Made by a program: the position numbers and the translations under genes
Notes under the pieces: model-generated
Told to the model about the DNA's origin: nothing
The model's database searches: none
Seen by the model: the letters and a program-made list of their open reading frames with translations, nothing else
IMG/VR virus record: IMGVR_UViG_3300016486_001479
DNA length: 64,000 nt
Reading direction: 5' to 3' (one strand)
DNA from: an uncultured virus (IMG/VR IMGVR_UViG_3300016486_001479)
Taxonomy: Duplodnaviria > Heunggongvirae > Uroviricota > Caudoviricetes
Shown here: positions 1 through 64,000 of the stretch, piece after piece
Position numbering within the stretch: the stretch's first letter is position 1
Layout: each line of letters begins with the position of its first letter

Positions 1-500
1 GAGACTTTATCATTTACTGTAAATGAAATAGGGGCGGCACCAAGACTGCTTAGAAAATCCATGTCATCCTCGCCCATTACTAGTTTTAAATAATGAAATG
101 CTGTAGTAGATTTTATTTGACAAATCCCCAGAGCGCCTGCTGATGATTTCAATAAAGAGCCGCCATTCATATGTATTCCTCTAGATTCATATAAGAGTTG
201 AAAAAGAGAATACTCATACATTTGCTTAGTCTCATCTAAATGGAATGCTTCGATGGCATTTAAAATGTTTATTGCCGTGGTCTTTACAGCGTCTTTATTG
301 TAAACTAACAAGTTTGAGTAAATAGAGTCTTTTCGCTTGTCAAATCTAGCTTCTTCCATTGATAGAACTAGAGCCCCCAAAACAGACACGCTTGAGCTGT
401 GTTTAAAAAAATCGGCGTCAACTTCTCTAGGGTTGTTGAAGGCAAAAATTGTAAAACTTAACAAGGCAGTCAAAATAATGAATAAATGCTTTATCCTCAT
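1..500 (-). CDS. SLT-type lytic transglycosylase with N-terminal signal/anchor (partial, runs off window)
   Basis: Manual translation from ATG at 500: MRIKHLFIILTALLSFTIFA...QLLYESRG...KSSAGALGICQIKSTTA, matching the ES...SxAGAxGxxQ SLT motifs. Not in the ORF track because it is truncated. Confidence 0.75.
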   Translation of the reverse strand, partial: MRIKHLFIILTALLSFTIFAFNNPREVDADFFKHSSSVSVLGALVLSMEEARFDKRKDSIYSNLLVYNKDAVKTTAINILNAIEAFHLDETKQMYEYSLFQLLYESRGIHMNGGSLLKSSAGALGICQIKSTTAFHYLKLVMGEDDMDFLSSLGAAPISFTVNDKV

Positions 501-599
501 GTCAGTGTTGTTATTGTAGTTTTATAAAAGATACGTAAGAGTCAATCAAAGGTTTCCATTCTTAAATAATCACCTATTTACATCTAAAAGATACTGTTC

Positions 600-1034
600 A
601 TGAAAAGGTTACTGAAAACAATACGCGAGTCCTTGCAGCAGTTCATTGATGAAGAGCAGCTTGATGAAGAAAGAATTACAAATAAAGAAGCAGCAGATTT
701 TATAAATAGACAAGAGAATTTTGTTGGGTCACACACTTATGGGGAAGATTTAGGCGAGCTTGGGCAAATGTATGTAGCCTATTCTTATGGAGAACAACAC
801 CCTCTATACCTTCACGACAGTAGAACAGGCTTGTGGTACTACAACTATGAAGACTATTACCTTCCAGATGGGGAAATTAATATCTGGACTCGACGTCACT
901 TGAAAGATTTGCGTCCCAATGAACACGCGATAGGAAAGTCAAAAAATTTCATTGATTTAAAAATCAAAGTCTTTAAAAATAAAAACAACATTGGCGATAA
1001 CATACACACTGACCTTGAGCCAGGAGAAAAGTAA
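600..1034 (+). CDS. hypothetical phage protein with N-terminal IRExL..E motif
   Basis: 144-aa ORF preceded by CTATTTAC motif. Confidence 0.7.
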   Translation: MKRLLKTIRESLQQFIDEEQLDEERITNKEAADFINRQENFVGSHTYGEDLGELGQMYVAYSYGEQHPLYLHDSRTGLWYYNYEDYYLPDGEINIWTRRHLKDLRPNEHAIGKSKNFIDLKIKVFKNKNNIGDNIHTDLEPGEK

Positions 1035-1080
1035 TTATTATATCTTTGCTTTAAACTATAATTTTGTTACTTTGTAATAA

Positions 1081-2466
1081 ATGAAAAGACGATTACGAGC
1101 ATACCTAATTGCATTGACAGCCCTTTTTATGGCAGGATGCGCTGCGTTCTTCTCTGTAACAGGTGTGGGAAAACTCGCCTCTGGAGCAGGAACGGCAGCA
1201 ATACTTTTAGTAGCAGCGCTAGAGGTTGGGAAATTGGTTATAGCATCTTTTGTTCACAGGCGATGGAATGAAATTGGAATCTTGCAAAGAGCAGGAGCTA
1301 TATTTGGAATTATCGTAGCAATGGCCTTAACATCTATAGGTATATTTGGCCAACTAATTGGGGGCTATGCCGAGACGAGTGCTGAATTTCAAATAGGCAA
1401 TCAAGAGATTCAACTTAAAGAAAGAGAAAAAGAATCGCTTAAAGGAAAAATTGTTCGATTCGAAGACCAGATTAACAGAAAAGAAAATAGAGCTGACGGA
1501 CTTTCTAGCCTCAGAAAGCAGCAGGAGGACAGGATGGACTCACTTCAAAATAGACAAGCATGGAGAAGTGCACGTGAAGCAAAAAACCTTCTACAAGAAA
1601 CAAATACAGAGATATCTCTACTTAACTTCGACATTGACTCACTAAATAATGAGATTGGATTAGTGATAGAAAATATCGCAGTGGTCGACAGTTCCATCGT
1701 TGTAATGAGCGGGGAACTCTCTCAGGGTGAAGCAGCTCCGTTAAAGATGATTGCGGATATGCTTGGAGTGGAGATGGATACAGCAACAAAAGGATTTTTT
1801 GGGTTTTTTGTTTTAATATTTGACCCATTTGCTATCATGCTCGTACTTTTCTTTAACGTTGAAATGACGGTCGTTAGGAAAGAAGAAGAAGATTTAAAGA
1901 AGATTCCAACACCTGGACCAGCAACTGAGCCCGAACCTTTTCTAGAACCTGGACCAGCAACTGAGCCCGAACCTTTTCTAGAACCTGGACCAGCAACTGA
2001 GCCCGAACCTGCTTTAGGAACTAATAAGATTGTTTATAAAGAAACCGTTACAGGAGACTTCATTCCCAAAGCGGACGTTTTAAAGATAGAAGAGATAGCT
2101 GAAGAAAAGAAAGAGCCCGTATACACGGATATCCCAGAAGACTCACATTTGATTGTATTAGAAAACATAAATAATAATGTAGATGCGATTGATATTTCTT
2201 CTCTTGACGAAACGTCTCAAATGTACATGAGACTTTTGGGTGTTCTTTACATCCAAGGACAGGTTATACCAGGCGGGAATTTATACACGTTTAGTGATTT
2301 TACGATAGCTGTTGAGTCAATAGGCTTAGAGATGACTACAGAAGCAATTAAAGATTTTCTCAAAGTATGCGTGATGCTTAAAATTATAAACGTAGACAAG
2401 CATAATCGAAAAGCAATTATGAACTACCGTGATGCACGAGAAATGATTTCCAAGTTAAAAGACTGA
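1081..2466 (+). CDS. membrane protein with long coiled coil and Pro/Glu-rich repeat
   Basis: Three N-terminal hydrophobic segments, heptad-rich middle, further TM segment. Confidence 0.75.
   Translation: MKRRLRAYLIALTALFMAGCAAFFSVTGVGKLASGAGTAAILLVAALEVGKLVIASFVHRRWNEIGILQRAGAIFGIIVAMALTSIGIFGQLIGGYAETSAEFQIGNQEIQLKEREKESLKGKIVRFEDQINRKENRADGLSSLRKQQEDRMDSLQNRQAWRSAREAKNLLQETNTEISLLNFDIDSLNNEIGLVIENIAVVDSSIVVMSGELSQGEAAPLKMIADMLGVEMDTATKGFFGFFVLIFDPFAIMLVLFFNVEMTVVRKEEEDLKKIPTPGPATEPEPFLEPGPATEPEPFLEPGPATEPEPALGTNKIVYKETVTGDFIPKADVLKIEEIAEEKKEPVYTDIPEDSHLIVLENINNNVDAIDISSLDETSQMYMRLLGVLYIQGQVIPGGNLYTFSDFTIAVESIGLEMTTEAIKDFLKVCVMLKIINVDKHNRKAIMNYRDAREMISKLKD
1912..2010 (+). repeat. 36-bp in-frame tandem repeat (2.75 copies, PGPATEPEPFLE)
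   Basis: cctggaccagcaactgagcccgaaccttttctagaa unit starting at 1912, 1948 and 1984 (last partial). Confidence 0.95.
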
Positions 2467-2491
2467 AACCTTTTCTGAATTCTACCGTATA
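2465..2491 (+). promoter_or_regulatory. ECF-sigma-type promoter G(A/T)AAC-N16-CGTATA (representative of ~18 copies)
   Basis: Same bipartite motif at about 2465, 6047, 7428, 8419, 17857, 30568, 32503, 40653, 41900, 43410, 45645, 46226, 46832, 48072, 48145, 50016, 56275, 60176, upstream of + strand ORFs. Confidence 0.85.
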
Positions 2492-2518
2492 TTGGAGGCA
2501 CACTAAAAATGTCCCCTT

Positions 2519-2980
2519 ATGTGGTTTAGAGAAATTTGGAAAGAAGACGAGCTTATAACATTAGACGCACAAAAGAATTCTATTAGTGCAGAGCTCGAAA
2601 ATGCGCAGGAGTTTAGAATCGAACCCCACCACATCCAATTAGCATCAAGAATAGATATCACATTTGGAGCAGACTACGACGTTTGCTACGAAGGTATATT
2701 CTGTACAGACGATAAGCGTCCGTTCGGAAATAAACCGTGGGACCAAGATATTGCAATAGAAATGGGAGAGAAGACCCAGGAAGAGTTTTCAAAAATGGAT
2801 TTAGAGGAATACAAAGCCTGGTACAAGGAGAATTATTTCCGAATGTATCGAGTATTTCAAGAGACGAAGATTGTGATGCAAATCGCATTAACAAACATGG
2901 CGTCTCCAATCAGATTTGGGACCACATACAAGAGAGGGTTAAATAGTAAAGTTTGGTCGGAAGTGCGCGACCCGTCATAG
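2519..2980 (+). CDS. hypothetical protein
   Basis: 153-aa ORF downstream of promoter motif. Confidence 0.7.
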   Translation: MWFREIWKEDELITLDAQKNSISAELENAQEFRIEPHHIQLASRIDITFGADYDVCYEGIFCTDDKRPFGNKPWDQDIAIEMGEKTQEEFSKMDLEEYKAWYKENYFRMYRVFQETKIVMQIALTNMASPIRFGTTYKRGLNSKVWSEVRDPS

Positions 2981-2997
2981 ATACAGAGTAGAGACTT

Positions 2998-3435
2998 ATG
3001 GAAATAGATGATGCAGAATTAAAGAGTGCATGCGAACATTTGGGGGCGGACTTTGAAATACTTCGAGGAAAGAAGTGTCCTTACTGCAAAGGCGAAACAA
3101 AATACGTGGATTCATCCCTTGTGTATGGTCGTAGTTATGGGATGATGTATTTATGCGAGCCCTGTGATGCTTATGTTGGGGTTCACCATAAGACCTCAAA
3201 GGAGAGCTTAGGCAGTGTTGCCAAAGGAGAGCTTCGCAACTGGAGGAAGCAAGCCCACGCGGCTTTCGACCCCATTGCTTACGAGAGGAGAAAGAACTGG
3301 AACAGAAGAGAAGCCTACAGTTGGCTTAGAAAGAAAATGGGAATCCCCAAAGCATTGTGTCACATAGGCATGTTTTCTGTAAATAGATGCAAGAAGGTAA
3401 TAGAAATTTGTAAAAAAACACCTTGGAATGAATAA
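2998..3435 (+). CDS. zinc-finger protein (DUF3268-like)
   Basis: CPYC...YLCEPCDAYVGVH...LR..R..AH..FD...CHIGMF pattern. Confidence 0.75.
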   Translation: MEIDDAELKSACEHLGADFEILRGKKCPYCKGETKYVDSSLVYGRSYGMMYLCEPCDAYVGVHHKTSKESLGSVAKGELRNWRKQAHAAFDPIAYERRKNWNRREAYSWLRKKMGIPKALCHIGMFSVNRCKKVIEICKKTPWNE

Positions 3436-3775
3436 AATAATGGAGCTATGGGAGAAGTCAGGACTACTTAACCATCTCAATGATTCGAAAAAAGTAGCAT
3501 GCACAAGCAAGATGGAGGCGATGAAGAATTTTCTTCTATCTCCAGGCTATGAAAAAAAGATTAAACAGGTGAAGTCGATAACAGTTAATCCTGCAATGGT
3601 GATGTTCCCAATCGTGCGACGGTTGTTCGACAAGGGCCAAGAGTTTGATTCAGCAAACCTGGTCAAAAACTTTCTTGATTTTTGCGAAGAAAACCAGTTC
3701 AAAGCAAAATAACGCAGCAGCGGAAGACCCAGAGCTTGAACTCACTTTTGATTTCTGCGATGAATACGCAGTATG
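3428..3775 (+). CDS. hypothetical protein (probable frameshift near 3706; alternative frame continues to ~3775)
   Basis: ORF 3428-3712; another frame reads NNAAAEDPELELTFDFCDEYAV* up to the mscL start. Confidence 0.5.
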
Positions 3776-4222
3776 ATGCCCCCAGTTAAAAAGTTTGTAT
3801 CCGAATTTAAAAAGTTTGCTCTCAAAGCGAACTTCGTAGACATGGTCGTGGGAATCATAGTCGGAATGAAATTCAGTGTCTTAATTAATTCTTTAGTCAA
3901 AGACATTATAATGCCTCCTTTCTCTTTGTTTACATCTTATGCAAATTTTGCTGATATGCAATTAACATTAAGGAATGAAACGAAACTAAATGGAGACGTC
4001 ATAAAAGAAGCGGTGTCGATAAATTATGGACAGTTTATAGAGGTTGCAATTGACTTTTTAATTGTAGCTTTGGTAATGTATTTTGTAGTAAAAGGATATA
4101 ACCTATATAAGGCTCGCCGAGAGGACCCAGACGACAAGACTGAGGAGACTCCAAAAGATATAGAATTACTCAAATCCATCGATGATGGTTTAAAGGAGCT
4201 CAACAATAACCTTACTAAATGA
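3773..4222 (+). CDS. mscL: large-conductance mechanosensitive channel
   Basis: EFKKFALKANFVDMVVGIIVG...SLVKDIIMPP...INYGQFI...IDFLIVA. Confidence 0.92.
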   Translation: MMPPVKKFVSEFKKFALKANFVDMVVGIIVGMKFSVLINSLVKDIIMPPFSLFTSYANFADMQLTLRNETKLNGDVIKEAVSINYGQFIEVAIDFLIVALVMYFVVKGYNLYKARREDPDDKTEETPKDIELLKSIDDGLKELNNNLTK

Positions 4223-5301
4223 CGAAAATAAAACTCCAAAAGAAATTTTTAAAAGAATACCTGAACACATGCTCGCCTAGTGGGTTTGAAGTTCAGATGG
4301 GTGGACAGCAAGTGTGGGTAAAACACATTTCAGATTACGTGGATAATGTTTACCTGGACACATATGGAAGCGCCATAGCCGAAATGGGAGATATGGATTC
4401 CGATTACACAGTAATGATTGAGGCCCATGCTGACGAGATTGCTTGGTATGTTCAACAAGTTGACAGCCGAGGTTATCTTAAAGTGATTCGCAACGGAGGA
4501 AGCGATACTCAAATAGCCCCATCTATGCGAGTAGATGTATGGGGAACCAAAGGAAAAATTCAAGGAGTGTTCGGTCATCCAGCAATTCATGTAAAAGGGC
4601 GAGCGAAAGAATCGACATTGGAAAGCATCTTTGTGGACATCGGAGCAAAAAATAAGAAGGATGCCGAGAAAATGGGAATCGAAGTAGGAACCATCATCAC
4701 ATTCCAAGCGGACTTCATGAGGCTCGGAAAAGATTACTTCACCGCAAAAGCTCTCGACAACAAGATTGGCGGATTTGCAATAGCGGAAGTCGCAAGACTC
4801 TTGAAGGAGAACAATGTGGAATTACCATTTAAGCTTTGTGTGGTGAACGCCGTACAAGAGGAGATTGGTTTGCGTGGAGCAGGTATGGTTGCGAAGCGAA
4901 TAGAGCCCGATGTGGCGTTCGTAGTGGATGTTTGTCACGAAACCACGTCACCAGCATACAACTCGTCAAAACAAGGCTTGTTTGAGGCTGGGCAAGGCGG
5001 TGTGTTGACTATCGCTCCAGCGGTTCAAAATAATCTTCTTAAAATGGTTCGAGAGGTTTGTGACAGCAACGCCATCCCGTATCAGTTAGCAGCGTCTTCT
5101 AACCACACTGGAACAGATACAGACGCAATTGCTTATGCTGGTGAAGGAACAGCATCTGTTCTAATGTCTTTCCCGCTAAAATACATGCACACAACAGTTG
5201 AGACTGTACATAAAGAAGATGTAAAAAGTGTTATCGCATCAATGTACGAGTTTTTAATTCAATTGAAAGCGGGCCACGACTTCAAATACAAGATGTCATA
5301 A
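4219..5301 (+). CDS. M42 family metallopeptidase
   Basis: SPSGFE, AHADEI, KALDNKIG, VQEEIGLRGA, GTDTDA, PLKYMHT motifs. Confidence 0.92.
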   Translation: MTKIKLQKKFLKEYLNTCSPSGFEVQMGGQQVWVKHISDYVDNVYLDTYGSAIAEMGDMDSDYTVMIEAHADEIAWYVQQVDSRGYLKVIRNGGSDTQIAPSMRVDVWGTKGKIQGVFGHPAIHVKGRAKESTLESIFVDIGAKNKKDAEKMGIEVGTIITFQADFMRLGKDYFTAKALDNKIGGFAIAEVARLLKENNVELPFKLCVVNAVQEEIGLRGAGMVAKRIEPDVAFVVDVCHETTSPAYNSSKQGLFEAGQGGVLTIAPAVQNNLLKMVREVCDSNAIPYQLAASSNHTGTDTDAIAYAGEGTASVLMSFPLKYMHTTVETVHKEDVKSVIASMYEFLIQLKAGHDFKYKMS

Positions 5302-5735
5302 TGGGAGATATAGAAAAATGTTTGACAGTTCAAATTTTCGGAGACACCGAGATTTCTGACTTAGATTTCGAAACCAGAGAGTCTCTCCCTGGCTGGAATG
5401 AGCCAGGCGCAGATTGCGTTTACTGTAAGCGTGAGATTCGCCTTGATAAAGATGGTGAGATTCTCAATAGATACCTAACTGCAGGAGGGGCGTGGGTCTC
5501 TATTGAACAAATAGAAAAGCTTCTTGCTGACTTTAAATCCAAAGGAGCAACCCACGTAAAAATTGAACATCATTCCGACCACAGTGGGTATATGTTTGAC
5601 TATGGAGTGCTCCGATTATCTACTCAAGAGGATATTGCCACGGCAGATTTGCATGAAGAGAAGCATCAGCTTTCACGAAACGAATCCAGGATTAAACAAT
5701 TAGAAAACGAATTGGCCATTCTAAAAGGAAAATAA
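5301..5735 (+). CDS. hypothetical protein
   Basis: ORF coupled to upstream stop. Confidence 0.65.
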   Translation: MGDIEKCLTVQIFGDTEISDLDFETRESLPGWNEPGADCVYCKREIRLDKDGEILNRYLTAGGAWVSIEQIEKLLADFKSKGATHVKIEHHSDHSGYMFDYGVLRLSTQEDIATADLHEEKHQLSRNESRIKQLENELAILKGK

Positions 5736-5739
5736 GGAT

Positions 5740-6048
5740 ATGGGATTCAAAGTATACAAACGTCCGTGCAAAAACTGCTTGCTCACAAAAAACAGAATTG
5801 TCTCTCCAGAACGAGCTAGTGAAATCATTCAAACATGTGTAAAAGAGCAAACGTATTTCACTTGCCATAAAGACATGACAGGGGAAGGAAAAGAAGGGGT
5901 TTGTTGCAAAAAGTTCTACGATGACCTAGGGCACGTGAGTCAGATGATTAGAATTTCAGAACGTCTTAATATGATTGAGATGGTGGACCAGCCAGATACA
6001 GAAAGGCTAATAACATGGGAAGAGATGGACGCTAACAAGAAAAGGTGA
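5740..6048 (+). CDS. Cys-rich hypothetical protein
   Basis: PCKNC...FTCHK...VCC pattern. Confidence 0.65.
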   Translation: MGFKVYKRPCKNCLLTKNRIVSPERASEIIQTCVKEQTYFTCHKDMTGEGKEGVCCKKFYDDLGHVSQMIRISERLNMIEMVDQPDTERLITWEEMDANKKR

Positions 6049-6092
6049 AACTTTTTAAGCTGAGGCTCGTATATTGATAATAAATCAGTCTT

Positions 6093-6875
6093 ATGAGTTT
6101 ATACAAAAAGTTTCAAAAGCGCATAGAAGATGAAATGAACCATCATTCAGATGCGCATGCGCATGACATAATTGGTGTGTGGGGCACATTCATGAAAATG
6201 ATGGGTGAGGCCAATTTCAATAAGATGCTCTCCTGTTACATGAAACCAGAACCAGGGCACTGGGAAAACTCAGAAGACGCATTTCAAGGCTTCCACAAAG
6301 GATTGCGCCAAGGAGATATTTTTAGCTGTTTTGTACGAACTAAAGAAGTTCCAGTTCCAGATGTGGAAGGGAAAAAGAAAGGAAGAACAAGAGCAGTCAT
6401 TGACGAGCATATTGACGGCCACATCGAAAGCTTAATTTGGACAATGATTCACTTGGACCAAAACGACTCATTTCAAAAAACCTTTAGGCTCTACTGGGAC
6501 CTGCATCAACAAGAAGTTCCAATAGTGGACTTTGTTTTTGAGAGAAAATCAGATAAAGATTGGGATGATAACTTCAACGGGTTAGTTGGAGTTAGGATTG
6601 AAGGCCAGGAGGAATTCTTGAGCAAAAAGCAGTTCGACGAGCTGTTCCCTAAGCTAGACACCATCTCGCTCAAGATTGAGCATGGAATCAAAAAATACAA
6701 ATGGAACACTGGTCAAGAGGTGAAGCCTAAAGATGCAACCAACTATGCTGCGTTTGACTACCCACTTTACGAAGGAAGCAGAGACATAGGAGACATTATC
6801 TCTTGGGAATCGACAACCAACACCCCATTTAAATTCATTCAAACTATTGTTCTCCCTAAACCTCAGAAAGCATAA
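6093..6875 (+). CDS. hypothetical protein
   Basis: 260-aa ORF after promoter motif. Confidence 0.7.
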   Translation: MSLYKKFQKRIEDEMNHHSDAHAHDIIGVWGTFMKMMGEANFNKMLSCYMKPEPGHWENSEDAFQGFHKGLRQGDIFSCFVRTKEVPVPDVEGKKKGRTRAVIDEHIDGHIESLIWTMIHLDQNDSFQKTFRLYWDLHQQEVPIVDFVFERKSDKDWDDNFNGLVGVRIEGQEEFLSKKQFDELFPKLDTISLKIEHGIKKYKWNTGQEVKPKDATNYAAFDYPLYEGSRDIGDIISWESTTNTPFKFIQTIVLPKPQKA

Positions 6876-7426
6876 TGCGGATATTTTCAACAAAATGGTG
6901 GCGCGATAGGGCCCTGAAGAAAGTTCGCCCAGAGCGAAGCAAGTTGTTTTCCGATGGCTCCGTTATAAGAGCAACAAGAGGAGCGCCAAACAAAACTAAG
7001 AAGACCTGGATTCTAATCGTGGATAGAGTCGATAAGGACCAGTTGAGACTGTTAACGGATTACGGAATAATCTGGTACAGAGTAGACGGAACGAGAGTAG
7101 TAGACCTCCCAGAAGGTGTAAAGACTGCTTGGAATTACATGTCTAACAATGACGTAAACGATTACGACCGAGAAAAGATTGTAGCAGAGCAACTTCAAGA
7201 AGCCAAAGGAGCCAACGGCTCAGACGTTTTGGAATTCGATATGTTTTGTATATTCCTTCCCGAACACCCTAAGTCTATCTATGCAGGATTTGCCTTAGAG
7301 GATGATTGCATGGGATTCCTAACGAAAATCAACATCACACGCCAGGCCCAGGATGAAAAATTAGCCTACTGGAAAAATCAGAAAGTGAGATATTTATTCA
7401 CCACAGAGCATATCACAGAAGCCTAA
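6875..7426 (+). CDS. hypothetical protein
   Basis: 183-aa coupled ORF. Confidence 0.65.
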   Translation: MRIFSTKWWRDRALKKVRPERSKLFSDGSVIRATRGAPNKTKKTWILIVDRVDKDQLRLLTDYGIIWYRVDGTRVVDLPEGVKTAWNYMSNNDVNDYDREKIVAEQLQEAKGANGSDVLEFDMFCIFLPEHPKSIYAGFALEDDCMGFLTKINITRQAQDEKLAYWKNQKVRYLFTTEHITEA

Positions 7427-7456
7427 TGTAACCTTTTTAAATTCTCACCGTATACT

Positions 7457-8422
7457 GTGAATGAGCACTATATAAATATAATCATGGAAGAACAAGACTT
7501 AGCAGACCAATTAAAACCACAGTTGACGCCGTCTACCAAAGTGATAGACATTCCTTTACAAGTTTTTCTCACAGAACACAATCTTCTTAATGATTTATTT
7601 TCGTTTGATGGAGGAATCGTTAAAGAGCAAGTGTATTTTGTAACTGGCTCCTCAGGGGCAGGCAAAACCACACTATTTACTCAACTACAATGTGAGCTTA
7701 AAAGCATGAAGTCCGCACAATATCAAAGAGAGTCTAGCGCAGGTAAAGTGCGCTCTCGTAATCAAAACATGGACTTCCATGCTAATGCTCATTTGGACGA
7801 CGAGAGAAGCATTCCTACGCTTGTCTCTTTTTTGGAATTGACAAAAGAAAACAAAACAGAGTTCATCATTGTGGACTCACTTCAAACTGCTGCATCTGAT
7901 ATTCCAGGCGGAAAATTAGAGCGCGAAGTAGAGGCGGTTCGTATGCTTCTTAAATGGGCGAAAGAAACTGGGGGAACAGTGTTCGTTATTGGCATGGTAA
8001 CCAAGGAAGAGGATTTTGCAGGTTCTCAAGAAGCAATGCAATTGGTTGATGCTCACTTGCACTTGACTTTCGATAAGAAAGCAAACGAACGCTACTTAGA
8101 ATTCCAGCAAAAAAACCGAGATGGAGAGGTTTATAAGCGATTATACTACTCGTTCCGTGAAGACAGAAAAGGTGTCCAGTTTTGGTCACCCTCAGAATGG
8201 ATGGTGCACAAACGAGGATATACTTTGGCTGATATGATTCAATCTGCAATGCAAGGCTACATTGATGCGTGGAGGAATCATGACAATTACGAGGATTTCA
8301 AGGCTGAAATGACTATTAGTCAAAACAAGCTAGTGAAAGAAGGGTTTGATAGCCAAGTTGAATACCAGTGTGGTTTGCTTATGATTTGTCAATCTTCAAT
8401 GGAGACTCATTTTGGAATGTAA
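7457..8422 (+). CDS. RadA/Sms-like RecA-fold ATPase
   Basis: Walker A GSSGAGKTT, IIVDSLQT, IGMVTKEEDFAGS, KNR motif. Confidence 0.8.
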   Translation: MNEHYINIIMEEQDLADQLKPQLTPSTKVIDIPLQVFLTEHNLLNDLFSFDGGIVKEQVYFVTGSSGAGKTTLFTQLQCELKSMKSAQYQRESSAGKVRSRNQNMDFHANAHLDDERSIPTLVSFLELTKENKTEFIIVDSLQTAASDIPGGKLEREVEAVRMLLKWAKETGGTVFVIGMVTKEEDFAGSQEAMQLVDAHLHLTFDKKANERYLEFQQKNRDGEVYKRLYYSFREDRKGVQFWSPSEWMVHKRGYTLADMIQSAMQGYIDAWRNHDNYEDFKAEMTISQNKLVKEGFDSQVEYQCGLLMICQSSMETHFGM

Positions 8423-8467
8423 CTTAATTCAATTTCTTGCGTATATTGAGCATTAAAAACAATAGCA

Positions 8468-9082
8468 ATGGGATGTGATATTCACATGTTTTCAGAGCGC
8501 AAGCCACAACGGCCAGCAATGGATGAAGACAAAGAAGTTTGGGAAAATTGTGACCTGTTCACGATGAATAAATACTTCGAGAGAGATAACGAAGAAGGTG
8601 AAAGCCAGTTTAATGTTGTCGAGGTCTGCGGAGGAAGGAATTACGATTTGTTCGGAGTCTTGGCCAACGTCAGAAACGAAAGGGATAATAATTTTATATG
8701 CGAACCCAAAGGCATTCCTAGCGATTGTTGTGCGTACATCATGGAACAACAAGAGTATTGGGGCGGTGATGGTCATTCGCATTCCTGGTTAACTTTGGCA
8801 GAGCTAAAAGAATACAGAAAAAACCAGAAAGAGACTAAATACTCTGGGTTTATGTCGCCAGACGATGCAGCACGAGTAGATGCGGGAGAAATGCCTAAAT
8901 TTTGGTGGCACGGTGGAAACGCACCAAGCCAAATTTTTAGAAAGTGGGAATCTCAAAGAGATACTCTCAAAGGCCTGATTGAGGCGATGGAGCAAAGAAA
9001 AGAAGAAGTTTTTAGATACGATAATAGGTCAAATGAAAAAAAAGATTTGGAGTACCGAATTGTTTTCTGGTTTGACAACTAA
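8468..9082 (+). CDS. conserved phage protein (MGCDIH...RIVFWFDN type)
   Basis: MGCDIH, RNYDLFGVLANVRN, HSHSWLTLAEL, RIVFWFDN. Confidence 0.75.
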   Translation: MGCDIHMFSERKPQRPAMDEDKEVWENCDLFTMNKYFERDNEEGESQFNVVEVCGGRNYDLFGVLANVRNERDNNFICEPKGIPSDCCAYIMEQQEYWGGDGHSHSWLTLAELKEYRKNQKETKYSGFMSPDDAARVDAGEMPKFWWHGGNAPSQIFRKWESQRDTLKGLIEAMEQRKEEVFRYDNRSNEKKDLEYRIVFWFDN

Positions 9083-9093
9083 CATAAGCGAAC

Positions 9094-9720
9094 ATGAGTC
9101 AGTTTAAAAAAGGAATATTCGACCTCACACCAGAGCAAGAATCAATGTCAAAGATGTTTTACAATGGTAAAATAATCAAATTCATCATCGTCCCATACTC
9201 TTCTTACAACGACCTAGAGAAGATGATTCCCATCACCAAGACGACATTCTTATTTCCAGAGAGAGAAATGAATATGGAACAAATCAGAGGATTTGTATCT
9301 ATGATTGTGGCTCAAGATACTCAAGAGGAAACAATCGTGTTCACTAAGGAACAGTCGATTATCTTAGATATGATTGACGGCTGTGTGAGAGTCATGGACT
9401 ACAAAGGGGAGCTTCACGATTGCCCTTGTAAGACAATGATGGCCAACATCCACACTATTCAGTATGACATTCTCCGAAACAAAGAGTTTGCTCCACCAGA
9501 AGGTTTTCGTGATTTAATGAGAGACGCCATCAACGTCCTAATTAAATCTGTCAATGACAAAAAGGAAGCTAAGGACCAATTTGAGATTGGTGAGTATAAC
9601 TCACTCCAAATGAAGATTGAAAACATCGGGGAGCAGCTAATTAGAGTCAAACTCTTGGAAATGTTGAAAGACGTTGGATATAAAGGGCAGACTACTCAAA
9701 ACAAGATTGACTTTATCTAA
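9094..9720 (+). CDS. hypothetical protein
   Basis: 208-aa ORF. Confidence 0.65.
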   Translation: MSQFKKGIFDLTPEQESMSKMFYNGKIIKFIIVPYSSYNDLEKMIPITKTTFLFPEREMNMEQIRGFVSMIVAQDTQEETIVFTKEQSIILDMIDGCVRVMDYKGELHDCPCKTMMANIHTIQYDILRNKEFAPPEGFRDLMRDAINVLIKSVNDKKEAKDQFEIGEYNSLQMKIENIGEQLIRVKLLEMLKDVGYKGQTTQNKIDFI

Positions 9721-9783
9721 GCTGAAATAGACAGGCTAGAGGCGACTAAATAGAGGCGACTAAATAGGTTTTCGTGCCTATTT

Positions 9784-10185
9784 ATGGGAAACCAAATAGG
9801 CGTGAAATTAATCCGTTCCATAGTAAGAAGTGCTCTTTTTGAGAAATACGCAATTCATGAAAATGATGGGCAAGCCCATGTGTATGCGACAAACGACAAG
9901 GGTAAGTTTCCTTATGAAGGAAGGGAGGCGACACAGGTTCCTCAAGACGTAGACCCCGTAGCAGATTATCTGTGGGACTATGCTCAACTAGCTGACAATA
10001 AAGAGATTTATGAATTTCCAACAACGGAATTCAATCTCGGATTGAAAATCGAAAAACAGAGAAACCCAGAATTTAACATCTTAGAAGTGGCCGACAAGGT
10101 GATTTCACAACTGAAAGGCAACCCTCAATTCTATTCTGAATTAAGGGAGAAATACCGCTTTGGCACAAAGCCAGTTCAGTGGTGA
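9784..10185 (+). CDS. hypothetical protein with KLIRSIVRSALFE N-terminal motif
   Basis: ORF with CTATTTAT motif at its start. Confidence 0.65.
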   Translation: MGNQIGVKLIRSIVRSALFEKYAIHENDGQAHVYATNDKGKFPYEGREATQVPQDVDPVADYLWDYAQLADNKEIYEFPTTEFNLGLKIEKQRNPEFNILEVADKVISQLKGNPQFYSELREKYRFGTKPVQW

Positions 10186-10502
10186 TAACTTTTAAAAAGG
10201 TGGTTATGAAAATTATAACACGTAGTGTAAAGAAGATTGTTTTTGAAGCAACTGCAGACGAGCTAAGAAGAAGAGGTTTCGATTCTTTGTGGGATGAAAT
10301 TCGAAAGAACTATCCTGAAAAAAAATTTGACCTTCATACAATTGAAGAAGAAGACAGCATTTATTTTGAATTAAAGCCGTCACTGGTGGTATAGTGAACT
10401 ACCCACAAACGTAAAAACGATTTGTGGGCATCATGAATAAATTTGAATTTGTCCCATTTTATGTCTATTGTTGTACTACAATATAACAATAGACATAAAA
10501 AA

Positions 10503-12548
10503 ATGGCAGGACGAGCATTTTCTCAAGACCCTGATGACGATGAAAAAGGGATGGGCCCTTCTTTCACAGAGGGTTCCACGCAGGTATTAGAACATTTTGG
10601 TAGAGACCTAACGCTGCTAGCAGCAAAAGGAGAACTCGACCCTGTAATAGGGCGAGAAGAAGAAATCGACATGATGGTCCAAATTCTCAACAAAAGAAAG
10701 AAGAATAACCCCATAATCGTAGGAGAGGCTGGAACAGGAAAAACAGCATTAGTCGAAGGGCTGGCTTTGCGAATCGTAAATCGCAAAACTGATAGATGGT
10801 TACTCAATAAAAGAATTATTGAATTAAATTTGTCCTCCTTGGTCGGAGGAACAAAGTACCGTGGCCAGTTCGAAGAGCGAATGAAGGCTATTATTGACGA
10901 AGCAGTAAAAAATGACGATGTTATCATATTTATTGATGAAATTCACAATCTCATGGGAGCTGGTGGTGCATCTGGTTCAATGGATGCATCTCAAATCATT
11001 AAACCAGAGCTAGCTCGTGGTACAATGCGTGTTATTGGAGCAACAACTTTAGAGGAACACAAAAAAACAATTGCTAATGACTCAGCGCTTGATAGAAGAT
11101 TTCAGAAAGTCATGCTGTCGGTTCCAACTGCGAAGCAGACGGTTGAAATTCTAAAACAAATAAAGGAACGCTATGAAGATTATCACGGCGTATCATTTTC
11201 AGACGAAACATTAGAATTTATAGTTGAGCTGTCAGATAGATATATTAACTACAGGAATTTCCCAGATAAAGCAATAGATGTCTTAGATGAAGTCGGCTCA
11301 AAAGCAAAGCTTGGATTTAGAGAAATACCTAAAGACCTAAAAGATGCCGAAGAAGGTCTTCAAGAGATTGAACAAGATAAGAAAAAAGCCGTAGCGAAGC
11401 AGCAATATGAAGTCGCAGCAAAACTTCGCGATAAAGAGCGAAGCACTAAGCAGAACATCCAGAATATGACTGAAAAATGGAAGCAGTCCTTAAAAGATGA
11501 CAAACAACCTATCACAAAAAAAGACGTAGCAGCAATCATCGCATCCCACACAGGTATACCTGTGTCTAAGCTTACAGATAATGAAAGCAATAAGCTCTTG
11601 AAAATGCAAACATACCTTTCAGATAGAGTCATCGGACAGAAAGTAGCTATTGAAAAAATTTGTGAGGCAGTCCAAAGGTCTCGCGTAGGCATACAGGACC
11701 CAAACAAACCAATTGCATCTTTATTGTTTTTAGGTTCAACAGGAGTAGGTAAGACATACTTAAGCAAAATGCTAGCTGAGTACATGTTTGACCTCCCAGA
11801 GTCTTTCATTAGGTTTGATATGAGTGAATACATGGAGAAGATATCGGTCGCTAAGTTGATTGGGTCTCCCCCTGGTTACATTGGCCATGAAGACAAGGGT
11901 TTGTTGACTGAAAAAATTAAGAACCAACCTTACTCCATACTATTGTTTGATGAAATAGAGAAAGCGCATCCAGACGTATTCAATATTATGCTTCAAATTT
12001 TTGACGAAGGCAAACTGACGGATAATCATGGGCAAGAGATTAACTTTAAAAACACTGTCATCATTATGACATCAAATATTGGAACTGATAAGCTGTTTAA
12101 GAATAAATCACTTGGATTTGCTGCAAAAGAAACAGAGCAAGAAGATATTGAGAAACTTATCATGGGAGAGCTTGGAAATTTTTTCAGACCAGAGCTAATC
12201 AACCGCATTGACGAGAAAATAATCTTCATGCCACTTACAAAGGACGAGATAATGGACATTGTTAGCTTGGAACTACAAGTTGTTATAAGCAGAATTGAAC
12301 AAAGAGGTTATAAGGTTAAAGTGTCAGACAGTGTGAAAGATTTCATAGCAGACGTAGGTTATGATAAGAAGTTTGGAGCAAGACCCCTTAAAAGAGCTAT
12401 AACATCACATTTGGAGAACACTTTTGCGCAAGCTGTCCTCAAGGGCGAAATAAAAGAAGGAGCCTCAATAACCTTCTCTTATAGAGAGAAAGATAAAAAG
12501 GTGTTTATCCAAAAAAGAAATACGAATGCTAAAAATAAAGCCGAATAA
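10503..12548 (+). CDS. ClpC/ClpA-like double-AAA+ ATPase lacking the N-terminal Clp repeat domain
   Basis: LDPVIGR, GEAGTGKT, FIDEIH, UVR-like middle (QQYEVAAKLRD), [26 protein letters not shown]. Confidence 0.92.
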   Translation: MAGRAFSQDPDDDEKGMGPSFTEGSTQVLEHFGRDLTLLAAKGELDPVIGREEEIDMMVQILNKRKKNNPIIVGEAGTGKTALVEGLALRIVNRKTDRWLLNKRIIELNLSSLVGGTKYRGQFEERMKAIIDEAVKNDDVIIFIDEIHNLMGAGGASGSMDASQIIKPELARGTMRVIGATTLEEHKKTIANDSALDRRFQKVMLSVPTAKQTVEILKQIKERYEDYHGVSFSDETLEFIVELSDRYINYRNFPDKAIDVLDEVGSKAKLGFREIPKDLKDAEEGLQEIEQDKKKAVAKQQYEVAAKLRDKERSTKQNIQNMTEKWKQSLKDDKQPITKKDVAAIIASHTGIPVSKLTDNESNKLLKMQTYLSDRVIGQKVAIEKICEAVQRSRVGIQDPNKPIASLLFLGSTGVGKTYLSKMLAEYMFDLPESFIRFDMSEYMEKISVAKLIGSPPGYIGHEDKGLLTEKIKNQPYSILLFDEIEKAHPDVFNIMLQIFDEGKLTDNHGQEINFKNTVIIMTSNIGTDKLFKNKSLGFAAKETEQEDIEKLIMGELGNFFRPELINRIDEKIIFMPLTKDEIMDIVSLELQVVISRIEQRGYKVKVSDSVKDFIADVGYDKKFGARPLKRAITSHLENTFAQAVLKGEIKEGASITFSYREKDKKVFIQKRNTNAKNKAE

Positions 12549-13065
12549 CGTACTAGAGTTTGACGGGCAGACAGTAAAGCTGGGTGGCGATGAGCTACCC
12601 AGCTTTTTACTGGCAAATCTATCAGAGAAAACATTTATCGACCCAGGAGTGACTGTAGCGGAGATAATGAACTTAATGTTTCACATAAAGGACTTTATTG
12701 AAAATTATACTTGCGAGGATTACTATGTGGTGAACACCGTTTACTCCGCTATGGATATGTCTTTTTTTCAAGATGTTTCTAATATCACAGTCAGGAGAGA
12801 AATAGTTGTATCTCACGAAAATGAAGTAATAAATCCTTTTTTTGCAGACTTCACCCTCAAAGAAGGAGAAGAGCCTAGAAAGATGTTTCGAGACTTAACC
12901 TTAGATATAAACACGCGCTTTTCTATAAAGAACCACGACGGTGTCATTATTCTTTCAGACCTTAATCAGAGCTTTTCATTTTTAGAGTTGATAGTTTTCG
13001 TTTTCGATGAACTCTATTATACCGCAACGAGTAAGAGCGAAGATGCGACCCCAATAGAAATGTAA
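12526..13065 (+). CDS. hypothetical protein
   Basis: 179-aa ORF overlapping ClpC end. Confidence 0.6.
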   Translation: MLKIKPNNVLEFDGQTVKLGGDELPSFLLANLSEKTFIDPGVTVAEIMNLMFHIKDFIENYTCEDYYVVNTVYSAMDMSFFQDVSNITVRREIVVSHENEVINPFFADFTLKEGEEPRKMFRDLTLDINTRFSIKNHDGVIILSDLNQSFSFLELIVFVFDELYYTATSKSEDATPIEM

Positions 13066-13822
13066 ACACCAGACTCATAACCATCAACATTGTTGTTGGC
13101 AGATGGATAAAGTATCCTTTAAACAGTTCAAACGACTCGTGGCTATCGGCAGTTATTAGTAAGTAGTCAAAAGTCCCGTGATACATCATTCCTCCAAAAA
13201 AACCAATTAAGGGATAGAGAATCTTCCTAAACCCAGACTTAATGCTACCTACAGCAAAACCATAGCCCATAATTAATCCTGCTATCATGTGTGAGGTGAC
13301 TGAAAAAATACTACGTTGAGACATTAAATATTGAGTAGCAACATCTCCTTGAGCAGGAAGGAATCTCATGGCATAGGTAACATTTTCAAAAATTGCAAAC
13401 CCCACAGCCACGCAACAACTATAAAACATGATTGCGAACAAAGAGTCCTTCTCTTTCCGTAGCTTGTGACGTCTAGGCAGTGAAGTAAGTTTAAAAGCTG
13501 CCCCCTTAATAATTTCTTCTAGCAAAGCAATTTGAATGAAAGCTAAACACACCCAACTCCACACGGTAGGAGAGTAGTTTACTTGCATTGTATTAAAATC
13601 AATCTCCACCAAATCTTTATTCACGAACATTAAGTCTTGAATATGTGGGAAAATAAACTGAATCATTTCTACAAAAAAAATGGACACAAATCCGAAAAGG
13701 AGATATATGATAGATGATTTCCAGTTGATTAGTTTTCGACCAAAAAAGTAGATAAAACCCAAATAACTTAACGCTGGGACAGTTGCTGCTAAAAACAAGT
13801 GTAGATTAGTATCTTCGAACAT
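12962..13822 (-). CDS. PrsW-family intramembrane glutamic protease
   Basis: ALLEEIIK, GFAIFEN, H..., HGTFD motifs in a multi-TM protein. Confidence 0.85.
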   Translation of the reverse strand: MFEDTNLHLFLAATVPALSYLGFIYFFGRKLINWKSSIIYLLFGFVSIFFVEMIQFIFPHIQDLMFVNKDLVEIDFNTMQVNYSPTVWSWVCLAFIQIALLEEIIKGAAFKLTSLPRRHKLRKEKDSLFAIMFYSCCVAVGFAIFENVTYAMRFLPAQGDVATQYLMSQRSIFSVTSHMIAGLIMGYGFAVGSIKSGFRKILYPLIGFFGGMMYHGTFDYLLITADSHESFELFKGYFIHLPTTMLMVMSLVFTFLLGSHLRSYSLRYNRVHRKRKLSTLKMKSSD

Positions 13823-13825
13823 ACA

Positions 13826-14101
13826 TCAGTCTTGAAACTTTCTCAACTGAGCCACAAAAGCTTTTTCAACTTCTTTATCAACGCTTTCTGGAACAAACCC
13901 CTTGACAACGCCTGTCTTCTTTTTCCAATCATCGCCATCAATTTCAGACTCGTCTGTATAATAATCTAAAATACTGTTGATAAGGCAAGCCATTTCAAGC
14001 ATGCTTACTTCTCCCGATTCTTCTATTTGAAATTCCGTAGTCTGCGGAGTTTGTGGCGCATCAGGTGCGCTATCTGGTTGTTCTTGCTTCTCGCTCATCA
14101 C
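13826..14101 (-). CDS. hypothetical acidic protein
   Basis: 91-aa ORF. Confidence 0.6.
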   Translation of the reverse strand: MMSEKQEQPDSAPDAPQTPQTTEFQIEESGEVSMLEMACLINSILDYYTDESEIDGDDWKKKTGVVKGFVPESVDKEVEKAFVAQLRKFQD

Positions 14102-14252
14102 TTTTCTTTTCTATAAATATGAATCTATAACGATAATATCTAAAGACTCATAAATTATTCCACCGCTGTAATCTTTTAACCCTAATAGTCAGATAGTTAT
14201 AAGAAAAGTATATTTTTTTTGCAATTATGCTTGTGGTTTCCAAAAACATAAT

Positions 14253-14260
14253 TATATTTG
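14253..14260 (+). promoter_or_regulatory. Bacteroidota-type housekeeping promoter -7 box (TAnnTTTG)
   Basis: TATATTTG here; TATCTTTG at 1041, 19561, 30059, 38759. Precedes the RNA clusters. Confidence 0.65.
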
Positions 14261-14352
14261 CAGAGCGATTGAACGAGAGACGAGTTTCTAAAATTTGTCC
14301 CTATTTAATTTCACTGGTAGGAACAACGGTTCCGATTGCCATATTGAAATAC

Positions 14353-14428
14353 AACTTAAGGTAAGAATGGTAAAGAGAGTTACTTCATTTCCACATTTAA
14401 CAATTTTTTCCAAAATATACCAAGAGTT
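14353..14428 (+). ncRNA. Y-RNA-like element 1 (GTTACTTC stem family, divergent)
   Basis: GGTA..TGG.AAAGAGAGTTACTTC...TTTTTTCCA..TACC stem upstream of Ro60. Confidence 0.5.
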
Positions 14429-14431
14429 TAC

Positions 14432-14710
14432 GACTTTCAGAGTGTTGAGAGGTGTGAACGTTTTTGACGTTTCCTAGGGGTTACTTCAACTATAAACAAA
14501 CAAGCAAACAGGCTTTTTTGGAATAGTCGAAAGACCGTTTCGAAAAGACCATAAACAGAAACCCAGACACCAAGGATAGACTTGGATTTTCAGCCATTAA
14601 TGAGCTGGTGACGGATTGGAACAGTACAATCACGATTACGGTAGACCGTATGACCGAAAGAGAAAGAACTTTCAACCTTATCACCCCCCTCTATTTTACC
14701 TCGAACAGTT
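14432..14710 (+). ncRNA. Y-RNA-like element 2 (long, ~280 nt)
   Basis: TTCAGAGTGTTGAGAGG...GGGGTTACTTC pairs with CACCCCCCTCTATTTTACCTCGAA; large internal domain. Confidence 0.6.
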
Positions 14711-14713
14711 ATT

Positions 14714-14793
14714 TGCCTTACGGTGTTAAGGAGATGAGTTACTTCAACTACAAATAGAAAAACCACTCTCTCCAGGATTACCCGACCAAGGCA
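14714..14793 (+). ncRNA. Y-RNA-like element 3
   Basis: TGCCTT-ACGGTGTTAAGGAGATGAGTTACTTC...CACTCTCTCCAGGATTACCCG-ACC-AAGGCA. Confidence 0.65.
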
Positions 14794-14805
14794 TTATATT
14801 TTTCG

Positions 14806-14843
14806 AAAAAGCACCCTCTGCAAAGATGTGGTGCTTTTTTTTT
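14806..14843 (+). terminator. intrinsic terminator between Y-like RNAs and Ro60
   Basis: AAAAAGCACC...GGTGC followed by T8. Confidence 0.65.
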
Positions 14844-14897
14844 ATGCGCCAAAAACAAAGAATTAATAGAATAACAACAATTATAAACAACGACGAG

Positions 14898-16418
14898 ATG
14901 TCAAAATTTAACGAAAAATCAAAGGTAGAAATGACTACCAACAAAGCGGGAGGAGAGGCTTATAAGTCGACTCCAGAGTTAGAGCTTGTGACGATTCTGT
15001 TGAACTCGTTTGTGTCTGATGACTTCTATTCGAAGGCAGGAGACCAAATAAAGGAGTTGACATCCGTTCTTAGCAAAGTGGACCCAGAGTTCGCAGCAAA
15101 GGCGGCTGTCTATGCCCGTAACGAGTTTGGAATGCGTTCTATCACCCACGTACTTGCGGGTGAAATCGCTAAGCACGCCTCAGGTAAGGCCTGGGCTAAA
15201 GAGTTTTACGCAGCTATTGTACGTCGTCCAGACGACATGACTGAGATTATGTCCTACTACTTCGGTAGAGAGGGTAAGAAAGCATCTTTGCCAAACGCGC
15301 TAAAGAAAGGTTTCAAGAAAGCTTTCGGAAAGTTCGATGCATACCAGCTTGCCAAGTACAGAGGAGACAAGAATGAAGTATCGCTTGTTGACGTTGTAAA
15401 CTTGGTTCGTCCAAAAGGAACGGCTAGAAACGAGAAGGCACTTGCCGAGCTTGTTGCTGGAACCCTAAAGAGTGAAAACACTTTCGAGTCTAAGCTGTCC
15501 GCAGCTGGCCAGGGAGCGAAGACCTCTGAGGAGAAAGCCGCAAACAAAGCTGAGGCTTGGTCTGACTTGGTTATGTCAGGTAAGATTGGACAGTTTGCTC
15601 TTCTAAGAAACCTTAGAAACATCATCCAAGATGCTTCTGACGAGGTTCTTAACAAGGCATGCGAGCTGTTGACTACAGAGGCAAGAATTAAGAAGTCACT
15701 GATTCTTCCATTCAGATACATCACTGCACTCGACGAGATTACAGTGTTGACTGGAACAAAGTCTAAGAAAGTTCAAAGAGCGCTTAACACCGCCGTAGAC
15801 CTAGCTTGTTCTAACATTCCAAAGTTTGATGGAAACACTGCAGTCGTAATTGACCTGTCAGGTTCTATGGATTGCCCAATTGCTGGAGGTAAAACTTACA
15901 GGAATAAAGTGGCAGCTCTATTTGGAGCCATGATGGCCAAGGCTAGTGATGCTGATGTAATGTCGTTTGGAACACACGCAATGTACCTTCCAGTTAACGT
16001 GAATGACTCAGTAATGGGTATGGCAAACTGGATTGTTGATACAAACCAAGGCTACGGCAACGTTGGCAAGTACAGGGTTGGTCACGGAACGAACTTCCAA
16101 GACATCTTCGTTAAGATGAAGGCGAAATACGACCGTGTATTCATCTTCTCGGACATGCAAGCGTGGATGGAGTACAATACTCCAAAAACTCAGTTTGCAG
16201 CGTACAAGAAGAAGTACGGTGCTCAGGACTGTAAAGTTTACGAGTTCAACTTGGCTGCAAGCGGAAGCATGCAGTTCCCAGAGAAGAACGTATTCGCGCT
16301 AAGAGGATTCTCTGAAAAGATTTTTGATGTCATTGACAATCTAGAAGTCGACAAAAGAGCGCTTATCAACACTATCAACAATTATGTTGATTTTGCTGAG
16401 CTTGCAACTAAGGAATAA
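14898..16418 (+). CDS. rsr: Ro60/TROVE-domain RNA-binding protein with vWA domain
   Basis: TTNKAGGEAY, YARNEFGMRS, FDAYQLAKY, ALLRNLRNI, ILPFRY, VIDLSGSM (MIDAS), GTNF, IFSDMQ, GFSEKIF. Confidence 0.93.
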   Translation: MSKFNEKSKVEMTTNKAGGEAYKSTPELELVTILLNSFVSDDFYSKAGDQIKELTSVLSKVDPEFAAKAAVYARNEFGMRSITHVLAGEIAKHASGKAWAKEFYAAIVRRPDDMTEIMSYYFGREGKKASLPNALKKGFKKAFGKFDAYQLAKYRGDKNEVSLVDVVNLVRPKGTARNEKALAELVAGTLKSENTFESKLSAAGQGAKTSEEKAANKAEAWSDLVMSGKIGQFALLRNLRNIIQDASDEVLNKACELLTTEARIKKSLILPFRYITALDEITVLTGTKSKKVQRALNTAVDLACSNIPKFDGNTAVVIDLSGSMDCPIAGGKTYRNKVAALFGAMMAKASDADVMSFGTHAMYLPVNVNDSVMGMANWIVDTNQGYGNVGKYRVGHGTNFQDIFVKMKAKYDRVFIFSDMQAWMEYNTPKTQFAAYKKKYGAQDCKVYEFNLAASGSMQFPEKNVFALRGFSEKIFDVIDNLEVDKRALINTINNYVDFAELATKE

Positions 16419-16521
16419 GGGATAATAGTACTTGTGGCAAACGTGTATCCCCGAAAAACACATCGGTTCACCTACGGGTGGATGCCAATCACTTAGGTCA
16501 CACAAGGATTAAAAGCTTTTA

Positions 16522-16558
16522 GAAAACCCTGTCGATTAATTTTGGCAGGGTTTTCTTT
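16522..16558. terminator. probable bidirectional terminator
   Basis: AAAACCCTGTC...GGCAGGGTTTT between convergent genes. Confidence 0.6.
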
Positions 16559-17130
16559 ACTTTTACATCGATGTAGAGTATTCTTCTTTATGAGAAAAGG
16601 ANNNNNNNNNNNNNNNNNNNNNNNNNNNNNNNNNNNNNNNNNNNNNNNNNNNNNNNNNNNNNNNNNNNNNNNNNNNNNNNNNNNNNNNNNNNNNNNNNNN
16701 NNNNNNNNNNNNNNNNNNNNNNNNNNNNNNNNNNNNNNNNNNNNNNNNNNNNNNNNNNNNNNNNNNNNNNNNNNNNNNNNNNNNNNNNNNNNNNNNNNNN
16801 NNNNNNNNNNNNNNNNNNNNNNNNNNNNNNNNNNNNNNNNNNNNNNNNNNNNNNNNNNNNNNNNNNNNNNNNNNNNNNNNNNNNNNNNNNNNNNNNNNNN
16901 NNNNNNNNNNNNNNNNNNNNNNNNNNNNNNNNNNNNNNNNNNNNNNNNNNNNNNNNNNNNNNNNNNNNNNNNNNNNNNNNNNNNNNNNNNNNNNNNNNNN
17001 NNNNNNNNNNNNNNNNNNNNNNNNNNNNNNNNNNNNNNNNNNNNNNNNNNNNNNNNNNNNNNNNNNNNNNNNNNNNNNNNNNNNNNNNNNNNNNNNNNNN
17101 NNNNNNNNNNNNNNNNNNNNNNNNNNNNNN

Positions 17131-17530
17131 CTGAATAATCATCGTGATATGTGTCAGCATCATCAAAGGTCGGCTTCCCTCCCCCAGGGTGCGAGTGGCC
17201 TCCATATGGCGGATAATAACCTCCGCTAGGGTATTGAGCTTCGTGCTGGTAGTCATTTGATATTCCAGTTTGTTTATCCCTAAAAGCACCAATGCCTTTA
17301 CCGCCAAGAACATAGAGTCCAAACGTACCTAAAGCCCATCTCAAGTTCTCAGACACCACAAGAAGTGTGTCTTTATCCTCTAGAGTATAATTCGTAATAG
17401 CACAAAATGCTAAAATGACATTCAAGAGAAAAAAAACACCAAAGGAAACGAACAAGTAGATACGACCCTGGCTGTACTTTGTCCGCCCTTTACTGGTCTC
17501 AGTAAGCATGTCCTTTAGGATTCTGCTCAT
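17131..17530 (-). CDS. two-TM holin-like membrane protein (3' end lost in N gap)
   Basis: KYSQGRIYLF + two hydrophobic segments, then Gly/Tyr/Pro-rich tail. Confidence 0.5.
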
Positions 17531-17796
17531 TTTTTATCTTGCGTTTTAAGCTTGTATGTAACCTTGTAATATGTGCTGTATAGCTGAGCAGCATTTAAAA
17601 ACCACCAACCAACAGCTATTGCTGAGCCGCCTATTTTCCAACCAACACTTGGAAAATCTTTAATGCATGAGAAAATGGCATAAGTCACAAGTGCTGTAAC
17701 AAGAACAAGTCTCCATTTTTTAGACTTGCTCAAGAGTGTGAAGTCCCAGAAATCTTTTGTAAAAAGGTCTCGCCAGAATTGTTTAAAAGCTTTCAT
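17527..17796 (-). CDS. small membrane protein
   Basis: Two hydrophobic segments; coupled to next gene. Confidence 0.6.
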   Translation of the reverse strand: MKAFKQFWRDLFTKDFWDFTLLSKSKKWRLVLVTALVTYAIFSCIKDFPSVGWKIGGSAIAVGWWFLNAAQLYSTYYKVTYKLKTQDKK

Positions 17797-17896
17797 GTAT
17801 TTCGTTTTTAATAAATAGCCTGTAAAGAAATAGTGGTTTCCAAACTATTGATTTATGTAACTTTTTTTATATATTACCGTATATATAAAAATCAAA

Positions 17897-18118
17897 ATGG
17901 AAAATCCAATTAAAGAAAACAGAATAATAAACGACAAAACATTTGCAAGACGACTTAAATCTCACTTACAAGAAACGAAAGCAAGCTGTGCAATGGGAGA
18001 AGAAGAAATTGAATATCTAAAAACAGTTGCGGAAAAACTATTAAGATATCAAATAGAAACTTCTCCGAAAGACGAGCAACAGTACCACTCAGACTGTGAC
18101 GAAAAAACAAAATCTTAA
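17897..18118 (+). CDS. hypothetical protein
   Basis: 73-aa ORF after promoter motif. Confidence 0.55.
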   Translation: MENPIKENRIINDKTFARRLKSHLQETKASCAMGEEEIEYLKTVAEKLLRYQIETSPKDEQQYHSDCDEKTKS

Positions 18119-18172
18119 CTGTATCTTAGCATTTATTTTAAAGCTGCAATCAGCTAAAAACTTTTCCTCATT

Positions 18173-18382
18173 ATGAGAATAGAAAATATAAAAGAAGTTG
18201 AATCGGAAATAGAAAGATTTCTAAAAAGATTGAAAGAATTCAAAAAAAGTGATTCAAATAAACACCTTTTTGAAAAAAACCCCAAACATTCCTGGATTAG
18301 AGGAGACAAAACTTCTGGAGCCTTAAAAAGAGCGTCTTTAGACTTAACAAGGTCTTTATCTAAAATGAGAATCGATACCTAA
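18173..18382 (+). CDS. hypothetical protein
   Basis: 69-aa ORF. Confidence 0.55.
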   Translation: MRIENIKEVESEIERFLKRLKEFKKSDSNKHLFEKNPKHSWIRGDKTSGALKRASLDLTRSLSKMRIDT

Positions 18383-18570
18383 CGCTGCATGACCAATAAA
18401 ATTAAACAATTATTAATTGATTGTGCAAACTTCATACAGCCTTGGGATGATGGAGGCAATGAGGCTGAAAGATTAATAAAAAGAATAGACGAAGCCTTGA
18501 AGGAAGAGTAAAATTACCAACAAACGCTATCTACCAGGAGCTCAAACCCTGGCAATGTGAATAAAATTAT

Positions 18571-19041
18571 ATGAAAAACTTAAGACCAATCATAGACATA
18601 GACATGGACCATTGTGCAGTTGATTTTGCGAAAGGTACATCAGAGTGGCGAAAAAGACATCTTGATGAACAGTTCCCACATTCACATTTGGATTTCTGGA
18701 TTAATCTTGACCCTATGTTTGGATTTATGGAGGCTTACGAAAAACTTAAAGACCACTACGACATTAAATTTCTGACAGCTCCTTCAATTCGAAACAATGC
18801 CTGTTGGACAGGAAAAGCAATGTGGGTCCAAAAACACTTTGGGGAATCATTTCTAAAAGAACTTACGATTACATCCTACAAAGGAAGACTCTCTGGAGCA
18901 GCGCTTGTTGATGATGGAAACGAACACGGTCAGCCAGATTACGGTGGTGAACACATCCATTATGGCCACGATGAAAGATTTACAAACTGGAGTGACATAA
19001 CATTACACCTACTACAAAAAGCAAATGAGCGCAAAGAATAG
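18571..19041 (+). CDS. 5'(3')-deoxyribonucleotidase (HAD/NT5C-like)
   Basis: IDIDMD..VDF, FLTAP, K..WVQKHFG, LVDD. Confidence 0.85.
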   Translation: MKNLRPIIDIDMDHCAVDFAKGTSEWRKRHLDEQFPHSHLDFWINLDPMFGFMEAYEKLKDHYDIKFLTAPSIRNNACWTGKAMWVQKHFGESFLKELTITSYKGRLSGAALVDDGNEHGQPDYGGEHIHYGHDERFTNWSDITLHLLQKANERKE

Positions 19042-19318
19042 ACCTAAATTCAAAGAGCTGGAATCAGCGTTGAATGAATTAAATCTCAAAACGGAGGCAA
19101 CTACGGTTGTTGATTTGAGGAAAAAAACCGCTGCGGCACTAGATGAAGCAGAAGCAAGCGCGAAAAACGACAAATCTTTCGCGGAAGTGTTAAAGAAAAA
19201 CATAGTTCCTTTGGGGTTGATTGCAGGAGCAGTCGCTCTATACTCCCTAGATAAGAGTGGTGGTGGATGGTTGTTATTCTTCCTACTCCTTCACGGGGTA
19301 AGCAATTATGATTGGTAA
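19025..19318 (+). CDS. small membrane protein
   Basis: C-terminal hydrophobic segments. Confidence 0.55.
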   Translation: MSAKNRPKFKELESALNELNLKTEATTVVDLRKKTAAALDEAEASAKNDKSFAEVLKKNIVPLGLIAGAVALYSLDKSGGGWLLFFLLLHGVSNYDW

Positions 19319-19677
19319 AAAACAAAGACGCATTGCTGCCAGTATTGCAGCTTCCTTTGTCAGGTACTTGTTAGCGGACTAGGAGCAGACAACACTGACG
19401 AAAAGAGTCCGTTCCGAGTATAAAAAAAGAAGAGGAGTTGCAATAAATACAGAATTTGAGAGTAATGATGAAATCTCTGAAAACACAAAGGGAATGGACT
19501 TCTCAGGGCTGTCGGATGATTTATTTTCAAAAAAAGATTGAAATAAGTGAAACTTTTTTATATCTTTGTCGTAGATTGTATTGAGAGCCAACTCTACAGC
19601 CTGACAAAATGACATCTAATATCAGATGGCACGGAAGTTGAAGAAGTAGGTTCAGAAACAAACAAAAAATAAGAGTC

Positions 19678-20097
19678 ATGAAAAAAGCATTAGACAACCA
19701 GTAAGTACACCCTTCTACAGAGAAGAAAAACTTAAAGCTTTACATCGTCGTAAGACGAGACCTCGCTCCTGGAGCGCAGGCAACTCAAGGAATGCATTCA
19801 TTCCACGTATTCAATCAAGAATACACAGCCATTTATGAAAAATGGTTATCGAATCCATATTTAGGATTCTTATCAGTCAAAGACGAGCAAGAACTCATCG
19901 AGCTCCGAGACAAACTCACGCAAAAAGGTATTAATTTCAGTTCCTTCCAGGAGCCTGACCTCGACAACCAGTTCACGTCTATTACCGTAGAACCAGGGAA
20001 AGAATCTGCCCGTTGGTTATCTAGTCTACCACTTGCTTTCAAAGAATTTACGAATCAACCAACTCTCAAGAGTTGTAATTGTAAAGAAGCCGCATGA
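19678..20097 (+). CDS. PTH2-like peptidyl-tRNA hydrolase with in-frame TAA at codon 9
   Basis: ATG 19678: MKKALDNQ*VHPSTEKKNLKLYIVVRRDLAPGAQATQGMH...FQEPDLDNQFTSI...LSSLPL. The conserved KLYIVVRRDL lies upstream of the ORF-track start 19792 in the same frame. Confidence 0.75.
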
Positions 20098-20118
20098 TGA
20101 TGCAGGTTTCCATATCAC

Positions 20119-20165
20119 GGTGCGAGAGCTTTTGGCTCATGGGACATTCGATTGTCCCCGCACCA
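20119..20165 (+). ncRNA. mini-tRNA-like element, family A copy 1
   Basis: GGTGCG/CGCACC stem, one hairpin GAGC/GCTC, T-like arm GGGACA-TTCGAT-TGTCCC. Confidence 0.65.
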
Positions 20166-20169
20166 CTAC

Positions 20170-20218
20170 GGCGGATGCATAAGCACCAGTTCAGGTTAAA
20201 GTCCTGAATCCGCCACCA
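20170..20218 (+). ncRNA. mini-tRNA-like element, family B copy 1
   Basis: GGCGGA-TGCATAAGCACCAG-TTCAGG-TTAAAGT-CCTGAA-TCCGCC-ACCA. Confidence 0.7.
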
Positions 20219-20292
20219 GACGGGATAGCTCAGCGGTTAGAGCACCAGGCCTTAAAAACCTGGGGACGAGAGTTCGAATCTTTCTCCTGTCA
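20219..20292 (+). tRNA. tRNA with 9-nt anticodon loop CCTTAAAAA (identity uncertain)
   Basis: Full cloverleaf; anticodon stem CCAGG/CCTGG. Confidence 0.75.
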
Positions 20293-20300
20293 CAACAAAA

Positions 20301-20312
20301 GTTCATTGACGT
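20301..20312 (+). promoter_or_regulatory. boxA-like antitermination element
   Basis: GTTCATTGACGT; relatives GTTCTTTGACAT at 39119 and 62984, GCTCTTTGACGT at 37575. Confidence 0.6.
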
Positions 20313-20328
20313 GTTGGAATTTAAAAAA

Positions 20329-20382
20329 GGCGTGAGAGTCCATTAGGGATTCGCGGGAGATTCGTTTCTTCCCACGCCACCA
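20329..20382 (+). ncRNA. mini-tRNA-like element, family A copy 2
   Basis: GGCGTG-A-GAGTCC/GGATTC-GC-GGGAGA-TTCGTT-TCTTCC-CACGCC-ACCA. Confidence 0.7.
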
Positions 20383-20383
20383 C

Positions 20384-20429
20384 GGCCCCTGCATTAGCAC
20401 TAGAGGAAGAGAAAGTCTTCCTGGGGCCT
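20384..20429 (+). ncRNA. mini-tRNA-like element, family B copy 2
   Basis: GGCCCC-TGCATTAGCACTAG-AGGAAG-AGAAAGT-CTTCCT-GGGGCC. Confidence 0.65.
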
Positions 20430-20432
20430 CTT

Positions 20433-20512
20433 GGTGAGGTAGCTCAGTTGGTTCAGAGCACCAGGCTTTAAAACCCTGGAGGTCGAAGGTTCAAGTCCTT
20501 CCCTCACCACCA
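20433..20512 (+). tRNA. tRNA with 9-nt anticodon loop CTTTAAAAC (possible UUA suppressor-like)
   Basis: Cloverleaf with fully paired stems and encoded CCA. Confidence 0.8.
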
Positions 20513-20513
20513 C

Positions 20514-20559
20514 GCCGCTTGCATTAGCACTAGAATAGGTGAGATTCCTGTTAGCGGCA
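20514..20559 (+). ncRNA. mini-tRNA-like element, family B copy 3
   Basis: GCCGCT-TGCATTAGCACTAG-AATAGG-TGAGATT-CCTGTT-AGCGGC-A. Confidence 0.65.
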
Positions 20560-20562
20560 CTT

Positions 20563-20705
20563 CCTGGAGTAGCTCAGTTGGTTAGAGCACCACCCTGATA
20601 AATGAGGAAAAGGATTGAAACGCAACCTGCGTGGCCACAAGGGTTGTGAAGTAGAGAATTGGAATCGAACGGTGGGGGTCGGGGGTTCGAGCCCTTCCTC
20701 CAGGA
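20563..20705 (+). tRNA. tRNA-Ile(GAT) with 69-nt insertion at the 3' side of the anticodon loop
   Basis: CCTGGAG...CCACC-CTGATAA-[20602-20670]-GGTGG...TTCGAGC...CTCCAGG-A. Confidence 0.75.
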
Positions 20706-20711
20706 CAATTT

Positions 20712-20878
20712 CATGCGATAGCTTAGATATGTTAAAGCACCACACTGATAATGTGGAAGACGAACCGAAAGGACTCAGTTCGGGATGCAAACACAAAAAC
20801 TCACTTGCGTGGCCACAAGAGTGAGTTAGTAGTTGATGTTGAAGAAATGATGGGGGGCAGAACCCTCTCGCGGGACCA
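20712..20878 (+). tRNA. degenerate tRNA-Ile(GAT)-like with ~90-nt insertion before the T arm
   Basis: CCACA-CTGATAA-TGTGG anticodon arm; ends TCGCGGG-ACCA; T loop aberrant. Confidence 0.55.
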
Positions 20879-20938
20879 TTATAATGAGCAGTGAGATGCT
20901 TGGGGAGGCGCTGTTCTCATAAACAACTTCCCCCACAT

Positions 20939-20990
20939 GGCGTGAGAATCTGAAAGAAGATTCGCGTGAGATTCGTTTCTCCCCACGCCA
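20939..20990 (+). ncRNA. mini-tRNA-like element, family A copy 3
   Basis: GGCGTG-A-GAATCT/AGATTC-GC-GTGAGA-TTCGTT-TCTCCC-CACGCC-A. Confidence 0.65.
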
Positions 20991-20996
20991 CAACAT

Positions 20997-21122
20997 GGGC
21001 GGATTGCACCAAGATTTTTAAGGAAATGTTCGAACGAGTACTTAAAAGGATGGAAGGCGCAAAACTAGATGGCTTAGCGGCCATAAGAAAAGTTGTAGGT
21101 TCGATTCCTATTCCGTTCACCA
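20997..21122 (+). ncRNA. tRNA-like RNA: acceptor stem, T arm and CCA around a ~90-nt non-tRNA interior
   Basis: GGGCGGA...GTAGG-TTCGATT-CCTAT-TCCGTTC-ACCA. Confidence 0.6.
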
Positions 21123-21144
21123 AACAATAAAAAAAACGAAAGCT

Positions 21145-21657
21145 ATGGTAGAGACAAACAGAATTACACCCCAAGTGGTGATTGATGCTTTATGTGAGAG
21201 ATTAAACCCGAAGCCTGGAGCGAGAATACTAGAACCATCTGCAGGCACAGGAGTATTGGCGGACGGGGTTCAAGAAAAATTCCAACAGTGTAAAATTGAC
21301 TGTGTAGAACTTAATCAAGAATGCCGAGTCACACTGAAAGAAAAAGAATATGAGTTGGTTGGCTCAGACTTCTTCCGATTCGAAGCCCAGACACCATATG
21401 ATTACGTCATTGCCTGTCCTAACTTTCGAGACAATGTCGATTGCAAACACATCATGCACATGTATGACCAACTTGCACCAGGCGGAACAATCTCAAGCTT
21501 AACATCTCCTTTTTGGATGGTTGGAGAGACTTAACTGCACAAAGAATTCCGTGAGTGGCTTCAAGATAAGAACTACTCCGTGACAATGGTCCCAGATTAT
21601 TCATTTGTTGAGGATTACAAAACTGTACCCTCAGCTATAATCCGAATCAAGAAATGA
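21145..21657 (+). CDS. class I SAM-dependent (DNA-MTase-like) methyltransferase with in-frame TAA at 21532
   Basis: ILEPSAGTG, CVELN, DFF, YVIACPNF; frame continues past TAA as LHKEFREWL...VPSAIIRIKK* to a TGA overlapping the next ATG. Confidence 0.7.
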
Positions 21658-22070
21658 AAAAGTTCAGACCAATTCAGTTCAGATGGAACGAAGCTTTAGG
21701 TGAAAAAAGTTGCCCGTATGCTTACAGATGGGTGTTCAATTTCTACTTATTTTCGTTCCGAGTTCACAACTTCATAAGAAGTGAACCAATCGCGCACCAG
21801 CATGACCATGCTTGGGATTTTATCACTTTCATACTGAAAGGAGGCTATTTAGACATAAGCCCAAATGGAATCGATAAGTTAAGACAAGGAAGCATTCGCT
21901 TTAGAAAAGCAGAACATATACATAATGTAGTGCTTCCTAAAGATGTGTCTTGCTGGACATTTGTATTAGCGTTTAAGCCACGACGAAAATGGGGTTTTTG
22001 GATTAATGGAAAATTGAAACGTCCATTAAAGTATTTTCATAAATATGGTCACTTGCCTTGCGAGGATTAA
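21654..22070 (+). CDS. cupin-like phage protein
   Basis: HQHDHAWDF..ILKGGY...FRKAEHIH...WGFW. Confidence 0.7.
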   Translation: MKKFRPIQFRWNEALGEKSCPYAYRWVFNFYLFSFRVHNFIRSEPIAHQHDHAWDFITFILKGGYLDISPNGIDKLRQGSIRFRKAEHIHNVVLPKDVSCWTFVLAFKPRRKWGFWINGKLKRPLKYFHKYGHLPCED

Positions 22071-22084
22071 AAACAAAAAAAATA

Positions 22085-22816
22085 ATGGATTGGTTTAAAA
22101 AAGTAATGGATTATAATGACAAGTTTGAGTGTGTGGATATTAATTTTGGCACCGAGTTGGGTGGTGAAATTAGTTTTGAAGTCCAATACTGGAATGGAGA
22201 CAGAATGTCTTACAACTTTGTACTGATGTACTACATGAGCCCAATGGCATCAAACTTCTTTGATATAATAGATGAGTTTTGTGAAAAAACAGATTTAATC
22301 TTCTCTGAGTATGGAGATGTGTTTAAAAAAATAGACCAATTAAATGCTAAAGAAGAATCAGCGCAAGAAATGGCAAGCAAAATATCAAAACAGACTTACA
22401 TTGTAAAAGACACAGAGTTTAATCCAGAAAGAAATCCTTCGTGGATGAAATCCTTGTACAGTATCGGAGAATCTTTGTCCGTGGAAATATTCGAGTTAGA
22501 AAGTCCAGAGAAATCAAAGTATGGTATACATATGTCAACAAACTGCAATGACGCCATTCCATGCTGCTCTTATTTTCCAACCATTGTATTGACGCATATT
22601 GATGAATCAAAAACCATTGATGAAGAAATAGAGAGAACACTAGAATATGCGATATGGTACTTTAAAGAGAATCCAGGCATAATAGACTACATCTATGATA
22701 GAAAAAACAAAGATAAAATCAACATAAAGTTAGCCAAACTAGAAAATTCTGTCCCAGGTAAGGTGAAAGAATTCATGACATTAAAAGAATGGTTGATAAC
22801 TTCAAAACCTAGTTAG
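22085..22816 (+). CDS. hypothetical protein
   Basis: Long ORF, likely start MDWFKK. Confidence 0.6.
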   Translation: MDWFKKVMDYNDKFECVDINFGTELGGEISFEVQYWNGDRMSYNFVLMYYMSPMASNFFDIIDEFCEKTDLIFSEYGDVFKKIDQLNAKEESAQEMASKISKQTYIVKDTEFNPERNPSWMKSLYSIGESLSVEIFELESPEKSKYGIHMSTNCNDAIPCCSYFPTIVLTHIDESKTIDEEIERTLEYAIWYFKENPGIIDYIYDRKNKDKINIKLAKLENSVPGKVKEFMTLKEWLITSKPS

Positions 22817-23029
22817 TAACCACTATTTTAATGCTATGGCTACTGTAGATAACACGAGATATTGTATAGAATGGACTTCAAACTATACAGCTAAGCATCG
22901 CCCCAGGGTGGCTTGGACCAAATACTCTGGTCCATATTCCTCGTTACGAAGAGTTATGCAGGCTAAGAAAGATATTCTATCTTCACCGTATTGTGGAGAC
23001 TGGCTGTATCGGATAGCACATTACCACAA

Positions 23030-23101
23030 GGGGCGTTAGTTCAGAGGTAGAACATCAGGCTTTAACCCTGTACGTCAGGGGTTCGAACCCCCTACGCCCC
23101 T
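23030..23101 (+). tRNA. tRNA with TTA anticodon (ochre suppressor)
   Basis: GGGGCGT/ACGCCCC acceptor, GTTC/GAAC D stem, TCAGG-CT TTA AC-CCTGT, AGGGG-TTCGAAC-CCCCT. Confidence 0.85.
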
Positions 23102-23173
23102 CTTGAATTACAGATAGAAAAAGGCCGCCCTTCGAACAGTTTTTATATTTGTAAAATTGATTACATTTGTAGA

Positions 23174-23863
23174 ATGCGAAACCCCACAAAGAAGTTTGAA
23201 AACGATAATATATCATTTTATAGATACAGCTGGGGAAAACCAGTTGCTTTTCACTTAACTTACGAGTGCCACGGGTATTCTGATGATGAGAGACCCCAAA
23301 TCCATATAGCATTCCTATTCTGGAGCCTGTTTTGGAGTATGCCCTGGTCACACAAGAGAAAGGATTACGGCGACTCAGAACAGTATGGCTGTTATTGGTA
23401 TCAGGATGGTTGGCAGAGTCAGAGCTTTGTTATTCGTTACGGAAAGAAATCTAAATACATTAATATGCCCTGGAATCTCGACCACGTTCGCCACAGCATT
23501 AAATTGAAGGATGGAACATGGGTTCATTCAATAAAAGGCGACAAACAAGACTTTTATAAAGACGAATGGAAAGAGAAAATGTGGAGAACTAATATGCCGT
23601 ATGTTGATAAGCACACTCCAAATGGAGAACTGAACGTGGTTAATGCCGATATATCCATCTCGGAGAGAGAATGGAGAATGAGATGGTTCAAACGAACAAC
23701 TATGTTCAGCCAAGTGAGTCGTACAATTGACGTTGAATTCTCTTCAGAAGTAGGAAAGAGAAGAGGAAGCTGGAAAGGTGGAACCACTGGTTGTGGTGAA
23801 AGATTTGATAAACACGAAACATGGAAGGACGGATTTGAGAGACTAACACAGAGAGTTTTTTAA
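23174..23863 (+). CDS. Trp-rich conserved phage hypothetical protein
   Basis: 229-aa ORF ending in EVG...GSWKGGTTGC motif. Confidence 0.7.
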   Translation: MRNPTKKFENDNISFYRYSWGKPVAFHLTYECHGYSDDERPQIHIAFLFWSLFWSMPWSHKRKDYGDSEQYGCYWYQDGWQSQSFVIRYGKKSKYINMPWNLDHVRHSIKLKDGTWVHSIKGDKQDFYKDEWKEKMWRTNMPYVDKHTPNGELNVVNADISISEREWRMRWFKRTTMFSQVSRTIDVEFSSEVGKRRGSWKGGTTGCGERFDKHETWKDGFERLTQRVF

Positions 23864-24542
23864 TGGACGATTTGACCCAAGTTCAAAGACCTGTTCTTGC
23901 AGCACTAAATTTAAAATTATGAATAGAATTAAGCAATGTTTTTTATACAATGTTAGTTGCCGTTTTTCCTTACACTTTTGGGAGATAAGCAAATGGACTA
24001 GATTTAAAGATAAAAAATGTAAACAGATATACGAACAAGGATTTAGACGAGAGTGTAAGGTTTGCGATAAAAGCCAATATTTAGGAAAGCCAAAAAAGTA
24101 TGACCCGACAGCTTATGTTTGGTTAAACTCTAATGGCAACGCCCCTTGTATGGTGGCGTTGTGAGGAACGAACTATGCACTATACAAAGTGCTGTGTGTA
24201 GTGCGGATTATTAATTAAATAATATTGAAATGGAAAGAAAGATAAATTGTAAATATAATAACAAAGGTGCTTGGTGTACCAATGAAAATATTAAACGCTC
24301 ATTGTTTGGAATAGGCGCAAGATGTTGTAGTAAATTTTACGACAAAGAGTGTGACTTCCAAGAAATCAGAACCAAAAATCTAAGCCACCGCCAAGACGTA
24401 CAAAAGTGTAGCATTACACACAGCGTTAAATGTATGTTATCGGTTTTGTTTTTCACAAAACTGGAATATACATAGCGTTATGCTACGTGTTGAATTATTA
24501 AAGGATGATGTTTATTTGAAACTATTTTTATATAAAGATACT

Positions 24543-25061
24543 ATGAGCGAAGATGTGAGAAAAATGATTGATAAAGTTAAGAACTTTAAGGAATTTGTAA
24601 ATGAAAATCTTAATAATTCCAAATATTTTCTAAGATGGACAAGCGATGCAGATGATGATACTAGACGTAATTTTAGTGGAAATATGCAAGCATGGTTTGA
24701 AACGGAGAAAGATGCTATGGATGATTACAACGAGAGAGTTGGGGACGGTAAATATGTACCATATCCACCAAGAAAAGATGTTACAAATGGTATGTGGAAT
24801 AGTGAACCCGAATGGGGTTTATCAGGATATGGATTTGATGATGAAAAATCGTTCAATAAGGCTATTGAAGAAATTGAAGATATTTCTTGGCATCATAAAG
24901 ATAGTCTACAACAAGAACTTGTAGTGTTTAAAAGTTCAAATTTTATACTTGGAGATGGATTTGATGGTGAAGATGTTTTTAAGGATGTAATTAATTATTA
25001 CGATGTCGAACCTAATATGAATTATAGTGAAGTGATGAAAGAAATTAATAAACAGAGATAG
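24543..25061 (+). CDS. hypothetical cassette protein (MIDKVKNFKEFVNE N-terminal motif)
   Basis: N-terminus shared with 26948 ORF. Confidence 0.7.
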   Translation: MSEDVRKMIDKVKNFKEFVNENLNNSKYFLRWTSDADDDTRRNFSGNMQAWFETEKDAMDDYNERVGDGKYVPYPPRKDVTNGMWNSEPEWGLSGYGFDDEKSFNKAIEEIEDISWHHKDSLQQELVVFKSSNFILGDGFDGEDVFKDVINYYDVEPNMNYSEVMKEINKQR

Positions 25062-25261
25062 TCTTGAAAAATAAGGTGCGTTGGCAAAATTCTTTTGTTT
25101 TTATCACAAATGTTAAATTGAAGAACTGAACTAAGGCATGGAGCATAACGTTAAATGTATGTTATCGGTTTTGTTTTCACAAAACTGGAATATACATAGC
25201 GTTAGCACCAGTACGGTTTGTTTGTCAGAAATTTAATTTTGGAATATCTATATATAAAAGA

Positions 25262-25837
25262 ATGGAATTGAGAAAGTTTATAGTGACAACGATTAGAGAA
25301 TATCTTAATGAGCAACTTATAGTAAATGATAATACTTGGTATCACGGTTCTAAAGAAAAATTCGATAAATTCAAGATAAAAAACGGAACTTTATTTGATA
25401 TAAATTACAAATCACCAATATTTTTAACATCAAATATTGAATTTGCTAAATACTATGCTGGTAATTATTCACCACATATTTACAAAATTCAAGTTTTAAC
25501 TAATAATATTATAGATTTTAGAAAGTTACCATCAACCTATGATTTATTAATGTATTATGAAAAAAGTAAAGTAAATGATAAAATTGGCGTAGAATATTAT
25601 GTAATTGGTAAAAATCTTTTAGAATATATCGAGGATAAATTTCCTGATGATGACATTGATAGAAAGTATAATAATTTATTGGATGGTGATTATTCATCAA
25701 TTGAGCAAACTTGGGTATATGATTGGTTGAAACTTAATGGTTATGACGGAACATATATCATCGAAACAAAAGAATTAAATTTATTGATATTCGATGAAAC
25801 TAAAATTAAAATACTTTCAATCGAAGTACTTTCGTAG
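25262..25837 (+). CDS. putative ADP-ribosyltransferase-fold protein
   Basis: WYHGS...IFLT..IEFAKYYA...GYDG pattern. Confidence 0.5.
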   Translation: MELRKFIVTTIREYLNEQLIVNDNTWYHGSKEKFDKFKIKNGTLFDINYKSPIFLTSNIEFAKYYAGNYSPHIYKIQVLTNNIIDFRKLPSTYDLLMYYEKSKVNDKIGVEYYVIGKNLLEYIEDKFPDDDIDRKYNNLLDGDYSSIEQTWVYDWLKLNGYDGTYIIETKELNLLIFDETKIKILSIEVLS

Positions 25838-26206
25838 TATTGGTGCTAATGACTAGTATAAGAAACGTTGCGACTTGCAGCACTAAATTTAAAACTATGA
25901 ACCTAATTAAGCAATGTTATTTATACTTTGTTAGCAAACCGTTTGAGTACGGAGAGCTAAACGGTATAAAAGCAAGGAGAAATAAAATTACGAGAAATGT
26001 TTATATAAGGGTTTGGAAAAAAGGAGAGCAAGCCCACAAAGAAGACTTTTACCATATTTGCGGAGAAGGTAGAGAGGTGGATTTTAATGTTTGCTAATGC
26101 TTAGTATAAGTGGCGTTTTAATGCACTTTATACGTTGTTAGCATTAGCAGATGTAAAATTATCCCTTTTGAGCGTGGGATGCTCGTAAATATAAATTGAA
26201 ACAAAA

Positions 26207-26413
26207 ATGAAAATCAAAGACGGGGGACAAACGGAAACACTGAAAACGAAGATTGAAACAATTCGTATCTATCATTCAACTGGTAGAAGGTCATTTGAAC
26301 TATGGCTGAATGAAGATAGTTTAAGTTACTTAACAATGGATGAATTGTTGGACTTGCGAGATGAAATAAATGTTGAACTACGAAAGGTTATTGATGGTGT
26401 GGTGGCTGGATAA
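26207..26413 (+). CDS. hypothetical cassette protein
   Basis: 68-aa ORF between inverted repeats. Confidence 0.55.
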   Translation: MKIKDGGQTETLKTKIETIRIYHSTGRRSFELWLNEDSLSYLTMDELLDLRDEINVELRKVIDGVVAG

Positions 26414-26530
26414 TTTTATTTCTGCTAACGTACATGTATAAGAAATGTTGCGTTTAGAAAGCACAGAATTAACGATTAGAAATAAAGTAAATTAATATTA
26501 ACAGACCTTTGNNNNNNNNNNNNNNNNNNN

Positions 26531-26840
26531 NAAAACAAATATTGGACATAAAAATAATGCAATAAGCAAGCAGAAGATAAAGCAAAATATATTTGAGTAT
26601 TCATTATTTGGTGGTAAAAAGAAATTTATACAGGGGGCAATATTCCCAGAACAACTTGCTAATGACCATATAATTAGTTGGAGTAATGAGTACGATATTG
26701 TTTATGATTGCTTTGGAGGAAGCGGAACAACTGCTAAGATGGCTGAATTAAATAAACGCAAATGGATTATTTCAGAAACAAGTGCAGAGTATTGCGAGAT
26801 TATAAAACAAAGGTTGAAAGTCGCACAAATGCAAACCTAA
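26531..26840 (+). CDS. N4/N6 DNA methyltransferase, C-terminal part (5' end in N gap)
   Basis: Manual translation: AIFPEQLANDHIISWSNEYDIVYDCFGGSGTTAKMAELNKRKWIISETSAEYCEII. Confidence 0.8.
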
Positions 26841-26947
26841 TGGTTTTGTAAAAACCAAAGTGCGGTGGCTTTTTTTTATTTTATTGCACCTAACAAGCGA
26901 ATAAATGCAATACAGTGTACGGCATACACTAACAAACAACCAAGAAA

Positions 26948-27382
26948 ATGAACAGACCAGTGAGTAAAGATATGAGAGAAATGATTGATAAAGTTAAGAA
27001 CTTTAAACGGCTTGTGAATGAACAATTAAAATATAATGGTGAAGATTCATTAAATAATGATGAACTGTTTTTTCATGGGACTTCATTAAAACAATGGAAT
27101 AAAATTATTAATAATTCATTCAATGTTTCTGATTTGTATCTTGGTGATGATGAGGATAATATTGCAAGAAATTACGCTGAAATGCAATCACAAAGTGATA
27201 ATTCTGATGGTGTAATTATAGTAATGAATAGTGAATTATTGCGAGGTAAACTAATTGATGATTATCATAGTGAAACAAGACAAATTGGTCAGTATATATT
27301 CAATGGTAATATTAAAGATTCGATACATACTGTAAAAAATATTGAAACTAATAAGGTGATTATGTCGTATAAAGACTTATAA
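26948..27382 (+). CDS. putative ART-fold hypothetical protein
   Basis: FFHGTS...LYL...ARNYA. Confidence 0.45.
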   Translation: MNRPVSKDMREMIDKVKNFKRLVNEQLKYNGEDSLNNDELFFHGTSLKQWNKIINNSFNVSDLYLGDDEDNIARNYAEMQSQSDNSDGVIIVMNSELLRGKLIDDYHSETRQIGQYIFNGNIKDSIHTVKNIETNKVIMSYKDL

Positions 27383-27528
27383 CTATGTGGTTCAAAATTC
27401 TACCTTAAATAACCGTACTGTGTATAACTAACAAGGTGTATAATAAAGTTTGCTATCAGCATTGTGCGTATGCACCGTTTTATTATTTGTTCCTTTCTTT
27501 TTTTTACGCTCATGCTCATATTAAAAGC

Positions 27529-29145
27529 ATGACTATCACATTGGATAAAAAGAAAAGAGAAGGCGAATTTTATACACCTCAAATATGGGTGGACGAAGCA
27601 CATAGGCTGATTCAGGACAACTTGGGAAAAAACTGGAAACAAGAGTATGTGGTGTGGGACTGTGCTTCGGGCTTTATGAACCTTACCCAAGGATATGAAT
27701 TTAAAGAATTGTATAGTTCAACTCTTCATAAAGCTGATATTGATAAGTGTGAAACAGTTTCAAATCAGCAAGCTTTTCAGTTTGACTTCCTTAATGATGA
27801 CTCTGAAAAGCTAACGACTCAGTCGCCAGCTTTAAAACAAGCAATAAAAGATGACAAACCAATCGTCTTTTTAATAAATCCTCCATACGCAACCGCTAAC
27901 AATAAAGGAGCAACCTCAAGCCATAAATCAGGAACAGCCAAGACTTGGATTAATAATGAAATGCGAGAAAACGGTTGGGGAAAGTCATCTCAACAGCTCT
28001 ACGCTCAGTTTCTTTATCGCATCAATGCGATAAAAGAAGCATATGGTATTTCCAATGTTGTAATTGCCGTGTTTTCACCACCTCTTTTTTTAACTGGGTC
28101 AAGTTTTAAAACTTTTAGAGAAAGGATGTTTAAGAATTTTAGGGTCCAAGACGGTTTTTTGTTTCCAGCATCAGAATTCATGGAGGTAAAGTCAGACTGG
28201 GGAATAACCTTCACTTTGATGACCCCAGGATTAGATGAACGAACATCTTGGAGTTATGAAGTGATTGCAGACCCTCGCATCAAAGGAGTTCTTCCAAAAC
28301 GTAAAGAATTATACAACACAGACCAAAGAGAAGCAGCATCTATCTGGGCAAGGGAAGAGACAAAAGGATTAAGGTCAAATAAAAACATTCCTCAGTTCAC
28401 AAGTGCATTAAAATGGAAAGTGGAAGGCAAAACAATGCGAGGAAGCCTTGTTGATGGAGCGATTGGATATTTTCTGAATGCATCAAACAATATTTATGAA
28501 AACCCACAACAAGTAGCGCTATATAGCTGGGCTGCGTCAAAAGGAAACGGGTTCTCTATTATACCAGATAATCTAAAGAAGGTTTGTAGCTTGTTTGCGG
28601 CACGAAAGACTCACGTGGGACCGTATTCCACCTGGATTAACCAAAAAGACGAATACATGGCCCCAAACACCTCTGCTGAACTATGGAATCAATACGCTGC
28701 AGACTCTTTAGTTTACTCTTTGTTCCATTCAGCGTCACATCAAAGTTCGATAGGCGGAATTGTTTTTAAAAAGCAGGAATATGATGTAAGAAACAGCTTT
28801 TTCTGGGGCGACCCATGTCTAATAGACATTGAACATAAACAAGACAGGTCAGCCACGATAATGAACAGTATGATTCAGAGCAATGTGAAACACATGTCTC
28901 AAGATGCAGTAGATGTGTTGGAGATAGCTAATAAAATGCTATATTGGAGCGGCCCAGAACGAATGGTTTATGCCAAAGCTCACCCAGAACTCCATTTGGA
29001 CAGGTGGGATGCGGGTTATTCTCAACTAAAGGAGCATTGGAAAAAAGACAAGCCAGATTTATTTAAAAAACTAACGGTAGCCTATAAAATCCTTGAAGAA
29101 AAACTCAGATGGATGACTTATGAAGTTGGTTTCTTAGTTAAGTAA
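27529..29145 (+). CDS. N6-adenine DNA methyltransferase with C-terminal TRD-like region
   Basis: GEFYTP, VWDCASG, FDFL, INPPY, LYAQFL. Confidence 0.8.
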   Translation: MTITLDKKKREGEFYTPQIWVDEAHRLIQDNLGKNWKQEYVVWDCASGFMNLTQGYEFKELYSSTLHKADIDKCETVSNQQAFQFDFLNDDSEKLTTQSPALKQAIKDDKPIVFLINPPYATANNKGATSSHKSGTAKTWINNEMRENGWGKSSQQLYAQFLYRINAIKEAYGISNVVIAVFSPPLFLTGSSFKTFRERMFKNFRVQDGFLFPASEFMEVKSDWGITFTLMTPGLDERTSWSYEVIADPRIKGVLPKRKELYNTDQREAASIWAREETKGLRSNKNIPQFTSALKWKVEGKTMRGSLVDGAIGYFLNASNNIYENPQQVALYSWAASKGNGFSIIPDNLKKVCSLFAARKTHVGPYSTWINQKDEYMAPNTSAELWNQYAADSLVYSLFHSASHQSSIGGIVFKKQEYDVRNSFFWGDPCLIDIEHKQDRSATIMNSMIQSNVKHMSQDAVDVLEIANKMLYWSGPERMVYAKAHPELHLDRWDAGYSQLKEHWKKDKPDLFKKLTVAYKILEEKLRWMTYEVGFLVK

Positions 29146-29163
29146 AAACATTGTATTTACAGC

Positions 29164-29577
29164 ATGATGTCAAATAGTAGCATAACACCTTTTAAAGAGA
29201 GAGAACTCAATTACTCTCAGTCAGTCGACGTATATCGATGTTTAAATAGAAAAGGCACAGTTTTTAGCATTAAACAGAAAAGCCTGGTTGTGGCCCATGC
29301 GACTGAGCTAGAGATGAAAAACGTTAACTTTATTGTAAATCCAGCAGGAAAGAAAAAAGCTATAACGTCTAAAATTAAAAATGTGCACGCCTTTATACGA
29401 GGAAAGATTGGGCGCCACGTTCAGGAAGAGGTTTTAATCTTATACCCTCTAGTTTACGACTCTTTTTCAGAAAAAGGTTTTATCATTGAAGGTGAAGAGG
29501 TTGGCTCAAGTCCAATGGTGACAATACGAACACATGGAATATACGCGATGAAGCCTTTGCAAAGCTTCCTTGCATAG
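29164..29577 (+). CDS. conserved phage hypothetical protein
   Basis: VYRCLN...FSIKQ...KNVHAFIRG. Confidence 0.65.
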   Translation: MMSNSSITPFKERELNYSQSVDVYRCLNRKGTVFSIKQKSLVVAHATELEMKNVNFIVNPAGKKKAITSKIKNVHAFIRGKIGRHVQEEVLILYPLVYDSFSEKGFIIEGEEVGSSPMVTIRTHGIYAMKPLQSFLA

Positions 29578-29589
29578 AGAATACACCTG

Positions 29590-29946
29590 CTATTTGTACT
29601 CCTTTGCTTCGACAATTAAATCCCCAACAAGCTTTTCAGCCCTTATCTTGTTTCCGTGTTTATCGAAGTATATAACATAGGAAGACTTCTCAAGTGTTGA
29701 ATATGTAATCCAAACTCCTACTCGAACTCCGTGCGAGAATTCTCCAACTCCAAGTATTTCTCCGCTTTTTCGGAACTCAACAAACTTTCCGTGAGCTCTT
29801 TCTTGACAATCAGCTGTTCCTTTAAATTTGACTTCACCACTTTCATAATAACTGAAACAGCTAAAAAGTGAGTCACATTCCAACTCCCCTTGAGCTGTAG
29901 TGGTGAGAGTACATAGTATAATAAGTAAAATTAATATCTTTTTCAT
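29590..29946 (-). CDS. secreted MORN/YwqK-like repeat protein
   Basis: Signal peptide; YYESGEVKFKG...HGKF...G.RVGVW. Confidence 0.6.
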   Translation of the reverse strand: MKKILILLIILCTLTTTAQGELECDSLFSCFSYYESGEVKFKGTADCQERAHGKFVEFRKSGEILGVGEFSHGVRVGVWITYSTLEKSSYVIYFDKHGNKIRAEKLVGDLIVEAKEYK

Positions 29947-30147
29947 AATGTATGTTTTGTGCGATTACTCCAATAAATAGTTCATAACATTAACTTAACA
30001 TTGGAAACACAAATTTAACATAATAAAAAACAAACGCAAAGTAAAATGCTTTTTTCTGTATCTTTGGTAGCTAAACATGGGAATCACGAAAAGCATAGAC
30101 TTTAAAATTTAACGCTTAATAAGTATTTTTTGCAAAACACAAAAAGC

Positions 30148-30567
30148 ATGACTTGGACAGATATAATTAACAAAGCCATTGATGAAGCTGAGAAAGGTGG
30201 ACACAAAATAGACAGAACAAAAATACACTGGGGTCAGATGACTACTAACGGAGGCTATAACAGCTTAATCTTTAAGCATGAGTTCGCCGAAGCTATTTTT
30301 GGTAACGGAGAACATTATGATAGATTATTGGAAGTGGAAACACAGAACGCAGAAACAGCAGGAACAGAAATTGATTTTGATTTCCTGCCACTTCCAACTT
30401 GGAAAAAAATGCTTCAGCAGCTGGTAATTCAAGAAGAGCCTTTAGAGTGGTTGTCTAAAGCAATTGACAACAAGGCTAACCTGGAGAACATAGGAAAAGG
30501 AGTCGTTGAGGGAACAAGAGATACCTCCGCAATCCGAGAGATGCTCAAAAAGCAATTCAACCAATAA
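30148..30567 (+). CDS. hypothetical protein
   Basis: ORF, likely start MTWTDII. Confidence 0.6.
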   Translation: MTWTDIINKAIDEAEKGGHKIDRTKIHWGQMTTNGGYNSLIFKHEFAEAIFGNGEHYDRLLEVETQNAETAGTEIDFDFLPLPTWKKMLQQLVIQEEPLEWLSKAIDNKANLENIGKGVVEGTRDTSAIREMLKKQFNQ

Positions 30568-30602
30568 GAAACTTTTTCTTAATTTCTTCGTATATTCAAA
30601 AA

Positions 30603-31037
30603 ATGGGAACAAACTACTACGCAATCAGAATCGTGAGCAATGATGAAAAAGAGGTGCTCAAATCTCTTGTGGACCAAGAACGCTTAAAAGAGCTAAAAAA
30701 AGCTTTTTTTGATACGATAATCCACATTGGAAAGTCTTCTCATGGTTGGGAGTTTTGTTTCAACCACAATAATTGGATGCACTATGATTCATTAGAGTCT
30801 CTGACAAAGTTTCTGTTGAATCATCAAATTTTAGACGAGTACGATACACCCATTACTGCAGATGATTTTTGGAAGCAGGTTAAAGCGAAACGAGGAGGCC
30901 TTACTGGTGATAAATATGCAGACCAGTGGGAAGAAATGCATCCAGAAATCTCAAAACCTTATTATATGGTGGATGGCACAAAGACTGATAACAAGTGGTT
31001 TGGGTTGAGGTTTTCAACCTCAACAGAGTTTTCTTGA
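30603..31037 (+). CDS. conserved phage protein (MGTNYY...HIGKSS.GW.F)
   Basis: Motif pattern; follows promoter motif. Confidence 0.7.
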   Translation: MGTNYYAIRIVSNDEKEVLKSLVDQERLKELKKAFFDTIIHIGKSSHGWEFCFNHNNWMHYDSLESLTKFLLNHQILDEYDTPITADDFWKQVKAKRGGLTGDKYADQWEEMHPEISKPYYMVDGTKTDNKWFGLRFSTSTEFS

Positions 31038-31091
31038 AACCCACATAAGGCTTATATCTAAAAAAAAAGAGAATCACTATACTTTTTTTAA

Positions 31092-31526
31092 ATGAACAAA
31101 TTAATTAAATTATTTATGGCAATTTTTAGAATTGATTCAAATAAGTACGAAGGTAAAGTTGTTAATATTAGTGGAGACGGAGAAATTTACATCGATGGAG
31201 AACAAGTTCATGTTGGAGATAGCAAGCGGGTCGTGAATATTACTGTTGAAGGCGATGTAGAGCTGGTCCAAGGAGCCTTTGGAAATTTAAACGTCACAGG
31301 TAACTCAGGGCGAATAACCTCAGCAAGCGGAGACATTGAAGTAGGAGGAGATATTCGCGGAGACGTTCAAAGCGCTTCTGGTGATATCGAAGTCGGAGGA
31401 AACATTGAAGGCAGCGTTAAAACAGCTTCTGGAGATGTTGATGTAAAAGGAGACATTGCTGGTTTGGTATCAACTAAAAGTGGAGACATTGATGCTAAGA
31501 CAATTAGCGGAGGCATCAGTATGTAG
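31092..31526 (+). CDS. beta-helix repeat protein (SASGDIEVGG repeats)
   Basis: Tandem S.SGD(I/V) repeats. Confidence 0.7.
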   Translation: MNKLIKLFMAIFRIDSNKYEGKVVNISGDGEIYIDGEQVHVGDSKRVVNITVEGDVELVQGAFGNLNVTGNSGRITSASGDIEVGGDIRGDVQSASGDIEVGGNIEGSVKTASGDVDVKGDIAGLVSTKSGDIDAKTISGGISM

Positions 31527-31884
31527 CTTTAACAGAAAGCATTAAATAGCCAGTAATACGGCAAAAAACAGCTGGTTTCAATATGGCTAGTTTTTGATTT
31601 TAGACCTGTATTTATTAATACAATGAAAGGTCGAACAAACATAACCAGCGTAGATATTAAAATGTACAACTTACTTTTTGAAGCAGTAAGTGCACATCCA
31701 GGAACACTTGGAAAACTGATTCCCACTTTTCTAATAAATGAATCCATTTTCTTTTTGAGAACGGTGAAGAGTATGAAAAGTGTGGCGCCCTCAAGAAGTT
31801 TTTTGACAAGCACCCAAGAAAACGCTTAAATTATATCTAGAAAAGATTATCTAGATTTTGGATGGCAACTCATAGAATGAACAC

Positions 31885-32490
31885 ATGGAGATAGAGAATA
31901 CAAAGTTTGAAGGAGTATACATTATAACACCTAAAGTTTTTAAAGATATACGAGGCTCATTTTTTGAATCATTCAATCACGAGAAGTTTGCATTAGCTAC
32001 TGGAGCAGCCCCAGTGTTTATCCAAGATAACATATCTCACTCCACCAGAGGCACTCTAAGAGGGCTTCATTACCAGCTCCCACCACATGCCCAAGCAAAG
32101 CTTGTTAGTGTAATACAGGGTAGCGTCACGGATTTTATCGTAGACTTGCGCCCATACTCAAAAACATTTACTCAGCACGCAGAGTTCGAATTGTCTGGAG
32201 ACAATAAGAAACAGCTGTACATCCCCAAAGGATTTGCGCATGGTTTCTTTTGTTCATTAGATTGCATTATGCATTATAAAGTAGCAGGGAAGTACAACCC
32301 AAAAGTGGAGCGCACTTTAAGGTGGGATGAGCCCCAGTTTGGATTCAAGAATGCGGTCGAGTGCTGCGTAAACCCAGATGGTGTGATTCAATCTTCGAAG
32401 GACCAAGTGGGAATAACCATGAAGGAATGTTTGGCGGAGATTAAAGAGATAGGTCGGGACCCAAAACAATTATCCATAGTAGAGTGGTAA
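31885..32490 (+). CDS. rfbC: dTDP-4-dehydrorhamnose 3,5-epimerase
   Basis: DIRGSFFESF, QDNISHS, LRGLHYQ, QAKLV, GFAHGF. Confidence 0.92.
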   Translation: MEIENTKFEGVYIITPKVFKDIRGSFFESFNHEKFALATGAAPVFIQDNISHSTRGTLRGLHYQLPPHAQAKLVSVIQGSVTDFIVDLRPYSKTFTQHAEFELSGDNKKQLYIPKGFAHGFFCSLDCIMHYKVAGKYNPKVERTLRWDEPQFGFKNAVECCVNPDGVIQSSKDQVGITMKECLAEIKEIGRDPKQLSIVEW

Positions 32491-32563
32491 ACAACGTTAG
32501 TTGAAACTTTTTTATTAATTCATCGTATATTAAACCAAGGCTAATGAAAAAGTCTTTTTATTT

Positions 32564-34891
32564 ATGGATGAGTTATTAGCAAAAAGTACTGGCGAAACCC
32601 TGATTGAGCACAGTCGAAAGGTTGCTGAGGTTGCGGAATATATTGCCGACTCAGTTATAGTTACCTCAGATACAGAAAAAAAACATTTTATATCAGTTAT
32701 CCGCAAAGCGGCGCTTCTTCATGATATTGGAAAAGCCGAAACCGAGTTTCAAACTTTACTCCGAAACTCTTTAAATGGTAAATCCACTAAAACAAAGAAA
32801 AAAGACATTATTTTTTCGCACAATGAAGTGGGATGGGCATTTGTAAGAATGTACATCAGCTTTGACTCAGAGGAGCTAAGACAAGTTGCTGAAGCAGTAT
32901 ACTGGCATCACGGCATTCATAATGTAATGGGCAAGCACACAGATGCGTCTATTCTTGAGTGGGTTCGGAAGAAGAAAGATAATTCTATCGATAGAATGAT
33001 TGAATTCGTCGAAGAATTATTTCCTGGCCAAGTCCTTGATAGGCCAAGAATAGCTGAAACATCAAGCCCTCATTACTATATTAGAGATTTTAACGAGACG
33101 AGCGACCTCAACGTTGACAACACGATTATTCGCATGTGCGTGGTAAGAGCTGACCACTTAGTTAGTGAATTAGGAGATTTTACAGTTGATGAAATTAAAA
33201 AAACTATAAATGAACGACTGATTCAACAACACCGTTACGCTTTTACTAAATGCCCATATCCTGGACATGAAAAAAGATGGACACAACAAGTTGCTTTAGC
33301 ATCTAGGACGACCTCGTTTAAGACTGTTCAAATCAACGCCCCTGCTGGATACGGAAAAACACTTCTAGGTTTACTTTGGAGCACTGTCAACAATAAACGG
33401 CTTATTTGGGTGTGTCCAAGAAATGCTGTGGCACAATCAGTGTACCACAACATCTTAAGAGAGCTTAAAAATGCAGGAATTGAAACTTCAGTAGAATTAT
33501 ATTACGCTGGAAAACAACAGGCCTCAAATTCAGATTTAGGAATAAAGTTTTCAAGCGATATCATTGTAACCAACGTAGATAACTTTTTACGTCCGACAAA
33601 AGAGCATTGTAACGATATTGATTTATTAATGGTATCCGATGCAGATGTTGTATTTGATGAGTATCATGAGCTAGTGTCGGACGGGGCTTTACTGGCTGGT
33701 TTTATAAATCTAATGAAGGTAAGACATCAGATGACAAACGGACGCTCTTTACTGCTGTCCGCAACCCCACTTGATTTATCAGTTTATTGGGATTCATTTG
33801 ACAACTCAACAGCCCATTTGCCTGGAAAATTTGAACATGCTCCTGCTGTCCACAATAAATCATACAAACTCACTACAAAAGAGGGGCGTTCTAGAATATC
33901 TGAAAGTAAAAAAAGCCCTGTTCTTTTTATCTCTAATTCTATAGTTGAGTGTCAAAGAAATAAGCACAAACACAATGAAGATACTATTTTGTTTCATGGA
34001 AAATTTGAGGACGACGACAATCAAGCGCGATTAAGCGTTATTCTTCAAAACTATGGAAAGCAATCCGACAGAAATATTGAAAAAGAACACGTAATAGCGA
34101 GCCCAATAGCACAGGCATCTTTAGATGTTTCTTTTAGGCATTTGATTGAAAGTTGCCTGTCTCCAGAAGCTACTCTTCAAAGAGTAGGCCGTGTCGACAG
34201 GTGGGGAGATTATGATGACCAGTCTGAAATTCTAACATATCGAATCCCTTCAGATAATTCTGGACGAAGTGAGAATAGAGCCCGCGAAACAATGTACTCA
34301 CGAGAACTGTCTGACTTATGGTTTAATTTTCTAACACAAAGTCAAGGGGAAACAACTTTAGATAACCTATATTCTTTGTATAATAAACATTGTAAAGAAA
34401 ATGAAGCCTTAAGAAGAATCTGGTTAAACACAAAATATCGACAAAGCCGCATGGATTTACATGAGAAAATTTATCCTAATAGGTTAACGATTAAAAGTGA
34501 AAACTCGGAAGTCCATAAAATACAAGAAACTAGCTATAGAAGCAAAGGAAATGAAATCTTTTTTACTGCTAAAAAATGGGCAAAAAAAGAATGGACACAG
34601 CCTAAATCAACTCCTATTTATGATTCTATACCCGAAGACTTCCATGAAGACTCCAACGCACTAGCAAAAGTATTTAAGATAATTAAACATCTTAACGATG
34701 AGCCAGATTGCGCTTTTGATTACACTAGATTTTTAAAAGTTCCAAAGCATAGCACAAATCTTGAATTATTGCGTATAATGGCGAAATACAAATCAATGCC
34801 GTATCCGAGGATGGATATGGAATATCATGACATTTACGGATATATTAAAAAAACTTTACTGGAAGAGTTTGACCAGCCAATTTACGAGTAA
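32564..34891 (+). CDS. cas3: CRISPR-associated HD nuclease/helicase Cas3 (no Cas2 fusion)
   Basis: LIEHS, LLHDIGK, HN, WHHG, RADH; APAGYGKT, DEYH, SAT, QRVGRVDRWG; adjacent cas6 and array. Confidence 0.92.
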   Translation: MDELLAKSTGETLIEHSRKVAEVAEYIADSVIVTSDTEKKHFISVIRKAALLHDIGKAETEFQTLLRNSLNGKSTKTKKKDIIFSHNEVGWAFVRMYISFDSEELRQVAEAVYWHHGIHNVMGKHTDASILEWVRKKKDNSIDRMIEFVEELFPGQVLDRPRIAETSSPHYYIRDFNETSDLNVDNTIIRMCVVRADHLVSELGDFTVDEIKKTINERLIQQHRYAFTKCPYPGHEKRWTQQVALASRTTSFKTVQINAPAGYGKTLLGLLWSTVNNKRLIWVCPRNAVAQSVYHNILRELKNAGIETSVELYYAGKQQASNSDLGIKFSSDIIVTNVDNFLRPTKEHCNDIDLLMVSDADVVFDEYHELVSDGALLAGFINLMKVRHQMTNGRSLLLSATPLDLSVYWDSFDNSTAHLPGKFEHAPAVHNKSYKLTTKEGRSRISESKKSPVLFISNSIVECQRNKHKHNEDTILFHGKFEDDDNQARLSVILQNYGKQSDRNIEKEHVIASPIAQASLDVSFRHLIESCLSPEATLQRVGRVDRWGDYDDQSEILTYRIPSDNSGRSENRARETMYSRELSDLWFNFLTQSQGETTLDNLYSLYNKHCKENEALRRIWLNTKYRQSRMDLHEKIYPNRLTIKSENSEVHKIQETSYRSKGNEIFFTAKKWAKKEWTQPKSTPIYDSIPEDFHEDSNALAKVFKIIKHLNDEPDCAFDYTRFLKVPKHSTNLELLRIMAKYKSMPYPRMDMEYHDIYGYIKKTLLEEFDQPIYE

Positions 34892-34933
34892 ACAATTCAT
34901 AGAAATTACATATTAACCTTTAAACAGATTACC

Positions 34934-35754
34934 ATGAGCAAAGTAAAGTCAATTCTTTTTAAAATTGAAATTGAAGGCAATGGCGTTGTTAATTACGATA
35001 GCAATGAGCAACGGTTCCATATTGGAGAAAAATTCCCTTTCTTAAAATCATACCATAGCAACGTAATGTATGCAAAGAGAAACATTTACAACGATGGAAA
35101 AGAGCCTCGTTACAAATTAGTTATTTCGCCTACCTGCATGAAGCATGCGATGTATGATAAAGTGTCTCAAACACCAAAGCTTACACACAATAAAGATTTA
35201 CTTTATGCAAACCTTGCCCATCCAGAAAGCATTCTTAATGGGCACTTGCATGCCATTAAAAACGATACGTTAAAAAGAAAAGGAGCCATTACACTAGTAG
35301 CTGCCGAACAAACGTGCGATGCTCTTTCGCGTCTCGAATTCCATTCAAAGTCTGGTGAGAAAATCAGCTATGAAGCAGACGAAGAAAAAAGTGATAATTC
35401 TATCTACAAAAAAGAAACAATTGGGAAGATTAAGTATTCATCTCAAGGTGCTATAAACCTGAAAGAGCTTCAGTTTTACTCTTGTGACGAAATCATGGGA
35501 CGTTATGGTTTTAATCCCGACCATTTTGATTTATTCAAAAAGTACGCCGACATTCACTTTGGCTCATTTGATAATGAGCTTGGATTTTTCCAAATGAGAG
35601 GAAGTTCTGTAAACATTGCTGAGCGTGGATTCAAATTCACAGATGACCAGGTTCGTTTATTAGTTTCTGTATTTTAGAAAAGCTTCTTACGTTGGACATC
35701 AGTCGAAGCAGTGCTTATGCACGCAAAGAGAAGCTGATGGTGAAACTGGTTTCC
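34934..35754 (+). CDS. cas7: Cas7, resembling type I-F2 (I-Fv) Cas7fv; probable homopolymer frameshift at ~35675, end in N gap
   Basis: VKSILFKIEIEGNGVVNYD, ISPTCMKH, KETIGKIKYSSQGAINLKELQF..D, ERGFKFTDDQVRLLV..LEKLLTLDI follow the order of Cas7fv motifs as recalled from memory. Confidence 0.7.
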
Positions 35755-35992
35755 NNNNNNNNNNNNNNNNNNNNNNNNNNNNNNNNNNNNNNNNNNNNNN
35801 NNNNNNNNNNNNNNNNNNNNNNNNNNNNNNNNNNNNNNNNNNNNNNNNNNNNNNNNNNNNNNNNNNNNNNNNNNNNNNNNNNNNNNNNNNNNNNNNNNNN
35901 NNNNNNNNNNNNNNNNNNNNNNNNNNNNNNNNNNNNNNNNNNNNNNNNNNNNNNNNNNNNNNNNNNNNNNNNNNNNNNNNNNNNNNNNNNNN

Positions 35993-36847
35993 AAAGATGC
36001 AGTTTTGTTTCGTAACCATAAAGACACGAAAGATAAATTGTTTCTTGGAAATAAAGACGCAGGTGAGATTCGAAAGGGGCTCCCTCAATTTGAGTCCTAC
36101 TTAACACATCATCAGATTTCAAATGTCTTGCACGTGCTTTTTAATGAAAGACCAGTCCCTTTTTTTGGGGCCTGTGTCTATCAGAAGCAGGATAGATTGA
36201 TTGAGAAGGCAAAAAACAGCTTCCTAAAGATTGAAGTGCCCACTTGGGTTACTAAAAAAGGGGATGTTCGAGAAATTAAAGAGATATGCCGCACAAGGAA
36301 AGCTTTTTGGAACTCAAACGCCAAAATAACAAACCTCACTTGGGATTTGATTGAAGCCTACCTAAAAGAGCATTATGGTGATTTCATCACAATGCTCATA
36401 GAGGCAACGGGCCACTCAAATATTAGAAAAGTTCCAGTAGAAGATGTGCCTGATATTTTTAAGCAATCTTTAAACTCAGCCTCTAAACAAGCTTTGCTCT
36501 CTCATTTTAGAGAACGTAAAGTTGGAAAAACGGGTGTCGTTAACTGGCTGAGAAATAAGACTCCTACTGATAAAAACGACCCTATGGAGATGGCTAAGGA
36601 CTCTATCGCAAAAGGACTTATGCTGGTTGTTCCCAATGGCATAGATAAAACGATTCGCTTGAGCGGAACCCTTATTGTGCCGCTTGATGAAGAAGACAAA
36701 GAAGTCCTTGAAAACTCAGCTGGTGTGGCAACTATATTGGATGGAGGCTTGGTTTGGATTGAAAGAGTGGTATCGGGAAACAGGCTAAGCATTGAGGGTT
36801 ATGATAGAGTAGGAGATATATCCACTAAACTTACAATAGAGTCATGA
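35993..36847 (+). CDS. cas5: Cas5-like subunit (Cas5fv-like); start in N gap
   Basis: Position between cas7 and cas6; ISNVLHVLF and C-terminal SGTLIV...AGVATILDGGLVWI resemble the Cas5fv RRM core. Confidence 0.55.
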   Translation, partial: KDAVLFRNHKDTKDKLFLGNKDAGEIRKGLPQFESYLTHHQISNVLHVLFNERPVPFFGACVYQKQDRLIEKAKNSFLKIEVPTWVTKKGDVREIKEICRTRKAFWNSNAKITNLTWDLIEAYLKEHYGDFITMLIEATGHSNIRKVPVEDVPDIFKQSLNSASKQALLSHFRERKVGKTGVVNWLRNKTPTDKNDPMEMAKDSIAKGLMLVVPNGIDKTIRLSGTLIVPLDEEDKEVLENSAGVATILDGGLVWIERVVSGNRLSIEGYDRVGDISTKLTIES

Positions 36848-37560
36848 GAATACAGTTAAAATTTAGCTCCGCAAAGGAGTTGGTTCCAAATAACCTTAAG
36901 CACGTTGTGAGTTACATTCATAAATGCTTAGGAAAAGATAATCTCTATCACAATCAACCTTCTAACTATGTTATCTCTAGGATGATTGGAGGAACGATTA
37001 CAGAAGGCGGAACATCCATTGAGTACGCTCATGGAGGCAGTTTGTTTATATCCTCTGGAGACGAGAGCTTTTTAAATAAACTTCTCGCAGGAGCAGGAGC
37101 AAATAAAGATTTTGGATTTGGAATGAAACTGACGGGCATTGAGTTCATCCAAGAAGACTTGTATGATGGTTTTACTGTTTTTAAAACCACTGAAACTGGC
37201 ATTTTGCTAAAGAAAAAAAATGGAGGCCGTTATGAATTTCACACCCTAAATGATGATGGGTTTGAAGAGGAGTTGTCTGAACAAACAAAAAGACGTTTGT
37301 CAAACATTGACAACACTTTAAAATTTGACGGCTTTAGAATTGAAGTTCAGAAATCAAACCACAATAAGGTTAGAGATATTTTGATGAGTTCTTCTGGAGC
37401 CCCAAGTAAAACCAGTGTGAACAAAGCAAATGTATGCAGCGTTGTTGTACATTGCAACAAAAAGATTGCTCAAGCTATTCACGACTATGGTTTGGGACAA
37501 TCTACAGGAATAGGGTTTGGAATGGTTATGGAGATTACAAACTCAAAACTCTACATCTGA
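36844..37560 (+). CDS. cas6: CRISPR endoribonuclease Cas6 (not Cas6f-like)
   Basis: C-terminal G-rich loop YGLGQSTGIGFG; N-terminal YIHKCLG...YH. Confidence 0.88.
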   Translation: MRIQLKFSSAKELVPNNLKHVVSYIHKCLGKDNLYHNQPSNYVISRMIGGTITEGGTSIEYAHGGSLFISSGDESFLNKLLAGAGANKDFGFGMKLTGIEFIQEDLYDGFTVFKTTETGILLKKKNGGRYEFHTLNDDGFEEELSEQTKRRLSNIDNTLKFDGFRIEVQKSNHNKVRDILMSSSGAPSKTSVNKANVCSVVVHCNKKIAQAIHDYGLGQSTGIGFGMVMEITNSKLYI

Positions 37561-37646
37561 CTCCTTGTGCAAGCGCTCTTTGACGTCTTTTTTCCATCCA
37601 GTACATGTGGTTGTTGCTTGTTTATTAGCGCATTAGCCACAGGTAC

Positions 37647-38114
37647 CCTGTTTATCATCTCATTCTGCAAGGGAATCACAACTCTTCCTCAAATCGGTAT
37701 TCATTATAGTCTCCTGTTTATCATCTCATTCTGCAAGGGAATCACAACTGAACAGCAAAATTATTCAAGGCGATTGCCCCTGTTTATCATCTCATTCTGC
37801 AAGGGAATCACAACATAAAGGCTTTCTGATGTATCAATTCCCTCCTGTTTATCATCTCATTCTGCAAGGGAATCACAACATGGCAAGCAAATATGTTTCT
37901 GTTTTGGTACCTGTTTATCATCTCATTCTGCAAGGGAATCACAACACCATCTTGGTAATTCTTTATTTGGCTGTGCCTGTTTATCATCTCATTCTGCAAG
38001 GGAATCACAACTGTTGGGTGCTGTGGCTAATCGTAATCCGCCTGTTTATCATCTCATTCTGCAAGGGAATCACAACTACCTGCCATCTGTTTGAAATATT
38101 TTATCTCCTGTTTA
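37647..38114 (+). CRISPR. CRISPR array part 1: 7 repeats, 7 spacers and an 8-nt repeat remnant
   Basis: CCTGTTTATCATCTCATTCTGCAAGGGAATCACAAC (36 nt) at 37647, 37713, 37779, 37844, 37910, 37976, 38041; spacers 29-30 nt. Confidence 0.97.
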
Positions 38115-38299
38115 AAACGGAATTTCTGCTGATTATTTTTTAGTTTAAGAAGGATGTCTTCGATTTGCTTTATATCTCTGAAATTCTTTGACTTTTGACA
38201 GCAGATTTTGGTGATTTCAGCAAGTGCAAGCCCTTTCAATGTGTTCTCTGTGTTTACAGCTGTTAAAAGATAATTTAGACGGTCGATTTCATTTTCCAT
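38054..38299 (-). CDS. foreign-looking ORF fragment embedded in the CRISPR array
   Basis: 81-aa ORF with A-rich upstream region; reads through spacer 7 into repeat 7. Confidence 0.45.
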   Translation of the reverse strand: MENEIDRLNYLLTAVNTENTLKGLALAEITKICCQKSKNFRDIKQIEDILLKLKNNQQKFRFKQEIKYFKQMAGSCDSLAE

Positions 38300-38367
38300 T
38301 GTTGTTGTTTAATCTGAAATAGGCTGAAATTTATTCGAGATAAATTTTGTTTAGAGAATAATGCTCA

Positions 38368-38667
38368 CCTGTTTATCATCTCATTCTGCAAGGGAATCAC
38401 AACGGGATGCACGGGGCGCATTCAACTTTTAAACCTGTTTATCATCTCATTCTGCAAGGGAATCACAACTTCGCCTAAGGTGGTTATTCCATCGTTAGAC
38501 CTGTTTATCATCTCATTCTGCAAGGGAATCACAACAGCTTGTAGGTATTTGAAGTTGCTCCCTCCCCTGTTTATCATCTCATCCTGTAAGGGAATCACAA
38601 CATTTTGCACTTCTTGGTTTGACATCATACCCCTGTTTATCACCTCATCCTGTAAAGGAATAATTTA
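38368..38667 (+). CRISPR. CRISPR array part 2: 5 repeats (last two variant/degenerate), 4 spacers
   Basis: Repeats at 38368, 38434, 38500, 38566, 38632; 30-nt spacers. Confidence 0.97.
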
Positions 38668-38869
38668 CTACTATTTCACAATACACTAAAAATCAGTAAA
38701 TTGTAAAATAATTTTTAAATATTTACATAAAAACTTGGAATAGATGCAACTTATTGTATATCTTTGCGTCTCAATTATAGAACGAGAAAATATTTTTCCC
38801 AACTATATATTGACAACTAATTCCTTCTCGTCCCTGAGAAATAAAACTTGAAGGTAAAGAACAAAAACA

Positions 38870-38953
38870 ATGAAAACACTCCCAAACATAAATTGGTCGT
38901 CATCAAGATGGAGTTCTAGGAAAAACCTAGGGCCTGACCGAGTTATGCGTTAA
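38870..38953 (+). CDS. attenuator leader peptide MKTLPNINWSSSRWSSRKNLGPDRVMR
   Basis: 27-aa ORF after TATCTTTG promoter (38759), nine consecutive Trp/Ser/Arg codons, followed by terminator. Confidence 0.85.
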   Translation: MKTLPNINWSSSRWSSRKNLGPDRVMR

Positions 38954-38978
38954 TGTGAATTCATAAACGATATCAAGG

Positions 38979-39010
38979 AAAGCCCTAGGAGAAATCTTAG
39001 GGCTTTTTTT
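38979..39010 (+). terminator. attenuator terminator before the Ser/Arg/Trp tRNA operon
   Basis: AAAGCCCTAGGA-GAAA-TCTTAGGGC-T7; competing strand CCTAGGGC at 38926-38933. Confidence 0.88.
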
Positions 39011-39025
39011 GTGTCCAAAAAATAA

Positions 39026-39111
39026 GGAAGGTACCTCGCAAGTGGTGTGGAACAGGGCTTGAACCCCTGGGTGTCGTTTGCTCGGCAGGGGTTCGAACCC
39101 TCTATCTTCCT
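39026..39111 (+). tRNA. tRNA-Ser(TGA)
   Basis: CAGGG-CT TGA AC-CCCTG, long variable arm, T arm. Confidence 0.8.
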
Positions 39112-39143
39112 CAATACAGTTCTTTGACATGTTGGGTTTTTAT

Positions 39144-39231
39144 GGAAGTGACGCGAATGTTGTCATTGTCGCACCAGTCTTGAAAACTGGCTCACTTAAT
39201 TGTGACGAGGGTTGGATTCCCTTCGCTTCCT
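39144..39231 (+). tRNA. tRNA-Ser(TGA)
   Basis: CCAGT-CT TGA AA-ACTGG, long variable arm. Confidence 0.75.
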
Positions 39232-39267
39232 CAAAGTCGTGACTCTCGACTCAAACTAGAGCCATAT

Positions 39268-39357
39268 GGCGAGGTACTCAAATGGTAAAGAGGCCGCTTT
39301 GCTAAAGCGGTAGGGCAGTAAAATGTTACGTGGGTTCGACCCCCATCTTCGCCTCCA
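39268..39357 (+). tRNA. tRNA-Ser(GCT)
   Basis: CCGCT-TT GCT AA-AGCGG, encoded CCA. Confidence 0.9.
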
Positions 39358-39360
39358 TAT

Positions 39361-39445
39361 GGATAGATACTCAAATGGTAAAGAGGCTGTCTTGGAAAGG
39401 CAGTAGGCCCTTCGGGGTGCGAGAGTTCGAACCCCACTTCGTCCA
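39361..39445 (+). tRNA. tRNA-Ser(GGA), 3' half poorly paired
   Basis: CTGTC-TT GGA AA-GGCAG; mismatches in T and acceptor stems. Confidence 0.7.
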
Positions 39446-39496
39446 CCCCTGGGCGGTTTTGTACTTTTTGAAGCTATGTATTAGAAATAATACACC

Positions 39497-40321
39497 ATGC
39501 CTAGAAAAGAAAAGAAGTTTCATTACATCTACAAAACCACTAATACCCTAACGGGTAGATATTATATTGGGATGCATTCCACCGATGTAGTTGAAGATGG
39601 ATACCTGGGTTCAGGTAAGCGTCTTCGACGTTCTGTCAATAAGCATGGAGCTGAATGTCACTCCAGAGAGATACTTGAGTTTTGCAATTCTCGAAAGGAG
39701 TTGATTGATAAGGAAAAAGAGGTCGTGACATTGGAGGAAATTGCTAAGAATGACTGTATGAATCTAATGCCAGGAGGCAGAGGGGGATTTATCAGTGATG
39801 AGCATCAGAGGCATAGGTCTATTTGTGCTGCTAAAGCAGCTAAGAAAAAAGCAGATGAAAACCCGAAGTTTAAAAAGAAATGGGAGGAAGCTAGGTTAAA
39901 AGGATTAAAAAAAGCCTACAAAGAGGGAAGAATACCAAACATTCAAGACCATTATGATTGGTCAGGAAAAGAGCATACACCTGAGACAATTAAAAAGTTG
40001 AGAATAGTAAAGAAAGGAAAAGGAATTGGTAAATCTAATTCTCAATTTAATACTTGCTGGATTAATAATGGAGTTGATTCTAAAAAAGTTAACAAACAGA
40101 CTATTGAAGATTTCTTTAGTCAAGGGTGGGTAAAAGGTAGAAAGATGAAAGATGGGTTTAAAAACAAATTTAAGCTCTCACAGGAAGAAGTTAATAAAAG
40201 AAAAAACCTCATGTCTCATATTGATTTTAATAAAAGAGGTTGGGTGAAACAAGCTTGCGAAGCTTTGAATATGAAGCCTGGGGGAGTTAAAAGATTTGTA
40301 ACCACATATATAAGAAATTAA
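39497..40321 (+). CDS. free-standing GIY-YIG (Seg-like) homing endonuclease with NUMOD3-like motif
   Basis: YIYKTTN..TGRYYIGMHST....DGYLGSG; HTPETIKKL. Confidence 0.88.
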   Translation: MPRKEKKFHYIYKTTNTLTGRYYIGMHSTDVVEDGYLGSGKRLRRSVNKHGAECHSREILEFCNSRKELIDKEKEVVTLEEIAKNDCMNLMPGGRGGFISDEHQRHRSICAAKAAKKKADENPKFKKKWEEARLKGLKKAYKEGRIPNIQDHYDWSGKEHTPETIKKLRIVKKGKGIGKSNSQFNTCWINNGVDSKKVNKQTIEDFFSQGWVKGRKMKDGFKNKFKLSQEEVNKRKNLMSHIDFNKRGWVKQACEALNMKPGGVKRFVTTYIRN

Positions 40322-40323
40322 AT

Positions 40324-40397
40324 GGCTCCGTAATTCAATTGGACAGAATATCAGTTTTCTAAACTGAGGGTTCCGAGTTCGAATCTCGGCGGGGTCA
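40324..40397 (+). tRNA. tRNA-Arg(TCT)
   Basis: TCAGT-TT TCT AA-ACTGA cloverleaf. Confidence 0.9.
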
Positions 40398-40451
40398 CTT
40401 ATGGTTTGTATCGACCAGGTCAGGATTAACCTGACCAAACAGATACGATAC

Positions 40452-40534
40452 GCTGGTCCTACTTCATAGGTGAGAGAGACAGATTCCAACCCTGTCGCCT
40501 TCGGGATTTGTGGGTTCGACTCCTACGACCAGCG
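40452..40534 (+). tRNA. tRNA-Trp(CCA) with long variable arm
   Basis: GCTGGTC/GACCAGC, loop TT CCA AC, variable arm CGCCTTCGGGATTT. Confidence 0.7.
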
Positions 40535-40561
40535 CTAAAATTACAACGTTAGAATTAATAC

Positions 40562-40645
40562 ACGTCGGCTATTCATTGGTGAGACAGAGGGTCTCCAAAA
40601 CCCTTGCCCGTAAGGGATGTGCAGATTCGACTTCTGCTCGGCGTG
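40562..40645 (+). tRNA. tRNA-Trp(CCA) with long variable arm
   Basis: AGGGT-CT CCA AA-ACCCT, variable arm CCC-GTAA-GGG. Confidence 0.75.
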
Positions 40646-40688
40646 CTTATTTGAAACAAAACCCAATTGAATGCGTATATTTGCTTAC

Positions 40689-41690
40689 ATGAGAAAACTA
40701 GCAACCATTCGGAGAATAGAATCACTACATCCTATTAAAAAAGCTGACCGTATCGAACTTGCAAAAGTTGGTGGTTGGAGGTCAGTGGTCAAAAAAGGAG
40801 AATTCAATGTTGGCGACATGGTAGTTTATTGTGAGATAGATTCTTTATTGCCTGTGAAAGAAGAATTTGAGTTTCTTCGAAAATCTTGTTTTAGAGAATT
40901 GCCATATGGAGTTTCGGGGTTCCGATTAAGAACAATGAAACTTCGAGGTCAAATATCACAAGGCCTCATACTTCCTTTGTCAGTTCTTTCTTCAGGAGAT
41001 TTTAAAATTGGAGAAGATGTAACTGAGCAGTTACAGATAATCAAGTACGACCCACCTATTCCAAAAGAAATGATGGAAAGTGCAATTGGAGTTTTTCCGT
41101 CGTTTATTAAAAAGACAGAAGAGGAAAGAATTCAAAACTTAGATTCGGAGATAGAGCTTTTAAAGGGGCGAACTTTTTTCGTAACTGAAAAACTTAATGG
41201 ACTCTCGATGACAGTTTTTCATAACGCAAACGAATTTGGCGTTTGTGGAAGAAACTATCAATATAAAAAACTTGAAAGCAATGCTTTGTGGTCTTCGGCG
41301 ATAGAAGAAGGGCTAGAAGAGAAATTAAAAGCTTACGGTAAAAATATTGCTATTCAAGGCGAGTTGGTTGGGCCTGGAATCAGCGATAATCCATATGAGC
41401 TTGTGACAAAAGAATACCGAGTTTATAACATATTCAACATTGATGAATACGCATACCTCTCGAAAAAAGATTGTCAAGAATTAGCCACTCAAATGAGCCT
41501 AAAGTTAGTTCCACTTGTCTCAGCGTCTATGGCATTGCCTGAATCTGTAGATGCCATCCTAGAAATGGCTGATGGACCAAGCCAGTTAAATCCAGAGACT
41601 CAGAAAGAAGGAGATGTTTGGGTAAGCGGCGATGGACAAGATAGAGTCTCTTTTAAAGTTATTTCGAATCATTTTTTATTGGAGGAATGA
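40689..41690 (+). CDS. ATP-dependent RNA ligase (DRB0094-like)
   Basis: RKLATIRRI..I..ADRIE, YCEIDS, LRGQISQGL, TEKLNG, IQGEL.G, EG.V, SFKVIS. Confidence 0.9.
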   Translation: MRKLATIRRIESLHPIKKADRIELAKVGGWRSVVKKGEFNVGDMVVYCEIDSLLPVKEEFEFLRKSCFRELPYGVSGFRLRTMKLRGQISQGLILPLSVLSSGDFKIGEDVTEQLQIIKYDPPIPKEMMESAIGVFPSFIKKTEEERIQNLDSEIELLKGRTFFVTEKLNGLSMTVFHNANEFGVCGRNYQYKKLESNALWSSAIEEGLEEKLKAYGKNIAIQGELVGPGISDNPYELVTKEYRVYNIFNIDEYAYLSKKDCQELATQMSLKLVPLVSASMALPESVDAILEMADGPSQLNPETQKEGDVWVSGDGQDRVSFKVISNHFLLEE

Positions 41691-41709
41691 TTTTCGTATA
41701 TTTACATTT

Positions 41710-41781
41710 GGCCCCGTAGCTCAGTGGAAGAGCAATTCCCTTCTAAGGAATCGGTCCCAGGTTCGAATCCTGGCGGGGTCA
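41710..41781 (+). tRNA. tRNA-Arg(TCT)
   Basis: ATTCC-CT TCT AA-GGAAT cloverleaf. Confidence 0.92.
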
Positions 41782-41957
41782 CTAAATGCAAGAATGGAGA
41801 TTTATCTCCTGAGACGCCTAATGCTTTACACACCCTGGGTTCCTAGCCCAGGCAATGTGGTGCTAGTAAAGCTTCTTGTGTTTTTTAAAGACAGCAAATG
41901 AAACTTTTTTCGAAAAGCTCCGTATAATAGTAATATAAACAAAAACAAATAACGCTT

Positions 41958-42368
41958 ATGAAATCTTACGCATCTATTATCATTGTATTTATTTCAATGT
42001 TTTTTCTGCCCTCTGCTTTTGCAGCAGAACCCGTCTATAACGACGAAGAATCCATTGCCGTGTATGAACCCGTCGTTACAATCACTGCTCTAGGAGGAAA
42101 TGAATATCAAGTTAAGATTGAGGTCTGGCTGCCAAAAAACACCACAGGAGGCGTTGTTTCTAATACTGTCAATGGTGACACACGCTCTATTGACATCGAT
42201 ATTGTTGGAGGAGTACCTATCAACGGGCCTCATCTTGAAACTTATAGTTTAGTTGTTACACGCCTTTCAGGGGAAAACGAAATACTTACAGAAGTTTTTG
42301 AGTTAACACAAGGTAAGCCTAAGAAGAAGAAAGGGCAGACTGTTGTGGTTTATTCAGGTGTAATTTAA
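41958..42368 (+). CDS. secreted hypothetical protein
   Basis: Signal peptide ending AFA. Confidence 0.65.
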   Translation: MKSYASIIIVFISMFFLPSAFAAEPVYNDEESIAVYEPVVTITALGGNEYQVKIEVWLPKNTTGGVVSNTVNGDTRSIDIDIVGGVPINGPHLETYSLVVTRLSGENEILTEVFELTQGKPKKKKGQTVVVYSGVI

Positions 42369-42478
42369 AAATACTTGGAATGTAGGCTTGGAAGCAGCCA
42401 TCATCTAAAGAGTAGCGACGTGAGGTGTTAAAGGGACCATCTGAGAGCTTTTAGCGTAATAGCACACCGAGTATTTTT
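42367..42478 (+). ncRNA. stand-alone mimic of the 23S rRNA L11-binding domain (H43/H44)
   Basis: GGAATGTAGGCTTGGAAGCAGCCATCATCTAAAGAG...AGCGTAATAGCACACC closed by a 12-bp helix. Confidence 0.8.
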
Positions 42479-42491
42479 GGTATTATTTTAA

Positions 42492-42868
42492 CTGGCACTG
42501 AAAAGCCCATAACGGATGACAACTCCAAGGGTAGTTCCATCGAAAGATGGCGGTGTAGCGGGTGGAGATACAGTGACTCCGTAAAGAAATGGCACGATAG
42601 CTATGCGCCTCAGTTAAAGACCTTGTGTCGTCCTCTGCTCTGTTCCTCGGAACAGCAAGACGGTCCCGCTGGACAGAAGGCCTCTGATTCCAGCCGCTGA
42701 CATTTAAGAAACGGGCCCTAATAAATATCCCCACAGGAGGCTAGTGTGTCGTCGCATGAATAGAAGTGGGTAGTGCCACAGAGATGGGTAGTTGATGCCG
42801 TATCACGAAATCAGACAGGAACGATTCCCTGACAACAAGCGTAGCTCTAACCCTATTGTGGGGACATC
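42492..42868 (+). ncRNA. candidate structured ncRNA(s), unassigned
   Basis: GC-elevated stretch without a credible ORF; hairpins (CCATC-GAAA-GATGG) and closing helix TCCCCACA/TGTGGGGA. Confidence 0.45.
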
Positions 42869-42931
42869 TTAAAAGCAAGGCTCCTTCGGGAATGTGGAAG
42901 CATAAGTTCTTGTATTTGTTGGGTGAGATTT

Positions 42932-43015
42932 GGCCAGGTGGCAGAATGGATATTGCGCCAACCTCCTAAGTTGGTGTCCGAAAGGCACTTGTGGGTTCGA
43001 ATCCCTCCTTGGTCA
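42932..43015 (+). tRNA. tRNA-Arg(CCT) with long, Leu-like variable arm
   Basis: CCAAC-CT CCT AA-GTTGG; variable arm TGTCCGAAAGGCA. Confidence 0.8.
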
Positions 43016-43035
43016 CAAAAATTTTACCGTTTTGA

Positions 43036-43338
43036 ATGGAATACATAATACCTTTTCAAATAGTGCACATCAAAAGCAGGAGCTTCATTCATGAATATAA
43101 AAATCCGCCTGAATTAAGCGACCTGACTCCTGGAGATGTATTTTTGATAGAATCACAGTTGTCATCTATTGGGCCTCATAGTTTGCATCCTATAGTTTTT
43201 ATGGGTGGAGTTAAGACTCGTTCTATAACGCGCTCAGGATTTAAACTTACCACTTTCAAATATAAATTTCTAGGCACAGCAAGAGTAGAGGTTGGAAACA
43301 TGATAATGACAAACATATATCTGGAGACATGGCCATAA
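43036..43338 (+). CDS. hypothetical protein
   Basis: 100-aa ORF. Confidence 0.5.
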   Translation: MEYIIPFQIVHIKSRSFIHEYKNPPELSDLTPGDVFLIESQLSSIGPHSLHPIVFMGGVKTRSITRSGFKLTTFKYKFLGTARVEVGNMIMTNIYLETWP

Positions 43339-43551
43339 TCGGAGCTACTTATAATAAAACGATTTGGAAGACTTCCCATATTGCGAGGATTACCCTGGCT
43401 GCGACGAGTGAAACTTTTTAAAGTTTTATACGTATATTACAAATAAAAACTCCATGCCAAAGTTAAGATGGTTCATTCCCTTGGGGAATACAAAACTCAT
43501 GTAACGAGCTGTGGTCGGAAGAAACCGACTGCGGCTGTAACCACATGAGTC

Positions 43552-43809
43552 ATGAAAAACACGAAGAGGGCGTATCGACGCAACAAGAAACGAGTGAAGT
43601 TCGAAAAGCGGCTTAACGACTGGTTCTCTCACTGGGGTGATACTCCCTGGAAGTACGAGAACATCGAGAAAGCTCGCTTGGGAGAAGACTGGACCTTTCT
43701 GCGCACTACTTGGAAATCATGCAGTTGTGATGGGTGTTCACCTAATTATAAGCGGCCACCGAAGCCTAAAACCCAAAAAGAGATATGGGACGAATTATAC
43801 GACTGCTGA
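43552..43809 (+). CDS. basic small protein with CSC..CS motif
   Basis: 85-aa ORF. Confidence 0.55.
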   Translation: MKNTKRAYRRNKKRVKFEKRLNDWFSHWGDTPWKYENIEKARLGEDWTFLRTTWKSCSCDGCSPNYKRPPKPKTQKEIWDELYDC

Positions 43810-43916
43810 TTGTAGCAGTTGTCCTAATAACAATGTCAGGCTGCGCGTCGAAGGAAAGATGCGCAGCGTATGACGATATTCATCTGCAAGAGTAACATTT
43901 GCGTCTATTTATAGGC

Positions 43917-44279
43917 ATGAATAAGCTTAGAAGTCAAATACGCAAGGCGCTACTGGAAATTGAATTTCCTAGCCAGGATTACTCTCAAGAGAATGAGTCT
44001 ATGGGTACGCCAGTCATGATTGAGACTGAACCTCTTAAGGCGTTCTTGGACCAAGAAGGAATTTTTGGCATGGAGTCAGAACTTATATCCATACTAGAGA
44101 AGCAGCCTACTCCAGAGGTTAAGTCAGCTTTGGAATCAGAGATTAAATTTAAACAATCCAACAAACAAGTTGAAACACTTTCCGTTGAGGAAATGTTAAA
44201 CTTGTATTTGGAGTTGAATAATCTTCAACAATACTTTGGCGATATAATATCTTTTGCACACAACAGCTACAACGTATAG
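43917..44279 (+). CDS. hypothetical protein with LRSQIRKALLE motif
   Basis: Preceded by CTATTTATA. Confidence 0.65.
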   Translation: MNKLRSQIRKALLEIEFPSQDYSQENESMGTPVMIETEPLKAFLDQEGIFGMESELISILEKQPTPEVKSALESEIKFKQSNKQVETLSVEEMLNLYLELNNLQQYFGDIISFAHNSYNV

Positions 44280-44282
44280 CTT

Positions 44283-45403
44283 ATGAAAGAGATATCATTA
44301 GACCGTTCATTCAATCTTCCACACTACAATCGTTTAGACGAAAAAAGAATGGAAGGACTAAGAAAAATAGTACGAAAGACACTTTTAGAAATCTCTTCGA
44401 CTGAGTGCGATGGGTGTGCTTATTTTGATATGGATTCTATTTTAAAATATGTAGAATTTGAGTATCCTCTATATTCAATTTTAGAAAAATGGAAAACTGC
44501 TAAACTTGTTTTTATTAGCCCTAAACAGTACATTTACAAAATTGCAAGCGGCTTTGGAGGCCTTAGTTATGATGATGCTATGGGACCAGCTGAGCTTGAT
44601 GATAGAAAAAAGTAAAGACGTATGCTGAGGCAATGAAACAAGGAGATAAGTTTCCTATTGGATTTTACACAAAAGGAAAAAGCAATCAAGAAGGACGACA
44701 TAGAGCTATAGCAGCCATGTTGCTTGGGGCTAAATTAATCCCTGTCATTGAAAAAGTTGATTTATCTGATAAAGATGTTTCTTTTTTAATAGAAAAATGG
44801 AAAAACATGGAGTTCGAAGAGCTTAATCAGCTTTTTATCAAAATGGGTTTTGATGAAGGCATTTCCAGTCTAGGATATAACTCTCTTAAAAGGAGAGTTG
44901 CGAATAAAAAGAAAGAGAAAGGTATTGACTTACATGAATCTTCAATGGATTTTAGAACTTTTATTCACAAAGCAATTCACAGTGTAATTCATGGACGAGT
45001 TAAGAAAACTCACATGGTTATCGCTATGATAGAGGTTCATGACCCTAAAGAAGTGAACAAGCTAATAAAAGCCGCAAGAGAAGCCATGAGAGGCATGGGT
45101 GTCAAAGTTCCGTTCAAATGGAAGTTTCCACAAGGGTATCACATGACTGTTAAACTTGGTCAATTGCCTTTAGGCATTAAAATGCGTGGCGATGTAAACA
45201 AGGACATAGAGCTTAGCGTTGAAACACTAGGGATTAGCGATGACGCAATTGCTTTTGGGGTAAAGGGGTACTTTAGTAAAAATGAAATCCAACATATAAC
45301 GCTTAGATTTAAAGACGTGCCAAGCGCATCTAATAGTATTGAAAACTGGATTCCCCTGGCAAGTCCTTTTTCAGTAATAGGAACAGTAAAACAATTAACT
45401 TAA
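44283..45403 (+). CDS. ParB-like + 2H phosphoesterase protein (one gene split by probable A-run indel at ~44610)
   Basis: QEGRHRAIAA; two HxT motifs (YHMTV, QHITL); frames join as DDRKVKTYAEAMKQG. Confidence 0.65.
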
Positions 45404-45677
45404 TCATGCACGACGGAAAACTAGACCACTCAAAAGACAATGAGGAGGTGACAGCAAGGTTCACTTTATCTCAAGAAGACCGAGAAGGTTTTCAAAAAAT
45501 AAACTGTGACGGATGTTGCACAGGCATCAAGGTAAACGTAGACTCCTTCAATGCTCCCAAAGAGATGGTTAACCTTCTCACCACAGCTCAGCTAGTAAGA
45601 GCAATAGAGGAGCTTGTCGAATACCGTAACAGCGGACTTCGAGAGTAACCTTCTCCTACAATACCCGTATATAGGGC

Positions 45678-46229
45678 ATGAGTTATACAGAAATTTACAA
45701 GTTTAAGAAAGATGGTGACGCTGAGGAAATCGGCGAAGTCAAAAATGCTTTCAGAGGAGCTATGGCCATCTGGACCCATTTAGAAAAGAAATATCTCCCC
45801 AAGTTTATTCCAGAATGGGCGAAATCTATAGGCGAAGACCTAACTAAAGACTACTCTAGAATATCCTCAATGAAACAAGAGGACATGAAAGAGGTATGGG
45901 ATATTATCAAACACCCATACATCACCGATACCCACAAGATAGCTATGAACTCCACTTTCGACAATGTCGTTGTGAAGCGAGAGAATCTAGAGAAGCTAGT
46001 TTTGGCGTTCCGTGAGTTTGAGTTTGAAACATCGCTCAAAGAACAAGCAGATTTAATAGAGGAGGCTCTCAAAGATGACCCAGACCTGCTTGGATTGGGC
46101 TGGAATCAAACTTCTGTCAATGGAGACACTTGGGCAAACTCTGGTGAGTATAACGAGGAAACAGAGGAACATGCTTCTTATAATCTATTAAAAGAGAAGA
46201 AGCATTGGTTCATGTTTGACGACATGTAA
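45678..46229 (+). CDS. hypothetical protein
   Basis: 183-aa ORF after promoter motif. Confidence 0.7.
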   Translation: MSYTEIYKFKKDGDAEEIGEVKNAFRGAMAIWTHLEKKYLPKFIPEWAKSIGEDLTKDYSRISSMKQEDMKEVWDIIKHPYITDTHKIAMNSTFDNVVVKRENLEKLVLAFREFEFETSLKEQADLIEEALKDDPDLLGLGWNQTSVNGDTWANSGEYNEETEEHASYNLLKEKKHWFMFDDM

Positions 46230-47013
46230 CCAAAAAGTAGTATATTCGTATACTAAATTATAATGTCACTGTCACGCAAATATGGCCGCAACGGCAAAAC
46301 TTACCACGTAACTTTCTCTCCTGGAACAGATTCCACCGATAGAAAGAACTGGAAGTTTTGGGATAACATCGTAAATGGTGTTGTGCAGGAGGATTATGCT
46401 GATACAAAATTGTTTAAGGATGTATTGGCTCAACCTCCCATAGAGACTATTTTGGAGGCCAGCGTTTAAACGTTGGGAGCTAGAAGCGTTTGCTAATAAG
46501 AAGGGAATGACCCAAGAGCAATACCGCGAAGCAATTATTGGTCTAGAGGCAAAACGAGCTAATTATGGCAAGAAAAAGAACGTTTGAAACCTGGTCTAAA
46601 AGCGAACAGTATAAAACTTTACTGAACTGCATTCAATTCGCAGCAGGCGAAGTTACAGACAACGCCTCTATTTTAAATAAGTTCAAAGACCACAAGCTTT
46701 TTCGTCTTGCCGCGCAGCACAATAAACACGTGCGCCACAAAGATTTCGAAATATTAAAAACTATTACTGTATTCGAGCTGGTCCAAAACATTATTTCTTC
46801 AGAGCTTAAAGAGTCGTAACCTTTCATAGTCGTAACCTTTCATAGTAAACACCGTATATTACACTATGAACAGCATTGATAAACGTCATATTAAAATGGA
46901 AATTCAATACGGAATTATGGCAGCAGTCGGCTTAGAAAAAACAGACCCGACTTCTTCATGTCAAGCAAAGGAATCGGAGATGCCAGATTGGTGTCCCATT
47001 AAAGAAGAAGAAG

Positions 47014-47631
47014 ATGAAAGATAGACTCCAAAACCACAAGCGAGACAACCCAGGACACGCAACTCCACTAACGCCGAGAAACATCATCCCTTGGGAGAGA
47101 CTATTAAGAGACGCAAGAAGCATTTCACTCAGAGCGCACTTCATGCAAGACTGGAGCGGCTGGAACTACCAAGTTCATCTAGACCGAGTTGATGATGCAA
47201 TCTGTGATTTCGGATTCGGAGACAAAACCATACCTGGCTACAGACGAAGAGTCGCAGCAATCTTTCATGATATGATTGAGGATTGTGGTTGGACCTACAA
47301 TGATATTGTTGAGTTTGTCAACTCAACAATCGGAAGCTCATGGGGAGACCCGAAAGTGATTGCAGACATATGCTACGCTTTGACTGATGAAAAAGGTCGC
47401 AACCGAAAAGAGAGAAAACCAGATAAGCTTTATGATGAAATGGCTATCGAACGAGATTACATCGTTGGAAAAAACGCTGACCGTATTGTCAACCGAGAAC
47501 GCGCTGGAAAAGCGTCCCTTTACAACAAAGAATATCCTGAGTACAGGGCCAAGCTTTACACGAAAGGTCACTGCGATAATATGTGGACCTACATGGACGA
47601 GCTACATAGCTTTACTCCGCTGGTGGTGTAG
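47014..47631 (+). CDS. HD-domain hydrolase, RelA/SpoT-hydrolase (Mesh1/SAH)-like
   Basis: YQVHL, AAIFHDMIED, ALTDE, KNADRIVN. Confidence 0.75.
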   Translation: MKDRLQNHKRDNPGHATPLTPRNIIPWERLLRDARSISLRAHFMQDWSGWNYQVHLDRVDDAICDFGFGDKTIPGYRRRVAAIFHDMIEDCGWTYNDIVEFVNSTIGSSWGDPKVIADICYALTDEKGRNRKERKPDKLYDEMAIERDYIVGKNADRIVNRERAGKASLYNKEYPEYRAKLYTKGHCDNMWTYMDELHSFTPLVV

Positions 47632-47738
47632 TACATTGCTCCAAATATAGCTATAAAAAGTATTTCACAAGCCCCGTTTTTTGGGGCTTTGTGCTTATTT
47701 ATAATTGAAGAAACGTTCTTTGATTAATATTAATAGCT

Positions 47739-48053
47739 ATGGAAAAAATGCAGAAAATGTATAGTCCACAAATGTTTCAATATGAGGCATTTGACGAGAG
47801 TCCTTTTTTGGGAATCCGCGAAATTAAAAAAGGCGATATCTTTTACGAATGTGAAAGAGGCGTCAATGTTAAACTGGAAGCATTAAGCGACGCCAGGAAA
47901 ACAGGAAGCGGGTGGCTCTGTAAAGTTAAAACAAACGAAAAAATTATGACAATTTACAGCTCAACAACTAATATGTACGGGCCGAGTTTATATAGAATTC
48001 CGTACTATCTTACAACGAACGAAAAAAACCAACACGGATTTATCGTAGAATAA
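47739..48053 (+). CDS. hypothetical protein
   Basis: 104-aa ORF. Confidence 0.6.
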   Translation: MEKMQKMYSPQMFQYEAFDESPFLGIREIKKGDIFYECERGVNVKLEALSDARKTGSGWLCKVKTNEKIMTIYSSTTNMYGPSLYRIPYYLTTNEKNQHGFIVE

Positions 48054-48207
48054 GGAAAAATAAATATTTATGTAACCAAATTGCCTGTCCACCGTATACT
48101 GGTGTGACAGGCAATTTGCGTTTAAGACCTTTTTGCCGAACATTGTAACCTTTTAATTTTGTATTCGTATATTTAAACCGTAACGCATTTAACGAAATAA
48201 ATAAATC

Positions 48208-48927
48208 ATGGCAGAAAAGAGAAAATTGAGCTGGTTTGAATCCACTCTAATAAAAACGGGTCTTGCAAAATTAAGCGACCAAACTGTTCTCGGCGATAAA
48301 GCGCCGACGGGTATAGTGGAGCCAATTCCATCAGCGTCAACATTCCCTGCAGCAGATGGCGAAGTAAAAGGGATAGTTGACTCTGAGATTAGAAAAACAC
48401 TCGATGAAGAGCTTTTGAACTTTAACAACACCGACCCTCGAACTAAAGGAATCGACTTTTTTGAATTCAAAGAGGGACTAAAAATTGCTACTGGCGCAAC
48501 AGCTGAATCAAGGGCTGCAAATGCTTTTAAAACTGCTCAGGCGTATTCAGGTGGATTGCTCACTAAAGAGCGTTTGTTGAGCACTGCAAAATTGTATCGA
48601 GAAATCATTGAAGGAGAAGCTGATGGCTTTGAAGCTCATGTGAAAAACTTGATTGGAGAAACAGTTGGACAACAAGAGAACGAAGCTCGTGAACTTGAGG
48701 AACAAAACAAATCAATCAGCAGCCAAATCGACGCGCTCAACACTGAAAAAAATAAAAACATTGAGCGATTAAACACTTTGAAAGGTGAAATCTTCACTGG
48801 ACGTCGTAACATCGACCAAAAAGCAGCAAACTTTGAATCAACTCTGCTCGTCCTTGTAAACGAGCACAAACTAGCTGTTGAAGCAGTTGAATCACTACAA
48901 GATGCGGCTGCATCTGTTAACCACTAA
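48208..48927 (+). CDS. coiled-coil hypothetical protein (first gene of PspA/ABC operon)
   Basis: GIDFFEF motif, helical C-terminus. Confidence 0.7.
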   Translation: MAEKRKLSWFESTLIKTGLAKLSDQTVLGDKAPTGIVEPIPSASTFPAADGEVKGIVDSEIRKTLDEELLNFNNTDPRTKGIDFFEFKEGLKIATGATAESRAANAFKTAQAYSGGLLTKERLLSTAKLYREIIEGEADGFEAHVKNLIGETVGQQENEARELEEQNKSISSQIDALNTEKNKNIERLNTLKGEIFTGRRNIDQKAANFESTLLVLVNEHKLAVEAVESLQDAAASVNH

Positions 48928-48939
48928 AACCCGAAACAG

Positions 48940-50012
48940 ATGTTAGGAGAAGAAAATTACGAAGAAAGAAAAAAGTCGTTCTGGAAAAACCAGAAGGGAT
49001 AGGAGCGATAATTTTACTAGCAATAGGTGCCGTTGCTGCGGCGTTTTCAGCCTCAGCGATTATTGCTTTTGTGTCAAGCATTCTGGCCTCAGTGGTCGGA
49101 ATTGTGGTTCTAGGATTCATTGCGGCTTTAATTATCTTCGCATGGAGAGATGAAAGATTAAAAACTTCCATCCGATACGTTATGAAGTCTTGGATGAAAA
49201 ACCTTGCGGGAGCAGTTGGTGTGAAAACCAACCCGATAGCTATTCTTGAAGGCTACGTTGATGACCTTAAAAAGAAGAGAATAAAAATGGTTAAAGGGCG
49301 CAAGGTTATGATGCGTCAGATTTCCAATGTTGAAGGAAAGCGGCAAAAGCGCTCAGAGGAGTACGAAGAGTATAAAAGCTTAGCACTAGCGGCTCGAAAA
49401 AGAGGTGATAAAACTCTAGAAGGTAGAAATGCTGGAAGAGCTATACAACTTGAGACTATAATCCAGAAGTACCAGGCGATGGTAGACAAGATGTCATTTT
49501 TGCTGAAAGTCATTAAGAGAATGGAGAAAGCCAGTGACACGATGATTTCAGAAATTTCATTCAAGGTTGGACTTAAGAAAGAGGAGTACGAAATGATGAA
49601 GACTTCTCACGGAGTTATATCTGATGCATGGGCCATTGTTAAGGGCGGGACATCACAGAAGCAGCTTTATGACGAAGCTTGGGATTATGTCACTGAACAA
49701 ACTGAGTTCCGAGTTATGGATATGGAGAACATGCTTCACGGAATGCAAGACTTCATGGATAATGTAGACCTTAAAAACGAAGCCTCTTTGGAAAAAGGCT
49801 TAATTAAACTTGACGAGTGGGAGAAGAGTTTAAACAACTCATTTGATGAAGGATTCGACTTTTTAAATGCCACTGACAAGCCTGTCGAGTTCGCTAAGGC
49901 GCAACGAGAAAGCAAAGAGAGCGGTAGAGAAAAAGTGAAAATGCAAGCGCAAACACAATCTGCATCTAGCGAAGCTTCATCAGGAGGAAGCGGGAGTAAG
50001 TATTTTAACTAA
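48940..50012 (+). CDS. membrane-anchored PspA/IM30-like protein (probable indel near 48988)
   Basis: MLGEENYEERKKSFWK|KPEG, two TMs, NPIAILEGYVDDL followed by coiled coil. Confidence 0.6.
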
Positions 50013-50103
50013 ATCGAAACCTTTACCGTTCATGCACGTATATTAAAGCATATTCAAACAATCATAAACCGCGCATAAGTGCACAATTTTAAAATCGAAA
50101 ATC

Positions 50104-51719
50104 ATGGCAGTACAAGTCAGTAAAGGGCGTATCACGTCAATCCTCTTAGTGATTGCACTAATAGGGGGTCTCTACTTCGCATATAGCAATGGCTATATTG
50201 GACAAGGAGGAGACAATATTGTCGTCGCAGGAGACGACGAAACACAGATTTTAGAGCCAATGGCTCCAGTGTCTGAGGATGGAACTCAAGTGTTCCGAAT
50301 TGGAGTTGTAACGTGGCCTGGCTACCTTGCAGCACAATACTGGAACAACGGATTTTCTCCTAACTCTGGCTCAAGGTTCCGTTCAAACTATGGCTTTGAT
50401 GTCCAGTTTGTTCTTCTTGAAGACCAATTAGCATCTCGTTCAGCTCTTATTGGGGATGAAGTGGACTTGCTCTGGTCAACAGTGGAAAGTTTTCCTGCGG
50501 AAGCGGCAGGACTAGCTAAGTCAGGAGTAGAGTATGTATGGCAATCAGATTTCTCACGTGGTGGAGATGCCTGTGTGGTTCGAACGGATGCTGGAATTAA
50601 TTCAGCCCAGGACTTACGAGGAAAACGATAGCCTACTCAGAGAGAACACCATCACACGCATTTTTGATGTATGTATTAGAAGCAGGAGGACTGACATTGG
50701 ATGACATCGTCCCAGCACCATGCCCAAGTGCTTTAGATGCAGCTCAAGTATTTAATTCAGGACAAGCGGATGCCGCAATTGTATGGGCACCAGACAACTT
50801 CAACTGTGTTGAGACAATCAACGCTAAGATGAAGGACTCAAATGCAGCAAGAGTGTTGATGGATACAAAAACCGCAACACATATTATCGCCGATGGATTC
50901 CTTGTGAAGAAAAGCTTTAAAGATGCAAACTTCGAAAACCTTGTAAACCTTTTCGAAGGATGGGCAATGGGAGCAGCTGAACTTCAAACCTCAGATGAAG
51001 CACGTCAAAAAGGAGCGCAAATTCTTGTAGACAATCTTGAAGGGTTTGTTACTTACGAAGATGCCTACGCTTCACTTAGCGATGTATACTACACATCAAT
51101 AGCGGACAACGTTAACTTCTTTGGCCTTAACCGAGCATATGAAAATGTAACCGCACAAGAGCTGTACGATGAAACTGGAAAACGATTTGTAAAATCAGGA
51201 GTGATTGCTTCATTCCCGAATTGGGGGCAGGTTTCTGACCGAAGCATCGTCCAGGAAGTTGCTAAACGTATGGAGGAAAAAGGATTAATGAATAAGCCAG
51301 GTTATGTTGCTGAAAACACAGTGATTGAAAATGCGCCTTCACCAACCTTTGCCAACACAGAGACTGTGGCAGCAATATCCTCTAAAGCACTTCAAGTGTA
51401 CTTTAAAACAGGAAGCTCAAACCTAGATTTCAATGCAAAAAATTACATTAAATCTGAATTTGGAACAGTTGCCCGAACAAACATGGGAGCGACCATTCGA
51501 ATTGTAGGAAACACTGATGCACAAGGCTCGTCAATGATTAACGAGCGCCTTTCAAAGGAACGTGCCGAGTCAGTTAAAGACTATATGGTTACAGCGTGGA
51601 GCATCGACCCAAACAGAATAGTAGCTGTTGGCAATGGTCCAAAGAAAGCTGTTAAAGCAGGAGCTCAAGGAGCTAACCAGGCTTACAGAACGGTTGACTT
51701 CGAATTGATTACCCAGTAA
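50104..51719 (+). CDS. NMT1/SsuA-like substrate-binding protein fused to OmpA domain (probable indel at ~50626)
   Basis: VVTWPGY, DFSRGGD, DLRGK|TIAYSE; C-terminal VYFKTGS, GNTD, LSKERAESV. Confidence 0.85.
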
Positions 51720-51806
51720 GGGAAAATAGTTCATAAACAAACTGCAAAGGGCGCAGAGGCTGAGTAGAAACACCAGAACTGCGCCCTTTTTATATCCAGT
51801 CACACC

Positions 51807-52507
51807 ATGAAAATATTCACTACAAAACACATCTGGAAGATAAAGGCTCAGTTGACAAAGCGAGAGAAAACCTTCATAGGATTCTTAGGGTTGCTTGTAA
51901 TATTAGCAGGATGGTACCTACTAACTGAGTTCGGTGGAATACCAGAACAAATTCTTCCAAAGCCGCTAGATGTGCTAGGCGCATTTGACGGACTTATTGA
52001 CCCTGANNNNNNNNNNNNNNNNNNNNGTCTGCTCGTTACTTACCAATTGCGGCATTGATTGCTCTCTTTATTATCTGGTTTGGAATCGGAGAGACAATGA
52101 AGATTCAATTTCTTGCATGTGGCATAATTGTTTACTTGCTTCCTGCGATGATTGCTAGAGTAGACGAAGTCAAAAAAATGTATGAGAACACAGCTAGAAC
52201 ACTTAATGCTTCTGAGTGGGAAATATTTAAAACAATCTATTTGCCAAAAGGCTTAGGGCTGGTATTTACGGATATCATCAATCTTACAGCAATTTCATGG
52301 ACCTACATCATCATTGCTGAGAACATTAATTCAGCGCAAGGCGGAGTTGGAGTGCTGTGTTGGCAAATGGCTCGACAGAGCGAATACGCAAGTGTATTCG
52401 CGGTGTTGTTTGTTATTTTCTTAATTGGATTCCTTCAGGATAAAATTCTAACTCTAATTGATAGAAAAATATTCCCTTGGAAGCATCAAAACAAATCTAA
52501 CAAATGA
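51807..52507 (+). CDS. ABC transporter permease (SsuC/TauC-like), interrupted by N gap
   Basis: [32 protein letters not shown]. Confidence 0.85.
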
Positions 52508-53346
52508 GCAATATCTTAGAACTAAGAAACGTGTGCAAGTCATACGACAGCGGCGAGGTCAAAATCATTGAGAATCTGGATTTGGTCGTTCCTAAAAAAG
52601 AAAAAGGAAACCTGATTGTTATCCTGGGACCATCTGGTTGCGGAAAGAGTACACTTCTACGATTCATATCGGGACTAGATATTCCTACCTCTGGAACTGT
52701 AATGGTGAACGGAAAGCCAGCACAAGACAAGTCAAATAAAGTTGGACAAGTTTTTCAAAAGTATAGTTCATACGACTGGTATTCTGTGTTGAGAAATGTT
52801 CAACTGGGATTGGAGTATCGAAATAATGCTTTCATGGAGAGCCCGTTGCGGTTCGTAAAAGAAAGGCTTGGCAAATCAAGCGAAACCTATTTAAGCAAAG
52901 CTGAACGAAACAGGCAGGCTTTGGAGATTATTGAAAAGGTTGGACTTAAAGGTCATGAAAACAAATTTGCTCAGTATCCGCTTTTGAGTGGTGGTCAACT
53001 TCAGCGTGTTGCAATTGCCCGAAGCATCTTGGCGAACCCAAGCATCATGTTAATGGATGAGCCGTTTGGAGCCCTTGATGTTAAGACTCGTAACCAGATG
53101 CAACAACTGACGTTAAACCTATTTTATGAATACAAACCGACAATCCTTTTTATTACGCACGACATCCGCGAAGCTGTTTATTTGGCGGATGAAATCTATG
53201 TCATGGGGAACGCTCCTGCTAAGTTTGTGAAAAAAATTGATGTCACAGCTGAAATAGGATATGAACGACCAGTAGAGATTAAACAGTCAAAGAAATTCTA
53301 CGACGTTTATAACCTAGTTTATGATATCATGATGTCGATGGAGTAA
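52504..53346 (+). CDS. ABC transporter ATP-binding protein (SsuB/TauB-like)
   Basis: [30 protein letters not shown]. Confidence 0.95.
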
Positions 53347-53433
53347 GCCACCCTTAAAGCTTGTAAGATTTAGGCTCGTGTTTTTAAAGTAAAAAAACAA
53401 GACCATGATTTTCTACTGAAAAAACACAAGCCA

Positions 53434-53464
53434 AAAAGCCTCGTAATTAATTACGAGGCTTTTG
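53434..53464 (+). terminator. intrinsic terminator
   Basis: AAAAGCCTCGTAA/TTACGAGGCTTTT. Confidence 0.7.
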
Positions 53465-53502
53465 TTGTTTTTATCATTATAATCCTTAGTTTTGTTATAG
53501 AA

Positions 53503-54165
53503 ATGAGAGAAAAAGCAAGTTTAGGCTCAATAATTAAAGAAAACTGGAAGTTGACTCTTCATAAGCTTTGGGTAGCCAGGTACATGTGGAAGGTTTGTCG
53601 GGCTCTAATGAAAAGAGCATGGAGACATGATTTTTCTAAATACTCAAAACACGAGGCACCTTACTTTGCTAAAGCGAGCTCTTTAAAGAAACTCAAGTAT
53701 GGCACAGAAGATTATAAAAAGAACTTAGAGTCAATTCAACCAGCTCTTGAACATCATTACAAGAACAATTCTCATCATCCACAGCACTACGCTAAAGGAA
53801 TAATGACAATGTCAATACTTGATTGGTGTGAAATGCTTTGTGATTGGAAAGCAGCAACAAGAAGAACAAAATCAGGAAGCATAAAAGTCTCTTTGGAAGA
53901 GGGTCAAGAAAGATATAAATACTCTAATGAGACCAAGAGTAAATTTTCTGACTTTCTTCGTGAAGTAGGCATCTGGAAACCATCTTATAATGTTTACAGA
54001 AAACCTAAAGGAGAAGGCGAATACGATTATACAATGATTCCTGATGATGCAGGATGGATTTACGAGCAGTGTGAAAAAGAATGTGAAATGATATTCTCAT
54101 CAGAGAGTGAGAAACAAGTTAGAAGATATTTTGAAGCAGTCTCAGAACGAGCTATAAAACAATGA
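53503..54165 (+). CDS. DUF5662-like HD-related protein
   Basis: HDFSKYS, HHYKNNSHHPQH, EMLCDW. Confidence 0.7.
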   Translation: MREKASLGSIIKENWKLTLHKLWVARYMWKVCRALMKRAWRHDFSKYSKHEAPYFAKASSLKKLKYGTEDYKKNLESIQPALEHHYKNNSHHPQHYAKGIMTMSILDWCEMLCDWKAATRRTKSGSIKVSLEEGQERYKYSNETKSKFSDFLREVGIWKPSYNVYRKPKGEGEYDYTMIPDDAGWIYEQCEKECEMIFSSESEKQVRRYFEAVSERAIKQ

Positions 54166-54752
54166 GTAAACATAGACCATCAAACAATTTAACAGTGTTA
54201 GACCAGGATAACTTTATCCTTGACGGTACACTTGTGGTTATTGACCAGTTAACTGGCGAACATAAAGACGCCAAACTTGACGAAAACAGCGTCAAGCAAA
54301 CTGTTTTTGAATACAAGAGAACAATGATAGACCGAGGCCTTGCTTTTGGTGTCTTGGAAAAAAGCATGATTGCAGACAAGGAAGACGAAATAAGCGCTCA
54401 AGAGCTTTTGAATGTCAATGACTTCGAAATAAAGCTTGCTCAAGACTGGGAGGAAGAAGAACTTAATGAAGACGATATCGCTTTCCAAATTATGGACATG
54501 ATGTATGACGCTGAGGGAAGGAGGGTTGTTGGACGAATCCATCTTTTAGATACTCCTCAAGGTTTAATTGCTAGAGAAAACATAAGCAAAGGATTAAAGT
54601 GCTATATCAGCTCTAGCGGAGTAGAAGATGTAGTGACCAGAGATAAATCAGTACCACTAGAAGTAGATTTTGCGTTTTTACACAAACTGCAATCCTTTAA
54701 AGAGGGGTGGAAATTATCTTTCATTGGACGTGGCGGAAAATATGGATTCTAA
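54162..54752 (+). CDS. prohead core protease-like protein (T4 gp21-like, possibly degenerate)
   Basis: GRIHLLDTPQGLIA.......YISSSG resembles the gp21 LDTPxG...SSRG motif. Confidence 0.5.
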   Translation: MSKHRPSNNLTVLDQDNFILDGTLVVIDQLTGEHKDAKLDENSVKQTVFEYKRTMIDRGLAFGVLEKSMIADKEDEISAQELLNVNDFEIKLAQDWEEEELNEDDIAFQIMDMMYDAEGRRVVGRIHLLDTPQGLIARENISKGLKCYISSSGVEDVVTRDKSVPLEVDFAFLHKLQSFKEGWKLSFIGRGGKYGF

Positions 54753-54798
54753 TGGTGGAATTTAGGGCAAACAAAAGCATAACACAACACAGTAAAAA

Positions 54799-56225
54799 AT
54801 GGACGAAAAAAAACAAACTCCACCAGCCTCTAGAGCTGATGAGTTAAGAGATGCAACTTTGGAATACTTTACGTCTCACGCAACTAAGACTAATACAGAG
54901 TTTAGAGAAGAGGATTTATTGGTGACACTAACCAATGAATATGAGCTAAATATGTTTATAGAACTCAAAAAAAGAACAGAAAAAACAAGAGGCAATAAGT
55001 TTAAAATAACAAACATCACGCCGATTGAGCAGAGTTCAATTACGGACTACTGTTTTTCTCTAGCCACAAAAGACCATGACCAAGGCGGGCGAAAACTAAA
55101 GCAGAAGGAGCTTTATTTAGGAGATAGAATGGGTGCGTATAGAGTTGATTTTTCTGACGGAAGCTTTATGTGTTTTTCAAAATGGATGATTGGAGAAGGA
55201 AAAACTAAATGCTTAGAAGGTGTTTATGTAGCCACAAAAGAGACTTGGTTGAACTTTTTCGAAATCCTCTCTGAGGAGAATAAGAGAATCACCAGGCCTA
55301 AGAAAGGAGTCTTCCGTATTCGAGGTGGAGCTGGAGGGGAGCTTGAATATGAAAGAGTTAAGGAGTTAAAAGAGACACCAGTTGTCCACCCATCGACCTC
55401 AATTTTAAAAGATGACATGGAATTCTTTTACAGCAACGTAACCATGTTTACGAAGTTCAATCAGCCAGGGACCAGAAAAGTAATGCTTGTCGGGCCTCCT
55501 GGAACAGGAAAGTCGTCCATTTCTATGCGCTTAGCCACAAGTCTAAGTAAAGAAAAATGTGTTGTTTTCTCCACAGACTTATCAGCAGTTGCGTATCATT
55601 TAGACAGATGCGCAAAGTATAAAATGTCAACATTTGTCATCTTGGAAGACGCAGAATCAACTTTAAGAGATGCTACATCTTCTATCTTAAATTCTTAGAT
55701 GGAATAGACCAGCCAATCAACAAAAGTGGAGCATACATTGTAATGACAACTAATCACCCAGACCGAATTGAGCCTAGAATTCTAAAGCGCCCAGGAAGAG
55801 TGGATAAAATAATTCACTTTGGAGCTTTAAAAGGAATGGACGCATTGCTGTGTGCTGACATATACTTTGAAGACATCATCTTTTTCAAAGAGATGTCTAA
55901 AAAAGAAAAAGACACCCTTCGAGAAGAGCTTCTACCAGTTGTTCACAACAAAGGTGAAGGAATGACAGGCGCAGAGATTAAGCAACTATCAGAAGCCACA
56001 ATAGCTTACGCAGTGTCTAATCAAATTGAGAAAATCACTGTAAAAATTATAAGCGAGGTAAAAGAAAAGCTCTCAGAAGACCTTAAGAATGTCTATGAGC
56101 TAGCAGAGGAAGAAGGATTAGGTAAGTCAAGTTCTGGGAAACCAGTTTTCCATCCAAAATACAAAAAGGAACAAGAAAAACAATCCTTTGATTTTGACCC
56201 GTTAAGAAAGCAGGAAAGCTTCTAA
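54799..56225 (+). CDS. AAA+ ATPase (one gene split by probable T-run indel at ~55691)
   Basis: GPPGTGKS, ILEDAE, ILN|FLDGID, MTTNHPDRIEP..LKRPGRVD. Confidence 0.85.
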
Positions 56226-56239
56226 AACAGCTCAATACA

Positions 56240-56274
56240 AAAAGGCAACTTTCCTCAAAGTTGCCTTTTTTTTT
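56240..56274 (+). terminator. intrinsic terminator
   Basis: AAAAGGCAACTTT/AAAGTTGCC-T9. Confidence 0.75.
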
Positions 56275-56347
56275 GTAACCTTTTGACAAAGTGCTCGTAT
56301 ATTAAAAGAAAACATTCAGAAACGCAGAACCTAAAAACAAAAGAATC

Positions 56348-59029
56348 TTGAATAACGAACAATTTTCCCCAGGGGCACATGATACGCTTGCAAGAGCACA
56401 GCGTCAAGCAATGTCATTCTCTCACAAACAAGTTGAGCCAATACACGTTTTACGTGCTATACTGGTTGAACAAGATAATTTGGTTGCAATTATCCTAGAT
56501 AAAGTAAACGAAGACAGCGGTAAGACATATACCATCGAAGAGATGAACACGTTGTCAAAGACTTTCTTAGAGAACACCAAAGTTGTTCAGTACGAAGGTC
56601 GTCCAGAGATGTCTGAGGTGATGAATCAACTTCTGGTAATAGCAATTGGGTTTGGAGAAAACGAACAAGGTGGAGAACAACTCTGCCAACCAAAACACTT
56701 GCTTCGAGCATTTTTCCGTGTGAACTCCACTGCCACAAATGTACTTATCTCGATGGATATCGAAGAGAAGCACCTCGATTCAGCGCTTGAAGATATTCAA
56801 GGTGAGAATGAATTCATCGCAGAAGGAGGAGAAAGCAAAACTCCCAACTTGGATGCATACGCCGTCAACTTAAACGAACGTGCGGAGCAAAACAAGCTTG
56901 ACCCAGTTATTGGGCGAGACACGGAAATGCGTCGTGCCCTTCACATCCTTTCAAAACGCACCAAGAACAATCCAATTTTGATTGGAGAGGCAGGAGTTGG
57001 TAAAACAGCTATTGTTGAAGGATTGGCACAAAGAATATTTAGCGGAGATGTCCCAGTCAATATGAAAGGGTGCACTTTGTTCTCTCTTGACATGGCTTCT
57101 CTAATTGCAGGGGCTTCATTTAAAGGAGAATTTGAACAACGTCTTAAAGGTGTTATCAAAGAAGTTGAGGACTCTAACAAAGAGTTCATTTTGTTCATTG
57201 ACGAGATTCACACAATCTTGGACGCAGGTTCAGGTGGTGGAGCTTTGAGTGCAGGAGAGCTTTTGAAGCCCGCTTTGGCTCGTGGAGAAATGGCAACGGT
57301 TGGAGCAACAACTCTGAACGAGTACCAGAAACACATCGAGAAAGATTCAGCTTTGGAGCGTAGATTTCAAAAAGTAATGGTCGAAGAACCAACTCCTGGA
57401 ACAACAGTTGCAATATTACGCGGTCTTCAAAGTAGGTATGAAAACTTTCACAAGGTTCAGTTTTCAGATGATGCCTTGACTGCGGCAGTGAAGATGTCGG
57501 ACAGATACATTACCGATAGAAACCTTCCAGACAAAGCAATCGACCTGATTGATGAAGCTGCATCTAAAATTCGTTTGGAGATTAACTCCAAGCCAGAAGT
57601 GCTGGATGAAGTTGACAGAGAAATCACACAAATTCGAATTGAGCTCGCAGCAATGGGCTCAGATTCAAATGCATCTGAGAAGCGCAAGCGAGAGATGCTC
57701 GACAAATTGTCTGAGCTAATTGAGACGCAAGAAGATTTGAATGCGAAGTGGCTTCGTGAAAAGAAGTACATTGACGAGATTCAAGAACTCAAGCGAGCCC
57801 AAGAAGAATTGTCTTTCCAGGCGGAGCAGTTCACAAAGAACTCAGACCTTGAAGGAGCTGCAAAGCTCCTTCACGGTGAGTTGCCAGAGAACGAAAAGCA
57901 ACAAGCAGTAGCTAGAGAGAAACTGATTGAGATTCAATCTCACCACAAGCTTCTAAAAGAAGTTGTGACTGAGTTAGAGATTGCAGAAGTTGTTTCGGCT
58001 TGGACTGGAATTCCAGTCTCGAAAATGACAAAGAGTGATAATGAGAAACTTCTTTACATTGAAGATGAATTGCAAAAGCGAGTTATCGGACAAATAGAGG
58101 CTGTATCAGAAGTTGCGAAGTCAATCCGAGTGAATCGTGTCCCAGGTATTGGTGACCCAAAGAAGCCTATTGGTTCATTTCTATTCTTGGGAACAACGGG
58201 AGTTGGAAAAACAGAGTTGGCAAAAGCGCTTGCTGAGTACCTATTTGATGACGAAACTCACATGATTCGAATTGACATGTCTGAGTACCAAGAGAAGCAC
58301 ACTGTTTCTCGACTTGTAGGTTCGCCTCCAGGGTATATTGGATATGACGAAGGAGGTCAATTGACGGAGCCAGTCCGAAAGCGCCCATACAATGTTGTGT
58401 TGTTGGACGAGATTGAGAAGGCTCACCCAGATGTGTTGAACGTGCTTCTGCAGGTTCTAGACGATGGACGTCTAACAGACAACAAAGGACGATTGGTGAA
58501 CTTTAAGAACACCATCATCATCATGACTTCAAACATTGGGTCCAGAGTTATCCAAGATGAATTCGAGGATTCAGGAAACGTAATAACGCCAGAGCTTGTC
58601 AAAGCAATCAACGAGGACGTTATGGAAGAACTCAAGCAAACAATGCGCCCTGAGCTTCTTAACCGACTTGACGAGGTTGTTATTTTCAACCCGCTCGACC
58701 AAACCGCAATTAACCAGATTGTTGAATTGCAACTCAAATCTTTCAGAAAGAACATGGAAGAGGAAGAGTACGAGTTGAACTGGACCGCAGAGGCAGTGGA
58801 GTTGCTTGGAATAAAAGGCTACGACCCACAGTTTGGAGCGAGACCAGTTAAAAGAGCGATTACGGAACTTGTCCGTGAGCCATTGAGTTTTGAGATTCTA
58901 GGCGGTAACGTTGGGAAGAAAACACCAATCCTTATCGGAAGAAAAGGAGAAGAGTTGTCTTTCAAAAACGAGAAGACTTTGAAGCCTAAGAAAGAGGTGA
59001 AAGAAATAAAAACAGAAGTAGAAGCATGA
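56348..59029 (+). CDS. clpB: ATP-dependent chaperone ClpB
   Basis: N domain, GEAGVGKT, long coiled-coil M domain, [22 protein letters not shown]. Confidence 0.93.
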
Positions 59030-59877
59030 GAATCTACGTAACAGACTTTGCAGGGAACGCCCACTTTAAAGGTGGCGGTGGAACGCAGATAGATACATCA
59101 AAAGAAGAGTTCGCCACACAGGTGAACTCTCTTTTGGATTCAGGTAAGGCCACAGTAAAACCTTCTCTGTATCCTTTTTGCAAGTACATCATCGTTCCTA
59201 ATTTCACAACTGCGAAGCCTGGCACGGTTGAAATAACTCAAGACAATCAGAAGTATCTCCGTTGCGCCTGGAAGGCTAGACGAGAAGGAGAGCTTCCGTT
59301 CCTGTCTAAAAATCTTTTGTTGCCACACAACTACAAACTGCCCACAGCCACTCATTTGGTTGTTATCGTTTACAGTCGTGAGCAATTAGAGAAAGAAGAG
59401 TCTGATTTTGAGACTGGAGAAACTGTCGCATCTGACTTTGGAGTGGTTGCCATCCAGGCAAACATGTATCCAGACGTAGAGCTAATGACTCCAGCCACAA
59501 TGATTCGAAACGCAATGGGCAAAGAGCTCGGAGGCAATGGAGAAGACATCGTGCAGGAGTACATTTTGGAGTCAGAAAAGTTCTGGGCCACTCACGCATC
59601 TGCAATGCTTCAAAAGCAACACCCAGAGTACATCGATAGATTTCAAGGTTCTGCTGAACAATTAGCAGAGGACATTGGAAATTTAAGGTATGATGCCTTA
59701 TCGGAGTTCCTAGGCAAGCTTAGCACAAAGCTCAAGACGGATGCTAAAGCAGATGCCAAAGCAGGAAAGAAACTGCTGTCGGAGTTTCTTTCCAGAATGG
59801 GTGACGACATAAATAACGCAAAGTTTCAGAGCGATTCGGCATGGTTGATTAGTGAGCCACACATGAACCAAAAGTAA
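59026..59877 (+). CDS. DUF3228-like protein
   Basis: YPFCK..VPNFT, ARREGELP, YSREQL, PATMIRNA.G..GG.G. Confidence 0.7.
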   Translation: MRIYVTDFAGNAHFKGGGGTQIDTSKEEFATQVNSLLDSGKATVKPSLYPFCKYIIVPNFTTAKPGTVEITQDNQKYLRCAWKARREGELPFLSKNLLLPHNYKLPTATHLVVIVYSREQLEKEESDFETGETVASDFGVVAIQANMYPDVELMTPATMIRNAMGKELGGNGEDIVQEYILESEKFWATHASAMLQKQHPEYIDRFQGSAEQLAEDIGNLRYDALSEFLGKLSTKLKTDAKADAKAGKKLLSEFLSRMGDDINNAKFQSDSAWLISEPHMNQK

Positions 59878-59889
59878 TATACTGTAACA

Positions 59890-60177
59890 ATGGATATCGA
59901 TAAAAGCAAGCTTACCTTCACGGGCAGCATGAACTACATACTTCAAATTTTCTCTGAGAAGGATTCAGAGCAAGTAATTGTTGACCAATATCAACCTCGA
60001 AAGAATAAGGTCTGGACTGGCGAGATGACGAAAGAGGAATTAAAACCTCAAGTCGAAGAAACTATTGAGAGAATGAAGATAGCAATGATGCATCTTCAGG
60101 AGTATCTAGACGGGAAGCGAGAAACAGTGTACTACTGGGAGTTCAAAGATGAGCAGCACACCCCTAAAGGTGAATGA
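59890..60177 (+). CDS. hypothetical protein
   Basis: 95-aa ORF. Confidence 0.6.
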   Translation: MDIDKSKLTFTGSMNYILQIFSEKDSEQVIVDQYQPRKNKVWTGEMTKEELKPQVEETIERMKIAMMHLQEYLDGKRETVYYWEFKDEQHTPKGE

Positions 60178-60209
60178 AACCTTATTTATAATCCTACGTA
60201 TATTTAAGC

Positions 60210-60545
60210 ATGGAAAACTACACTCAAGAAGAAGCTCAAAACATCCTGAACCAGATTAGTTTCGCACCATCTGGAATCCAAATGCACGAAACAGGAAAAC
60301 CTCAGTTCGAGATACAGAAGACAGACGACATATTCTTGCTGAGATGTAGATTCTGGAGACCAGACACTTTAACTGGGGAAATGGGCACTGGCTTTGGCCG
60401 AGACTACACAGCTCCACTAGATACTAGCGAAAAAGGCTTAGTGATGACAGCGTGGCTTGCTTTCGAGCAAATCGTTAAGCATGAGATGATGGAGTCCTTT
60501 TTATATAAAGGAGTTCGCTTATTTAATCCACACAAATCACTAGAA
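60210..60545 (+). CDS. conserved phage hypothetical protein (end in N gap)
   Basis: HEMMESFLYKGVRLFNPH. Confidence 0.65.
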
Positions 60546-60565
60546 NNNNNNNNNNNNNNNNNNNN

Positions 60566-60592
60566 GGGGGTTCGAGTCCCTCCACTCTCACA
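60566..60592 (+). tRNA. 3' end of a tRNA (rest in N gap)
   Basis: GGGGG-TTCGAGT-CCCTC-CACTCTC-A. Confidence 0.6.
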
Positions 60593-60654
60593 TGGCAGTC
60601 ATGCCACTTTCTTCGGAAGTAACCTCAATAGGGGTTGTGAAAAATGACTATTAT

Positions 60655-60745
60655 GGAAGTGAGGTCGACTATCGGTTGTGTCGCACTAGACTGTAAATCT
60701 AGTCCCTTTGGGTAAACAATGGGGGTTCGAGCCCCTCCGCTTCCA
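60655..60745 (+). tRNA. tRNA-Tyr(GTA)
   Basis: CTAGA-CT GTA AA-TCTAG, long variable arm. Confidence 0.85.
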
Positions 60746-60823
60746 CTTTGATTTCATAAACAAAAGTAACAGTTATGAAATCTTTGTTACTTTTGTAGTC
60801 TATTTATAGTAAATTAAAAACTT

Positions 60824-61297
60824 GTGAGTAGAAAAGGAAAGGTTGACCTACAGTCAGTAAGTGATTTTAAAGTCATAATAGAATCTAGCAAAAGCATAAG
60901 AGAGGTTTTAACTAAGCTTGGATATAAAAATCCAAGCGGCTCAATGCATTCAAAAGTGAGAGAAAGAGTTACACGAGATGGTTTATCTATCACTCACATG
61001 ATTGGAAGATATGATTCTGGAAACGGAAGAAGAATTCCACTAAGTGATATATTAGTCGAAAATTCAACTTACTCTAATATTGCTAGACTGAAAATTAGGT
61101 TAGTAAATGAAGGGTTTTTAGAGTATAAATGTGTCAGTTGTAGTAATGAAGGCGATTGGATGGGTAATCCAATAGTTTTGCAATTAGACCATAAGAACGG
61201 AGTTCGTGATGACCATAGGTTGGAAAATTTAAGATTTATGTGTCCTAATTGCCACAGCCAAACAGCAACATTTGGAGGTAAAAACTGTAGAAAATAG
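60824..61297 (+). CDS. HNH homing endonuclease
   Basis: CVSC...LQLDHKNG..DDHRLENLRFMCPNCHSQT; followed by a tRNA 3' remnant GTTCGAACCCTAC (61301). Confidence 0.9.
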   Translation: MSRKGKVDLQSVSDFKVIIESSKSIREVLTKLGYKNPSGSMHSKVRERVTRDGLSITHMIGRYDSGNGRRIPLSDILVENSTYSNIARLKIRLVNEGFLEYKCVSCSNEGDWMGNPIVLQLDHKNGVRDDHRLENLRFMCPNCHSQTATFGGKNCRK

Positions 61298-61335
61298 TCA
61301 GTTCGAACCCTACTATGCCCACACTACAACTTTAT

Positions 61336-61464
61336 GGGGAGTGTTTTATTACACTTACTCTTTCTAGCGTTACCTGCATAGCAGTGTTGAAGAACAGAGT
61401 TACTTCGGTTCAATTTTTTGCTAAACACAAGAATAGATAGGTTCGATTCCTATACTCCCCACCA
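61336..61464 (+). ncRNA. tRNA-scaffolded Y-RNA-like element 4
   Basis: GGGGAGT/ACTCCCC-ACCA, T arm ATAGG-TTCGATT-CCTAT, internal ACTCTTTCTAGCGTTACCTGC-ATA-GCAGTGTTGAAGAACAGAGTTACTTC. Confidence 0.75.
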
Positions 61465-61527
61465 TCTTGCTATGATGGATTGTGACCAAGAGGGGCCACC
61501 CGATGACAATCACAAACAGGGTTTGAC

Positions 61528-62304
61528 GTGCTCCGAAACGGAGATTTGTTTAATGAGATGCCGATACCAGAGCTAATGCGTATGGTTTCTTCTTTTTCAA
61601 TTCAAAACATGCTATCCAGAGACGCATTTAAAGCTAGAATGGACCGAGAGCAACCAATTGCTATCCACGAGCTTTTAGTCCCAATTCTTCAAGGCCATGA
61701 TAGCGTCCATTTGAGGACTGAGATTGAAATTGGAGGTTCAGACCAATTGTTCAACTTCACCATTGCCAGACGAATGCAAGAACTTGATGGCCAGAAGCCG
61801 CAAGTGAGTTTGATGGCTCCAATTATTCGAGGAACAGACGGAAGGAAGATGTTAAAATCATTCGACAACTGTATCTTCCTTGATGGAACCCCAGGAGGCA
61901 CTTTCGGGGCCTGTATGAGCATATCTGACGCTGTAATGGACGAAGAGTTCATTCCACTCCTAACAGACCTAAAAACCTTTCCTGAGAGCCCCGTATTGAG
62001 AAAGAAAGCTATGGCCAAAGATATTGTTCGCCAGATTCACGGCCAAGAGGCTGCAGAGCGGGCTCAATCGGGATTCGAGAACCAGGTTCAGAAGAAAGAA
62101 ATCCCAGCTGTTATTAAAAATATTGAAGCAAAAGACTTGATTCAAGCTGTAGTTGCAGTCAGAGATTGTAGCAACTCAGCAGCAAGAAGATTGATTTCAG
62201 AAGGAGGTGTTCAGGTGGAAGGAGGTGCGGTAACTGAAAACGGCCCAGTAGAGTCGGGTCAGGTTGTCAAAGTTGGCAAAAGAGAATTCGTTAAGATTTT
62301 ATAA
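61528..62304 (+). pseudogene. tyrS: N-terminally truncated tyrosyl-tRNA synthetase
   Basis: PILQGHDS, EIGGSDQLFN, GTDGRKMLKS, S4-like C-terminus; no HIGH motif, in-frame TGA at 61504. Confidence 0.75.
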
Positions 62305-62596
62305 GTATCAACCCCTCTGATTTATTGACCTAATAAGAGCTGTAGAAACACCATTTATTGATTGAATTTGACTCAGAGTTCTTTGGCTTTTAGATTGAAT
62401 ACCAGATATTGGAGCTATTTCTTGACTATCGGTATAATAAACTTTCAATGCACAACCACGACTTGCATTGCAATTGGTGTTCCCACACAGAGAGACTTCT
62501 ATGTCAATCCAAATCTGCCTGGTCACATCTGCCCAGATAGCAGACAGTCGTTGGGGCNNNNNNNNNNNNNNNNNNNNTCAAAACAAAACACATTCA

Positions 62597-62722
62597 ATGT
62601 TCAACTTTACAGACATAGCGATTTCAAACCAACCGATGCCGATGGCAGCGACTGGCTGTGCGCCCGATTATAGCGGGAGCAAGCAGAATGACCTGGTTAT
62701 GTCTAAACTGAACAACAGTTGA
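62597..62722 (+). CDS. putative attenuator leader peptide MFNFTDIAISNQPMPMAATGCAPDYSGSKQNDLVMSKLNNS
   Basis: A-rich start context; overlaps antiterminator strand GAATGACCTGG (62686-62696). Confidence 0.6.
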   Translation: MFNFTDIAISNQPMPMAATGCAPDYSGSKQNDLVMSKLNNS

Positions 62723-62745
62723 TGTAGAGACATAAACCATTAGGG

Positions 62746-62793
62746 AAAACCCCCAGGTCATTCAATCAAACGAATGACCTGGGGGTTTTTTTT
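62746..62793 (+). terminator. attenuator terminator before the Pro/Asp/Ala tRNA operon
   Basis: AAAACCCCCAGGTCATTC/GAATGACCTGGGGG-T8. Confidence 0.85.
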
Positions 62794-62839
62794 GTTTCTG
62801 GACTCAACGGAGCCAGAAGATTAATTGAAATATTAATAT

Positions 62840-62913
62840 CGGGAGGAAGTGCAGTCAGGTAGCACGGGGCATTTGGGATGCTCAGGTCGAGGGTTCAAAT
62901 CCCTCTCTCCCGA
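62840..62913 (+). tRNA. tRNA-Pro(TGG)
   Basis: GGGCA-TT TGG GA-TGCTC cloverleaf. Confidence 0.88.
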
Positions 62914-63066
62914 CACAAAGTGTTAGTTTACAAGAGTTTCTAGTAAATGTCCACACGAGTAGGAGTTTTTGAAAACAATAAGAGTTCTTTGACATATTGA
63001 TAATAAAGTTAATTAAAAAACCCAAGATATTACACCGATGTAATCGTCATAATATCTTGGGAAAAT

Positions 63067-63140
63067 GGTGGCGCATCATATTGGCGCATGTTGCCTCCCT
63101 GTCACGGAGGAGATTGAGGATTCGAATTCCTTCGTCACCG
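63067..63140 (+). tRNA. tRNA-Asp(GTC)
   Basis: CCTCC-CT GTC AC-GGAGG. Confidence 0.85.
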
Positions 63141-63172
63141 CTTTGGTGCATTAAAGTACCACAATTTATTAT

Positions 63173-63291
63173 GGGGAGGAATAATTAATACTTTTTCGCT
63201 TTTTACCTGGCAACAGTGTTGATAGAAAGAGTTACTTCGAAAATTAGTATCATAAACTATAATTGCAGATTAAGACCTGCCCTCCCCACCA
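63173..63291 (+). ncRNA. tRNA-scaffolded Y-RNA-like element 5
   Basis: GGGGAGG/CCTCCCC-ACCA, T-like arm GCAG...CTGC, internal TTACCTG-GCAA-CAGTGTTGATAGAAAGAGTTACTTC. Confidence 0.7.
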
Positions 63292-63301
63292 TATTTAAAA
63301 A

Positions 63302-63372
63302 TTTTCAGTGTTGAAAGAAGAGTTACTTCGTTATAGGAACATAAAATCACTCTTCTTAGAATTACCTGAAAA
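63302..63372 (+). ncRNA. Y-RNA-like element 6 (minimal hairpin)
   Basis: TTTTCAGTGTTGAAAGAAGAGTTACTTC...CACTCTTCTTAGAATTACCTGAAAA. Confidence 0.7.
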
Positions 63373-63375
63373 AAT

Positions 63376-63449
63376 GGTGGCGCATCATATTGGCGCATGT
63401 TGCCTCCCTGTCACGGAGGAGATTGAGGATTCGAATTCCTTCGCTACCG
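63376..63449 (+). tRNA. tRNA-Asp(GTC), near-duplicate of 63067
   Basis: Nearly identical sequence. Confidence 0.85.
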
Positions 63450-63496
63450 CCCTTGGTCATTTACGCTTATGACCTTAATAAACAAAAAAACGACAC

Positions 63497-63572
63497 GGTG
63501 TGGAGGTGTTGATGGTAACATTTGTCCCTGTCACGGATGAGATTGTGGGTTCGACTCCCATGCACACCGCCA
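63497..63572 (+). tRNA. tRNA-Asp(GTC)
   Basis: TGTCC-CT GTC AC-GGATG, GCCA end. Confidence 0.85.
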
Positions 63573-63696
63573 ATTCAATCTTAGGTGCCTTAGGTAGCCG
63601 AGTCGCTTCGTCAGCGAAAAAGGACTCACTGAGATGTAGGCGCATTGAGCGTCGCATTAAAGGCTTGGGGATGACGCCCTGAGATTGATTGTTTAT

Positions 63697-63771
63697 GGGG
63701 TTGAAGCATGTGCTGGCTAATGCATCTGTCTGGCAGACAGAAGACCGTGGGTTCAATTCCCATCTTCTCCA
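63697..63771 (+). tRNA. tRNA-Ala(GGC)
   Basis: TCTGT-CT GGC AG-ACAGA; G3-U70. Confidence 0.8.
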
Positions 63772-63864
63772 CAATAAAAGATTAAAGAAAACAGGATATG
63801 CGACGAGCGTCTGGTGGGTATTCCCCTCATCAGGTTAAGCCGTTGGGGAACATGTCCTGCTAAT

Positions 63865-63939
63865 GGGGATGTAGCTCAATTGGCTGAGCGGCTGCCTTGC
63901 ACGTAGCGTCGTATGTGGGTTCGAGTCCCATCATCTCCA
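63865..63939 (+). tRNA. tRNA-Ala(TGC)
   Basis: GCTGC-CT TGC AC-GTAGC; G3-U70. Confidence 0.9.
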
Positions 63940-64000
63940 CAAATTCCAAAACGGCTCGAATCCGTTGCAGAGAGAAGGCCTCTACTCTGCCCAGTTGTTC

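What the first reader, a model, noticed from the sequence alone, without database searches (positions are those of the whole stretch)
19609..23101. Local ochre-readthrough module: UUA-anticodon tRNA(s) next to two genes with in-frame TAA
Seen: a canonical tRNA with anticodon TTA (23030-23101) and two tRNAs with 9-nt loops containing TTAAAA (20219, 20433). The PTH2-like gene has TAA at codon 9 (19702), before its conserved N-terminal strand. The methyltransferase has TAA at 21532 and continues in frame for 40 family-like residues to a stop overlapping the next ATG. An upstream ATG (19609) is also in frame with the PTH gene, through a TGA. The other broken genes I found are indels, and TAA is otherwise the common stop. 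Inference: conditional expression gated by suppressor tRNA or release-factor shortage, fitting for a peptidyl-tRNA hydrolase.
Basis: partly seen in the sequence, partly recalled or inferred. Interest (0 to 1): 0.8.

Follow-up and report, generated by a model that had tools for sequence, protein, structure and literature searches.

The report
Ochre suppressor tRNA gating two phage genes
A large salt-lake phage that uses the normal genetic code carries one tRNA that reads the stop codon UAA, and two of its genes can be made in full only if that tRNA reads through a conserved built-in UAA, which gives such puzzling phage tRNAs concrete targets to test.

Summary
The window belongs to a myovirus-like jumbo phage that uses the standard code, and TAA ends 67 of 115 long ORFs. 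It has one canonical tRNA(UUA) at 23030-23102.

Two genes carry an in-frame TAA:
- A Pth2-fold gene has it at codon 9, before strand 1, with no usable start downstream.
- A small DNA-methyltransferase-like gene has it at codon 130, followed by 40 conserved residues.

Both TAAs recur in other assemblies and in diverged relatives.

The decisive evidence is a syntenic sister clade (L010, L095). There the same two genes carry in-frame TAG and the only suppressor is tRNA(CUA). Among 31 Pth2-like phage lineages, 15 have a short leader plus a stop. In 12 of the 12 where a suppressor was in reach, its anticodon matches the stop, and all three stop codons are represented.

I conclude that expression of both genes is gated by the phage's own suppressor. 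This is inferred, with no RNA or protein data.

The two tRNAs with 9-nt loops and the upstream ATG-through-TGA frame are not supported as parts of the module.

This scan noted the amber form earlier on other DNA. The ochre form, the second gated gene and the covariation are new here. Six literature searches found no paper describing any of it.

The parts
19678..20097 (+). PTH2-like (Pth2-fold) gene: leader MKKALDNQ, in-frame TAA, then 130 codons, with the final TGA at 20095-20097
   Evidence: Pfam PTH2, 29.1 bits. The AF2 model has pLDDT 90.4 with strand 1 at residues 11-17 after the stop. The Foldseek top hits are archaeal Pth2 2zv3 and 3erj and human Bit1 1q7s.
19702..19704 (+). In-frame TAA (codon 9) of the PTH2-like gene, in the context CAG TAA GTA
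   Evidence: The same leader, TAA and GTA are present in L093/L094 at 68% aa identity. Three other runs show no variant.
21145..21657 (+). Small SAM-dependent methyltransferase (DNA-MTase-like domain), 129 codons + TAA + 40 codons, with its stop overlapping the next ATG
   Evidence: PHROG matches span residues 7-168, across the stop. The PDB profile gives MJ0882, M.BseCI, Erm and HemK at E 2e-7 to 9e-5.
21532..21534 (+). In-frame TAA (codon 130) of the methyltransferase, in the context ACT TAA CTG
   Evidence: It aligns with GAA (Glu) in L010 and L095. Seven of 7 close relatives end at this residue, and 5 of 5 relatives at 43-50% identity continue and align with the extension.
23030..23102 (+). 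tRNA(UUA), the only stop-reading tRNA found in the 141-kb record; no CCA is encoded and the discriminator is U
   Evidence: 15 tRNAs in G001, one of them tta.
20219..20293 (+). tRNA with 9-nt loop CCUUAAAAA; membership in the module is not supported
   Evidence: The L093 counterpart is read as caa.
20433..20512 (+). tRNA with 9-nt loop CUUUAAAAC and an encoded CCA; membership in the module is not supported
   Evidence: The L093 counterpart lacks the D and anticodon arms.

Best explanation
The phage's own tRNA(UUA) reads the in-frame UAA at codon 9 of the Pth2-fold gene and at codon 130 of the methyltransferase gene. When release factors win the competition, the products are an 8-residue peptide and a methyltransferase that lacks its last 40 conserved residues. 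When the suppressor wins, the full proteins are made.

The output of both genes therefore follows the ratio of suppressor activity to termination activity in the infected cell. This is the ochre form of a widespread phage design in which a Pth2-like gene starts with a very short leader and a stop that matches a neighbouring suppressor tRNA.

Shown by sequence comparison:
- The stops are real and conserved.
- No other start can give the fold.
- The sequence after each stop is under selection.
- Stop type and anticodon change together.

Inferred:
- That this tRNA is charged and decodes UAA.
- The residue inserted. Three of 3 alignable stops correspond to Glu codons in the nearest relatives.
- The purpose of the gating. 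I favour a coupling that scales a tRNA-hydrolase-type activity, and a DNA-modifying activity, to the level of read-through. This could be damage control for ribosomes that run past stops, or a brake on the suppressor itself.
For: Conservation of the design in the window's clade:
- L093/L094 (68% aa identity) has the leader MKKQLDHQ, then TAA, then GTA. There are synonymous changes in the Lys, Leu and Gln codons of the leader and an in-frame 6-nt indel after the stop.
- The first canonical start after the stop is at codon 29 in the window, inside helix 1. In L093 it is at codon 105 of 127.
- The methyltransferase ends at the same residue in 7 of 7 relatives with 64-98% identity. The 5 relatives at 43-50% identity run on and align with the window's extension. 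PHROG profiles span the stop.

Covariation with the sister clade:
- In L010 (= G002) and L095/L096 the PTH2-like gene reads ATG AAA TAG GTA/GTT.
- The methyltransferase there has TAG at codon 17 (L095) or 18 (L010).
- The only suppressor is tRNA(CUA).
- Among 58 G001 ORFs with a tblastn match in G002, the methyltransferase is the only one with an in-frame stop in a real frame. The PTH2-like pair was seen separately.

Breadth across the Pth2-like family:
- Fifteen of 31 Pth2-like lineages have a leader plus a stop.
- In 12 of the 12 where a suppressor lies in the fetched DNA, the anticodon matches the stop: 10 TAG/cta, 1 TAA/tta and 1 TGA/tca.
- A random pairing of those 12 stops and anticodons would match perfectly in 1 of 132 permutations. 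This is my arithmetic and ignores relatedness.
- The base after the leader stop is a purine in 15 of 15.

The standard code holds for the genome:
- Terminase, portal, sheath and polymerase genes are open in code 11.

Glu hint:
- Window TAA130 aligns with GAA in L010/L095. Their TAG aligns with GAG in the window. The second TAG of L129 aligns with GAA in its sister L130.
Against: - There is no RNA or protein evidence. No RNA run holds the stretch.
- TAA ends 58% of the phage's long ORFs. I found no sign of protection against read-through: back-up stops are no closer after TAA than after TGA or TAG, and the +4 bases are mixed. An efficient ochre suppressor should therefore be costly, so read-through is probably weak or timed.
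- The methyltransferase TAA is followed by C, unlike the purine seen at the leader stops.
- The suppressor lies 2.9 kb from the PTH2-like gene, not adjacent as in most amber cases.
- The tRNA has a U73 discriminator and no close isotype match, so its charging is unknown.
- I could not get DNA for the close methyltransferase relatives, so their stop codon type is unknown. L093 ends before any suppressor could be seen.
- Three of the 15 leader cases (L120, Bxz1, Myrna) have a canonical start right after the stop and need no read-through.
- The 1-kb L100 contig is too short to exclude a TGA-recoded genome.
Confidence: 0.75

Rival explanations
1. The stops are true terminators. The 8-codon leader is a mini upstream ORF, and the Pth2-like protein starts by re-initiation or at a non-canonical codon just after it. 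The methyltransferase works as a 129-residue protein.
For: The codon after the leader stop is often start-like: GTG in Bxz1 and Myrna, ATT in L120 and L129-L132, and ATA in pT24. Bxz1 gp154 and Myrna gp84 are annotated as starting from that GTG. From memory rather than from any call, very short ORFs are linked to peptidyl-tRNA drop-off and Pth in lambda bar minigenes.
Against: - In the window's clade and in L010 and L095 the next codon is GTA or GTT. In L116, L119 and L100 it is GAA, AAC or ACA. None of these is a known start.
- This rival does not explain why the stop type follows the anticodon of the neighbouring suppressor in 12 of 12 cases.
- It does not explain the internal stops: methyltransferase codons 17/18 and 130, and codon 37 in L129. 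The sequence on both sides of those stops is conserved.
- GTG after the methyltransferase TAG in L010 is GTT in L095.
Confidence: 0.08
2. Read-through happens but does not depend on the phage tRNA. The in-frame stops sense a fall in host termination capacity (release-factor shortage or near-cognate decoding), and the suppressor tRNA serves another purpose.
For: The suppressor lies 2.9 kb away in the window. L131 and L132 have the TAG leader but no suppressor within 3 kb. Seven lineages have a suppressor next to a Pth2-like gene that has no leader stop.
Against: A sensor of termination in general has no reason to switch from TAG to TAA in two genes at once in exactly the clade whose tRNA switched from CUA to UUA. 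RF1 reads both codons (textbook knowledge), so RF1 shortage would not select between them.
Confidence: 0.1
3. The two genes are decaying pseudogenes, or the stops are sequencing artefacts.
For: Two nonsense codons within 2 kb could reflect decay in an accessory island.
Against: The sequence is the same in G001, in L090-L092 and in contigs of four further runs. The stop is kept at 64-98% protein identity and in L093. The 40-codon extension is open, ends on the next gene's ATG and is more conserved than the rest of the protein against L010.
Confidence: 0.03
4. The two tRNAs with 9-nt loops (20219, 20433) are the real, or additional, decoders of UAA or of a longer word that contains it.
For: Both loops contain UUA. 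In the second, the 5' side reads C-U-UUA as in a normal loop. In the sister clade the suppressor sits at this position of the island. Tools read 8-nt loops complementary to a stop plus one base in L116, L117 and L127.
Against: ARAGORN reads both as anticodon UAA. In L093, which keeps the TAA leader, the first counterpart is read as caa and the second has lost the D and anticodon arms.
Confidence: 0.04

Closest known systems
Amber-gated Pth2-like gene plus tRNA(CUA) module of standard-code large phages. It appears in earlier notes of this scan (e1-3412305, e1-5349570) and was seen here in Tenacibaculum phage pT24, mycobacteriophages Bxz1 and Myrna, huge-phage records LR756500/501/504 and LR745206, and L010, L095, L116, L119 and L120.
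   Same: A short leader, an in-frame stop just before strand 1 of a Pth2-fold protein, and a cognate suppressor tRNA in the same tRNA island of a standard-code genome.
   Different: Here the codon is TAA, the phage's main terminator, rather than the rare TAG. The suppressor is 2.9 kb away. A second gene (the methyltransferase) is gated too. I found no paper describing either form.
Stop-codon-recoded phages (TAG or TGA read as an amino acid). Borges et al., bioRxiv 10.1101/2021.08.26.457843; I read passages only.
   Same: A phage-encoded suppressor tRNA decodes in-frame stops in phage genes of a host with the standard code. A role in timing was proposed.
   Different: Recoding there affects many genes, mostly late ones, and lowers coding density in code 11. 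Here I found two genes in 141 kb, the late genes are open in code 11, and the codon is TAA, which stays the main stop. The passages I read list TAA suppressors only as a column of a heat map.
Orphan suppressor tRNAs of cultured standard-code phages: XacN1 (PMC5852040), Atu_ph07 (PMC6102473), Summit (PMC9022506, abstract only) and phage G tRNA Sup:UUA (PMC12484599). I read passages only.
   Same: A suppressor tRNA in a genome that keeps the standard code, and several of these phages also encode a peptidyl-tRNA hydrolase.
   Different: Those papers state that no target could be identified, or name none. Here two targets are proposed.
Autoregulation of release factor 2 (prfB) by an early in-frame UGA (textbook knowledge, recalled, not from a call).
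   Same: An early in-frame stop in a translation-related gene makes its output depend on how well termination competes.
   Different: prfB escapes by a +1 frameshift and needs no dedicated tRNA.
Archaeal and eukaryotic peptidyl-tRNA hydrolase Pth2. Iyer et al. noted PTH2 in jumbo phages (PMC7824862, passages only).
   Same: The fold and the Pfam family.
   Different: The phage clade has its own invariant set of residues (His, Glu-Pro-Asp, Thr). In the profile alignment it lacks the Gly-Lys stretch of the archaeal enzymes. Its substrate is untested.

Membership tests
Pth2 peptidyl-tRNA hydrolase (PF01981) | Sequence match above the curated threshold | tested here: met
   Pfam PTH2 scores 29.1 bits against a cut-off of 23. 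The PDB profile hit 2zv3 has E 3.7e-9. NCBIfam arch_pth2 scores only 18.5 bits against a cut-off of 82.
Pth2 peptidyl-tRNA hydrolase (PF01981) | Pth2 alpha/beta fold including the first strand | tested here: met
   AF2 pLDDT is 90.4. Foldseek finds 2zv3, 3erj, 1q7s, 1xty and 1wn2 at probability 1.00 with TM 0.63-0.75.
Pth2 peptidyl-tRNA hydrolase (PF01981) | Catalytic residues of the archaeal enzymes and hydrolysis of peptidyl-tRNA | tested here: inconclusive
   The phage clade keeps His31, Glu83-Pro84-(Asp85) and Thr91. The Gly-Lys segment of 2zv3 falls in a gap. Which residues are catalytic is recalled only, and activity cannot be tested here.
Nonsense (ochre) suppressor tRNA | Canonical cloverleaf, 7-nt loop, U33, and UUA at positions 34-36 | tested here: met
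Nonsense (ochre) suppressor tRNA | Is aminoacylated and decodes UAA on the ribosome | not testable with these tools
   Only indirect support: conserved cognate in-frame codons and covariation.
Stop-codon-recoded (alternative code) phage | Low coding density in code 11 and in-frame stops in many genes | tested here: not met
   ORFs of 100 aa or more cover 84% of G001 in code 11, and TAA is the main stop. Structural and replication genes are open. Only 2 interrupted genes were found.
Programmed stop-codon read-through | A conserved in-frame stop with conserved coding sequence on both sides | tested here: met
Programmed stop-codon read-through | A read-through product is observed | not testable with these tools
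   No RNA holder is listed, and there are no proteomes.
Amino-group (N6-adenine type) SAM methyltransferase | SAM-binding motif I and motif IV (D/N/S)PP(Y/F) | tested here: inconclusive
   Motif I, LEPSAGxG, is invariant. Motif IV reads CPNF here, and APTF, APTY, CPPF or APPF in relatives. The Pfam MTS and N6_Mtase scores are below their cut-offs. PHROG 'DNA methyltransferase' families score E 5e-23. The motif definition is recalled.

The most novel reading that the evidence does not exclude
The suppressor tRNA and the Pth2-like enzyme form a self-setting circuit. The enzyme acts on the suppressor itself, or on what read-through leaves behind on stalled ribosomes. Because the enzyme can be made only by read-through, the pair holds suppression at a fixed low level. 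This would let a phage run a controlled ochre read-through programme (Glu at UAA) in a cell, and in a genome, where UAA is the main terminator. The methyltransferase would be a second output of the same switch.
Probability: 0.2. Interest if true: 0.9.

Novelty: new variant of a known kind. Interest (0 to 1): 0.8.

Why it matters
Suppressor tRNAs turn up again and again in phages that keep the standard code. Genome papers say that no target gene could be found for them (XacN1 and Summit; passages and abstract seen).

This work gives concrete, conserved targets. The targets obey a codon-anticodon rule across all three stop codons. The rule also held through a switch from amber to ochre in two genes at once.

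That turns an open question into simple experiments in cultivable systems: pT24 on Tenacibaculum, and Bxz1 or Myrna on Mycobacterium smegmatis. It also shows that UAA, the strongest and most common terminator, can be used as a gated sense codon without a change of genetic code.

There is a practical consequence for annotation. Gene callers truncate or mis-start these genes. Relatives in the databases are called as 101-aa and 129-aa fragments, and BPT24_235 is annotated from a later start.

Tried and rejected
- No RNA holder is listed for the stretch, so nothing can be said on expression.
- DNA of the close methyltransferase relatives (P0001-P0007) and of the PTH2-like relatives P0015-P0019 could not be reached. 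The viral-contig scan gave at best 43% identity. The genome-contig scan gave only distant hits. A pattern scan for the clade's leader found nothing. The 447-kb record behind L092 is not held.
- A simple codon-usage score for coding on both sides of stops was too weak to use, because antisense frames scored as high. I replaced it with gap and leader scans and with tblastn between G001 and G002. The other starred hits there were antisense shadows, a repeat protein out of frame, or alignment running into a 5' leader.
- I looked for signs that the genome shields its normal TAA stops and found none.
- The isotype of the tRNA(UUA) stays unresolved. There are weak blastn hits to phage tRNA-Gly and tRNA-Asn and no hit in E. 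coli genomes.
- The twenty suppressor tRNAs from the loci share only 59% mean column identity and do not form one family.
- The Pth2-like tree is resolved only near the tips: window + L093 has 99/98 support, and 13 of 26 inner branches are open. I therefore make no claim about the order of events.
- Genome-wide TAA recoding is rejected.
- The upstream ATG 19609 read through TGA is rejected. That stretch is conserved at the nucleotide level in L093 but with a 10-nt gap.
- Weak Rfam hits in the island (YrlA at 22 bits, RAGATH-4 and others) are all far below threshold.

Full report
WHAT THE WINDOW IS

Nearly all long ORFs lie on the + strand, with A-rich leaders and no Shine-Dalgarno-like sequence. 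The window's own assembly is not held. An IMG/VR record, G001 (141 kb, estimated 64% complete), is 99.9% identical to it and 100% identical over 19600-23130.

G001 encodes a terminase large subunit, portal, tail sheath, baseplate hub, a split DNA polymerase, ribonucleotide reductase and a sigma factor. All are open in code 11. The window adds two ClpB-like ATPases, a Ro60/TROVE protein, a Cas3-like helicase, an RNA ligase and an Acb3 homologue.

- ORFs of 100 aa or more cover 84% of G001 in code 11.
- No 5-kb stretch outside the tRNA islands is fragmented.
- Among 115 non-overlapping ORFs of 120 aa or more, 67 end in TAA, 30 in TGA and 18 in TAG.

So this is a jumbo tailed phage with the standard code, and TAA is its main terminator. 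Runs that hold the stretch are labelled salt lake metagenomes. The nearest cultured carrier of the same gene design infects Tenacibaculum, which fits a Bacteroidota host. The host assignment is inference only.

THE OBSERVATION

- The tRNA at 23030-23102 is a canonical cloverleaf with loop CUUUAAC and anticodon UUA. It is the only stop-reading tRNA among 15 tRNAs in G001.
- The PTH2-like gene starts at ATG 19678. It reads MKKALDNQ, then TAA at 19702, then 130 codons.
- The methyltransferase starts at 21145. It has TAA at 21532 and runs 40 codons further, to a TGA that overlaps the next gene's ATG.
- The same letters stand in G001, in three further contigs (L090-L092), and in Logan contigs of four runs not flagged as the source. 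The pieces shown cross 19702 in 3 of 4 runs and 21532 in 4 of 4, with no difference. These are contigs, not raw reads.

THE PTH2-LIKE GENE NEEDS THE STOP TO BE PASSED

Pfam PTH2 matches above threshold from residue 19 of the read-through protein. An AlphaFold model built on 27 sequences has pLDDT 90.4. It places strand 1 at residues 11-17 after the stop and helix 1 at residues 22-39. Foldseek returns archaeal Pth2 structures and human Bit1 at probability 1.00.

The first ATG/GTG/TTG after the TAA is codon 29, inside helix 1. In the relative L093 (68% identity) the first such codon is 105 of 127, beyond the invariant Glu-Pro-Asp motif.

L093 keeps the design: MKKQLDHQ, TAA, GTA. It has synonymous changes in three leader codons and an in-frame 6-nt indel after the stop. 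Leader, stop and body are therefore read in one frame.

Five further relatives in the protein database are all called as 101- or 112-residue fragments starting at the internal Met. That is what a gene caller does with this design.

THE METHYLTRANSFERASE

Seven of 7 relatives with 64-98% identity end at exactly the window's residue 129. Five relatives at 43-50% identity continue and align with the window's 40-residue extension. PHROG profiles match residues 7-168, across the stop.

The family is a small stand-alone form of a phage DNA-methyltransferase-like domain. Its substrate is not known. I could not obtain DNA of the seven close relatives, so the type of their stop codon is not known.

THE DECISIVE COMPARISON

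The nearest methyltransferase relative in IMG/VR is L010, part of the 81-kb record G002. L010 is syntenic with the window: PTH2-like gene, tRNA island, methyltransferase, cupin gene.

- In L010 the PTH2-like gene reads ATG AAA TAG GTA.
- The methyltransferase has TAG at codon 18 (TTC ATG TAG GTG).
- The only suppressor in 81 kb is tRNA(CUA).
- L095/L096, about 78% identical to L010 in this gene, has the same design with TAG GTT. That rules out the GTG as a conserved restart codon.

Both genes therefore carry TAG where the tRNA reads UAG, and TAA where the tRNA reads UAA. The stops in the methyltransferase lie at different positions in the two clades.

Among 58 G001 ORFs with a tblastn match in G002, the methyltransferase is the only one with an in-frame stop in a real frame. 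My leader and extension scans of the window and G001 found no further convincing case.

THE WIDER FAMILY

I examined 31 lineages in which the N-terminus of a Pth2-like gene is visible:
- the window;
- L093, L095, L098-L102 and L010;
- 13 loci from IMG/VR (L116-L128);
- 9 of the 218 matching phage records (L129-L137).

Results:
- Fifteen have a 1- to 8-codon leader and then a stop directly before the domain. Twelve are TAG, two are TAA and one is TGA.
- Twelve of the 15 have no canonical start before strand 1.
- In 12 of the 15 a stop-reading tRNA lies in the fetched DNA, and in 12 of 12 its anticodon matches.
- The other three are L093, whose contig ends, and L131 and L132, where only 3 kb each side was seen.
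- Seven further lineages have a suppressor next to a Pth2-like gene that has a normal start.

As a control, I scanned 60 of the 80 methyltransferase-family loci. Only L010 had any tRNA.

The base after the leader stop is a purine in 15 of 15. From memory of classical E. coli work, not from a call, a following purine favours tRNA suppression.

In L129 to L134, reading TAG as sense changes only the Pth2-like ORF in each locus.

WHAT RESIDUE IS INSERTED

Three in-frame stops can be aligned to close relatives, and all three face a Glu codon that differs only in its first base.
- Window TAA130 faces GAA in L010 and L095.
- Their TAG faces GAG in the window.
- The second TAG of L129 faces GAA in its sister L130.

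This hints at Glu. The tRNA's isotype could not be settled.

WHAT IS NOT PART OF THE MODULE

The two tRNAs at 20219 and 20433 do have 9-nt loops. ARAGORN reads them as UAA. Their counterparts in L093, which keeps the TAA leader, are a tRNA read as caa and a remnant without D and anticodon arms. Their role stays unexplained.

The ATG at 19609 is in frame through a TGA. The stretch is conserved with L093 only at the nucleotide level and with a 10-nt gap, so it is not coding in that frame.

HOW IT MOST LIKELY WORKS

1. The island is transcribed from the + strand.
2. The tRNA is matured. CCA is not encoded, so it must be added.
3. The tRNA is charged by a host enzyme.
4. Ribosomes on the two mRNAs meet UAA, where release factors compete with the suppressor.
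5. Termination gives an 8-mer and a truncated methyltransferase. Read-through gives the full proteins.

All five steps are inferred. What is shown is the conservation and the covariation.

The cost argument cuts against a strong suppressor. TAA ends 58% of the long ORFs, and I saw no shielding of normal stops.

The purpose is open. I favour a coupling of the hydrolase-type activity to the level of read-through.

KNOWN WORK

Six full-text searches found no paper that links a Pth2-like gene, an in-frame stop and a suppressor tRNA.

- The XacN1 paper states that targets of its CUA suppressors could not be identified (passages).
- The Summit abstract says the same (listing).
- The phage G paper names a tRNA Sup:UUA without a target (passage).
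- Iyer et al. note PTH2 in jumbo phages, and the words 'suppressor' and 'stop codon' do not occur in that paper.
- The Borges et al. preprint has no occurrence of 'peptidyl' or 'hydrolase'.
- Supplements were not opened.

Two earlier notes of this scan describe the amber form on other DNA. My own loci confirm that form. The ochre form, the second gated gene, the covariation between clades and the Glu hint are added here.

VERDICT

I classify it as a new variant of a known kind: programmed read-through served by a virus-encoded suppressor tRNA in a standard-code genome. Interest is 0.8.

Noticed in passing
window 20563-20705 and about 20800-20820: A tRNA-Ile(GAU) is interrupted by a 69-nt insertion after the anticodon loop (ARAGORN; Rfam 49.9 bits). 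The insertion holds a hairpin with loop GCGTGGCCACAAG, and a second copy of that hairpin lies about 180 nt downstream. L093 has the same interrupted tRNA, and L010 has an interrupted tRNA before its methyltransferase. The insertion is too short for a group I intron, and how it is removed is unknown.
   Followed up: partly
window about 20120-20218, 20331-20432, 20513-20562, 20940-20993: Small elements with an acceptor-like stem and a T-arm-like hairpin but no D or anticodon arm lie between the tRNAs. Several end in ACCA and they are conserved in L093. There is a weak sub-threshold YrlA (Y RNA-like) hit at 20168-20272 (22 bits). The phage encodes a Ro60/TROVE protein at 14826-16418, so these could be its RNA partners.
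   Followed up: no
window 23174-23863: A homologue of the CBASS inhibitor Acb3 (Pfam E 7e-34) lies directly after the suppressor tRNA.
   Followed up: no
window 32564-34891; 10443-12548 and 56348-59029; 40671-41690: A Cas3-like HD nuclease-helicase without visible CRISPR context, two ClpB-like disaggregases, and an RNA ligase next to further tRNA genes.
   Followed up: no
window about 37646-38078: A repeat array whose copy number differs between the window and G001.
   Followed up: no
L122-L125 and L128 (about 2860-3035); L116:3433-3508, L117:3737-3810, L127:3324-3397: GC-rich phages have a tRNA with a 9-nt loop NNUAAUGAN immediately upstream of their Pth2-like gene. Three other loci have 8-nt-loop tRNAs that ARAGORN reads as ctta, ttca and tcta, that is, complementary to a stop codon plus one base. 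Pth2-like genes seem to keep company with non-standard tRNAs in general.
   Followed up: partly
L129 (LR756501.1) 2986-3369: The Pth2-like gene of this 735-kb phage has two in-frame TAGs (codons 3 and 37) and two tRNA(CUA) genes 2.1 kb downstream. Neighbouring ORFs are unaffected by reading TAG as sense.
   Followed up: partly
L134 (Tenacibaculum phage pT24, LC168164.1) 2947-3900: The annotated CDS BPT24_235 starts 81 nt after the homology begins. The upstream part reads ATG AAA TAG ATA in frame, and a tRNA annotated tRNA-Sup lies 2.6 kb upstream. This phage is a cultivable test system.
   Followed up: partly
window 21654-22070: The gene after the methyltransferase matches a PHROG family called cysteine dioxygenase (cupin), E 1e-25. 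It is syntenic in L010 and L095.
   Followed up: no

What the first reader, a model, noticed from the sequence alone, without database searches (positions are those of the whole stretch)
20170..20559. Mini-tRNA family B: 46-49-nt minihelix RNAs with a conserved TGCATWAGCACYAG linker
Seen: three copies (20170, 20384, 20514). Stem sequences differ completely but stay fully paired (6-bp acceptor + 6-bp T-like arm, 7-nt loop), while the 14-nt linker is nearly invariant. Copy 1 ends in ACCA. Each lies directly 5' of a full-length tRNA gene. Covarying stems around a fixed linker argue for selection rather than decay. Inference: anticodon-less tRNA mimics, for example decoys for tRNA-targeting toxins, processing signals, or partners of the adjacent PTH2-like protein.
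Basis: partly seen in the sequence, partly recalled or inferred. Interest (0 to 1): 0.82.

Follow-up and report, generated by a model that had tools for sequence, protein, structure and literature searches.

The report
Anticodon-less mini-tRNA genes in huge phage
A very large salt-lake phage carries three small genes that fold like the top half of a tRNA with no anticodon arm, packed head-to-tail among odd tRNAs, which suggests a natural tRNA mimic that cannot decode, though it has not been seen as RNA or in any other virus.

Summary
Three 49-nt units (20170-20218, 20384-20432, 20514-20562, + strand) share a 14-nt linker (13 of 14 bases identical). Each has a 6-bp outer stem and a 6-bp inner stem. 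All 45 of 45 pair cells are paired, and 8 of the 12 long-stem pairs changed on both sides.

Several features mimic the tRNA top half:
- a 12-bp acceptor/T-type stack (6+6);
- a G-C closing pair and loop A like tRNA G53-C61 and A58;
- a 4-nt trailer that starts N-C, as in all 14 tRNAs of the window;
- a downstream tRNA that starts on the very next base.

Neither Rfam nor ARAGORN calls them tRNAs.

They sit in a 1-kb array where every unit is non-canonical: a second mini family, two tRNAs with 9-nt anticodon loops, two with inserts, and a G3:U70 tRNA-like RNA. The array lies between a PTH2 gene and a methyltransferase gene, both with an in-frame TAA, and 3.7 kb from a Ro60 gene.

I found no homologue outside this phage and no RNA data.

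Best reading: tRNA-derived, RNase P/CCA-processed, non-decoding mimics with a sequence-specific partner. The structure is shown; processing and function are inferred.

The parts
20170..20218 (+). B1 mini-tRNA. Acceptor-like stem 20170-20175 / 20209-20214. Linker 20176-20189 (TGCATAAGCACCAG). T-like arm 20190-20195 / 20203-20208 with loop 20196-20202. Trailer ACCA 20215-20218. The next tRNA starts at 20219.
20384..20432 (+). B2 mini-tRNA. Stem 20384-20389 / 20423-20428. Linker 20390-20403 (TGCATTAGCACTAG). T-like arm 20404-20409 / 20417-20422. Trailer TCTT 20429-20432. The next tRNA starts at 20433.
20514..20562 (+). B3 mini-tRNA. Stem 20514-20519 / 20553-20558. Linker 20520-20533. T-like arm 20534-20539 / 20547-20552, which holds one U-G pair. 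Trailer ACTT 20559-20562. The next tRNA starts at 20563.
20119..20169 (+). Context: A1, a second kind of anticodon-less mini. It has a 6-bp outer stem, a variable hairpin and a 6-bp arm with a UUCGAU loop. Its trailer is ACTA plus C, and B1 follows directly.
20329..20383 (+). Context: A2, same build as A1. Its trailer is ACCA plus C, and B2 follows directly.
20939..20994 (+). Context: A3, same build as A1 but with one mismatch in the inner arm. Its trailer is ACAA.
20219..20295 (+). Context: tRNA with a 9-nt anticodon loop (CCUUAAAAA) and a short variable region. Its trailer is ACAA.
20433..20512 (+). Context: tRNA with a 9-nt anticodon loop (CUUUAAAAC). It encodes ACCA, then one C, then B3.
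20563..20708 (+). Context: tRNA (anticodon GAU) with a 69-70-nt insert in the anticodon loop.
20997..21122 (+). Context: unit C, a 126-nt tRNA-like RNA. Its acceptor stem is GGGCGGA/UCCGUUC with G3:U70, followed by A73 and CCA. It has a canonical T loop (UUCGAUU) but no 7-nt anticodon loop.
19678..20097 (+). Context: PTH2-type peptidyl-tRNA hydrolase gene just upstream of the array, with an in-frame TAA at 19702-19704.

Best explanation
B1-B3 are genes for small RNAs of about 45-49 nt that descend from a tRNA of this same array. They lost the anticodon arm and most of the D arm. They kept the 'top half': an acceptor-type stem stacked on a T-type arm (6+6 = 12 bp, the same length as 7+5 in tRNA), a discriminator base and a tRNA-type 3' trailer.

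They are transcribed as part of one tightly packed array: A unit, B unit, tRNA. I infer that they are cut out as tRNAs are. RNase P would cut at their own 5' end and at the 5' end of the tRNA that starts directly after their trailer. That cut leaves B1 with a ready ACCA end. B2 and B3 would need 3' trimming and CCA addition.

The mature RNA cannot decode. It would offer a tRNA-like acceptor end to proteins that read only the top half of tRNA. The nearly invariant single-stranded linker gives a sequence-specific handle for one dedicated partner.

The most likely use is in the phage's conflict over tRNA integrity: as a decoy, sink or substrate for enzymes that act on tRNA acceptor ends.

What is shown: the structure, its conservation among the paralogues, the tRNA-like end signature, the arrangement and the strand. 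What is inferred: transcription, processing, the CCA end, the partner and the role.
For: Structure:
- 45 of 45 pair cells are paired, 8 pairs changed on both sides, and 0 of 500 shuffles reach this.
- The linker is 13 of 14 identical while the stems diverged.
- Only three copies exist in 64 kb, at 67-69 bits; the next hit scores 11.7.
- The modules persist in a 621-nt fold of the array.

tRNA-like ends:
- All 14 Rfam tRNAs of the window have C right after the discriminator. So do 3 of 3 B units, 3 of 3 A units and unit C.
- B trailers are exactly 4 nt, and the next tRNA begins on the following base.
- The CTT trailer of B2 and B3 also follows three ordinary tRNAs.

tRNA-like arm:
- The closing pair G-C and the loop A at position 5 are invariant, matching tRNA G53-C61 and A58 (tRNA numbering is from established knowledge).

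Origin:
- The B1 linker shares the 8-mer AGCACCAG with the array's tRNAs but at most 5 bases with the other tRNAs of the window. 128 of 5000 shuffles do as well.

Strand and composition:
- The U-G pair in B3 fits only the + strand.
- G+C is 0.50-0.53 in the array against 0.39 for the window.

Context:
- PTH2, Ro60/TROVE and an RNA ligase are encoded nearby.
- Toxins that act on tRNA acceptor ends exist and take part in phage defence: toxSAS/CapRel and MenT (abstracts seen in the listing).

Precedent:
- The anticodon-less tRNA-like domain of M. smegmatis YrlA is cut by RNase P RNA and receives CCA (PMC4201824, passages read).
Against: - There are no RNA data. 24 of 24 listed runs are DNA, so expression and processing are unproven.
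- No homologue was found outside this phage. Strict-pattern scans of IMG/VR, JGI metagenomes and GTDB genomes gave only chance hits or the same phage.
- Five other viral records have no match, two of them with a Ro60 gene.
- All covariation therefore comes from three paralogues.
- The loop lacks the U55-C56 of a real T loop and the linker lacks G18-G19. The tRNA elbow that RNase P and other factors use is probably absent.
- The acceptor stem has 6 bp, not 7. The YrlA paper names the 7-bp stem as a major determinant for RNase P.
- B2 and B3 do not encode CCA.
- None of the three carries a known acceptor-stem identity set. There is no G3:U70, for example.
Confidence: 0.5

Rival explanations
1. 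Cis-acting processing or stability modules. The B units are tRNA-shaped leaders that only guide RNase P or 3' trimming, or protect the aberrant tRNAs that follow. Once released, the mini has no job of its own.
For: Each B lies directly 5' of a non-canonical tRNA with no spacer. All three downstream tRNAs have abnormal anticodon arms and might need help in folding or processing.
Against: - A processing signal does not need a 14-nt single-stranded segment kept at 13 of 14 bases while the stems drift.
- Ordinary tRNAs of this phage lie 2 nt apart without such leaders: 39268-39357 and 39360-39448.
- A and B units also occur without each other (B3 has no A; A3 has no B), so each is a module in its own right.
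Confidence: 0.2
2. Parts of the phage's Ro60/Y-RNA system. The minis would supply in trans the tRNA-like module that bacterial YrlA RNAs carry in cis, or they would be Ro60 ligands themselves.
For: - A TROVE plus Ro60-vWA protein is encoded at 14826-16415.
- The only YrlA-like Rfam hit in the window covers B1 and the start of the next tRNA: 20168-20272, 22.3 bits.
- In two other Ro60 phages a YrlA-like RNA with a tRNA-like domain lies just 5' of the gene. In this window the same place holds a hairpin with the GNCGAAN0-1G motif but no tRNA-like domain.
Against: - The YrlA score is far below the family's threshold of 69 and rests mostly on tRNA features of the neighbouring tRNA.
- B2 and B3 lack the Ro-binding motif.
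- The array is 3.7 kb from the Ro60 gene, with several genes between.
- The two other Ro60 viral records have no B unit.
Confidence: 0.1
3. Relics without function. One tRNA gene lost its middle by deletion. The remnant was copied with the A-B-tRNA block and is drifting.
For: - The family is confined to one phage lineage in every search.
- The linker looks like a shortened D-arm/anticodon-stem segment of the neighbouring tRNAs.
- Homing-type endonuclease genes lie in the phage's other tRNA clusters.
Against: Neutral drift that changed 8 of 12 stem pairs would not leave all 36 long-stem cells paired, nor the linker at 13 of 14. Trailer length and the C after the discriminator are also kept.
Confidence: 0.1
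4. A DNA-level signal: the conserved 14-mer is a promoter or protein-binding site placed before each tRNA.
For: The motif sits at a fixed distance, 29 nt, before each tRNA start.
Against: The acceptor-type stem spans the motif and covaries at 4 of 6 pairs, which only an RNA that contains both sides explains. The consensus scan found no sigma-70-type site there.
Confidence: 0.04
5. Minimal decoding tRNAs. The 6-bp arm with its 7-nt loop would be the anticodon arm, as in armless mitochondrial tRNAs.
For: The loop has 7 nt. In B1 it reads UU-AAA-GU, with U at the place of U33.
Against: - B2 and B3 have G at the place of U33.
- No nucleotides separate this arm from the 3' acceptor strand, so it would stack on the acceptor stem instead of pointing away from it.
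- ARAGORN in mitochondrial mode calls none of the three.
Confidence: 0.02

Closest known systems
tRNA-like domain of bacterial and phage Y RNAs (YrlA, Rfam RF02553), partners of Ro60/Rsr
   Same: It is a tRNA mimic without an anticodon loop, made of acceptor-type, D-type and T-type elements. In M. smegmatis it is cut by RNase P RNA and receives CCA (PMC4201824, passages read). A Ro60 gene is present in this phage.
   Different: - In YrlA the acceptor-type stem is closed by a loop, and the RNA ends lie in a Ro-binding stem that takes the place of the anticodon stem. B has an open acceptor end and no such stem.
- YrlA has canonical D and T loops; B does not.
- B scores 22.3 bits against a threshold of 69.
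Synthetic tRNA minihelices (acceptor stem plus T arm) used as model substrates
   Same: The same 12-bp coaxial helix ending in NCCA. From established knowledge (recalled, not read here), such helices are handled by RNase P, the CCA-adding enzyme, EF-Tu and some aminoacyl-tRNA synthetases.
   Different: Those are laboratory constructs made of one hairpin. B is a natural gene family and carries an extra conserved 14-nt linker between the 5' acceptor strand and the arm.
tRNA-like domain of tmRNA
   Same: An acceptor stem plus T arm without an anticodon, acting outside normal decoding.
   Different: tmRNA has G3:U70 for alanine charging, a canonical T loop and a long mRNA-like body. B has none of these. 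Unit C in the same array does have G3:U70. ARAGORN finds no tmRNA here.
Armless and arm-reduced mitochondrial tRNAs
   Same: Very short tRNA-derived RNAs of 42-55 nt.
   Different: Those keep the anticodon arm and lose the D and/or T arms. B does the reverse. ARAGORN in mitochondrial mode does not call B.
Small stable RNAs and tRNA-like RNAs encoded in viral tRNA clusters (T4 species 1 and 2 RNAs; gammaherpesvirus 68 tRNA-like RNAs). Recalled, not read here.
   Same: Non-decoding small RNAs that are co-transcribed and co-processed with, or like, tRNAs in a virus.
   Different: They differ in size and fold. None is described as an acceptor/T-arm mini with a conserved linker.

Membership tests
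tRNA (RF00005) | Cloverleaf with an anticodon arm (5-bp stem, 7-nt loop) that is recognised by tRNA models | tested here: not met
   cmscan lists no tRNA match over any B unit at E up to 10. ARAGORN calls none in standard, intron, pseudogene-threshold or mitochondrial mode.
tRNA (RF00005) | Acceptor stem stacked on a T arm (12 bp in all), followed by a discriminator and a CCA-type 3' end | tested here: met
   6+6 bp with no base between the arm and the 3' acceptor strand. The trailers are ACCA, UCUU and ACUU. C follows the discriminator as in 14 of 14 tRNAs of the window. Only B1 encodes a full CCA.
tRNA (RF00005) | T loop with U54, U55, C56 and A58, and a D loop with G18-G19 that together form the elbow | tested here: not met
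   The loops are UUAAAGU, AGAAAGU and UGAGAUU. A at loop position 5 is kept. U at position 1 is kept in 2 of 3 copies. U55-C56 is absent in all three. The linker has no GG.
YrlA / bacterial Y RNA (RF02553) | Score at or above Rfam's gathering threshold of 69 bits | tested here: not met
   22.3 bits at 20168-20272, spanning B1 plus part of the next tRNA. There is no hit over B2 or B3.
YrlA / bacterial Y RNA (RF02553) | 5' and 3' ends pair in a stem that carries the GNCGAAN0-1G motif (PMC4201824) | tested here: not met
   B1 reads GGCGGAUG, one base off the motif. B2 and B3 do not match. No such terminal stem exists in any B unit.
YrlA / bacterial Y RNA (RF02553) | Encoded next to the Ro60 gene and bound by Ro60 | tested here: inconclusive
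   The Ro60 gene ends 3.7 kb upstream of B1. Binding cannot be tested with these tools.
tmRNA tRNA-like domain | G3:U70 in the acceptor stem and detection by tmRNA models | tested here: not met
   The third pair is C-G in all three B units. Neither ARAGORN nor Rfam finds a tmRNA there.
Known small self-cleaving ribozymes and other three-way-junction RNAs in Rfam 15 | A match to any of the 4227 models | tested here: not met
   Apart from the weak YrlA alignment, no family matches a B unit at E up to 10.
Natural substrate of RNase P and the CCA-adding enzyme | Cleavage at the 5' end of the acceptor stem, and CCA at the 3' end of the mature RNA | not testable with these tools
   No RNA run holds the locus. 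The claim rests on geometry and on the trailer signature alone.

The most novel reading that the evidence does not exclude
The array is a dedicated locus of non-decoding tRNA look-alikes. Its A and B minis would be the first natural 'minihelix' RNAs. They would be CCA-ended, possibly aminoacylated, and recognised through their invariant linker by a phage or host protein. They would act as sacrificial acceptor ends that soak up host toxins aimed at tRNA 3' ends or acceptor stems. Candidate toxins are pyrophosphorylating toxSAS/CapRel, MenT-type nucleotidyltransferases and acetyltransferases whose products a peptidyl-tRNA hydrolase can clear. In this way the minis would shield the phage's own tRNAs. 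Among those tRNAs may be ochre suppressors, which the flanking PTH2 and methyltransferase genes appear to need.
Probability: 0.2. Interest if true: 0.85.

Novelty: new variant of a known kind. Interest (0 to 1): 0.62.

Why it matters
tRNA mimicry is known from Y RNAs, tmRNA and viral 3' ends. Free-standing genes for just the acceptor/T-arm half of a tRNA have not been described in the six literature searches I ran.

If these RNAs are made, three things follow:
- The 'top half' of tRNA, long used as a laboratory model and discussed as the older half of the molecule, would have a natural stand-alone use.
- Phages would gain a new kind of RNA tool in the fight over tRNA integrity.
- Researchers would gain a compact, naturally selected scaffold recognised by RNase P, the CCA-adding enzyme and perhaps synthetases.

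The locus also bears on stop-codon read-through in huge phages.

Tried and rejected
Searches for homologues:
- Exact 14-mer scan of IMG/VR. A script over 121 loci (the 118 plus 3 of the phage's own record) found both stems only in the own record; the best foreign locus had 2 unpaired positions. L017, with two matches, is a protein-coding tandem repeat.
- Stricter 30-column pattern with 19 fixed bases. IMG/VR gave 1 chance hit, L128. JGI metagenomes gave 3 loci, all this same phage at 99.9-100% identity. GTDB genomes gave 1 chance hit, L151.
- A-family pattern in IMG/VR: 0 hits.
- blastn of 1.6 kb against 50,697 GenBank phage records: only tRNA matches.
- Covariance model R1 on six viral records: matches only in G001, the near-identical record.
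- Looser structural descriptor: 9 hits in G001 (5 of them A or B units) against 0-3 in 5 shuffles. G003 gave 7 unrelated hits and G002 gave 0.

Relatives that exist but whose DNA I could not reach:
- Relatives found through neighbouring proteins lacked the array or were too distant.
- Closer relatives exist only as proteins. Their DNA could not be fetched.
- I tried to reach them through chance ORFs over the array. No candidate appeared. The other search returned three long repetitive proteins that are unrelated.

RNA and variation data:
- No RNA holder is listed among the 24 runs.
- Contigs of four DNA runs show no variant inside B1-B3.

Other checks:
- This scan's earlier notes hold nothing on this genome.
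- Global TAA reassignment is rejected: TAA ends 33 of 59 ORFs.
- The reading as a decoding armless tRNA, a promoter or a known ribozyme is rejected; see the rival explanations.

Full report

Each has the same layout:
- a 6-nt 5' strand;
- a 14-nt linker;
- a 6-bp arm with a 7-nt loop;
- the 6-nt 3' strand directly after the arm;
- a 4-nt trailer.

The copies are B1 20170-20218, B2 20384-20432 and B3 20514-20562.

The linker is TGCATAAGCACCAG in B1 and TGCATTAGCACTAG in B2 and B3.

Counting the proposed pairs on the ungapped alignment gives 45 of 45 cells paired. 8 of 15 pairs changed on both sides, 4 in each long stem. 0 of 500 shuffles reached any measure, and only 36-49% of cells paired when the 3' partners were slid by 1-3 columns. 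The three pairs of the little hairpin inside the linker (UGC/GCA) never vary, so nothing supports or contradicts that hairpin.

Each copy folds better than its shuffles: z = -4.09, -2.86 and -2.11. The family structure is the MFE for B3 and lies within 0.5 and 2.3 kcal/mol of it for B1 and B2.

A covariance model built from the three copies (R1) finds them at 67-69 bits. Nothing else in the 64-kb window scores above 11.7 bits with filters off.

B3 holds one U-G pair, which would be an A-C mismatch on the other strand. The RNA is therefore read from the + strand, the strand of all the tRNA genes.

No ORF of note covers the units. G+C rises to 0.50-0.53 across the array, against 0.39 for the window.

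**2. What surrounds them?**

The units belong to a 1-kb array (20119-21122) in which every gene is an abnormal tRNA relative. In order:

| Unit | Coordinates | What it is |
|---|---|---|
| A1 | 20119-20169 | second kind of mini |
| B1 | 20170-20218 | mini under study |
| tRNA | starts 20219 | 9-nt anticodon loop CCUUAAAAA |
| A2 | 20329-20383 | second kind of mini |
| B2 | 20384-20432 | mini under study |
| tRNA | starts 20433 | 9-nt anticodon loop CUUUAAAAC |
| B3 | 20514-20562 | mini under study |
| tRNA (GAU) | starts 20563 | 69-70-nt insert |
| tRNA-like | 20716-20880 | related insert |
| A3 | 20939-20994 | second kind of mini |
| Unit C | 20997-21122 | see below |

The A units are a second kind of mini. 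They have a 6-bp outer stem, a variable hairpin and a 6-bp arm with a UUCG-type loop.

Unit C has a 7-bp acceptor stem with G3:U70, then A73 and CCA. It has a canonical T loop but no 7-nt anticodon loop.

Spacing is tight and regular. An A unit has a 4-nt trailer plus one C, and B follows directly. A B unit has a 4-nt trailer, and the tRNA follows on the next base.

In a fold of 621 nt of the array, A1, B1, A2 and B2 keep their own structures, and B3 keeps its outer stem.

Upstream lies a PTH2-type peptidyl-tRNA hydrolase gene. Downstream lies a methyltransferase gene. A Ro60 (TROVE plus vWA) gene ends 3.7 kb upstream. An RNA ligase, a TyrRS-like fragment and Cas3/Cas6-like genes lie further on.

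The host genome is a very large virus. One metagenome contig with the identical array is 446,956 bp long. All 24 runs that hold the locus are labelled salt lake metagenome.

**3. Why 'tRNA top half'?**

Four features point the same way.
- The two long stems add up to 12 bp with no base between them on the 3' side. That is the length of the acceptor/T stack of tRNA (7+5). The same holds for the A units.
- The arm's closing pair is G-C in all three copies and the fifth loop base is A in all three, matching tRNA G53-C61 and A58 (tRNA numbering is from established knowledge). The bases that would meet a D loop (U55, C56) are gone, and so is the GG of the D loop. This is coherent for an RNA without an elbow.
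- All 14 tRNAs that Rfam calls in this window have C as the first base after the discriminator, followed by variable bases (CAA, CCA, CTT, CTA, CAC, CCC). The three B units (CCA, CTT, CTT), the three A units (CTA, CCA, CAA) and unit C (CCA) do the same. The 3' ends of the minis thus carry the signature of this phage's tRNA genes.
- The 3' half of the B1 linker (AGCACCAG) is identical to the segment running from the 3' strand of the D stem into the 5' strand of the anticodon stem in the array's tRNAs. It matches the window's other tRNAs by 5 bases at most. 128 of 5000 shuffles of the linker do as well. This is modest support that B arose from such a tRNA by loss of its middle.

Neither Rfam (E up to 10) nor ARAGORN in four modes calls a B unit a tRNA. 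That is expected for an RNA with no anticodon arm.

**4. How it most likely works**

Shown:
- a conserved fold;
- a nearly invariant single-stranded linker;
- tRNA-type ends;
- head-to-tail packing on the tRNA strand.

Inferred:
- The array is one transcript.
- RNase P cuts at each acceptor 5' end. For B1 the cut that frees the next tRNA leaves exactly ACCA.
- B2 and B3 need trimming and CCA addition, as do the many tRNAs of this phage that lack an encoded CCA.
- The mature RNA cannot decode.

Its stems may vary freely as long as they pair, but its linker may not vary. This argues for a partner that reads the linker sequence and the helical shape. A pure processing signal would not need that.

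The genes around it deal with tRNA ends and damaged RNA (PTH2, Ro60, RNA ligase; passages of PMC7824862 read). Defence toxins that modify tRNA acceptor ends are known (abstracts in the listing). I therefore favour a decoy, sink or dedicated-substrate role. I give the whole chain 0.5. The structural part alone I hold at about 0.85.

**5. The Ro60 lead**

The only YrlA-like hit in the window overlaps B1 (22.3 bits against a threshold of 69). The alignment uses B1's arm, the B1/tRNA junction as a poor 'acceptor hairpin', and the D arm of the next tRNA. It is a tRNA-likeness hit, not membership.

In two other viral records with a related Ro60 gene (44-48% identity), a YrlA-like RNA with a full tRNA-like domain lies just 5' of the gene (31 bits, E about 0.003-0.006). 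Neither record holds a B unit.

In this window the same position holds no YrlA hit. It does hold a hairpin at 14479-14536 that carries GUCGAAAG. This fits the GNCGAAN0-1G motif named in PMC4201824. The word GUUACUUCA, shared with those YrlA-like RNAs, occurs three times there.

So the phage probably has its own Y-type RNA next to Ro60, one that lacks the tRNA-like domain. Whether the minis supply that module in trans is an open and attractive idea. I give it 0.1.

**6. Search for relatives**

- The exact linker occurs by chance in many viral contigs.
- A stricter pattern gave complete scans. IMG/VR returned one chance hit. JGI metagenomes returned only this phage. GTDB genomes returned one chance hit.
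- R1 found nothing in five other viral records, which are 4-98% complete.
- Proteins 65-86% identical to the two flanking genes exist in other assemblies.
- One of them, P0019, runs on into a frame that reads ...GFYITVREL. This is the translation of the first bases of A1 in this window. At least the start of the array is therefore kept in a relative.
- The decisive covariation test is thus well defined but not done.
- No RNA run is listed, and the DNA contigs laid show no variants in the units.

**7. Verdict**

The feature is real and very unlikely to be chance or neutral decay. It is a new variant of tRNA mimicry, an open-ended and anticodon-less 'top half' with a fixed linker. So far it is known from one huge-phage lineage only. 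It has not been seen as RNA, and its function is inferred.

Six full-text searches found no description of such genes. Supplements were not consulted.

Interest is 0.62.

Noticed in passing
window 21145-21657 (+), TAA at 21532-21534: The methyltransferase gene just after the array has an in-frame TAA. The 40 codons after it align well with the C-terminal ends of full-length homologues (43-49% identity). They end in a TGA that overlaps the next gene's ATG. Seven closer relatives (65-98% identity) are all called as ending at the same residue. The stop is therefore conserved and probably read through.
   Followed up: partly
window 19678-20097 (+), TAA at 19702-19704: The PTH2 gene just before the array has an ATG followed by 8 codons and then TAA. 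The conserved N-terminal strand (KLYIVVRRDLAPGAQA) lies after that TAA, with no ATG, GTG or TTG start before it. Five close relatives (65-82% identity) are called only from the internal Met. Distant homologues start at MVVVTRRDL.
   Followed up: partly
window 23030-23102, 20219-20293, 20433-20512 (+): There is a tRNA with anticodon UUA (reads UAA) in a normal 7-nt loop. Two further tRNAs have 9-nt loops that contain UUAAAA on the same CCAGG/CCUGG stem. Together with the two in-frame TAA codons, this suggests ochre suppression in this phage. Yet TAA ends 33 of 59 ORFs, so it is not reassigned overall.
   Followed up: partly
window 20563-20705 and 20716-20880 (+): Two tRNA-like genes carry inserts that share a hairpin with the loop GCGUGGCCACAA. 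Its stems differ but still pair (CAACCU/GGGUUG against ACUCACUU/GAGUGAGU). On the minus strand the inner palindrome scores as terminator-like.
   Followed up: partly
window 20997-21122 (+): Unit C is a 126-nt tRNA-like RNA with G1-C72, G2-U71, G3-U70, A73, an encoded CCA and a canonical T loop. Its body is made of other hairpins and has no 7-nt anticodon loop. It is a possible alanine-accepting mimic. ARAGORN calls no tmRNA there.
   Followed up: partly
window 14826-16415 (+) and 14379-14746: A Ro60 (TROVE plus vWA) gene is present. Upstream of it lies a hairpin (14479-14536) that holds GUCGAAAG, which fits the Y-RNA motif GNCGAAN0-1G. There are also three copies of GUUACUUCA, at 14379, 14480 and 14738. 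Related Ro60 phages have a YrlA-like RNA at the same place: L132 9803-9914 and L133 797-903.
   Followed up: partly
window 20119-20169, 20329-20383, 20939-20994 (+): This is a second family of anticodon-less minis (A1-A3). Each has a 6-bp outer stem, a variable hairpin and a 6-bp arm with a UUCGAU or UUCGUU loop. No match to their shared pattern was found in IMG/VR.
   Followed up: partly
window 35708-35721 (-), within 35678-35734: A 12-base match to the B linker (TGCATAAGCACT) lies inside a hairpin on the minus strand, between the Cas3-like and Cas6-like genes and next to a masked stretch. The match counts are within chance: 5 matches at up to 2 mismatches against 1.06 expected, and 3 of the 5 are the B units.
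   Followed up: no
window 24431-24472 and 25156-25196 (+): Two near-identical copies of a roughly 41-nt element lie 725 nt apart (TGTATG...TTTCA CAAAAC TGGAA TATACA TAGCG), each before a gene start.
   Followed up: no
window 40413-40458 (-): A G+C-rich structure shaped like the minis (GACCAG...GTCAG GTTAATC CTGAC CTGGTC) lies between tRNA-Arg and tRNA-Trp, but on the opposite strand. R1 scores it at 11.7 bits.
   Followed up: no
L131 (contig of 446,956 bp) and G001 (141,051 bp): The same array lies on a 447-kb metagenome contig, so the virus is among the very large phages. G001 differs from the window by indels of about 2.3 and 1.6 kb between the tRNA clusters. I worked this out from tRNA positions.
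   Followed up: no

Follow-up and report, generated by a model that had tools for sequence, protein, structure and literature searches.

Organization of the tRNA locus

Nine tRNA-like matches to Rfam lie on the plus strand between positions 39026 and 43015 of the analysed stretch of DNA (64 kb, hereafter the window). Anticodons read by eye from the anticodon arms are TGA (twice), GCT, GGA, TCT (twice), CCA (twice) and CCT, which agrees with the set listed in an earlier sequence-only reading of this DNA. The acceptor, anticodon and T arms are visible by eye in all nine genes, ARAGORN calls six of them and five reach the gathering score of the Rfam tRNA model (RF00005, 29 bits). The other four match the tRNA-Sec model best, at 28.7-37.4 bits, and fall short of the 47 bits that this model requires. 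Of the nine tRNAs, four are non-canonical and seven, including those with CCA and CCT anticodons, have long variable arms; the sequence-only reading had noted neither point.

All genes of the array point in the same direction. It starts with two TGA genes without an ARAGORN call and with sub-threshold matches to the tRNA-Sec model: one at 39026-39110 (anticodon loop CTTGAAC, 28.7 bits), which has a long variable arm and an irregular D arm, and one at 39144-39230 (35 bits), also with a long variable arm and with TTGGATT as T loop. These are followed by tRNA-Ser(GCT) (39268-39357, 52.8 bits) and tRNA-Ser(GGA) (39361-39448, 35 bits), both called by ARAGORN. The latter is possibly decayed, since mismatches affect two of the five T-stem pairs as well as one pair of the acceptor stem. 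A GIY-YIG homing endonuclease gene (39497-40321) is inserted behind them, and next come a canonical tRNA-Arg(TCT) (40324-40398, ARAGORN, 64 bits) and two CCA genes whose tRNA-Sec scores are again below threshold. ARAGORN assigns the CCA gene at 40452-40535 (29.2 bits) to Trp and makes no call for the one at 40561-40645 (37.4 bits, long variable arm); the former combines a long variable arm with a G as discriminator base. Downstream of an RNA ligase gene (40671-41690), the array ends with a second canonical tRNA-Arg(TCT) (41710-41782, 71.3 bits) and the CCT gene (42932-43016, 51 bits), both called by ARAGORN. The CCT tRNA carries a long variable arm and a discriminator A.

The presence of a ligase gene inside the cluster, already noted in the sequence-only reading, is borne out by domain and full-length structure matches. 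The protein consists of an N-terminal OB domain (PF21189, E 1.4e-36) and a nucleotidyltransferase domain (PF09414, E 3.8e-21), and residues 7-336 of 339 align with the RNA ligase of Naegleria gruberi (5cot_A, E 3.7e-69). Judged by both domains and the full-length match, it is a Naegleria gruberi-type RNA ligase.

Upstream of the tRNA genes, cas6 (36844-37560) is located just 5' of a phage CRISPR array on the plus strand (37647-38665), which has 12 copies of a 36-nt repeat with degenerate copies at its right end. Both these degenerate end copies and the shared orientation of array and cas genes suggest that the array is probably transcribed rightwards, toward a short open reading frame (ORF) that we refer to as the leader. 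The array, which the sequence-only reading had not noted, lies directly 5' of this ORF, and its transcription may run into it. In between, the plus strand carries the candidate promoter box TATCTTTG (38759-38766), which fits the motif TAnnTTTG that we take to be of Bacteroidota type. The box proposed in the sequence-only reading is indeed present at 38759, but the motif shows no enrichment across the window (70 matches versus 66.6 expected), with 16 of 36 plus-strand and 11 of 34 minus-strand matches in the non-coding 23%. Therefore, the box remains a putative promoter.

Codon composition of the leader ORF

The leader ORF (38870-38953, plus strand) runs from an ATG to a TAA stop codon and encodes 27 amino acids (MKTLPNINWSSSRWSSRKNLGPDRVMR). 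It contains nine consecutive codons for Trp, Ser and Arg, TGG TCG TCA TCA AGA TGG AGT TCT AGG (38894-38920, plus strand), which we call control codons and which are found exactly as described previously. The ATG is the first in about 100 nt; its context (aacaaaaaca ATG AAA) is A-rich and without a Shine-Dalgarno sequence, and resembles 56 other listed gene starts. The ORF is presumably translated during transcription.

The control-codon run lies 105 nt 5' of the tRNA array, on the same strand and within an ATG-started ORF. All nine codons belong to the nine-codon set that is decoded by the six downstream anticodon species, and all six species are represented among them. Codons of this set make up 10.3% of the phage codons, and such a 9/9 run occurs only once among about 81,000 stop-free nine-codon windows in the six frames of the 64 kb. 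It is the longest of its kind in the window (next: 6) and also in the nearest record, the 141-kb G001 (next: 7). The probability that nine such codons span all six anticodon classes is P = 0.096. The proposed correspondence between leader codons and downstream tRNAs has, like the attenuator anatomy described below, survived testing and is statistically exceptional.

Predicted alternative structures ahead of the tRNA genes

The sequence-only reading had placed four pairing segments in the leader region, and all of them are located where claimed on the plus strand: segment 1, TTCTAGG (38914-20); segment 2, CCTAGGGC (38926-33; as RNA, CCUAGGGC); segment 3, GCCCTAGG (38982-89; as RNA, GCCCUAGG); and segment 4, CTTAGGGC (38996-39003), followed by seven T (39004-39010). 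The mutually exclusive 1:2, 2:3 and 3:4 structures that it had drawn from them are also predicted, with trp-like energetics. Hairpin 1:2 (38893-38944) has UUCUAGG (38914-20) and CCUAGGG (38926-32) as its core (-10.6 kcal/mol) and reaches -16.3 kcal/mol when the stem is extended by pairing of 38896-99 with 38938-41. The control codons sit in the 5' arm of this hairpin, while its 3' arm alternatively pairs with the 5' arm of the terminator. The antiterminator 2:3 (38926-38989, -23.5 kcal/mol) joins 38926-33 with 38982-89 and includes small inner stems. The intrinsic terminator 3:4 (38975-39012, -21.5 kcal/mol), which is absent from the list of a consensus terminator scan, is separated by a gap of 14 nt from the first tRNA-like gene, so there is no room for a promoter in between.

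Folding of the whole leader gives a z-score of -6.3, and the antiterminator complement to the 5' arm of the terminator (-18.1 kcal/mol) was not equalled by any of 1000 shuffles (-8.9 +/- 2.1 kcal/mol). In a scripted scan, the window holds 11 hairpin-plus-T6 sites. The two with the strongest upstream complements are those that precede tRNA clusters (z -5.2 and -4.0, 0/200 shuffles each), the leader at 38870-38953 having the strongest of all, and the remaining nine range from -2.8 to +1.6. Segments 1 and 3 are alike, as are segments 2 and 4, and a search for the motif CCTAGGGC with at most one mismatch gives 12 matches in the window, three of them within 38926-39003. Owing to this likeness, the 2:3 pairing could also stem from a simple duplication of one hairpin.

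To describe the influence of a ribosome, the leader was folded with a ribosome mask while segment 4 was still untranscribed. With the A site on codons at 38876-38912, the probability of the 2:3 pairing is about 1.0, and ribosome stalling at any of the first seven control codons (A site 38894-38912) is predicted to free segment 2 for the antiterminator. Segment 2 is masked when the A site is at 38918-38945, and a stall at the final one or two control codons (TCT, AGG) would already have this effect; at the leader stop codon segment 2 is left uncovered again. Co-transcriptional folding, suggested earlier as a check, yields snapshots with 1:2 first, a short-lived 2:3 optimum and 3:4 last, and the estimated refolding barriers are 12.8 and 9.9 kcal/mol. 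On the complete transcript at equilibrium the terminator wins under every mask; in consequence, any attenuation at this site rests on kinetics.

A second leader and the search for relatives

A second and weaker example of the same design is found on the plus strand before the next tRNA cluster (62597-62793). Here, an ORF of 41 codons (62597-62722) contains PMPMAATGCAPDY and is followed by a strong terminator that starts at about 62748, with a T run from 62786. An 11-nt copy of the 3' arm of this terminator lies inside the ORF (62686-96) and could act as antiterminator. The genes 3' of this leader are tRNA-Pro(TGG), three Asp(GTC), Ala(GGC) and Ala(TGC), to which the record G001 adds two Tyr(GTA). 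The codon match is weak, as 8/13 codons is a level reached by 52 of 67,756 windows. Neither the Leu(TAA) cluster nor the Tyr gene, both also in the window, is preceded by such a leader.

The leader is carried by a giant salt-lake phage. Contigs of three of four salt-lake runs (X20, X22, X23) show it without variation; in the fourth (X24), the region before 39046 is hardly covered. No relatives carrying the leader were found in the collections searched, matches to the leader region being restricted to the same phage (G001, L030), and other RNA ligase loci, with identities of 60% or less, do not have the leader-tRNA arrangement. Among the Rfam leader families (Trp_leader, His_leader, Thr_leader, Leu_leader and others) there was no match with E up to 1 within positions 36000-46000, nor one at gathering score in the whole window, and the same searches, with the same scopes, gave no T-box match. 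A literature search found no paper that describes leader-peptide attenuation of tRNA genes.

Discussion

Taken together, we consider it likely, although by no means certain, that a ribosome-mediated transcription attenuator of the trp leader-peptide type gates the phage tRNA array and the RNA ligase gene, and that the tRNA genes are probably made only under slow decoding of the control codons. Transcription would enter from upstream, either from a promoter in the AT-rich region 38666-38869 or by read-on from the CRISPR array, and the 27-codon leader would be translated while being made. During fast passage over the Trp, Ser and Arg(AGR) codons, the ribosome would cover segment 2, after which hairpin 1:2 could re-form, segments 3 and 4 would pair and RNA polymerase would halt at the run of seven T, 14 nt short of the first tRNA gene. 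Slow decoding of even one control codon would instead keep the ribosome on segment 1, and segment 2 would pair with segment 3, so that the terminator is blocked and the tRNA genes are transcribed. Such read-through at 39010 would be conditional. The RNA ligase, the homing endonuclease and the distal tRNAs are probably co-transcribed with the first tRNAs, and presumably all nine tRNAs belong to one transcription unit. Since the control codons are read by the very tRNAs that the array encodes, such a circuit would represent a negative feedback that tops up decoders on demand.

As a rival reading, the hairpin at 38975-39012 could be an ordinary terminator that ends transcription of the CRISPR array or a small gene, with a Trp/Ser/Arg run that is coincidental and tRNAs that arise from leakage or from unrecognised internal promoters. 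The CRISPR array, probably transcribed in this direction, needs a terminator; moreover, a hairpin 25 nt past the stop codon of an ORF is the usual gene structure, and in phage L005 terminator-like hairpins stand directly 5' of tRNAs without a leader. With many windows surveyed, rare coincidences are also expected somewhere. Nevertheless, we regard this explanation as unlikely: the run is unique in six frames of both 64 kb and 141 kb, it forms part of the 5' arm of hairpin 1:2, the other arm of which complements the terminator better than in all shuffles, and a complement of this kind exists only at the two terminators that precede tRNAs. Even if the terminator is regulated, the switch might be blind to the codons and set by translation status in general, by a protein or small RNA (e.g. 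Cas6 or crRNA processing) or by polymerase speed. The structural evidence is independent of codon choice, and the second leader, with its clear antiterminator yet weak codon match, fits such a switch; we still give it only a slim chance, as it offers no reason why nine codons should match six anticodons exactly. Very improbable, finally, is an ORF with its own terminator whose small basic peptide is functional, so that the peptide sequence rather than its decoding matters. This would agree with the good start context and with a terminator 3' of the ORF, but explains neither the codon match nor why a hairpin inside the ORF competes with the terminator.

For the favoured attenuator, the physiological trigger might, as the sequence-only reading proposed, include an anticodon-nuclease defence of the host. 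Extending this, attenuator, nine tRNAs and RNA ligase may form an inducible tRNA-damage regulon, in which nuclease attack or starvation leads to stalling in the leader and this in turn to replacement tRNAs and a nick-sealing ligase, with a repetition of the design before the Pro/Asp/Ala/Tyr cluster. The depleted tRNAs would then be the readers of UCN, AGY, AGR and UGG codons, and the odd CCA and CCT tRNAs with long variable arms may escape the nuclease. We regard this wider proposal as doubtful. If true, phage counter-defence would gain a sensing arm based on decoding speed.

Phage tRNA genes are usually viewed as constitutive helpers for codon usage or as spares against tRNA-cutting defences, and in T4 they counter the anticodon nuclease PrrC together with Pnkp and Rnl1. 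The locus described here likewise unites tRNA genes and an RNA ligase in a phage genome, but the ligase is of the Naegleria gruberi type and not Rnl1, and we know of no leader-peptide control for T4-type tRNA clusters with RNA repair enzymes. T-box riboswitches also sense tRNA status and also operate a terminator/antiterminator switch 5' of translation-related genes. However, they bind uncharged tRNA via a specifier codon and need no ribosome, whereas the model for the phage leader, in a window without a T-box match at gathering score, relies on one. A further parallel is the pheM leader, which attenuates the pheST aminoacyl-tRNA synthetase operon and thus also places a component of the translation apparatus under ribosome-mediated attenuation. 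Yet the target of pheM is a synthetase, and a single amino acid is sensed, while the products controlled by the phage leader would be the tRNAs themselves, giving a direct feedback loop.

There is also a resemblance in design to the enterobacterial leader-peptide attenuators of amino-acid operons (trpL, hisL, pheL, thrL, leuL, ilvL), with which the phage leader shares the short ORF, control codons clustered in segment 1, the exclusive 1:2, 2:3 and 3:4 pairings and an intrinsic terminator ahead of the structural genes; the predicted sensing of more than one amino acid has its counterpart in thrL and ilvL. In contrast to these, it is encoded by a phage and precedes tRNAs, a homing endonuclease and an RNA ligase instead of biosynthetic enzymes, and its match extends down to individual codons and isoacceptors, with AGA and AGG but no CGN. 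Its stop codon lies beyond segment 2, and a ribosome there, unlike in trpL, does not cover this segment. To our knowledge, all described leader-peptide attenuators control amino-acid biosynthesis or synthetase genes. If the proposed attenuation is true, the phage gauges decoding speed at exactly those codons that it can rescue and makes tRNAs on demand. It would also provide a simple sequence signature from which the tRNA shortages that a phage expects in its host could be predicted, and would extend textbook attenuation from amino-acid operons to tRNA genes and to viruses.

Codon match between leader and tRNA array

The elements that the sequence-only reading had claimed for the leader are all found at the coordinates given there in a direct check of the sequence. 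An ORF of 27 codons (38870-38953, + strand, ending in TAA) and a terminator (38975-39012) precede an array of nine tRNA-like matches (Rfam) on the same strand (39026-43016). The anticodon arms of the array read TGA, TGA, GCT, GGA, TCT, CCA, CCA, TCT and CCT, in agreement with the anticodons listed before, and these six different anticodons correspond to a set of nine codons, namely all six for Ser plus AGA, AGG and TGG. The codons at 38894-38920 are TGG TCG TCA TCA AGA TGG AGT TCT AGG, so that the proposed correspondence is borne out over the whole run of nine. Among its Arg and Ser codons the phage uses AGA, TCA and TCT most, and the array tRNAs thus serve codons that it needs.

Five of the nine tRNA-like genes reach the tRNA gathering score of Rfam and six are called by ARAGORN. 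Four fit the tRNA-Sec model of Rfam best, yet stay below its threshold and contain many non-standard pairs; a tRNA-Sec identity was rejected for these four on account of the non-standard pairs and of their anticodons, which are TGA or CCA and not TCA. Features beyond the sequence-only reading are long variable arms in seven of the nine genes (the CCT gene and the two CCA genes included), irregular D arms in two of them and a poor T stem in tRNA(GGA). The genes at 40452-40535, 40561-40645 and 42932-43016 combine a class-II shape (long variable arm) with the anticodons CCA, CCA and CCT and carry G, C and A as discriminators, respectively; CCA and CCT are normally located on short-arm Trp and Arg tRNAs. 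The three genes with the Ser anticodons TGA, TGA and GCT (39026-39357) are paralogues with T at the discriminator in each, a position at which bacterial tRNA-Ser has G. Three protein genes lie within the array: a GIY-YIG homing endonuclease (39497-40321), a 136-aa ORF without relatives in viral_contigs, and an RNA ligase of the Naegleria gruberi type (40671-41690), whose earlier assignment is corroborated by a full-length match to the N. gruberi enzyme.

Folding of the leader RNA

The whole leader folds at -54.1 kcal/mol (z -6.3 versus shuffles). Segments 1 (38914-38920) and 2 (38926-38933) form a hairpin of -10.6 kcal/mol in its core and -16.3 kcal/mol when extended, with the control codons in its 5' arm, the alternative pairing of segment 2 with segment 3 (38982-38989) reaches -23.5 kcal/mol including inner stems, and the terminator formed by segments 3 and 4 (38996-39003) has -21.5 kcal/mol and is followed by seven T. 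Co-transcriptional folding, which the sequence-only reading had proposed as a check, yielded the expected succession in snapshots of the growing chain: 1:2 forms first, 2:3 is briefly the optimum once segment 3 is out, and 1:2 together with 3:4 prevails once segment 4 has emerged. The refolding barriers of 12.8 kcal/mol (1:2 to 2:3) and 9.9 kcal/mol (2:3 to 3:4), which are path estimates and heuristic upper bounds, are predicted to be large enough for a kinetic switch.

We also masked the ribosome footprint codon by codon in a transcript that did not yet include segment 4. For A-site positions 38876-38912 the predicted probability of 2:3 is ~1, and for 38918-38945 segment 2 is covered and 2:3 cannot form. 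The modelled switch has two weaknesses. One is that the control codons at the very end of the run (the final one or two) lie too near segment 2. The other is the location of the stop codon beyond segment 2, so that a quickly translated leader could terminate transcription only if 1:2 forms again once the ribosome has passed. In the finished transcript at equilibrium the terminator is favoured under every mask, and the trp attenuator likewise favours its terminator at equilibrium. The gap between the T run and the first tRNA-like gene is only 14 nt, so any transcript of this gene must pass the terminator.

Rival readings: chance, codon-independent switching or a functional peptide

A first rival to an attenuator is an ordinary terminator behind a chance ORF. 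The run of nine matching codons is the longest one, the runners-up being six in the window and seven in G001, the nearest record, and a window with nine matches out of nine is unique among ~81,000 windows that contain no stop, counted over six frames. Because each added codon reduces the run-length counts about six- to seven-fold, a run of nine is expected ~0.01-0.02 times in this much sequence, and arithmetic from the same counts gives a chance of ~3 in 100,000 for such a run within a few hundred bases 5' of the array on the correct strand. Concerning the terminator, its 5' arm forms a best duplex of -18.1 kcal/mol with the 100 nt upstream, compared with -8.9 +/- 2.1 kcal/mol for dinucleotide shuffles (0 of 1000 as good). 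The motif CCTAGGGC (up to one mismatch) has 12 occurrences in the window, three of them inside 38926-39003, and is therefore not a dispersed repeat. A custom scan for terminator-like sites, defined as a hairpin with an energy of -12 kcal/mol or lower and at least six T behind it, returned 11 sites in the window; the strongest upstream complements belong to those at 39004 (z -5.2) and 62786 (z -4.0), with 0 of 200 shuffles as good in each case, and these are the two sites that stand before tRNA clusters, while z ranges from -2.8 to +1.6 at the remaining nine.

A second rival is a switch that forms the same structures independently of the codons. Matching codons account for 10.3% of all codons in phage genes, and when nine matching codons are drawn by usage, all six anticodon classes are covered with P = 0.096. 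A third possibility is that the ORF product, MKTLPNINWSSSRWSSRKNLGPDRVMR, is a functional small peptide. Taken together, a leader-peptide attenuator before the tRNA array is the best explanation, and we regard it as fairly probable.

A second, weaker leader-like arrangement and other tRNA loci

A second leader-like arrangement precedes tRNA-Pro(TGG), three Asp(GTC), Ala(GGC) and Ala(TGC), a cluster to which G001 adds two Tyr(GTA). Its ORF of 41 codons (62597-62722) contains PMPMAATGCAPDY and holds an exact 11-nt copy of the terminator 3' arm as a candidate antiterminator, a strong terminator follows the ORF (region 62597-62793), and the RNA folds in the same succession of structures as the first leader. 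The codon match is weak: 8 of 13, which 52 of 67,756 windows attain. The arrangement mildly supports regulation of a terminator before tRNA blocks and is not proof of codon sensing. A run of N at 62559-62577 lies upstream, and ORFs crossing it are unreadable. Adjoining this cluster, 60824-62304 encodes an HNH endonuclease and then a 258-aa ORF whose similarity to tyrosyl-tRNA synthetase is limited to the C-terminal two-thirds (PHROG profile 122-414 of 421); the synthetase gene is possibly truncated or split. ARAGORN misses two further Asp(GTC)-like tRNAs with unusual D arms (63067-63140 and 63376-63452); the former scores 35.8 bits in the window (Rfam) and the G001 counterparts of both score 35.8 and 35.5 bits.

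The Leu(TAA) cluster and the sequence 5' of it lack a TTA-rich leader, and the Tyr gene at 60657 lacks a comparable one. Both tRNA-Leu(TAA) genes are flanked by a repeated element, TGCATTAGCACTAGA. Mini-helices resembling tRNA acceptor and T arms and ending in CCACCA or ACCA occur at 20100-20218, 20300-20432 and 20515-20560. Next to them, two tRNA genes with GAT anticodon loops (20563-20705, 49.9 bits over 143 nt, and ~20717-20880) are apparently interrupted after the anticodon by inserts of ~70 nt or more. A tRNA with the anticodon TTA (23030-23102; 66.2 bits, Rfam) would read the stop codon TAA; recoding of TAA as a general code was rejected, as TAA is the commonest stop, used by 38 of 69 predicted genes. 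The phage also encodes a Ro60/TROVE-domain protein with a vWA domain (14826-16418).

Genome setting and upstream region

The window belongs to a phage-like genome of very large size known from salt-lake metagenomes, and the stretch is present in 24 salt-lake DNA runs, none of them recorded as RNA. In four runs compared, contigs of X20, X22 and X23 show no variant in the leader and X24 is almost uncovered before 39046; there is therefore no population signal. G001 (141,051 bases, classed as virus) is 100% identical to it across the leader region, and the RNA ligase gene is found with 100% identity on a metagenome contig of 446,956 bases (L030), which by this identity we take to be the same phage. 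Almost all genes of the window lie on the + strand, and gene starts have A-rich sequence 5' of the start codon and no Shine-Dalgarno sequence.

Upstream of the leader lies a type I CRISPR-Cas module with Cas3 (32564-34891) and Cas6 (36844-37560), and cas6 is followed by a CRISPR array of 12 repeats (37647-38665) with degenerate copies at its right end and non-repeat DNA breaking the repeats between 38103 and 38365. An AT-rich stretch of 204 nt, the leader ORF with its terminator and the tRNA array follow in this order. Based on the degenerate terminal repeats and the common direction with the cas genes, the CRISPR array is probably transcribed rightwards, and its transcript would therefore run into the leader, a point that the sequence-only reading had not seen. 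Pattern scans with the repeat gave 0 matches in genome_contigs and 0 in viral_contigs, and the former result thus provides no clue to the host. The box at 38759, TATCTTTG, is a candidate promoter that fits the Bacteroidota-type motif TAnnTTTG. Overall, TATTTACAT and TAnnTTTG motifs are not enriched in the window, the motif matched by the 38759 box is mildly enriched in non-coding DNA, and sites from a consensus sigma-70 scan of the window are no more frequent than chance.

Search for related leaders

Beyond the same phage, no relative carrying this leader was found in our searches of GenBank phages, viral_contigs and metagenome_contigs. The region 38600-43100 has no megablast match among GenBank phages, distant blastn gives only tRNA-sized matches (11 records), and segments 2, 3 and 4 as a pattern have 0 matches in viral_contigs. 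RNA-ligase loci number 12 in viral_contigs and 42 in metagenome_contigs, of which only L030 is close and the rest are at most 60% identical; no such tRNA array was detected at these loci by ARAGORN (12 of 12 viral loci and 26 of 42 metagenome loci, the longer ones) or by Rfam (10 of 12 viral loci). A degenerate motif built on the D arms of the two CCA tRNAs hit eight loci in viral_contigs, none of them with a tRNA, and these hits were discarded as chance matches.

Among loci in other phage contigs, L005 has no leader before its Ser tRNAs and shows a plain promoter-like site instead, and L006 has none before its Phe/Thr tRNAs, which are preceded by a structured RNA. In the IAS virus region with two Ile2, Arg(TCT) and Arg(CCT) tRNAs, the small ORFs show no enrichment of matching codons. 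GOLLD RNAs (319-327 bits) sit a few kb from distant RNA-ligase homologues in other phage contigs (L002 6269-6676, L003 5606-6019 and L006 10368-10774), in L003 also together with a tmRNA.

Comparison with known attenuators

No Rfam leader or T-box model matches the leader, and no description of leader-peptide attenuation of tRNA genes was found in full-text searches that took in few subscription journals. PMC3082878 concerns pheL and is not relevant. A possible attenuator-like leader of the E. coli tRNA-Phe genes was dropped as a precedent, as the 105 nt upstream of K-12 pheV contain none.

The sequence-only reading had proposed an attenuator by which the phage replaces lost host tRNAs. Its observational part (codons, segments and anticodons) stands, confirmed by sequence and folding, and attenuation itself is fairly probable. 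A counter-defence trigger is attractive to infer, and it has support from the array's RNA ligase by association only. In its anatomy, the leader resembles the leader-peptide attenuators generally known from amino-acid operons and pheST. In contrast to these, it is viral, it differs in the genes that would be controlled and in the position of its stop codon, and its codons match isoacceptors rather than amino acids, with AGR and no CGN codons for Arg.
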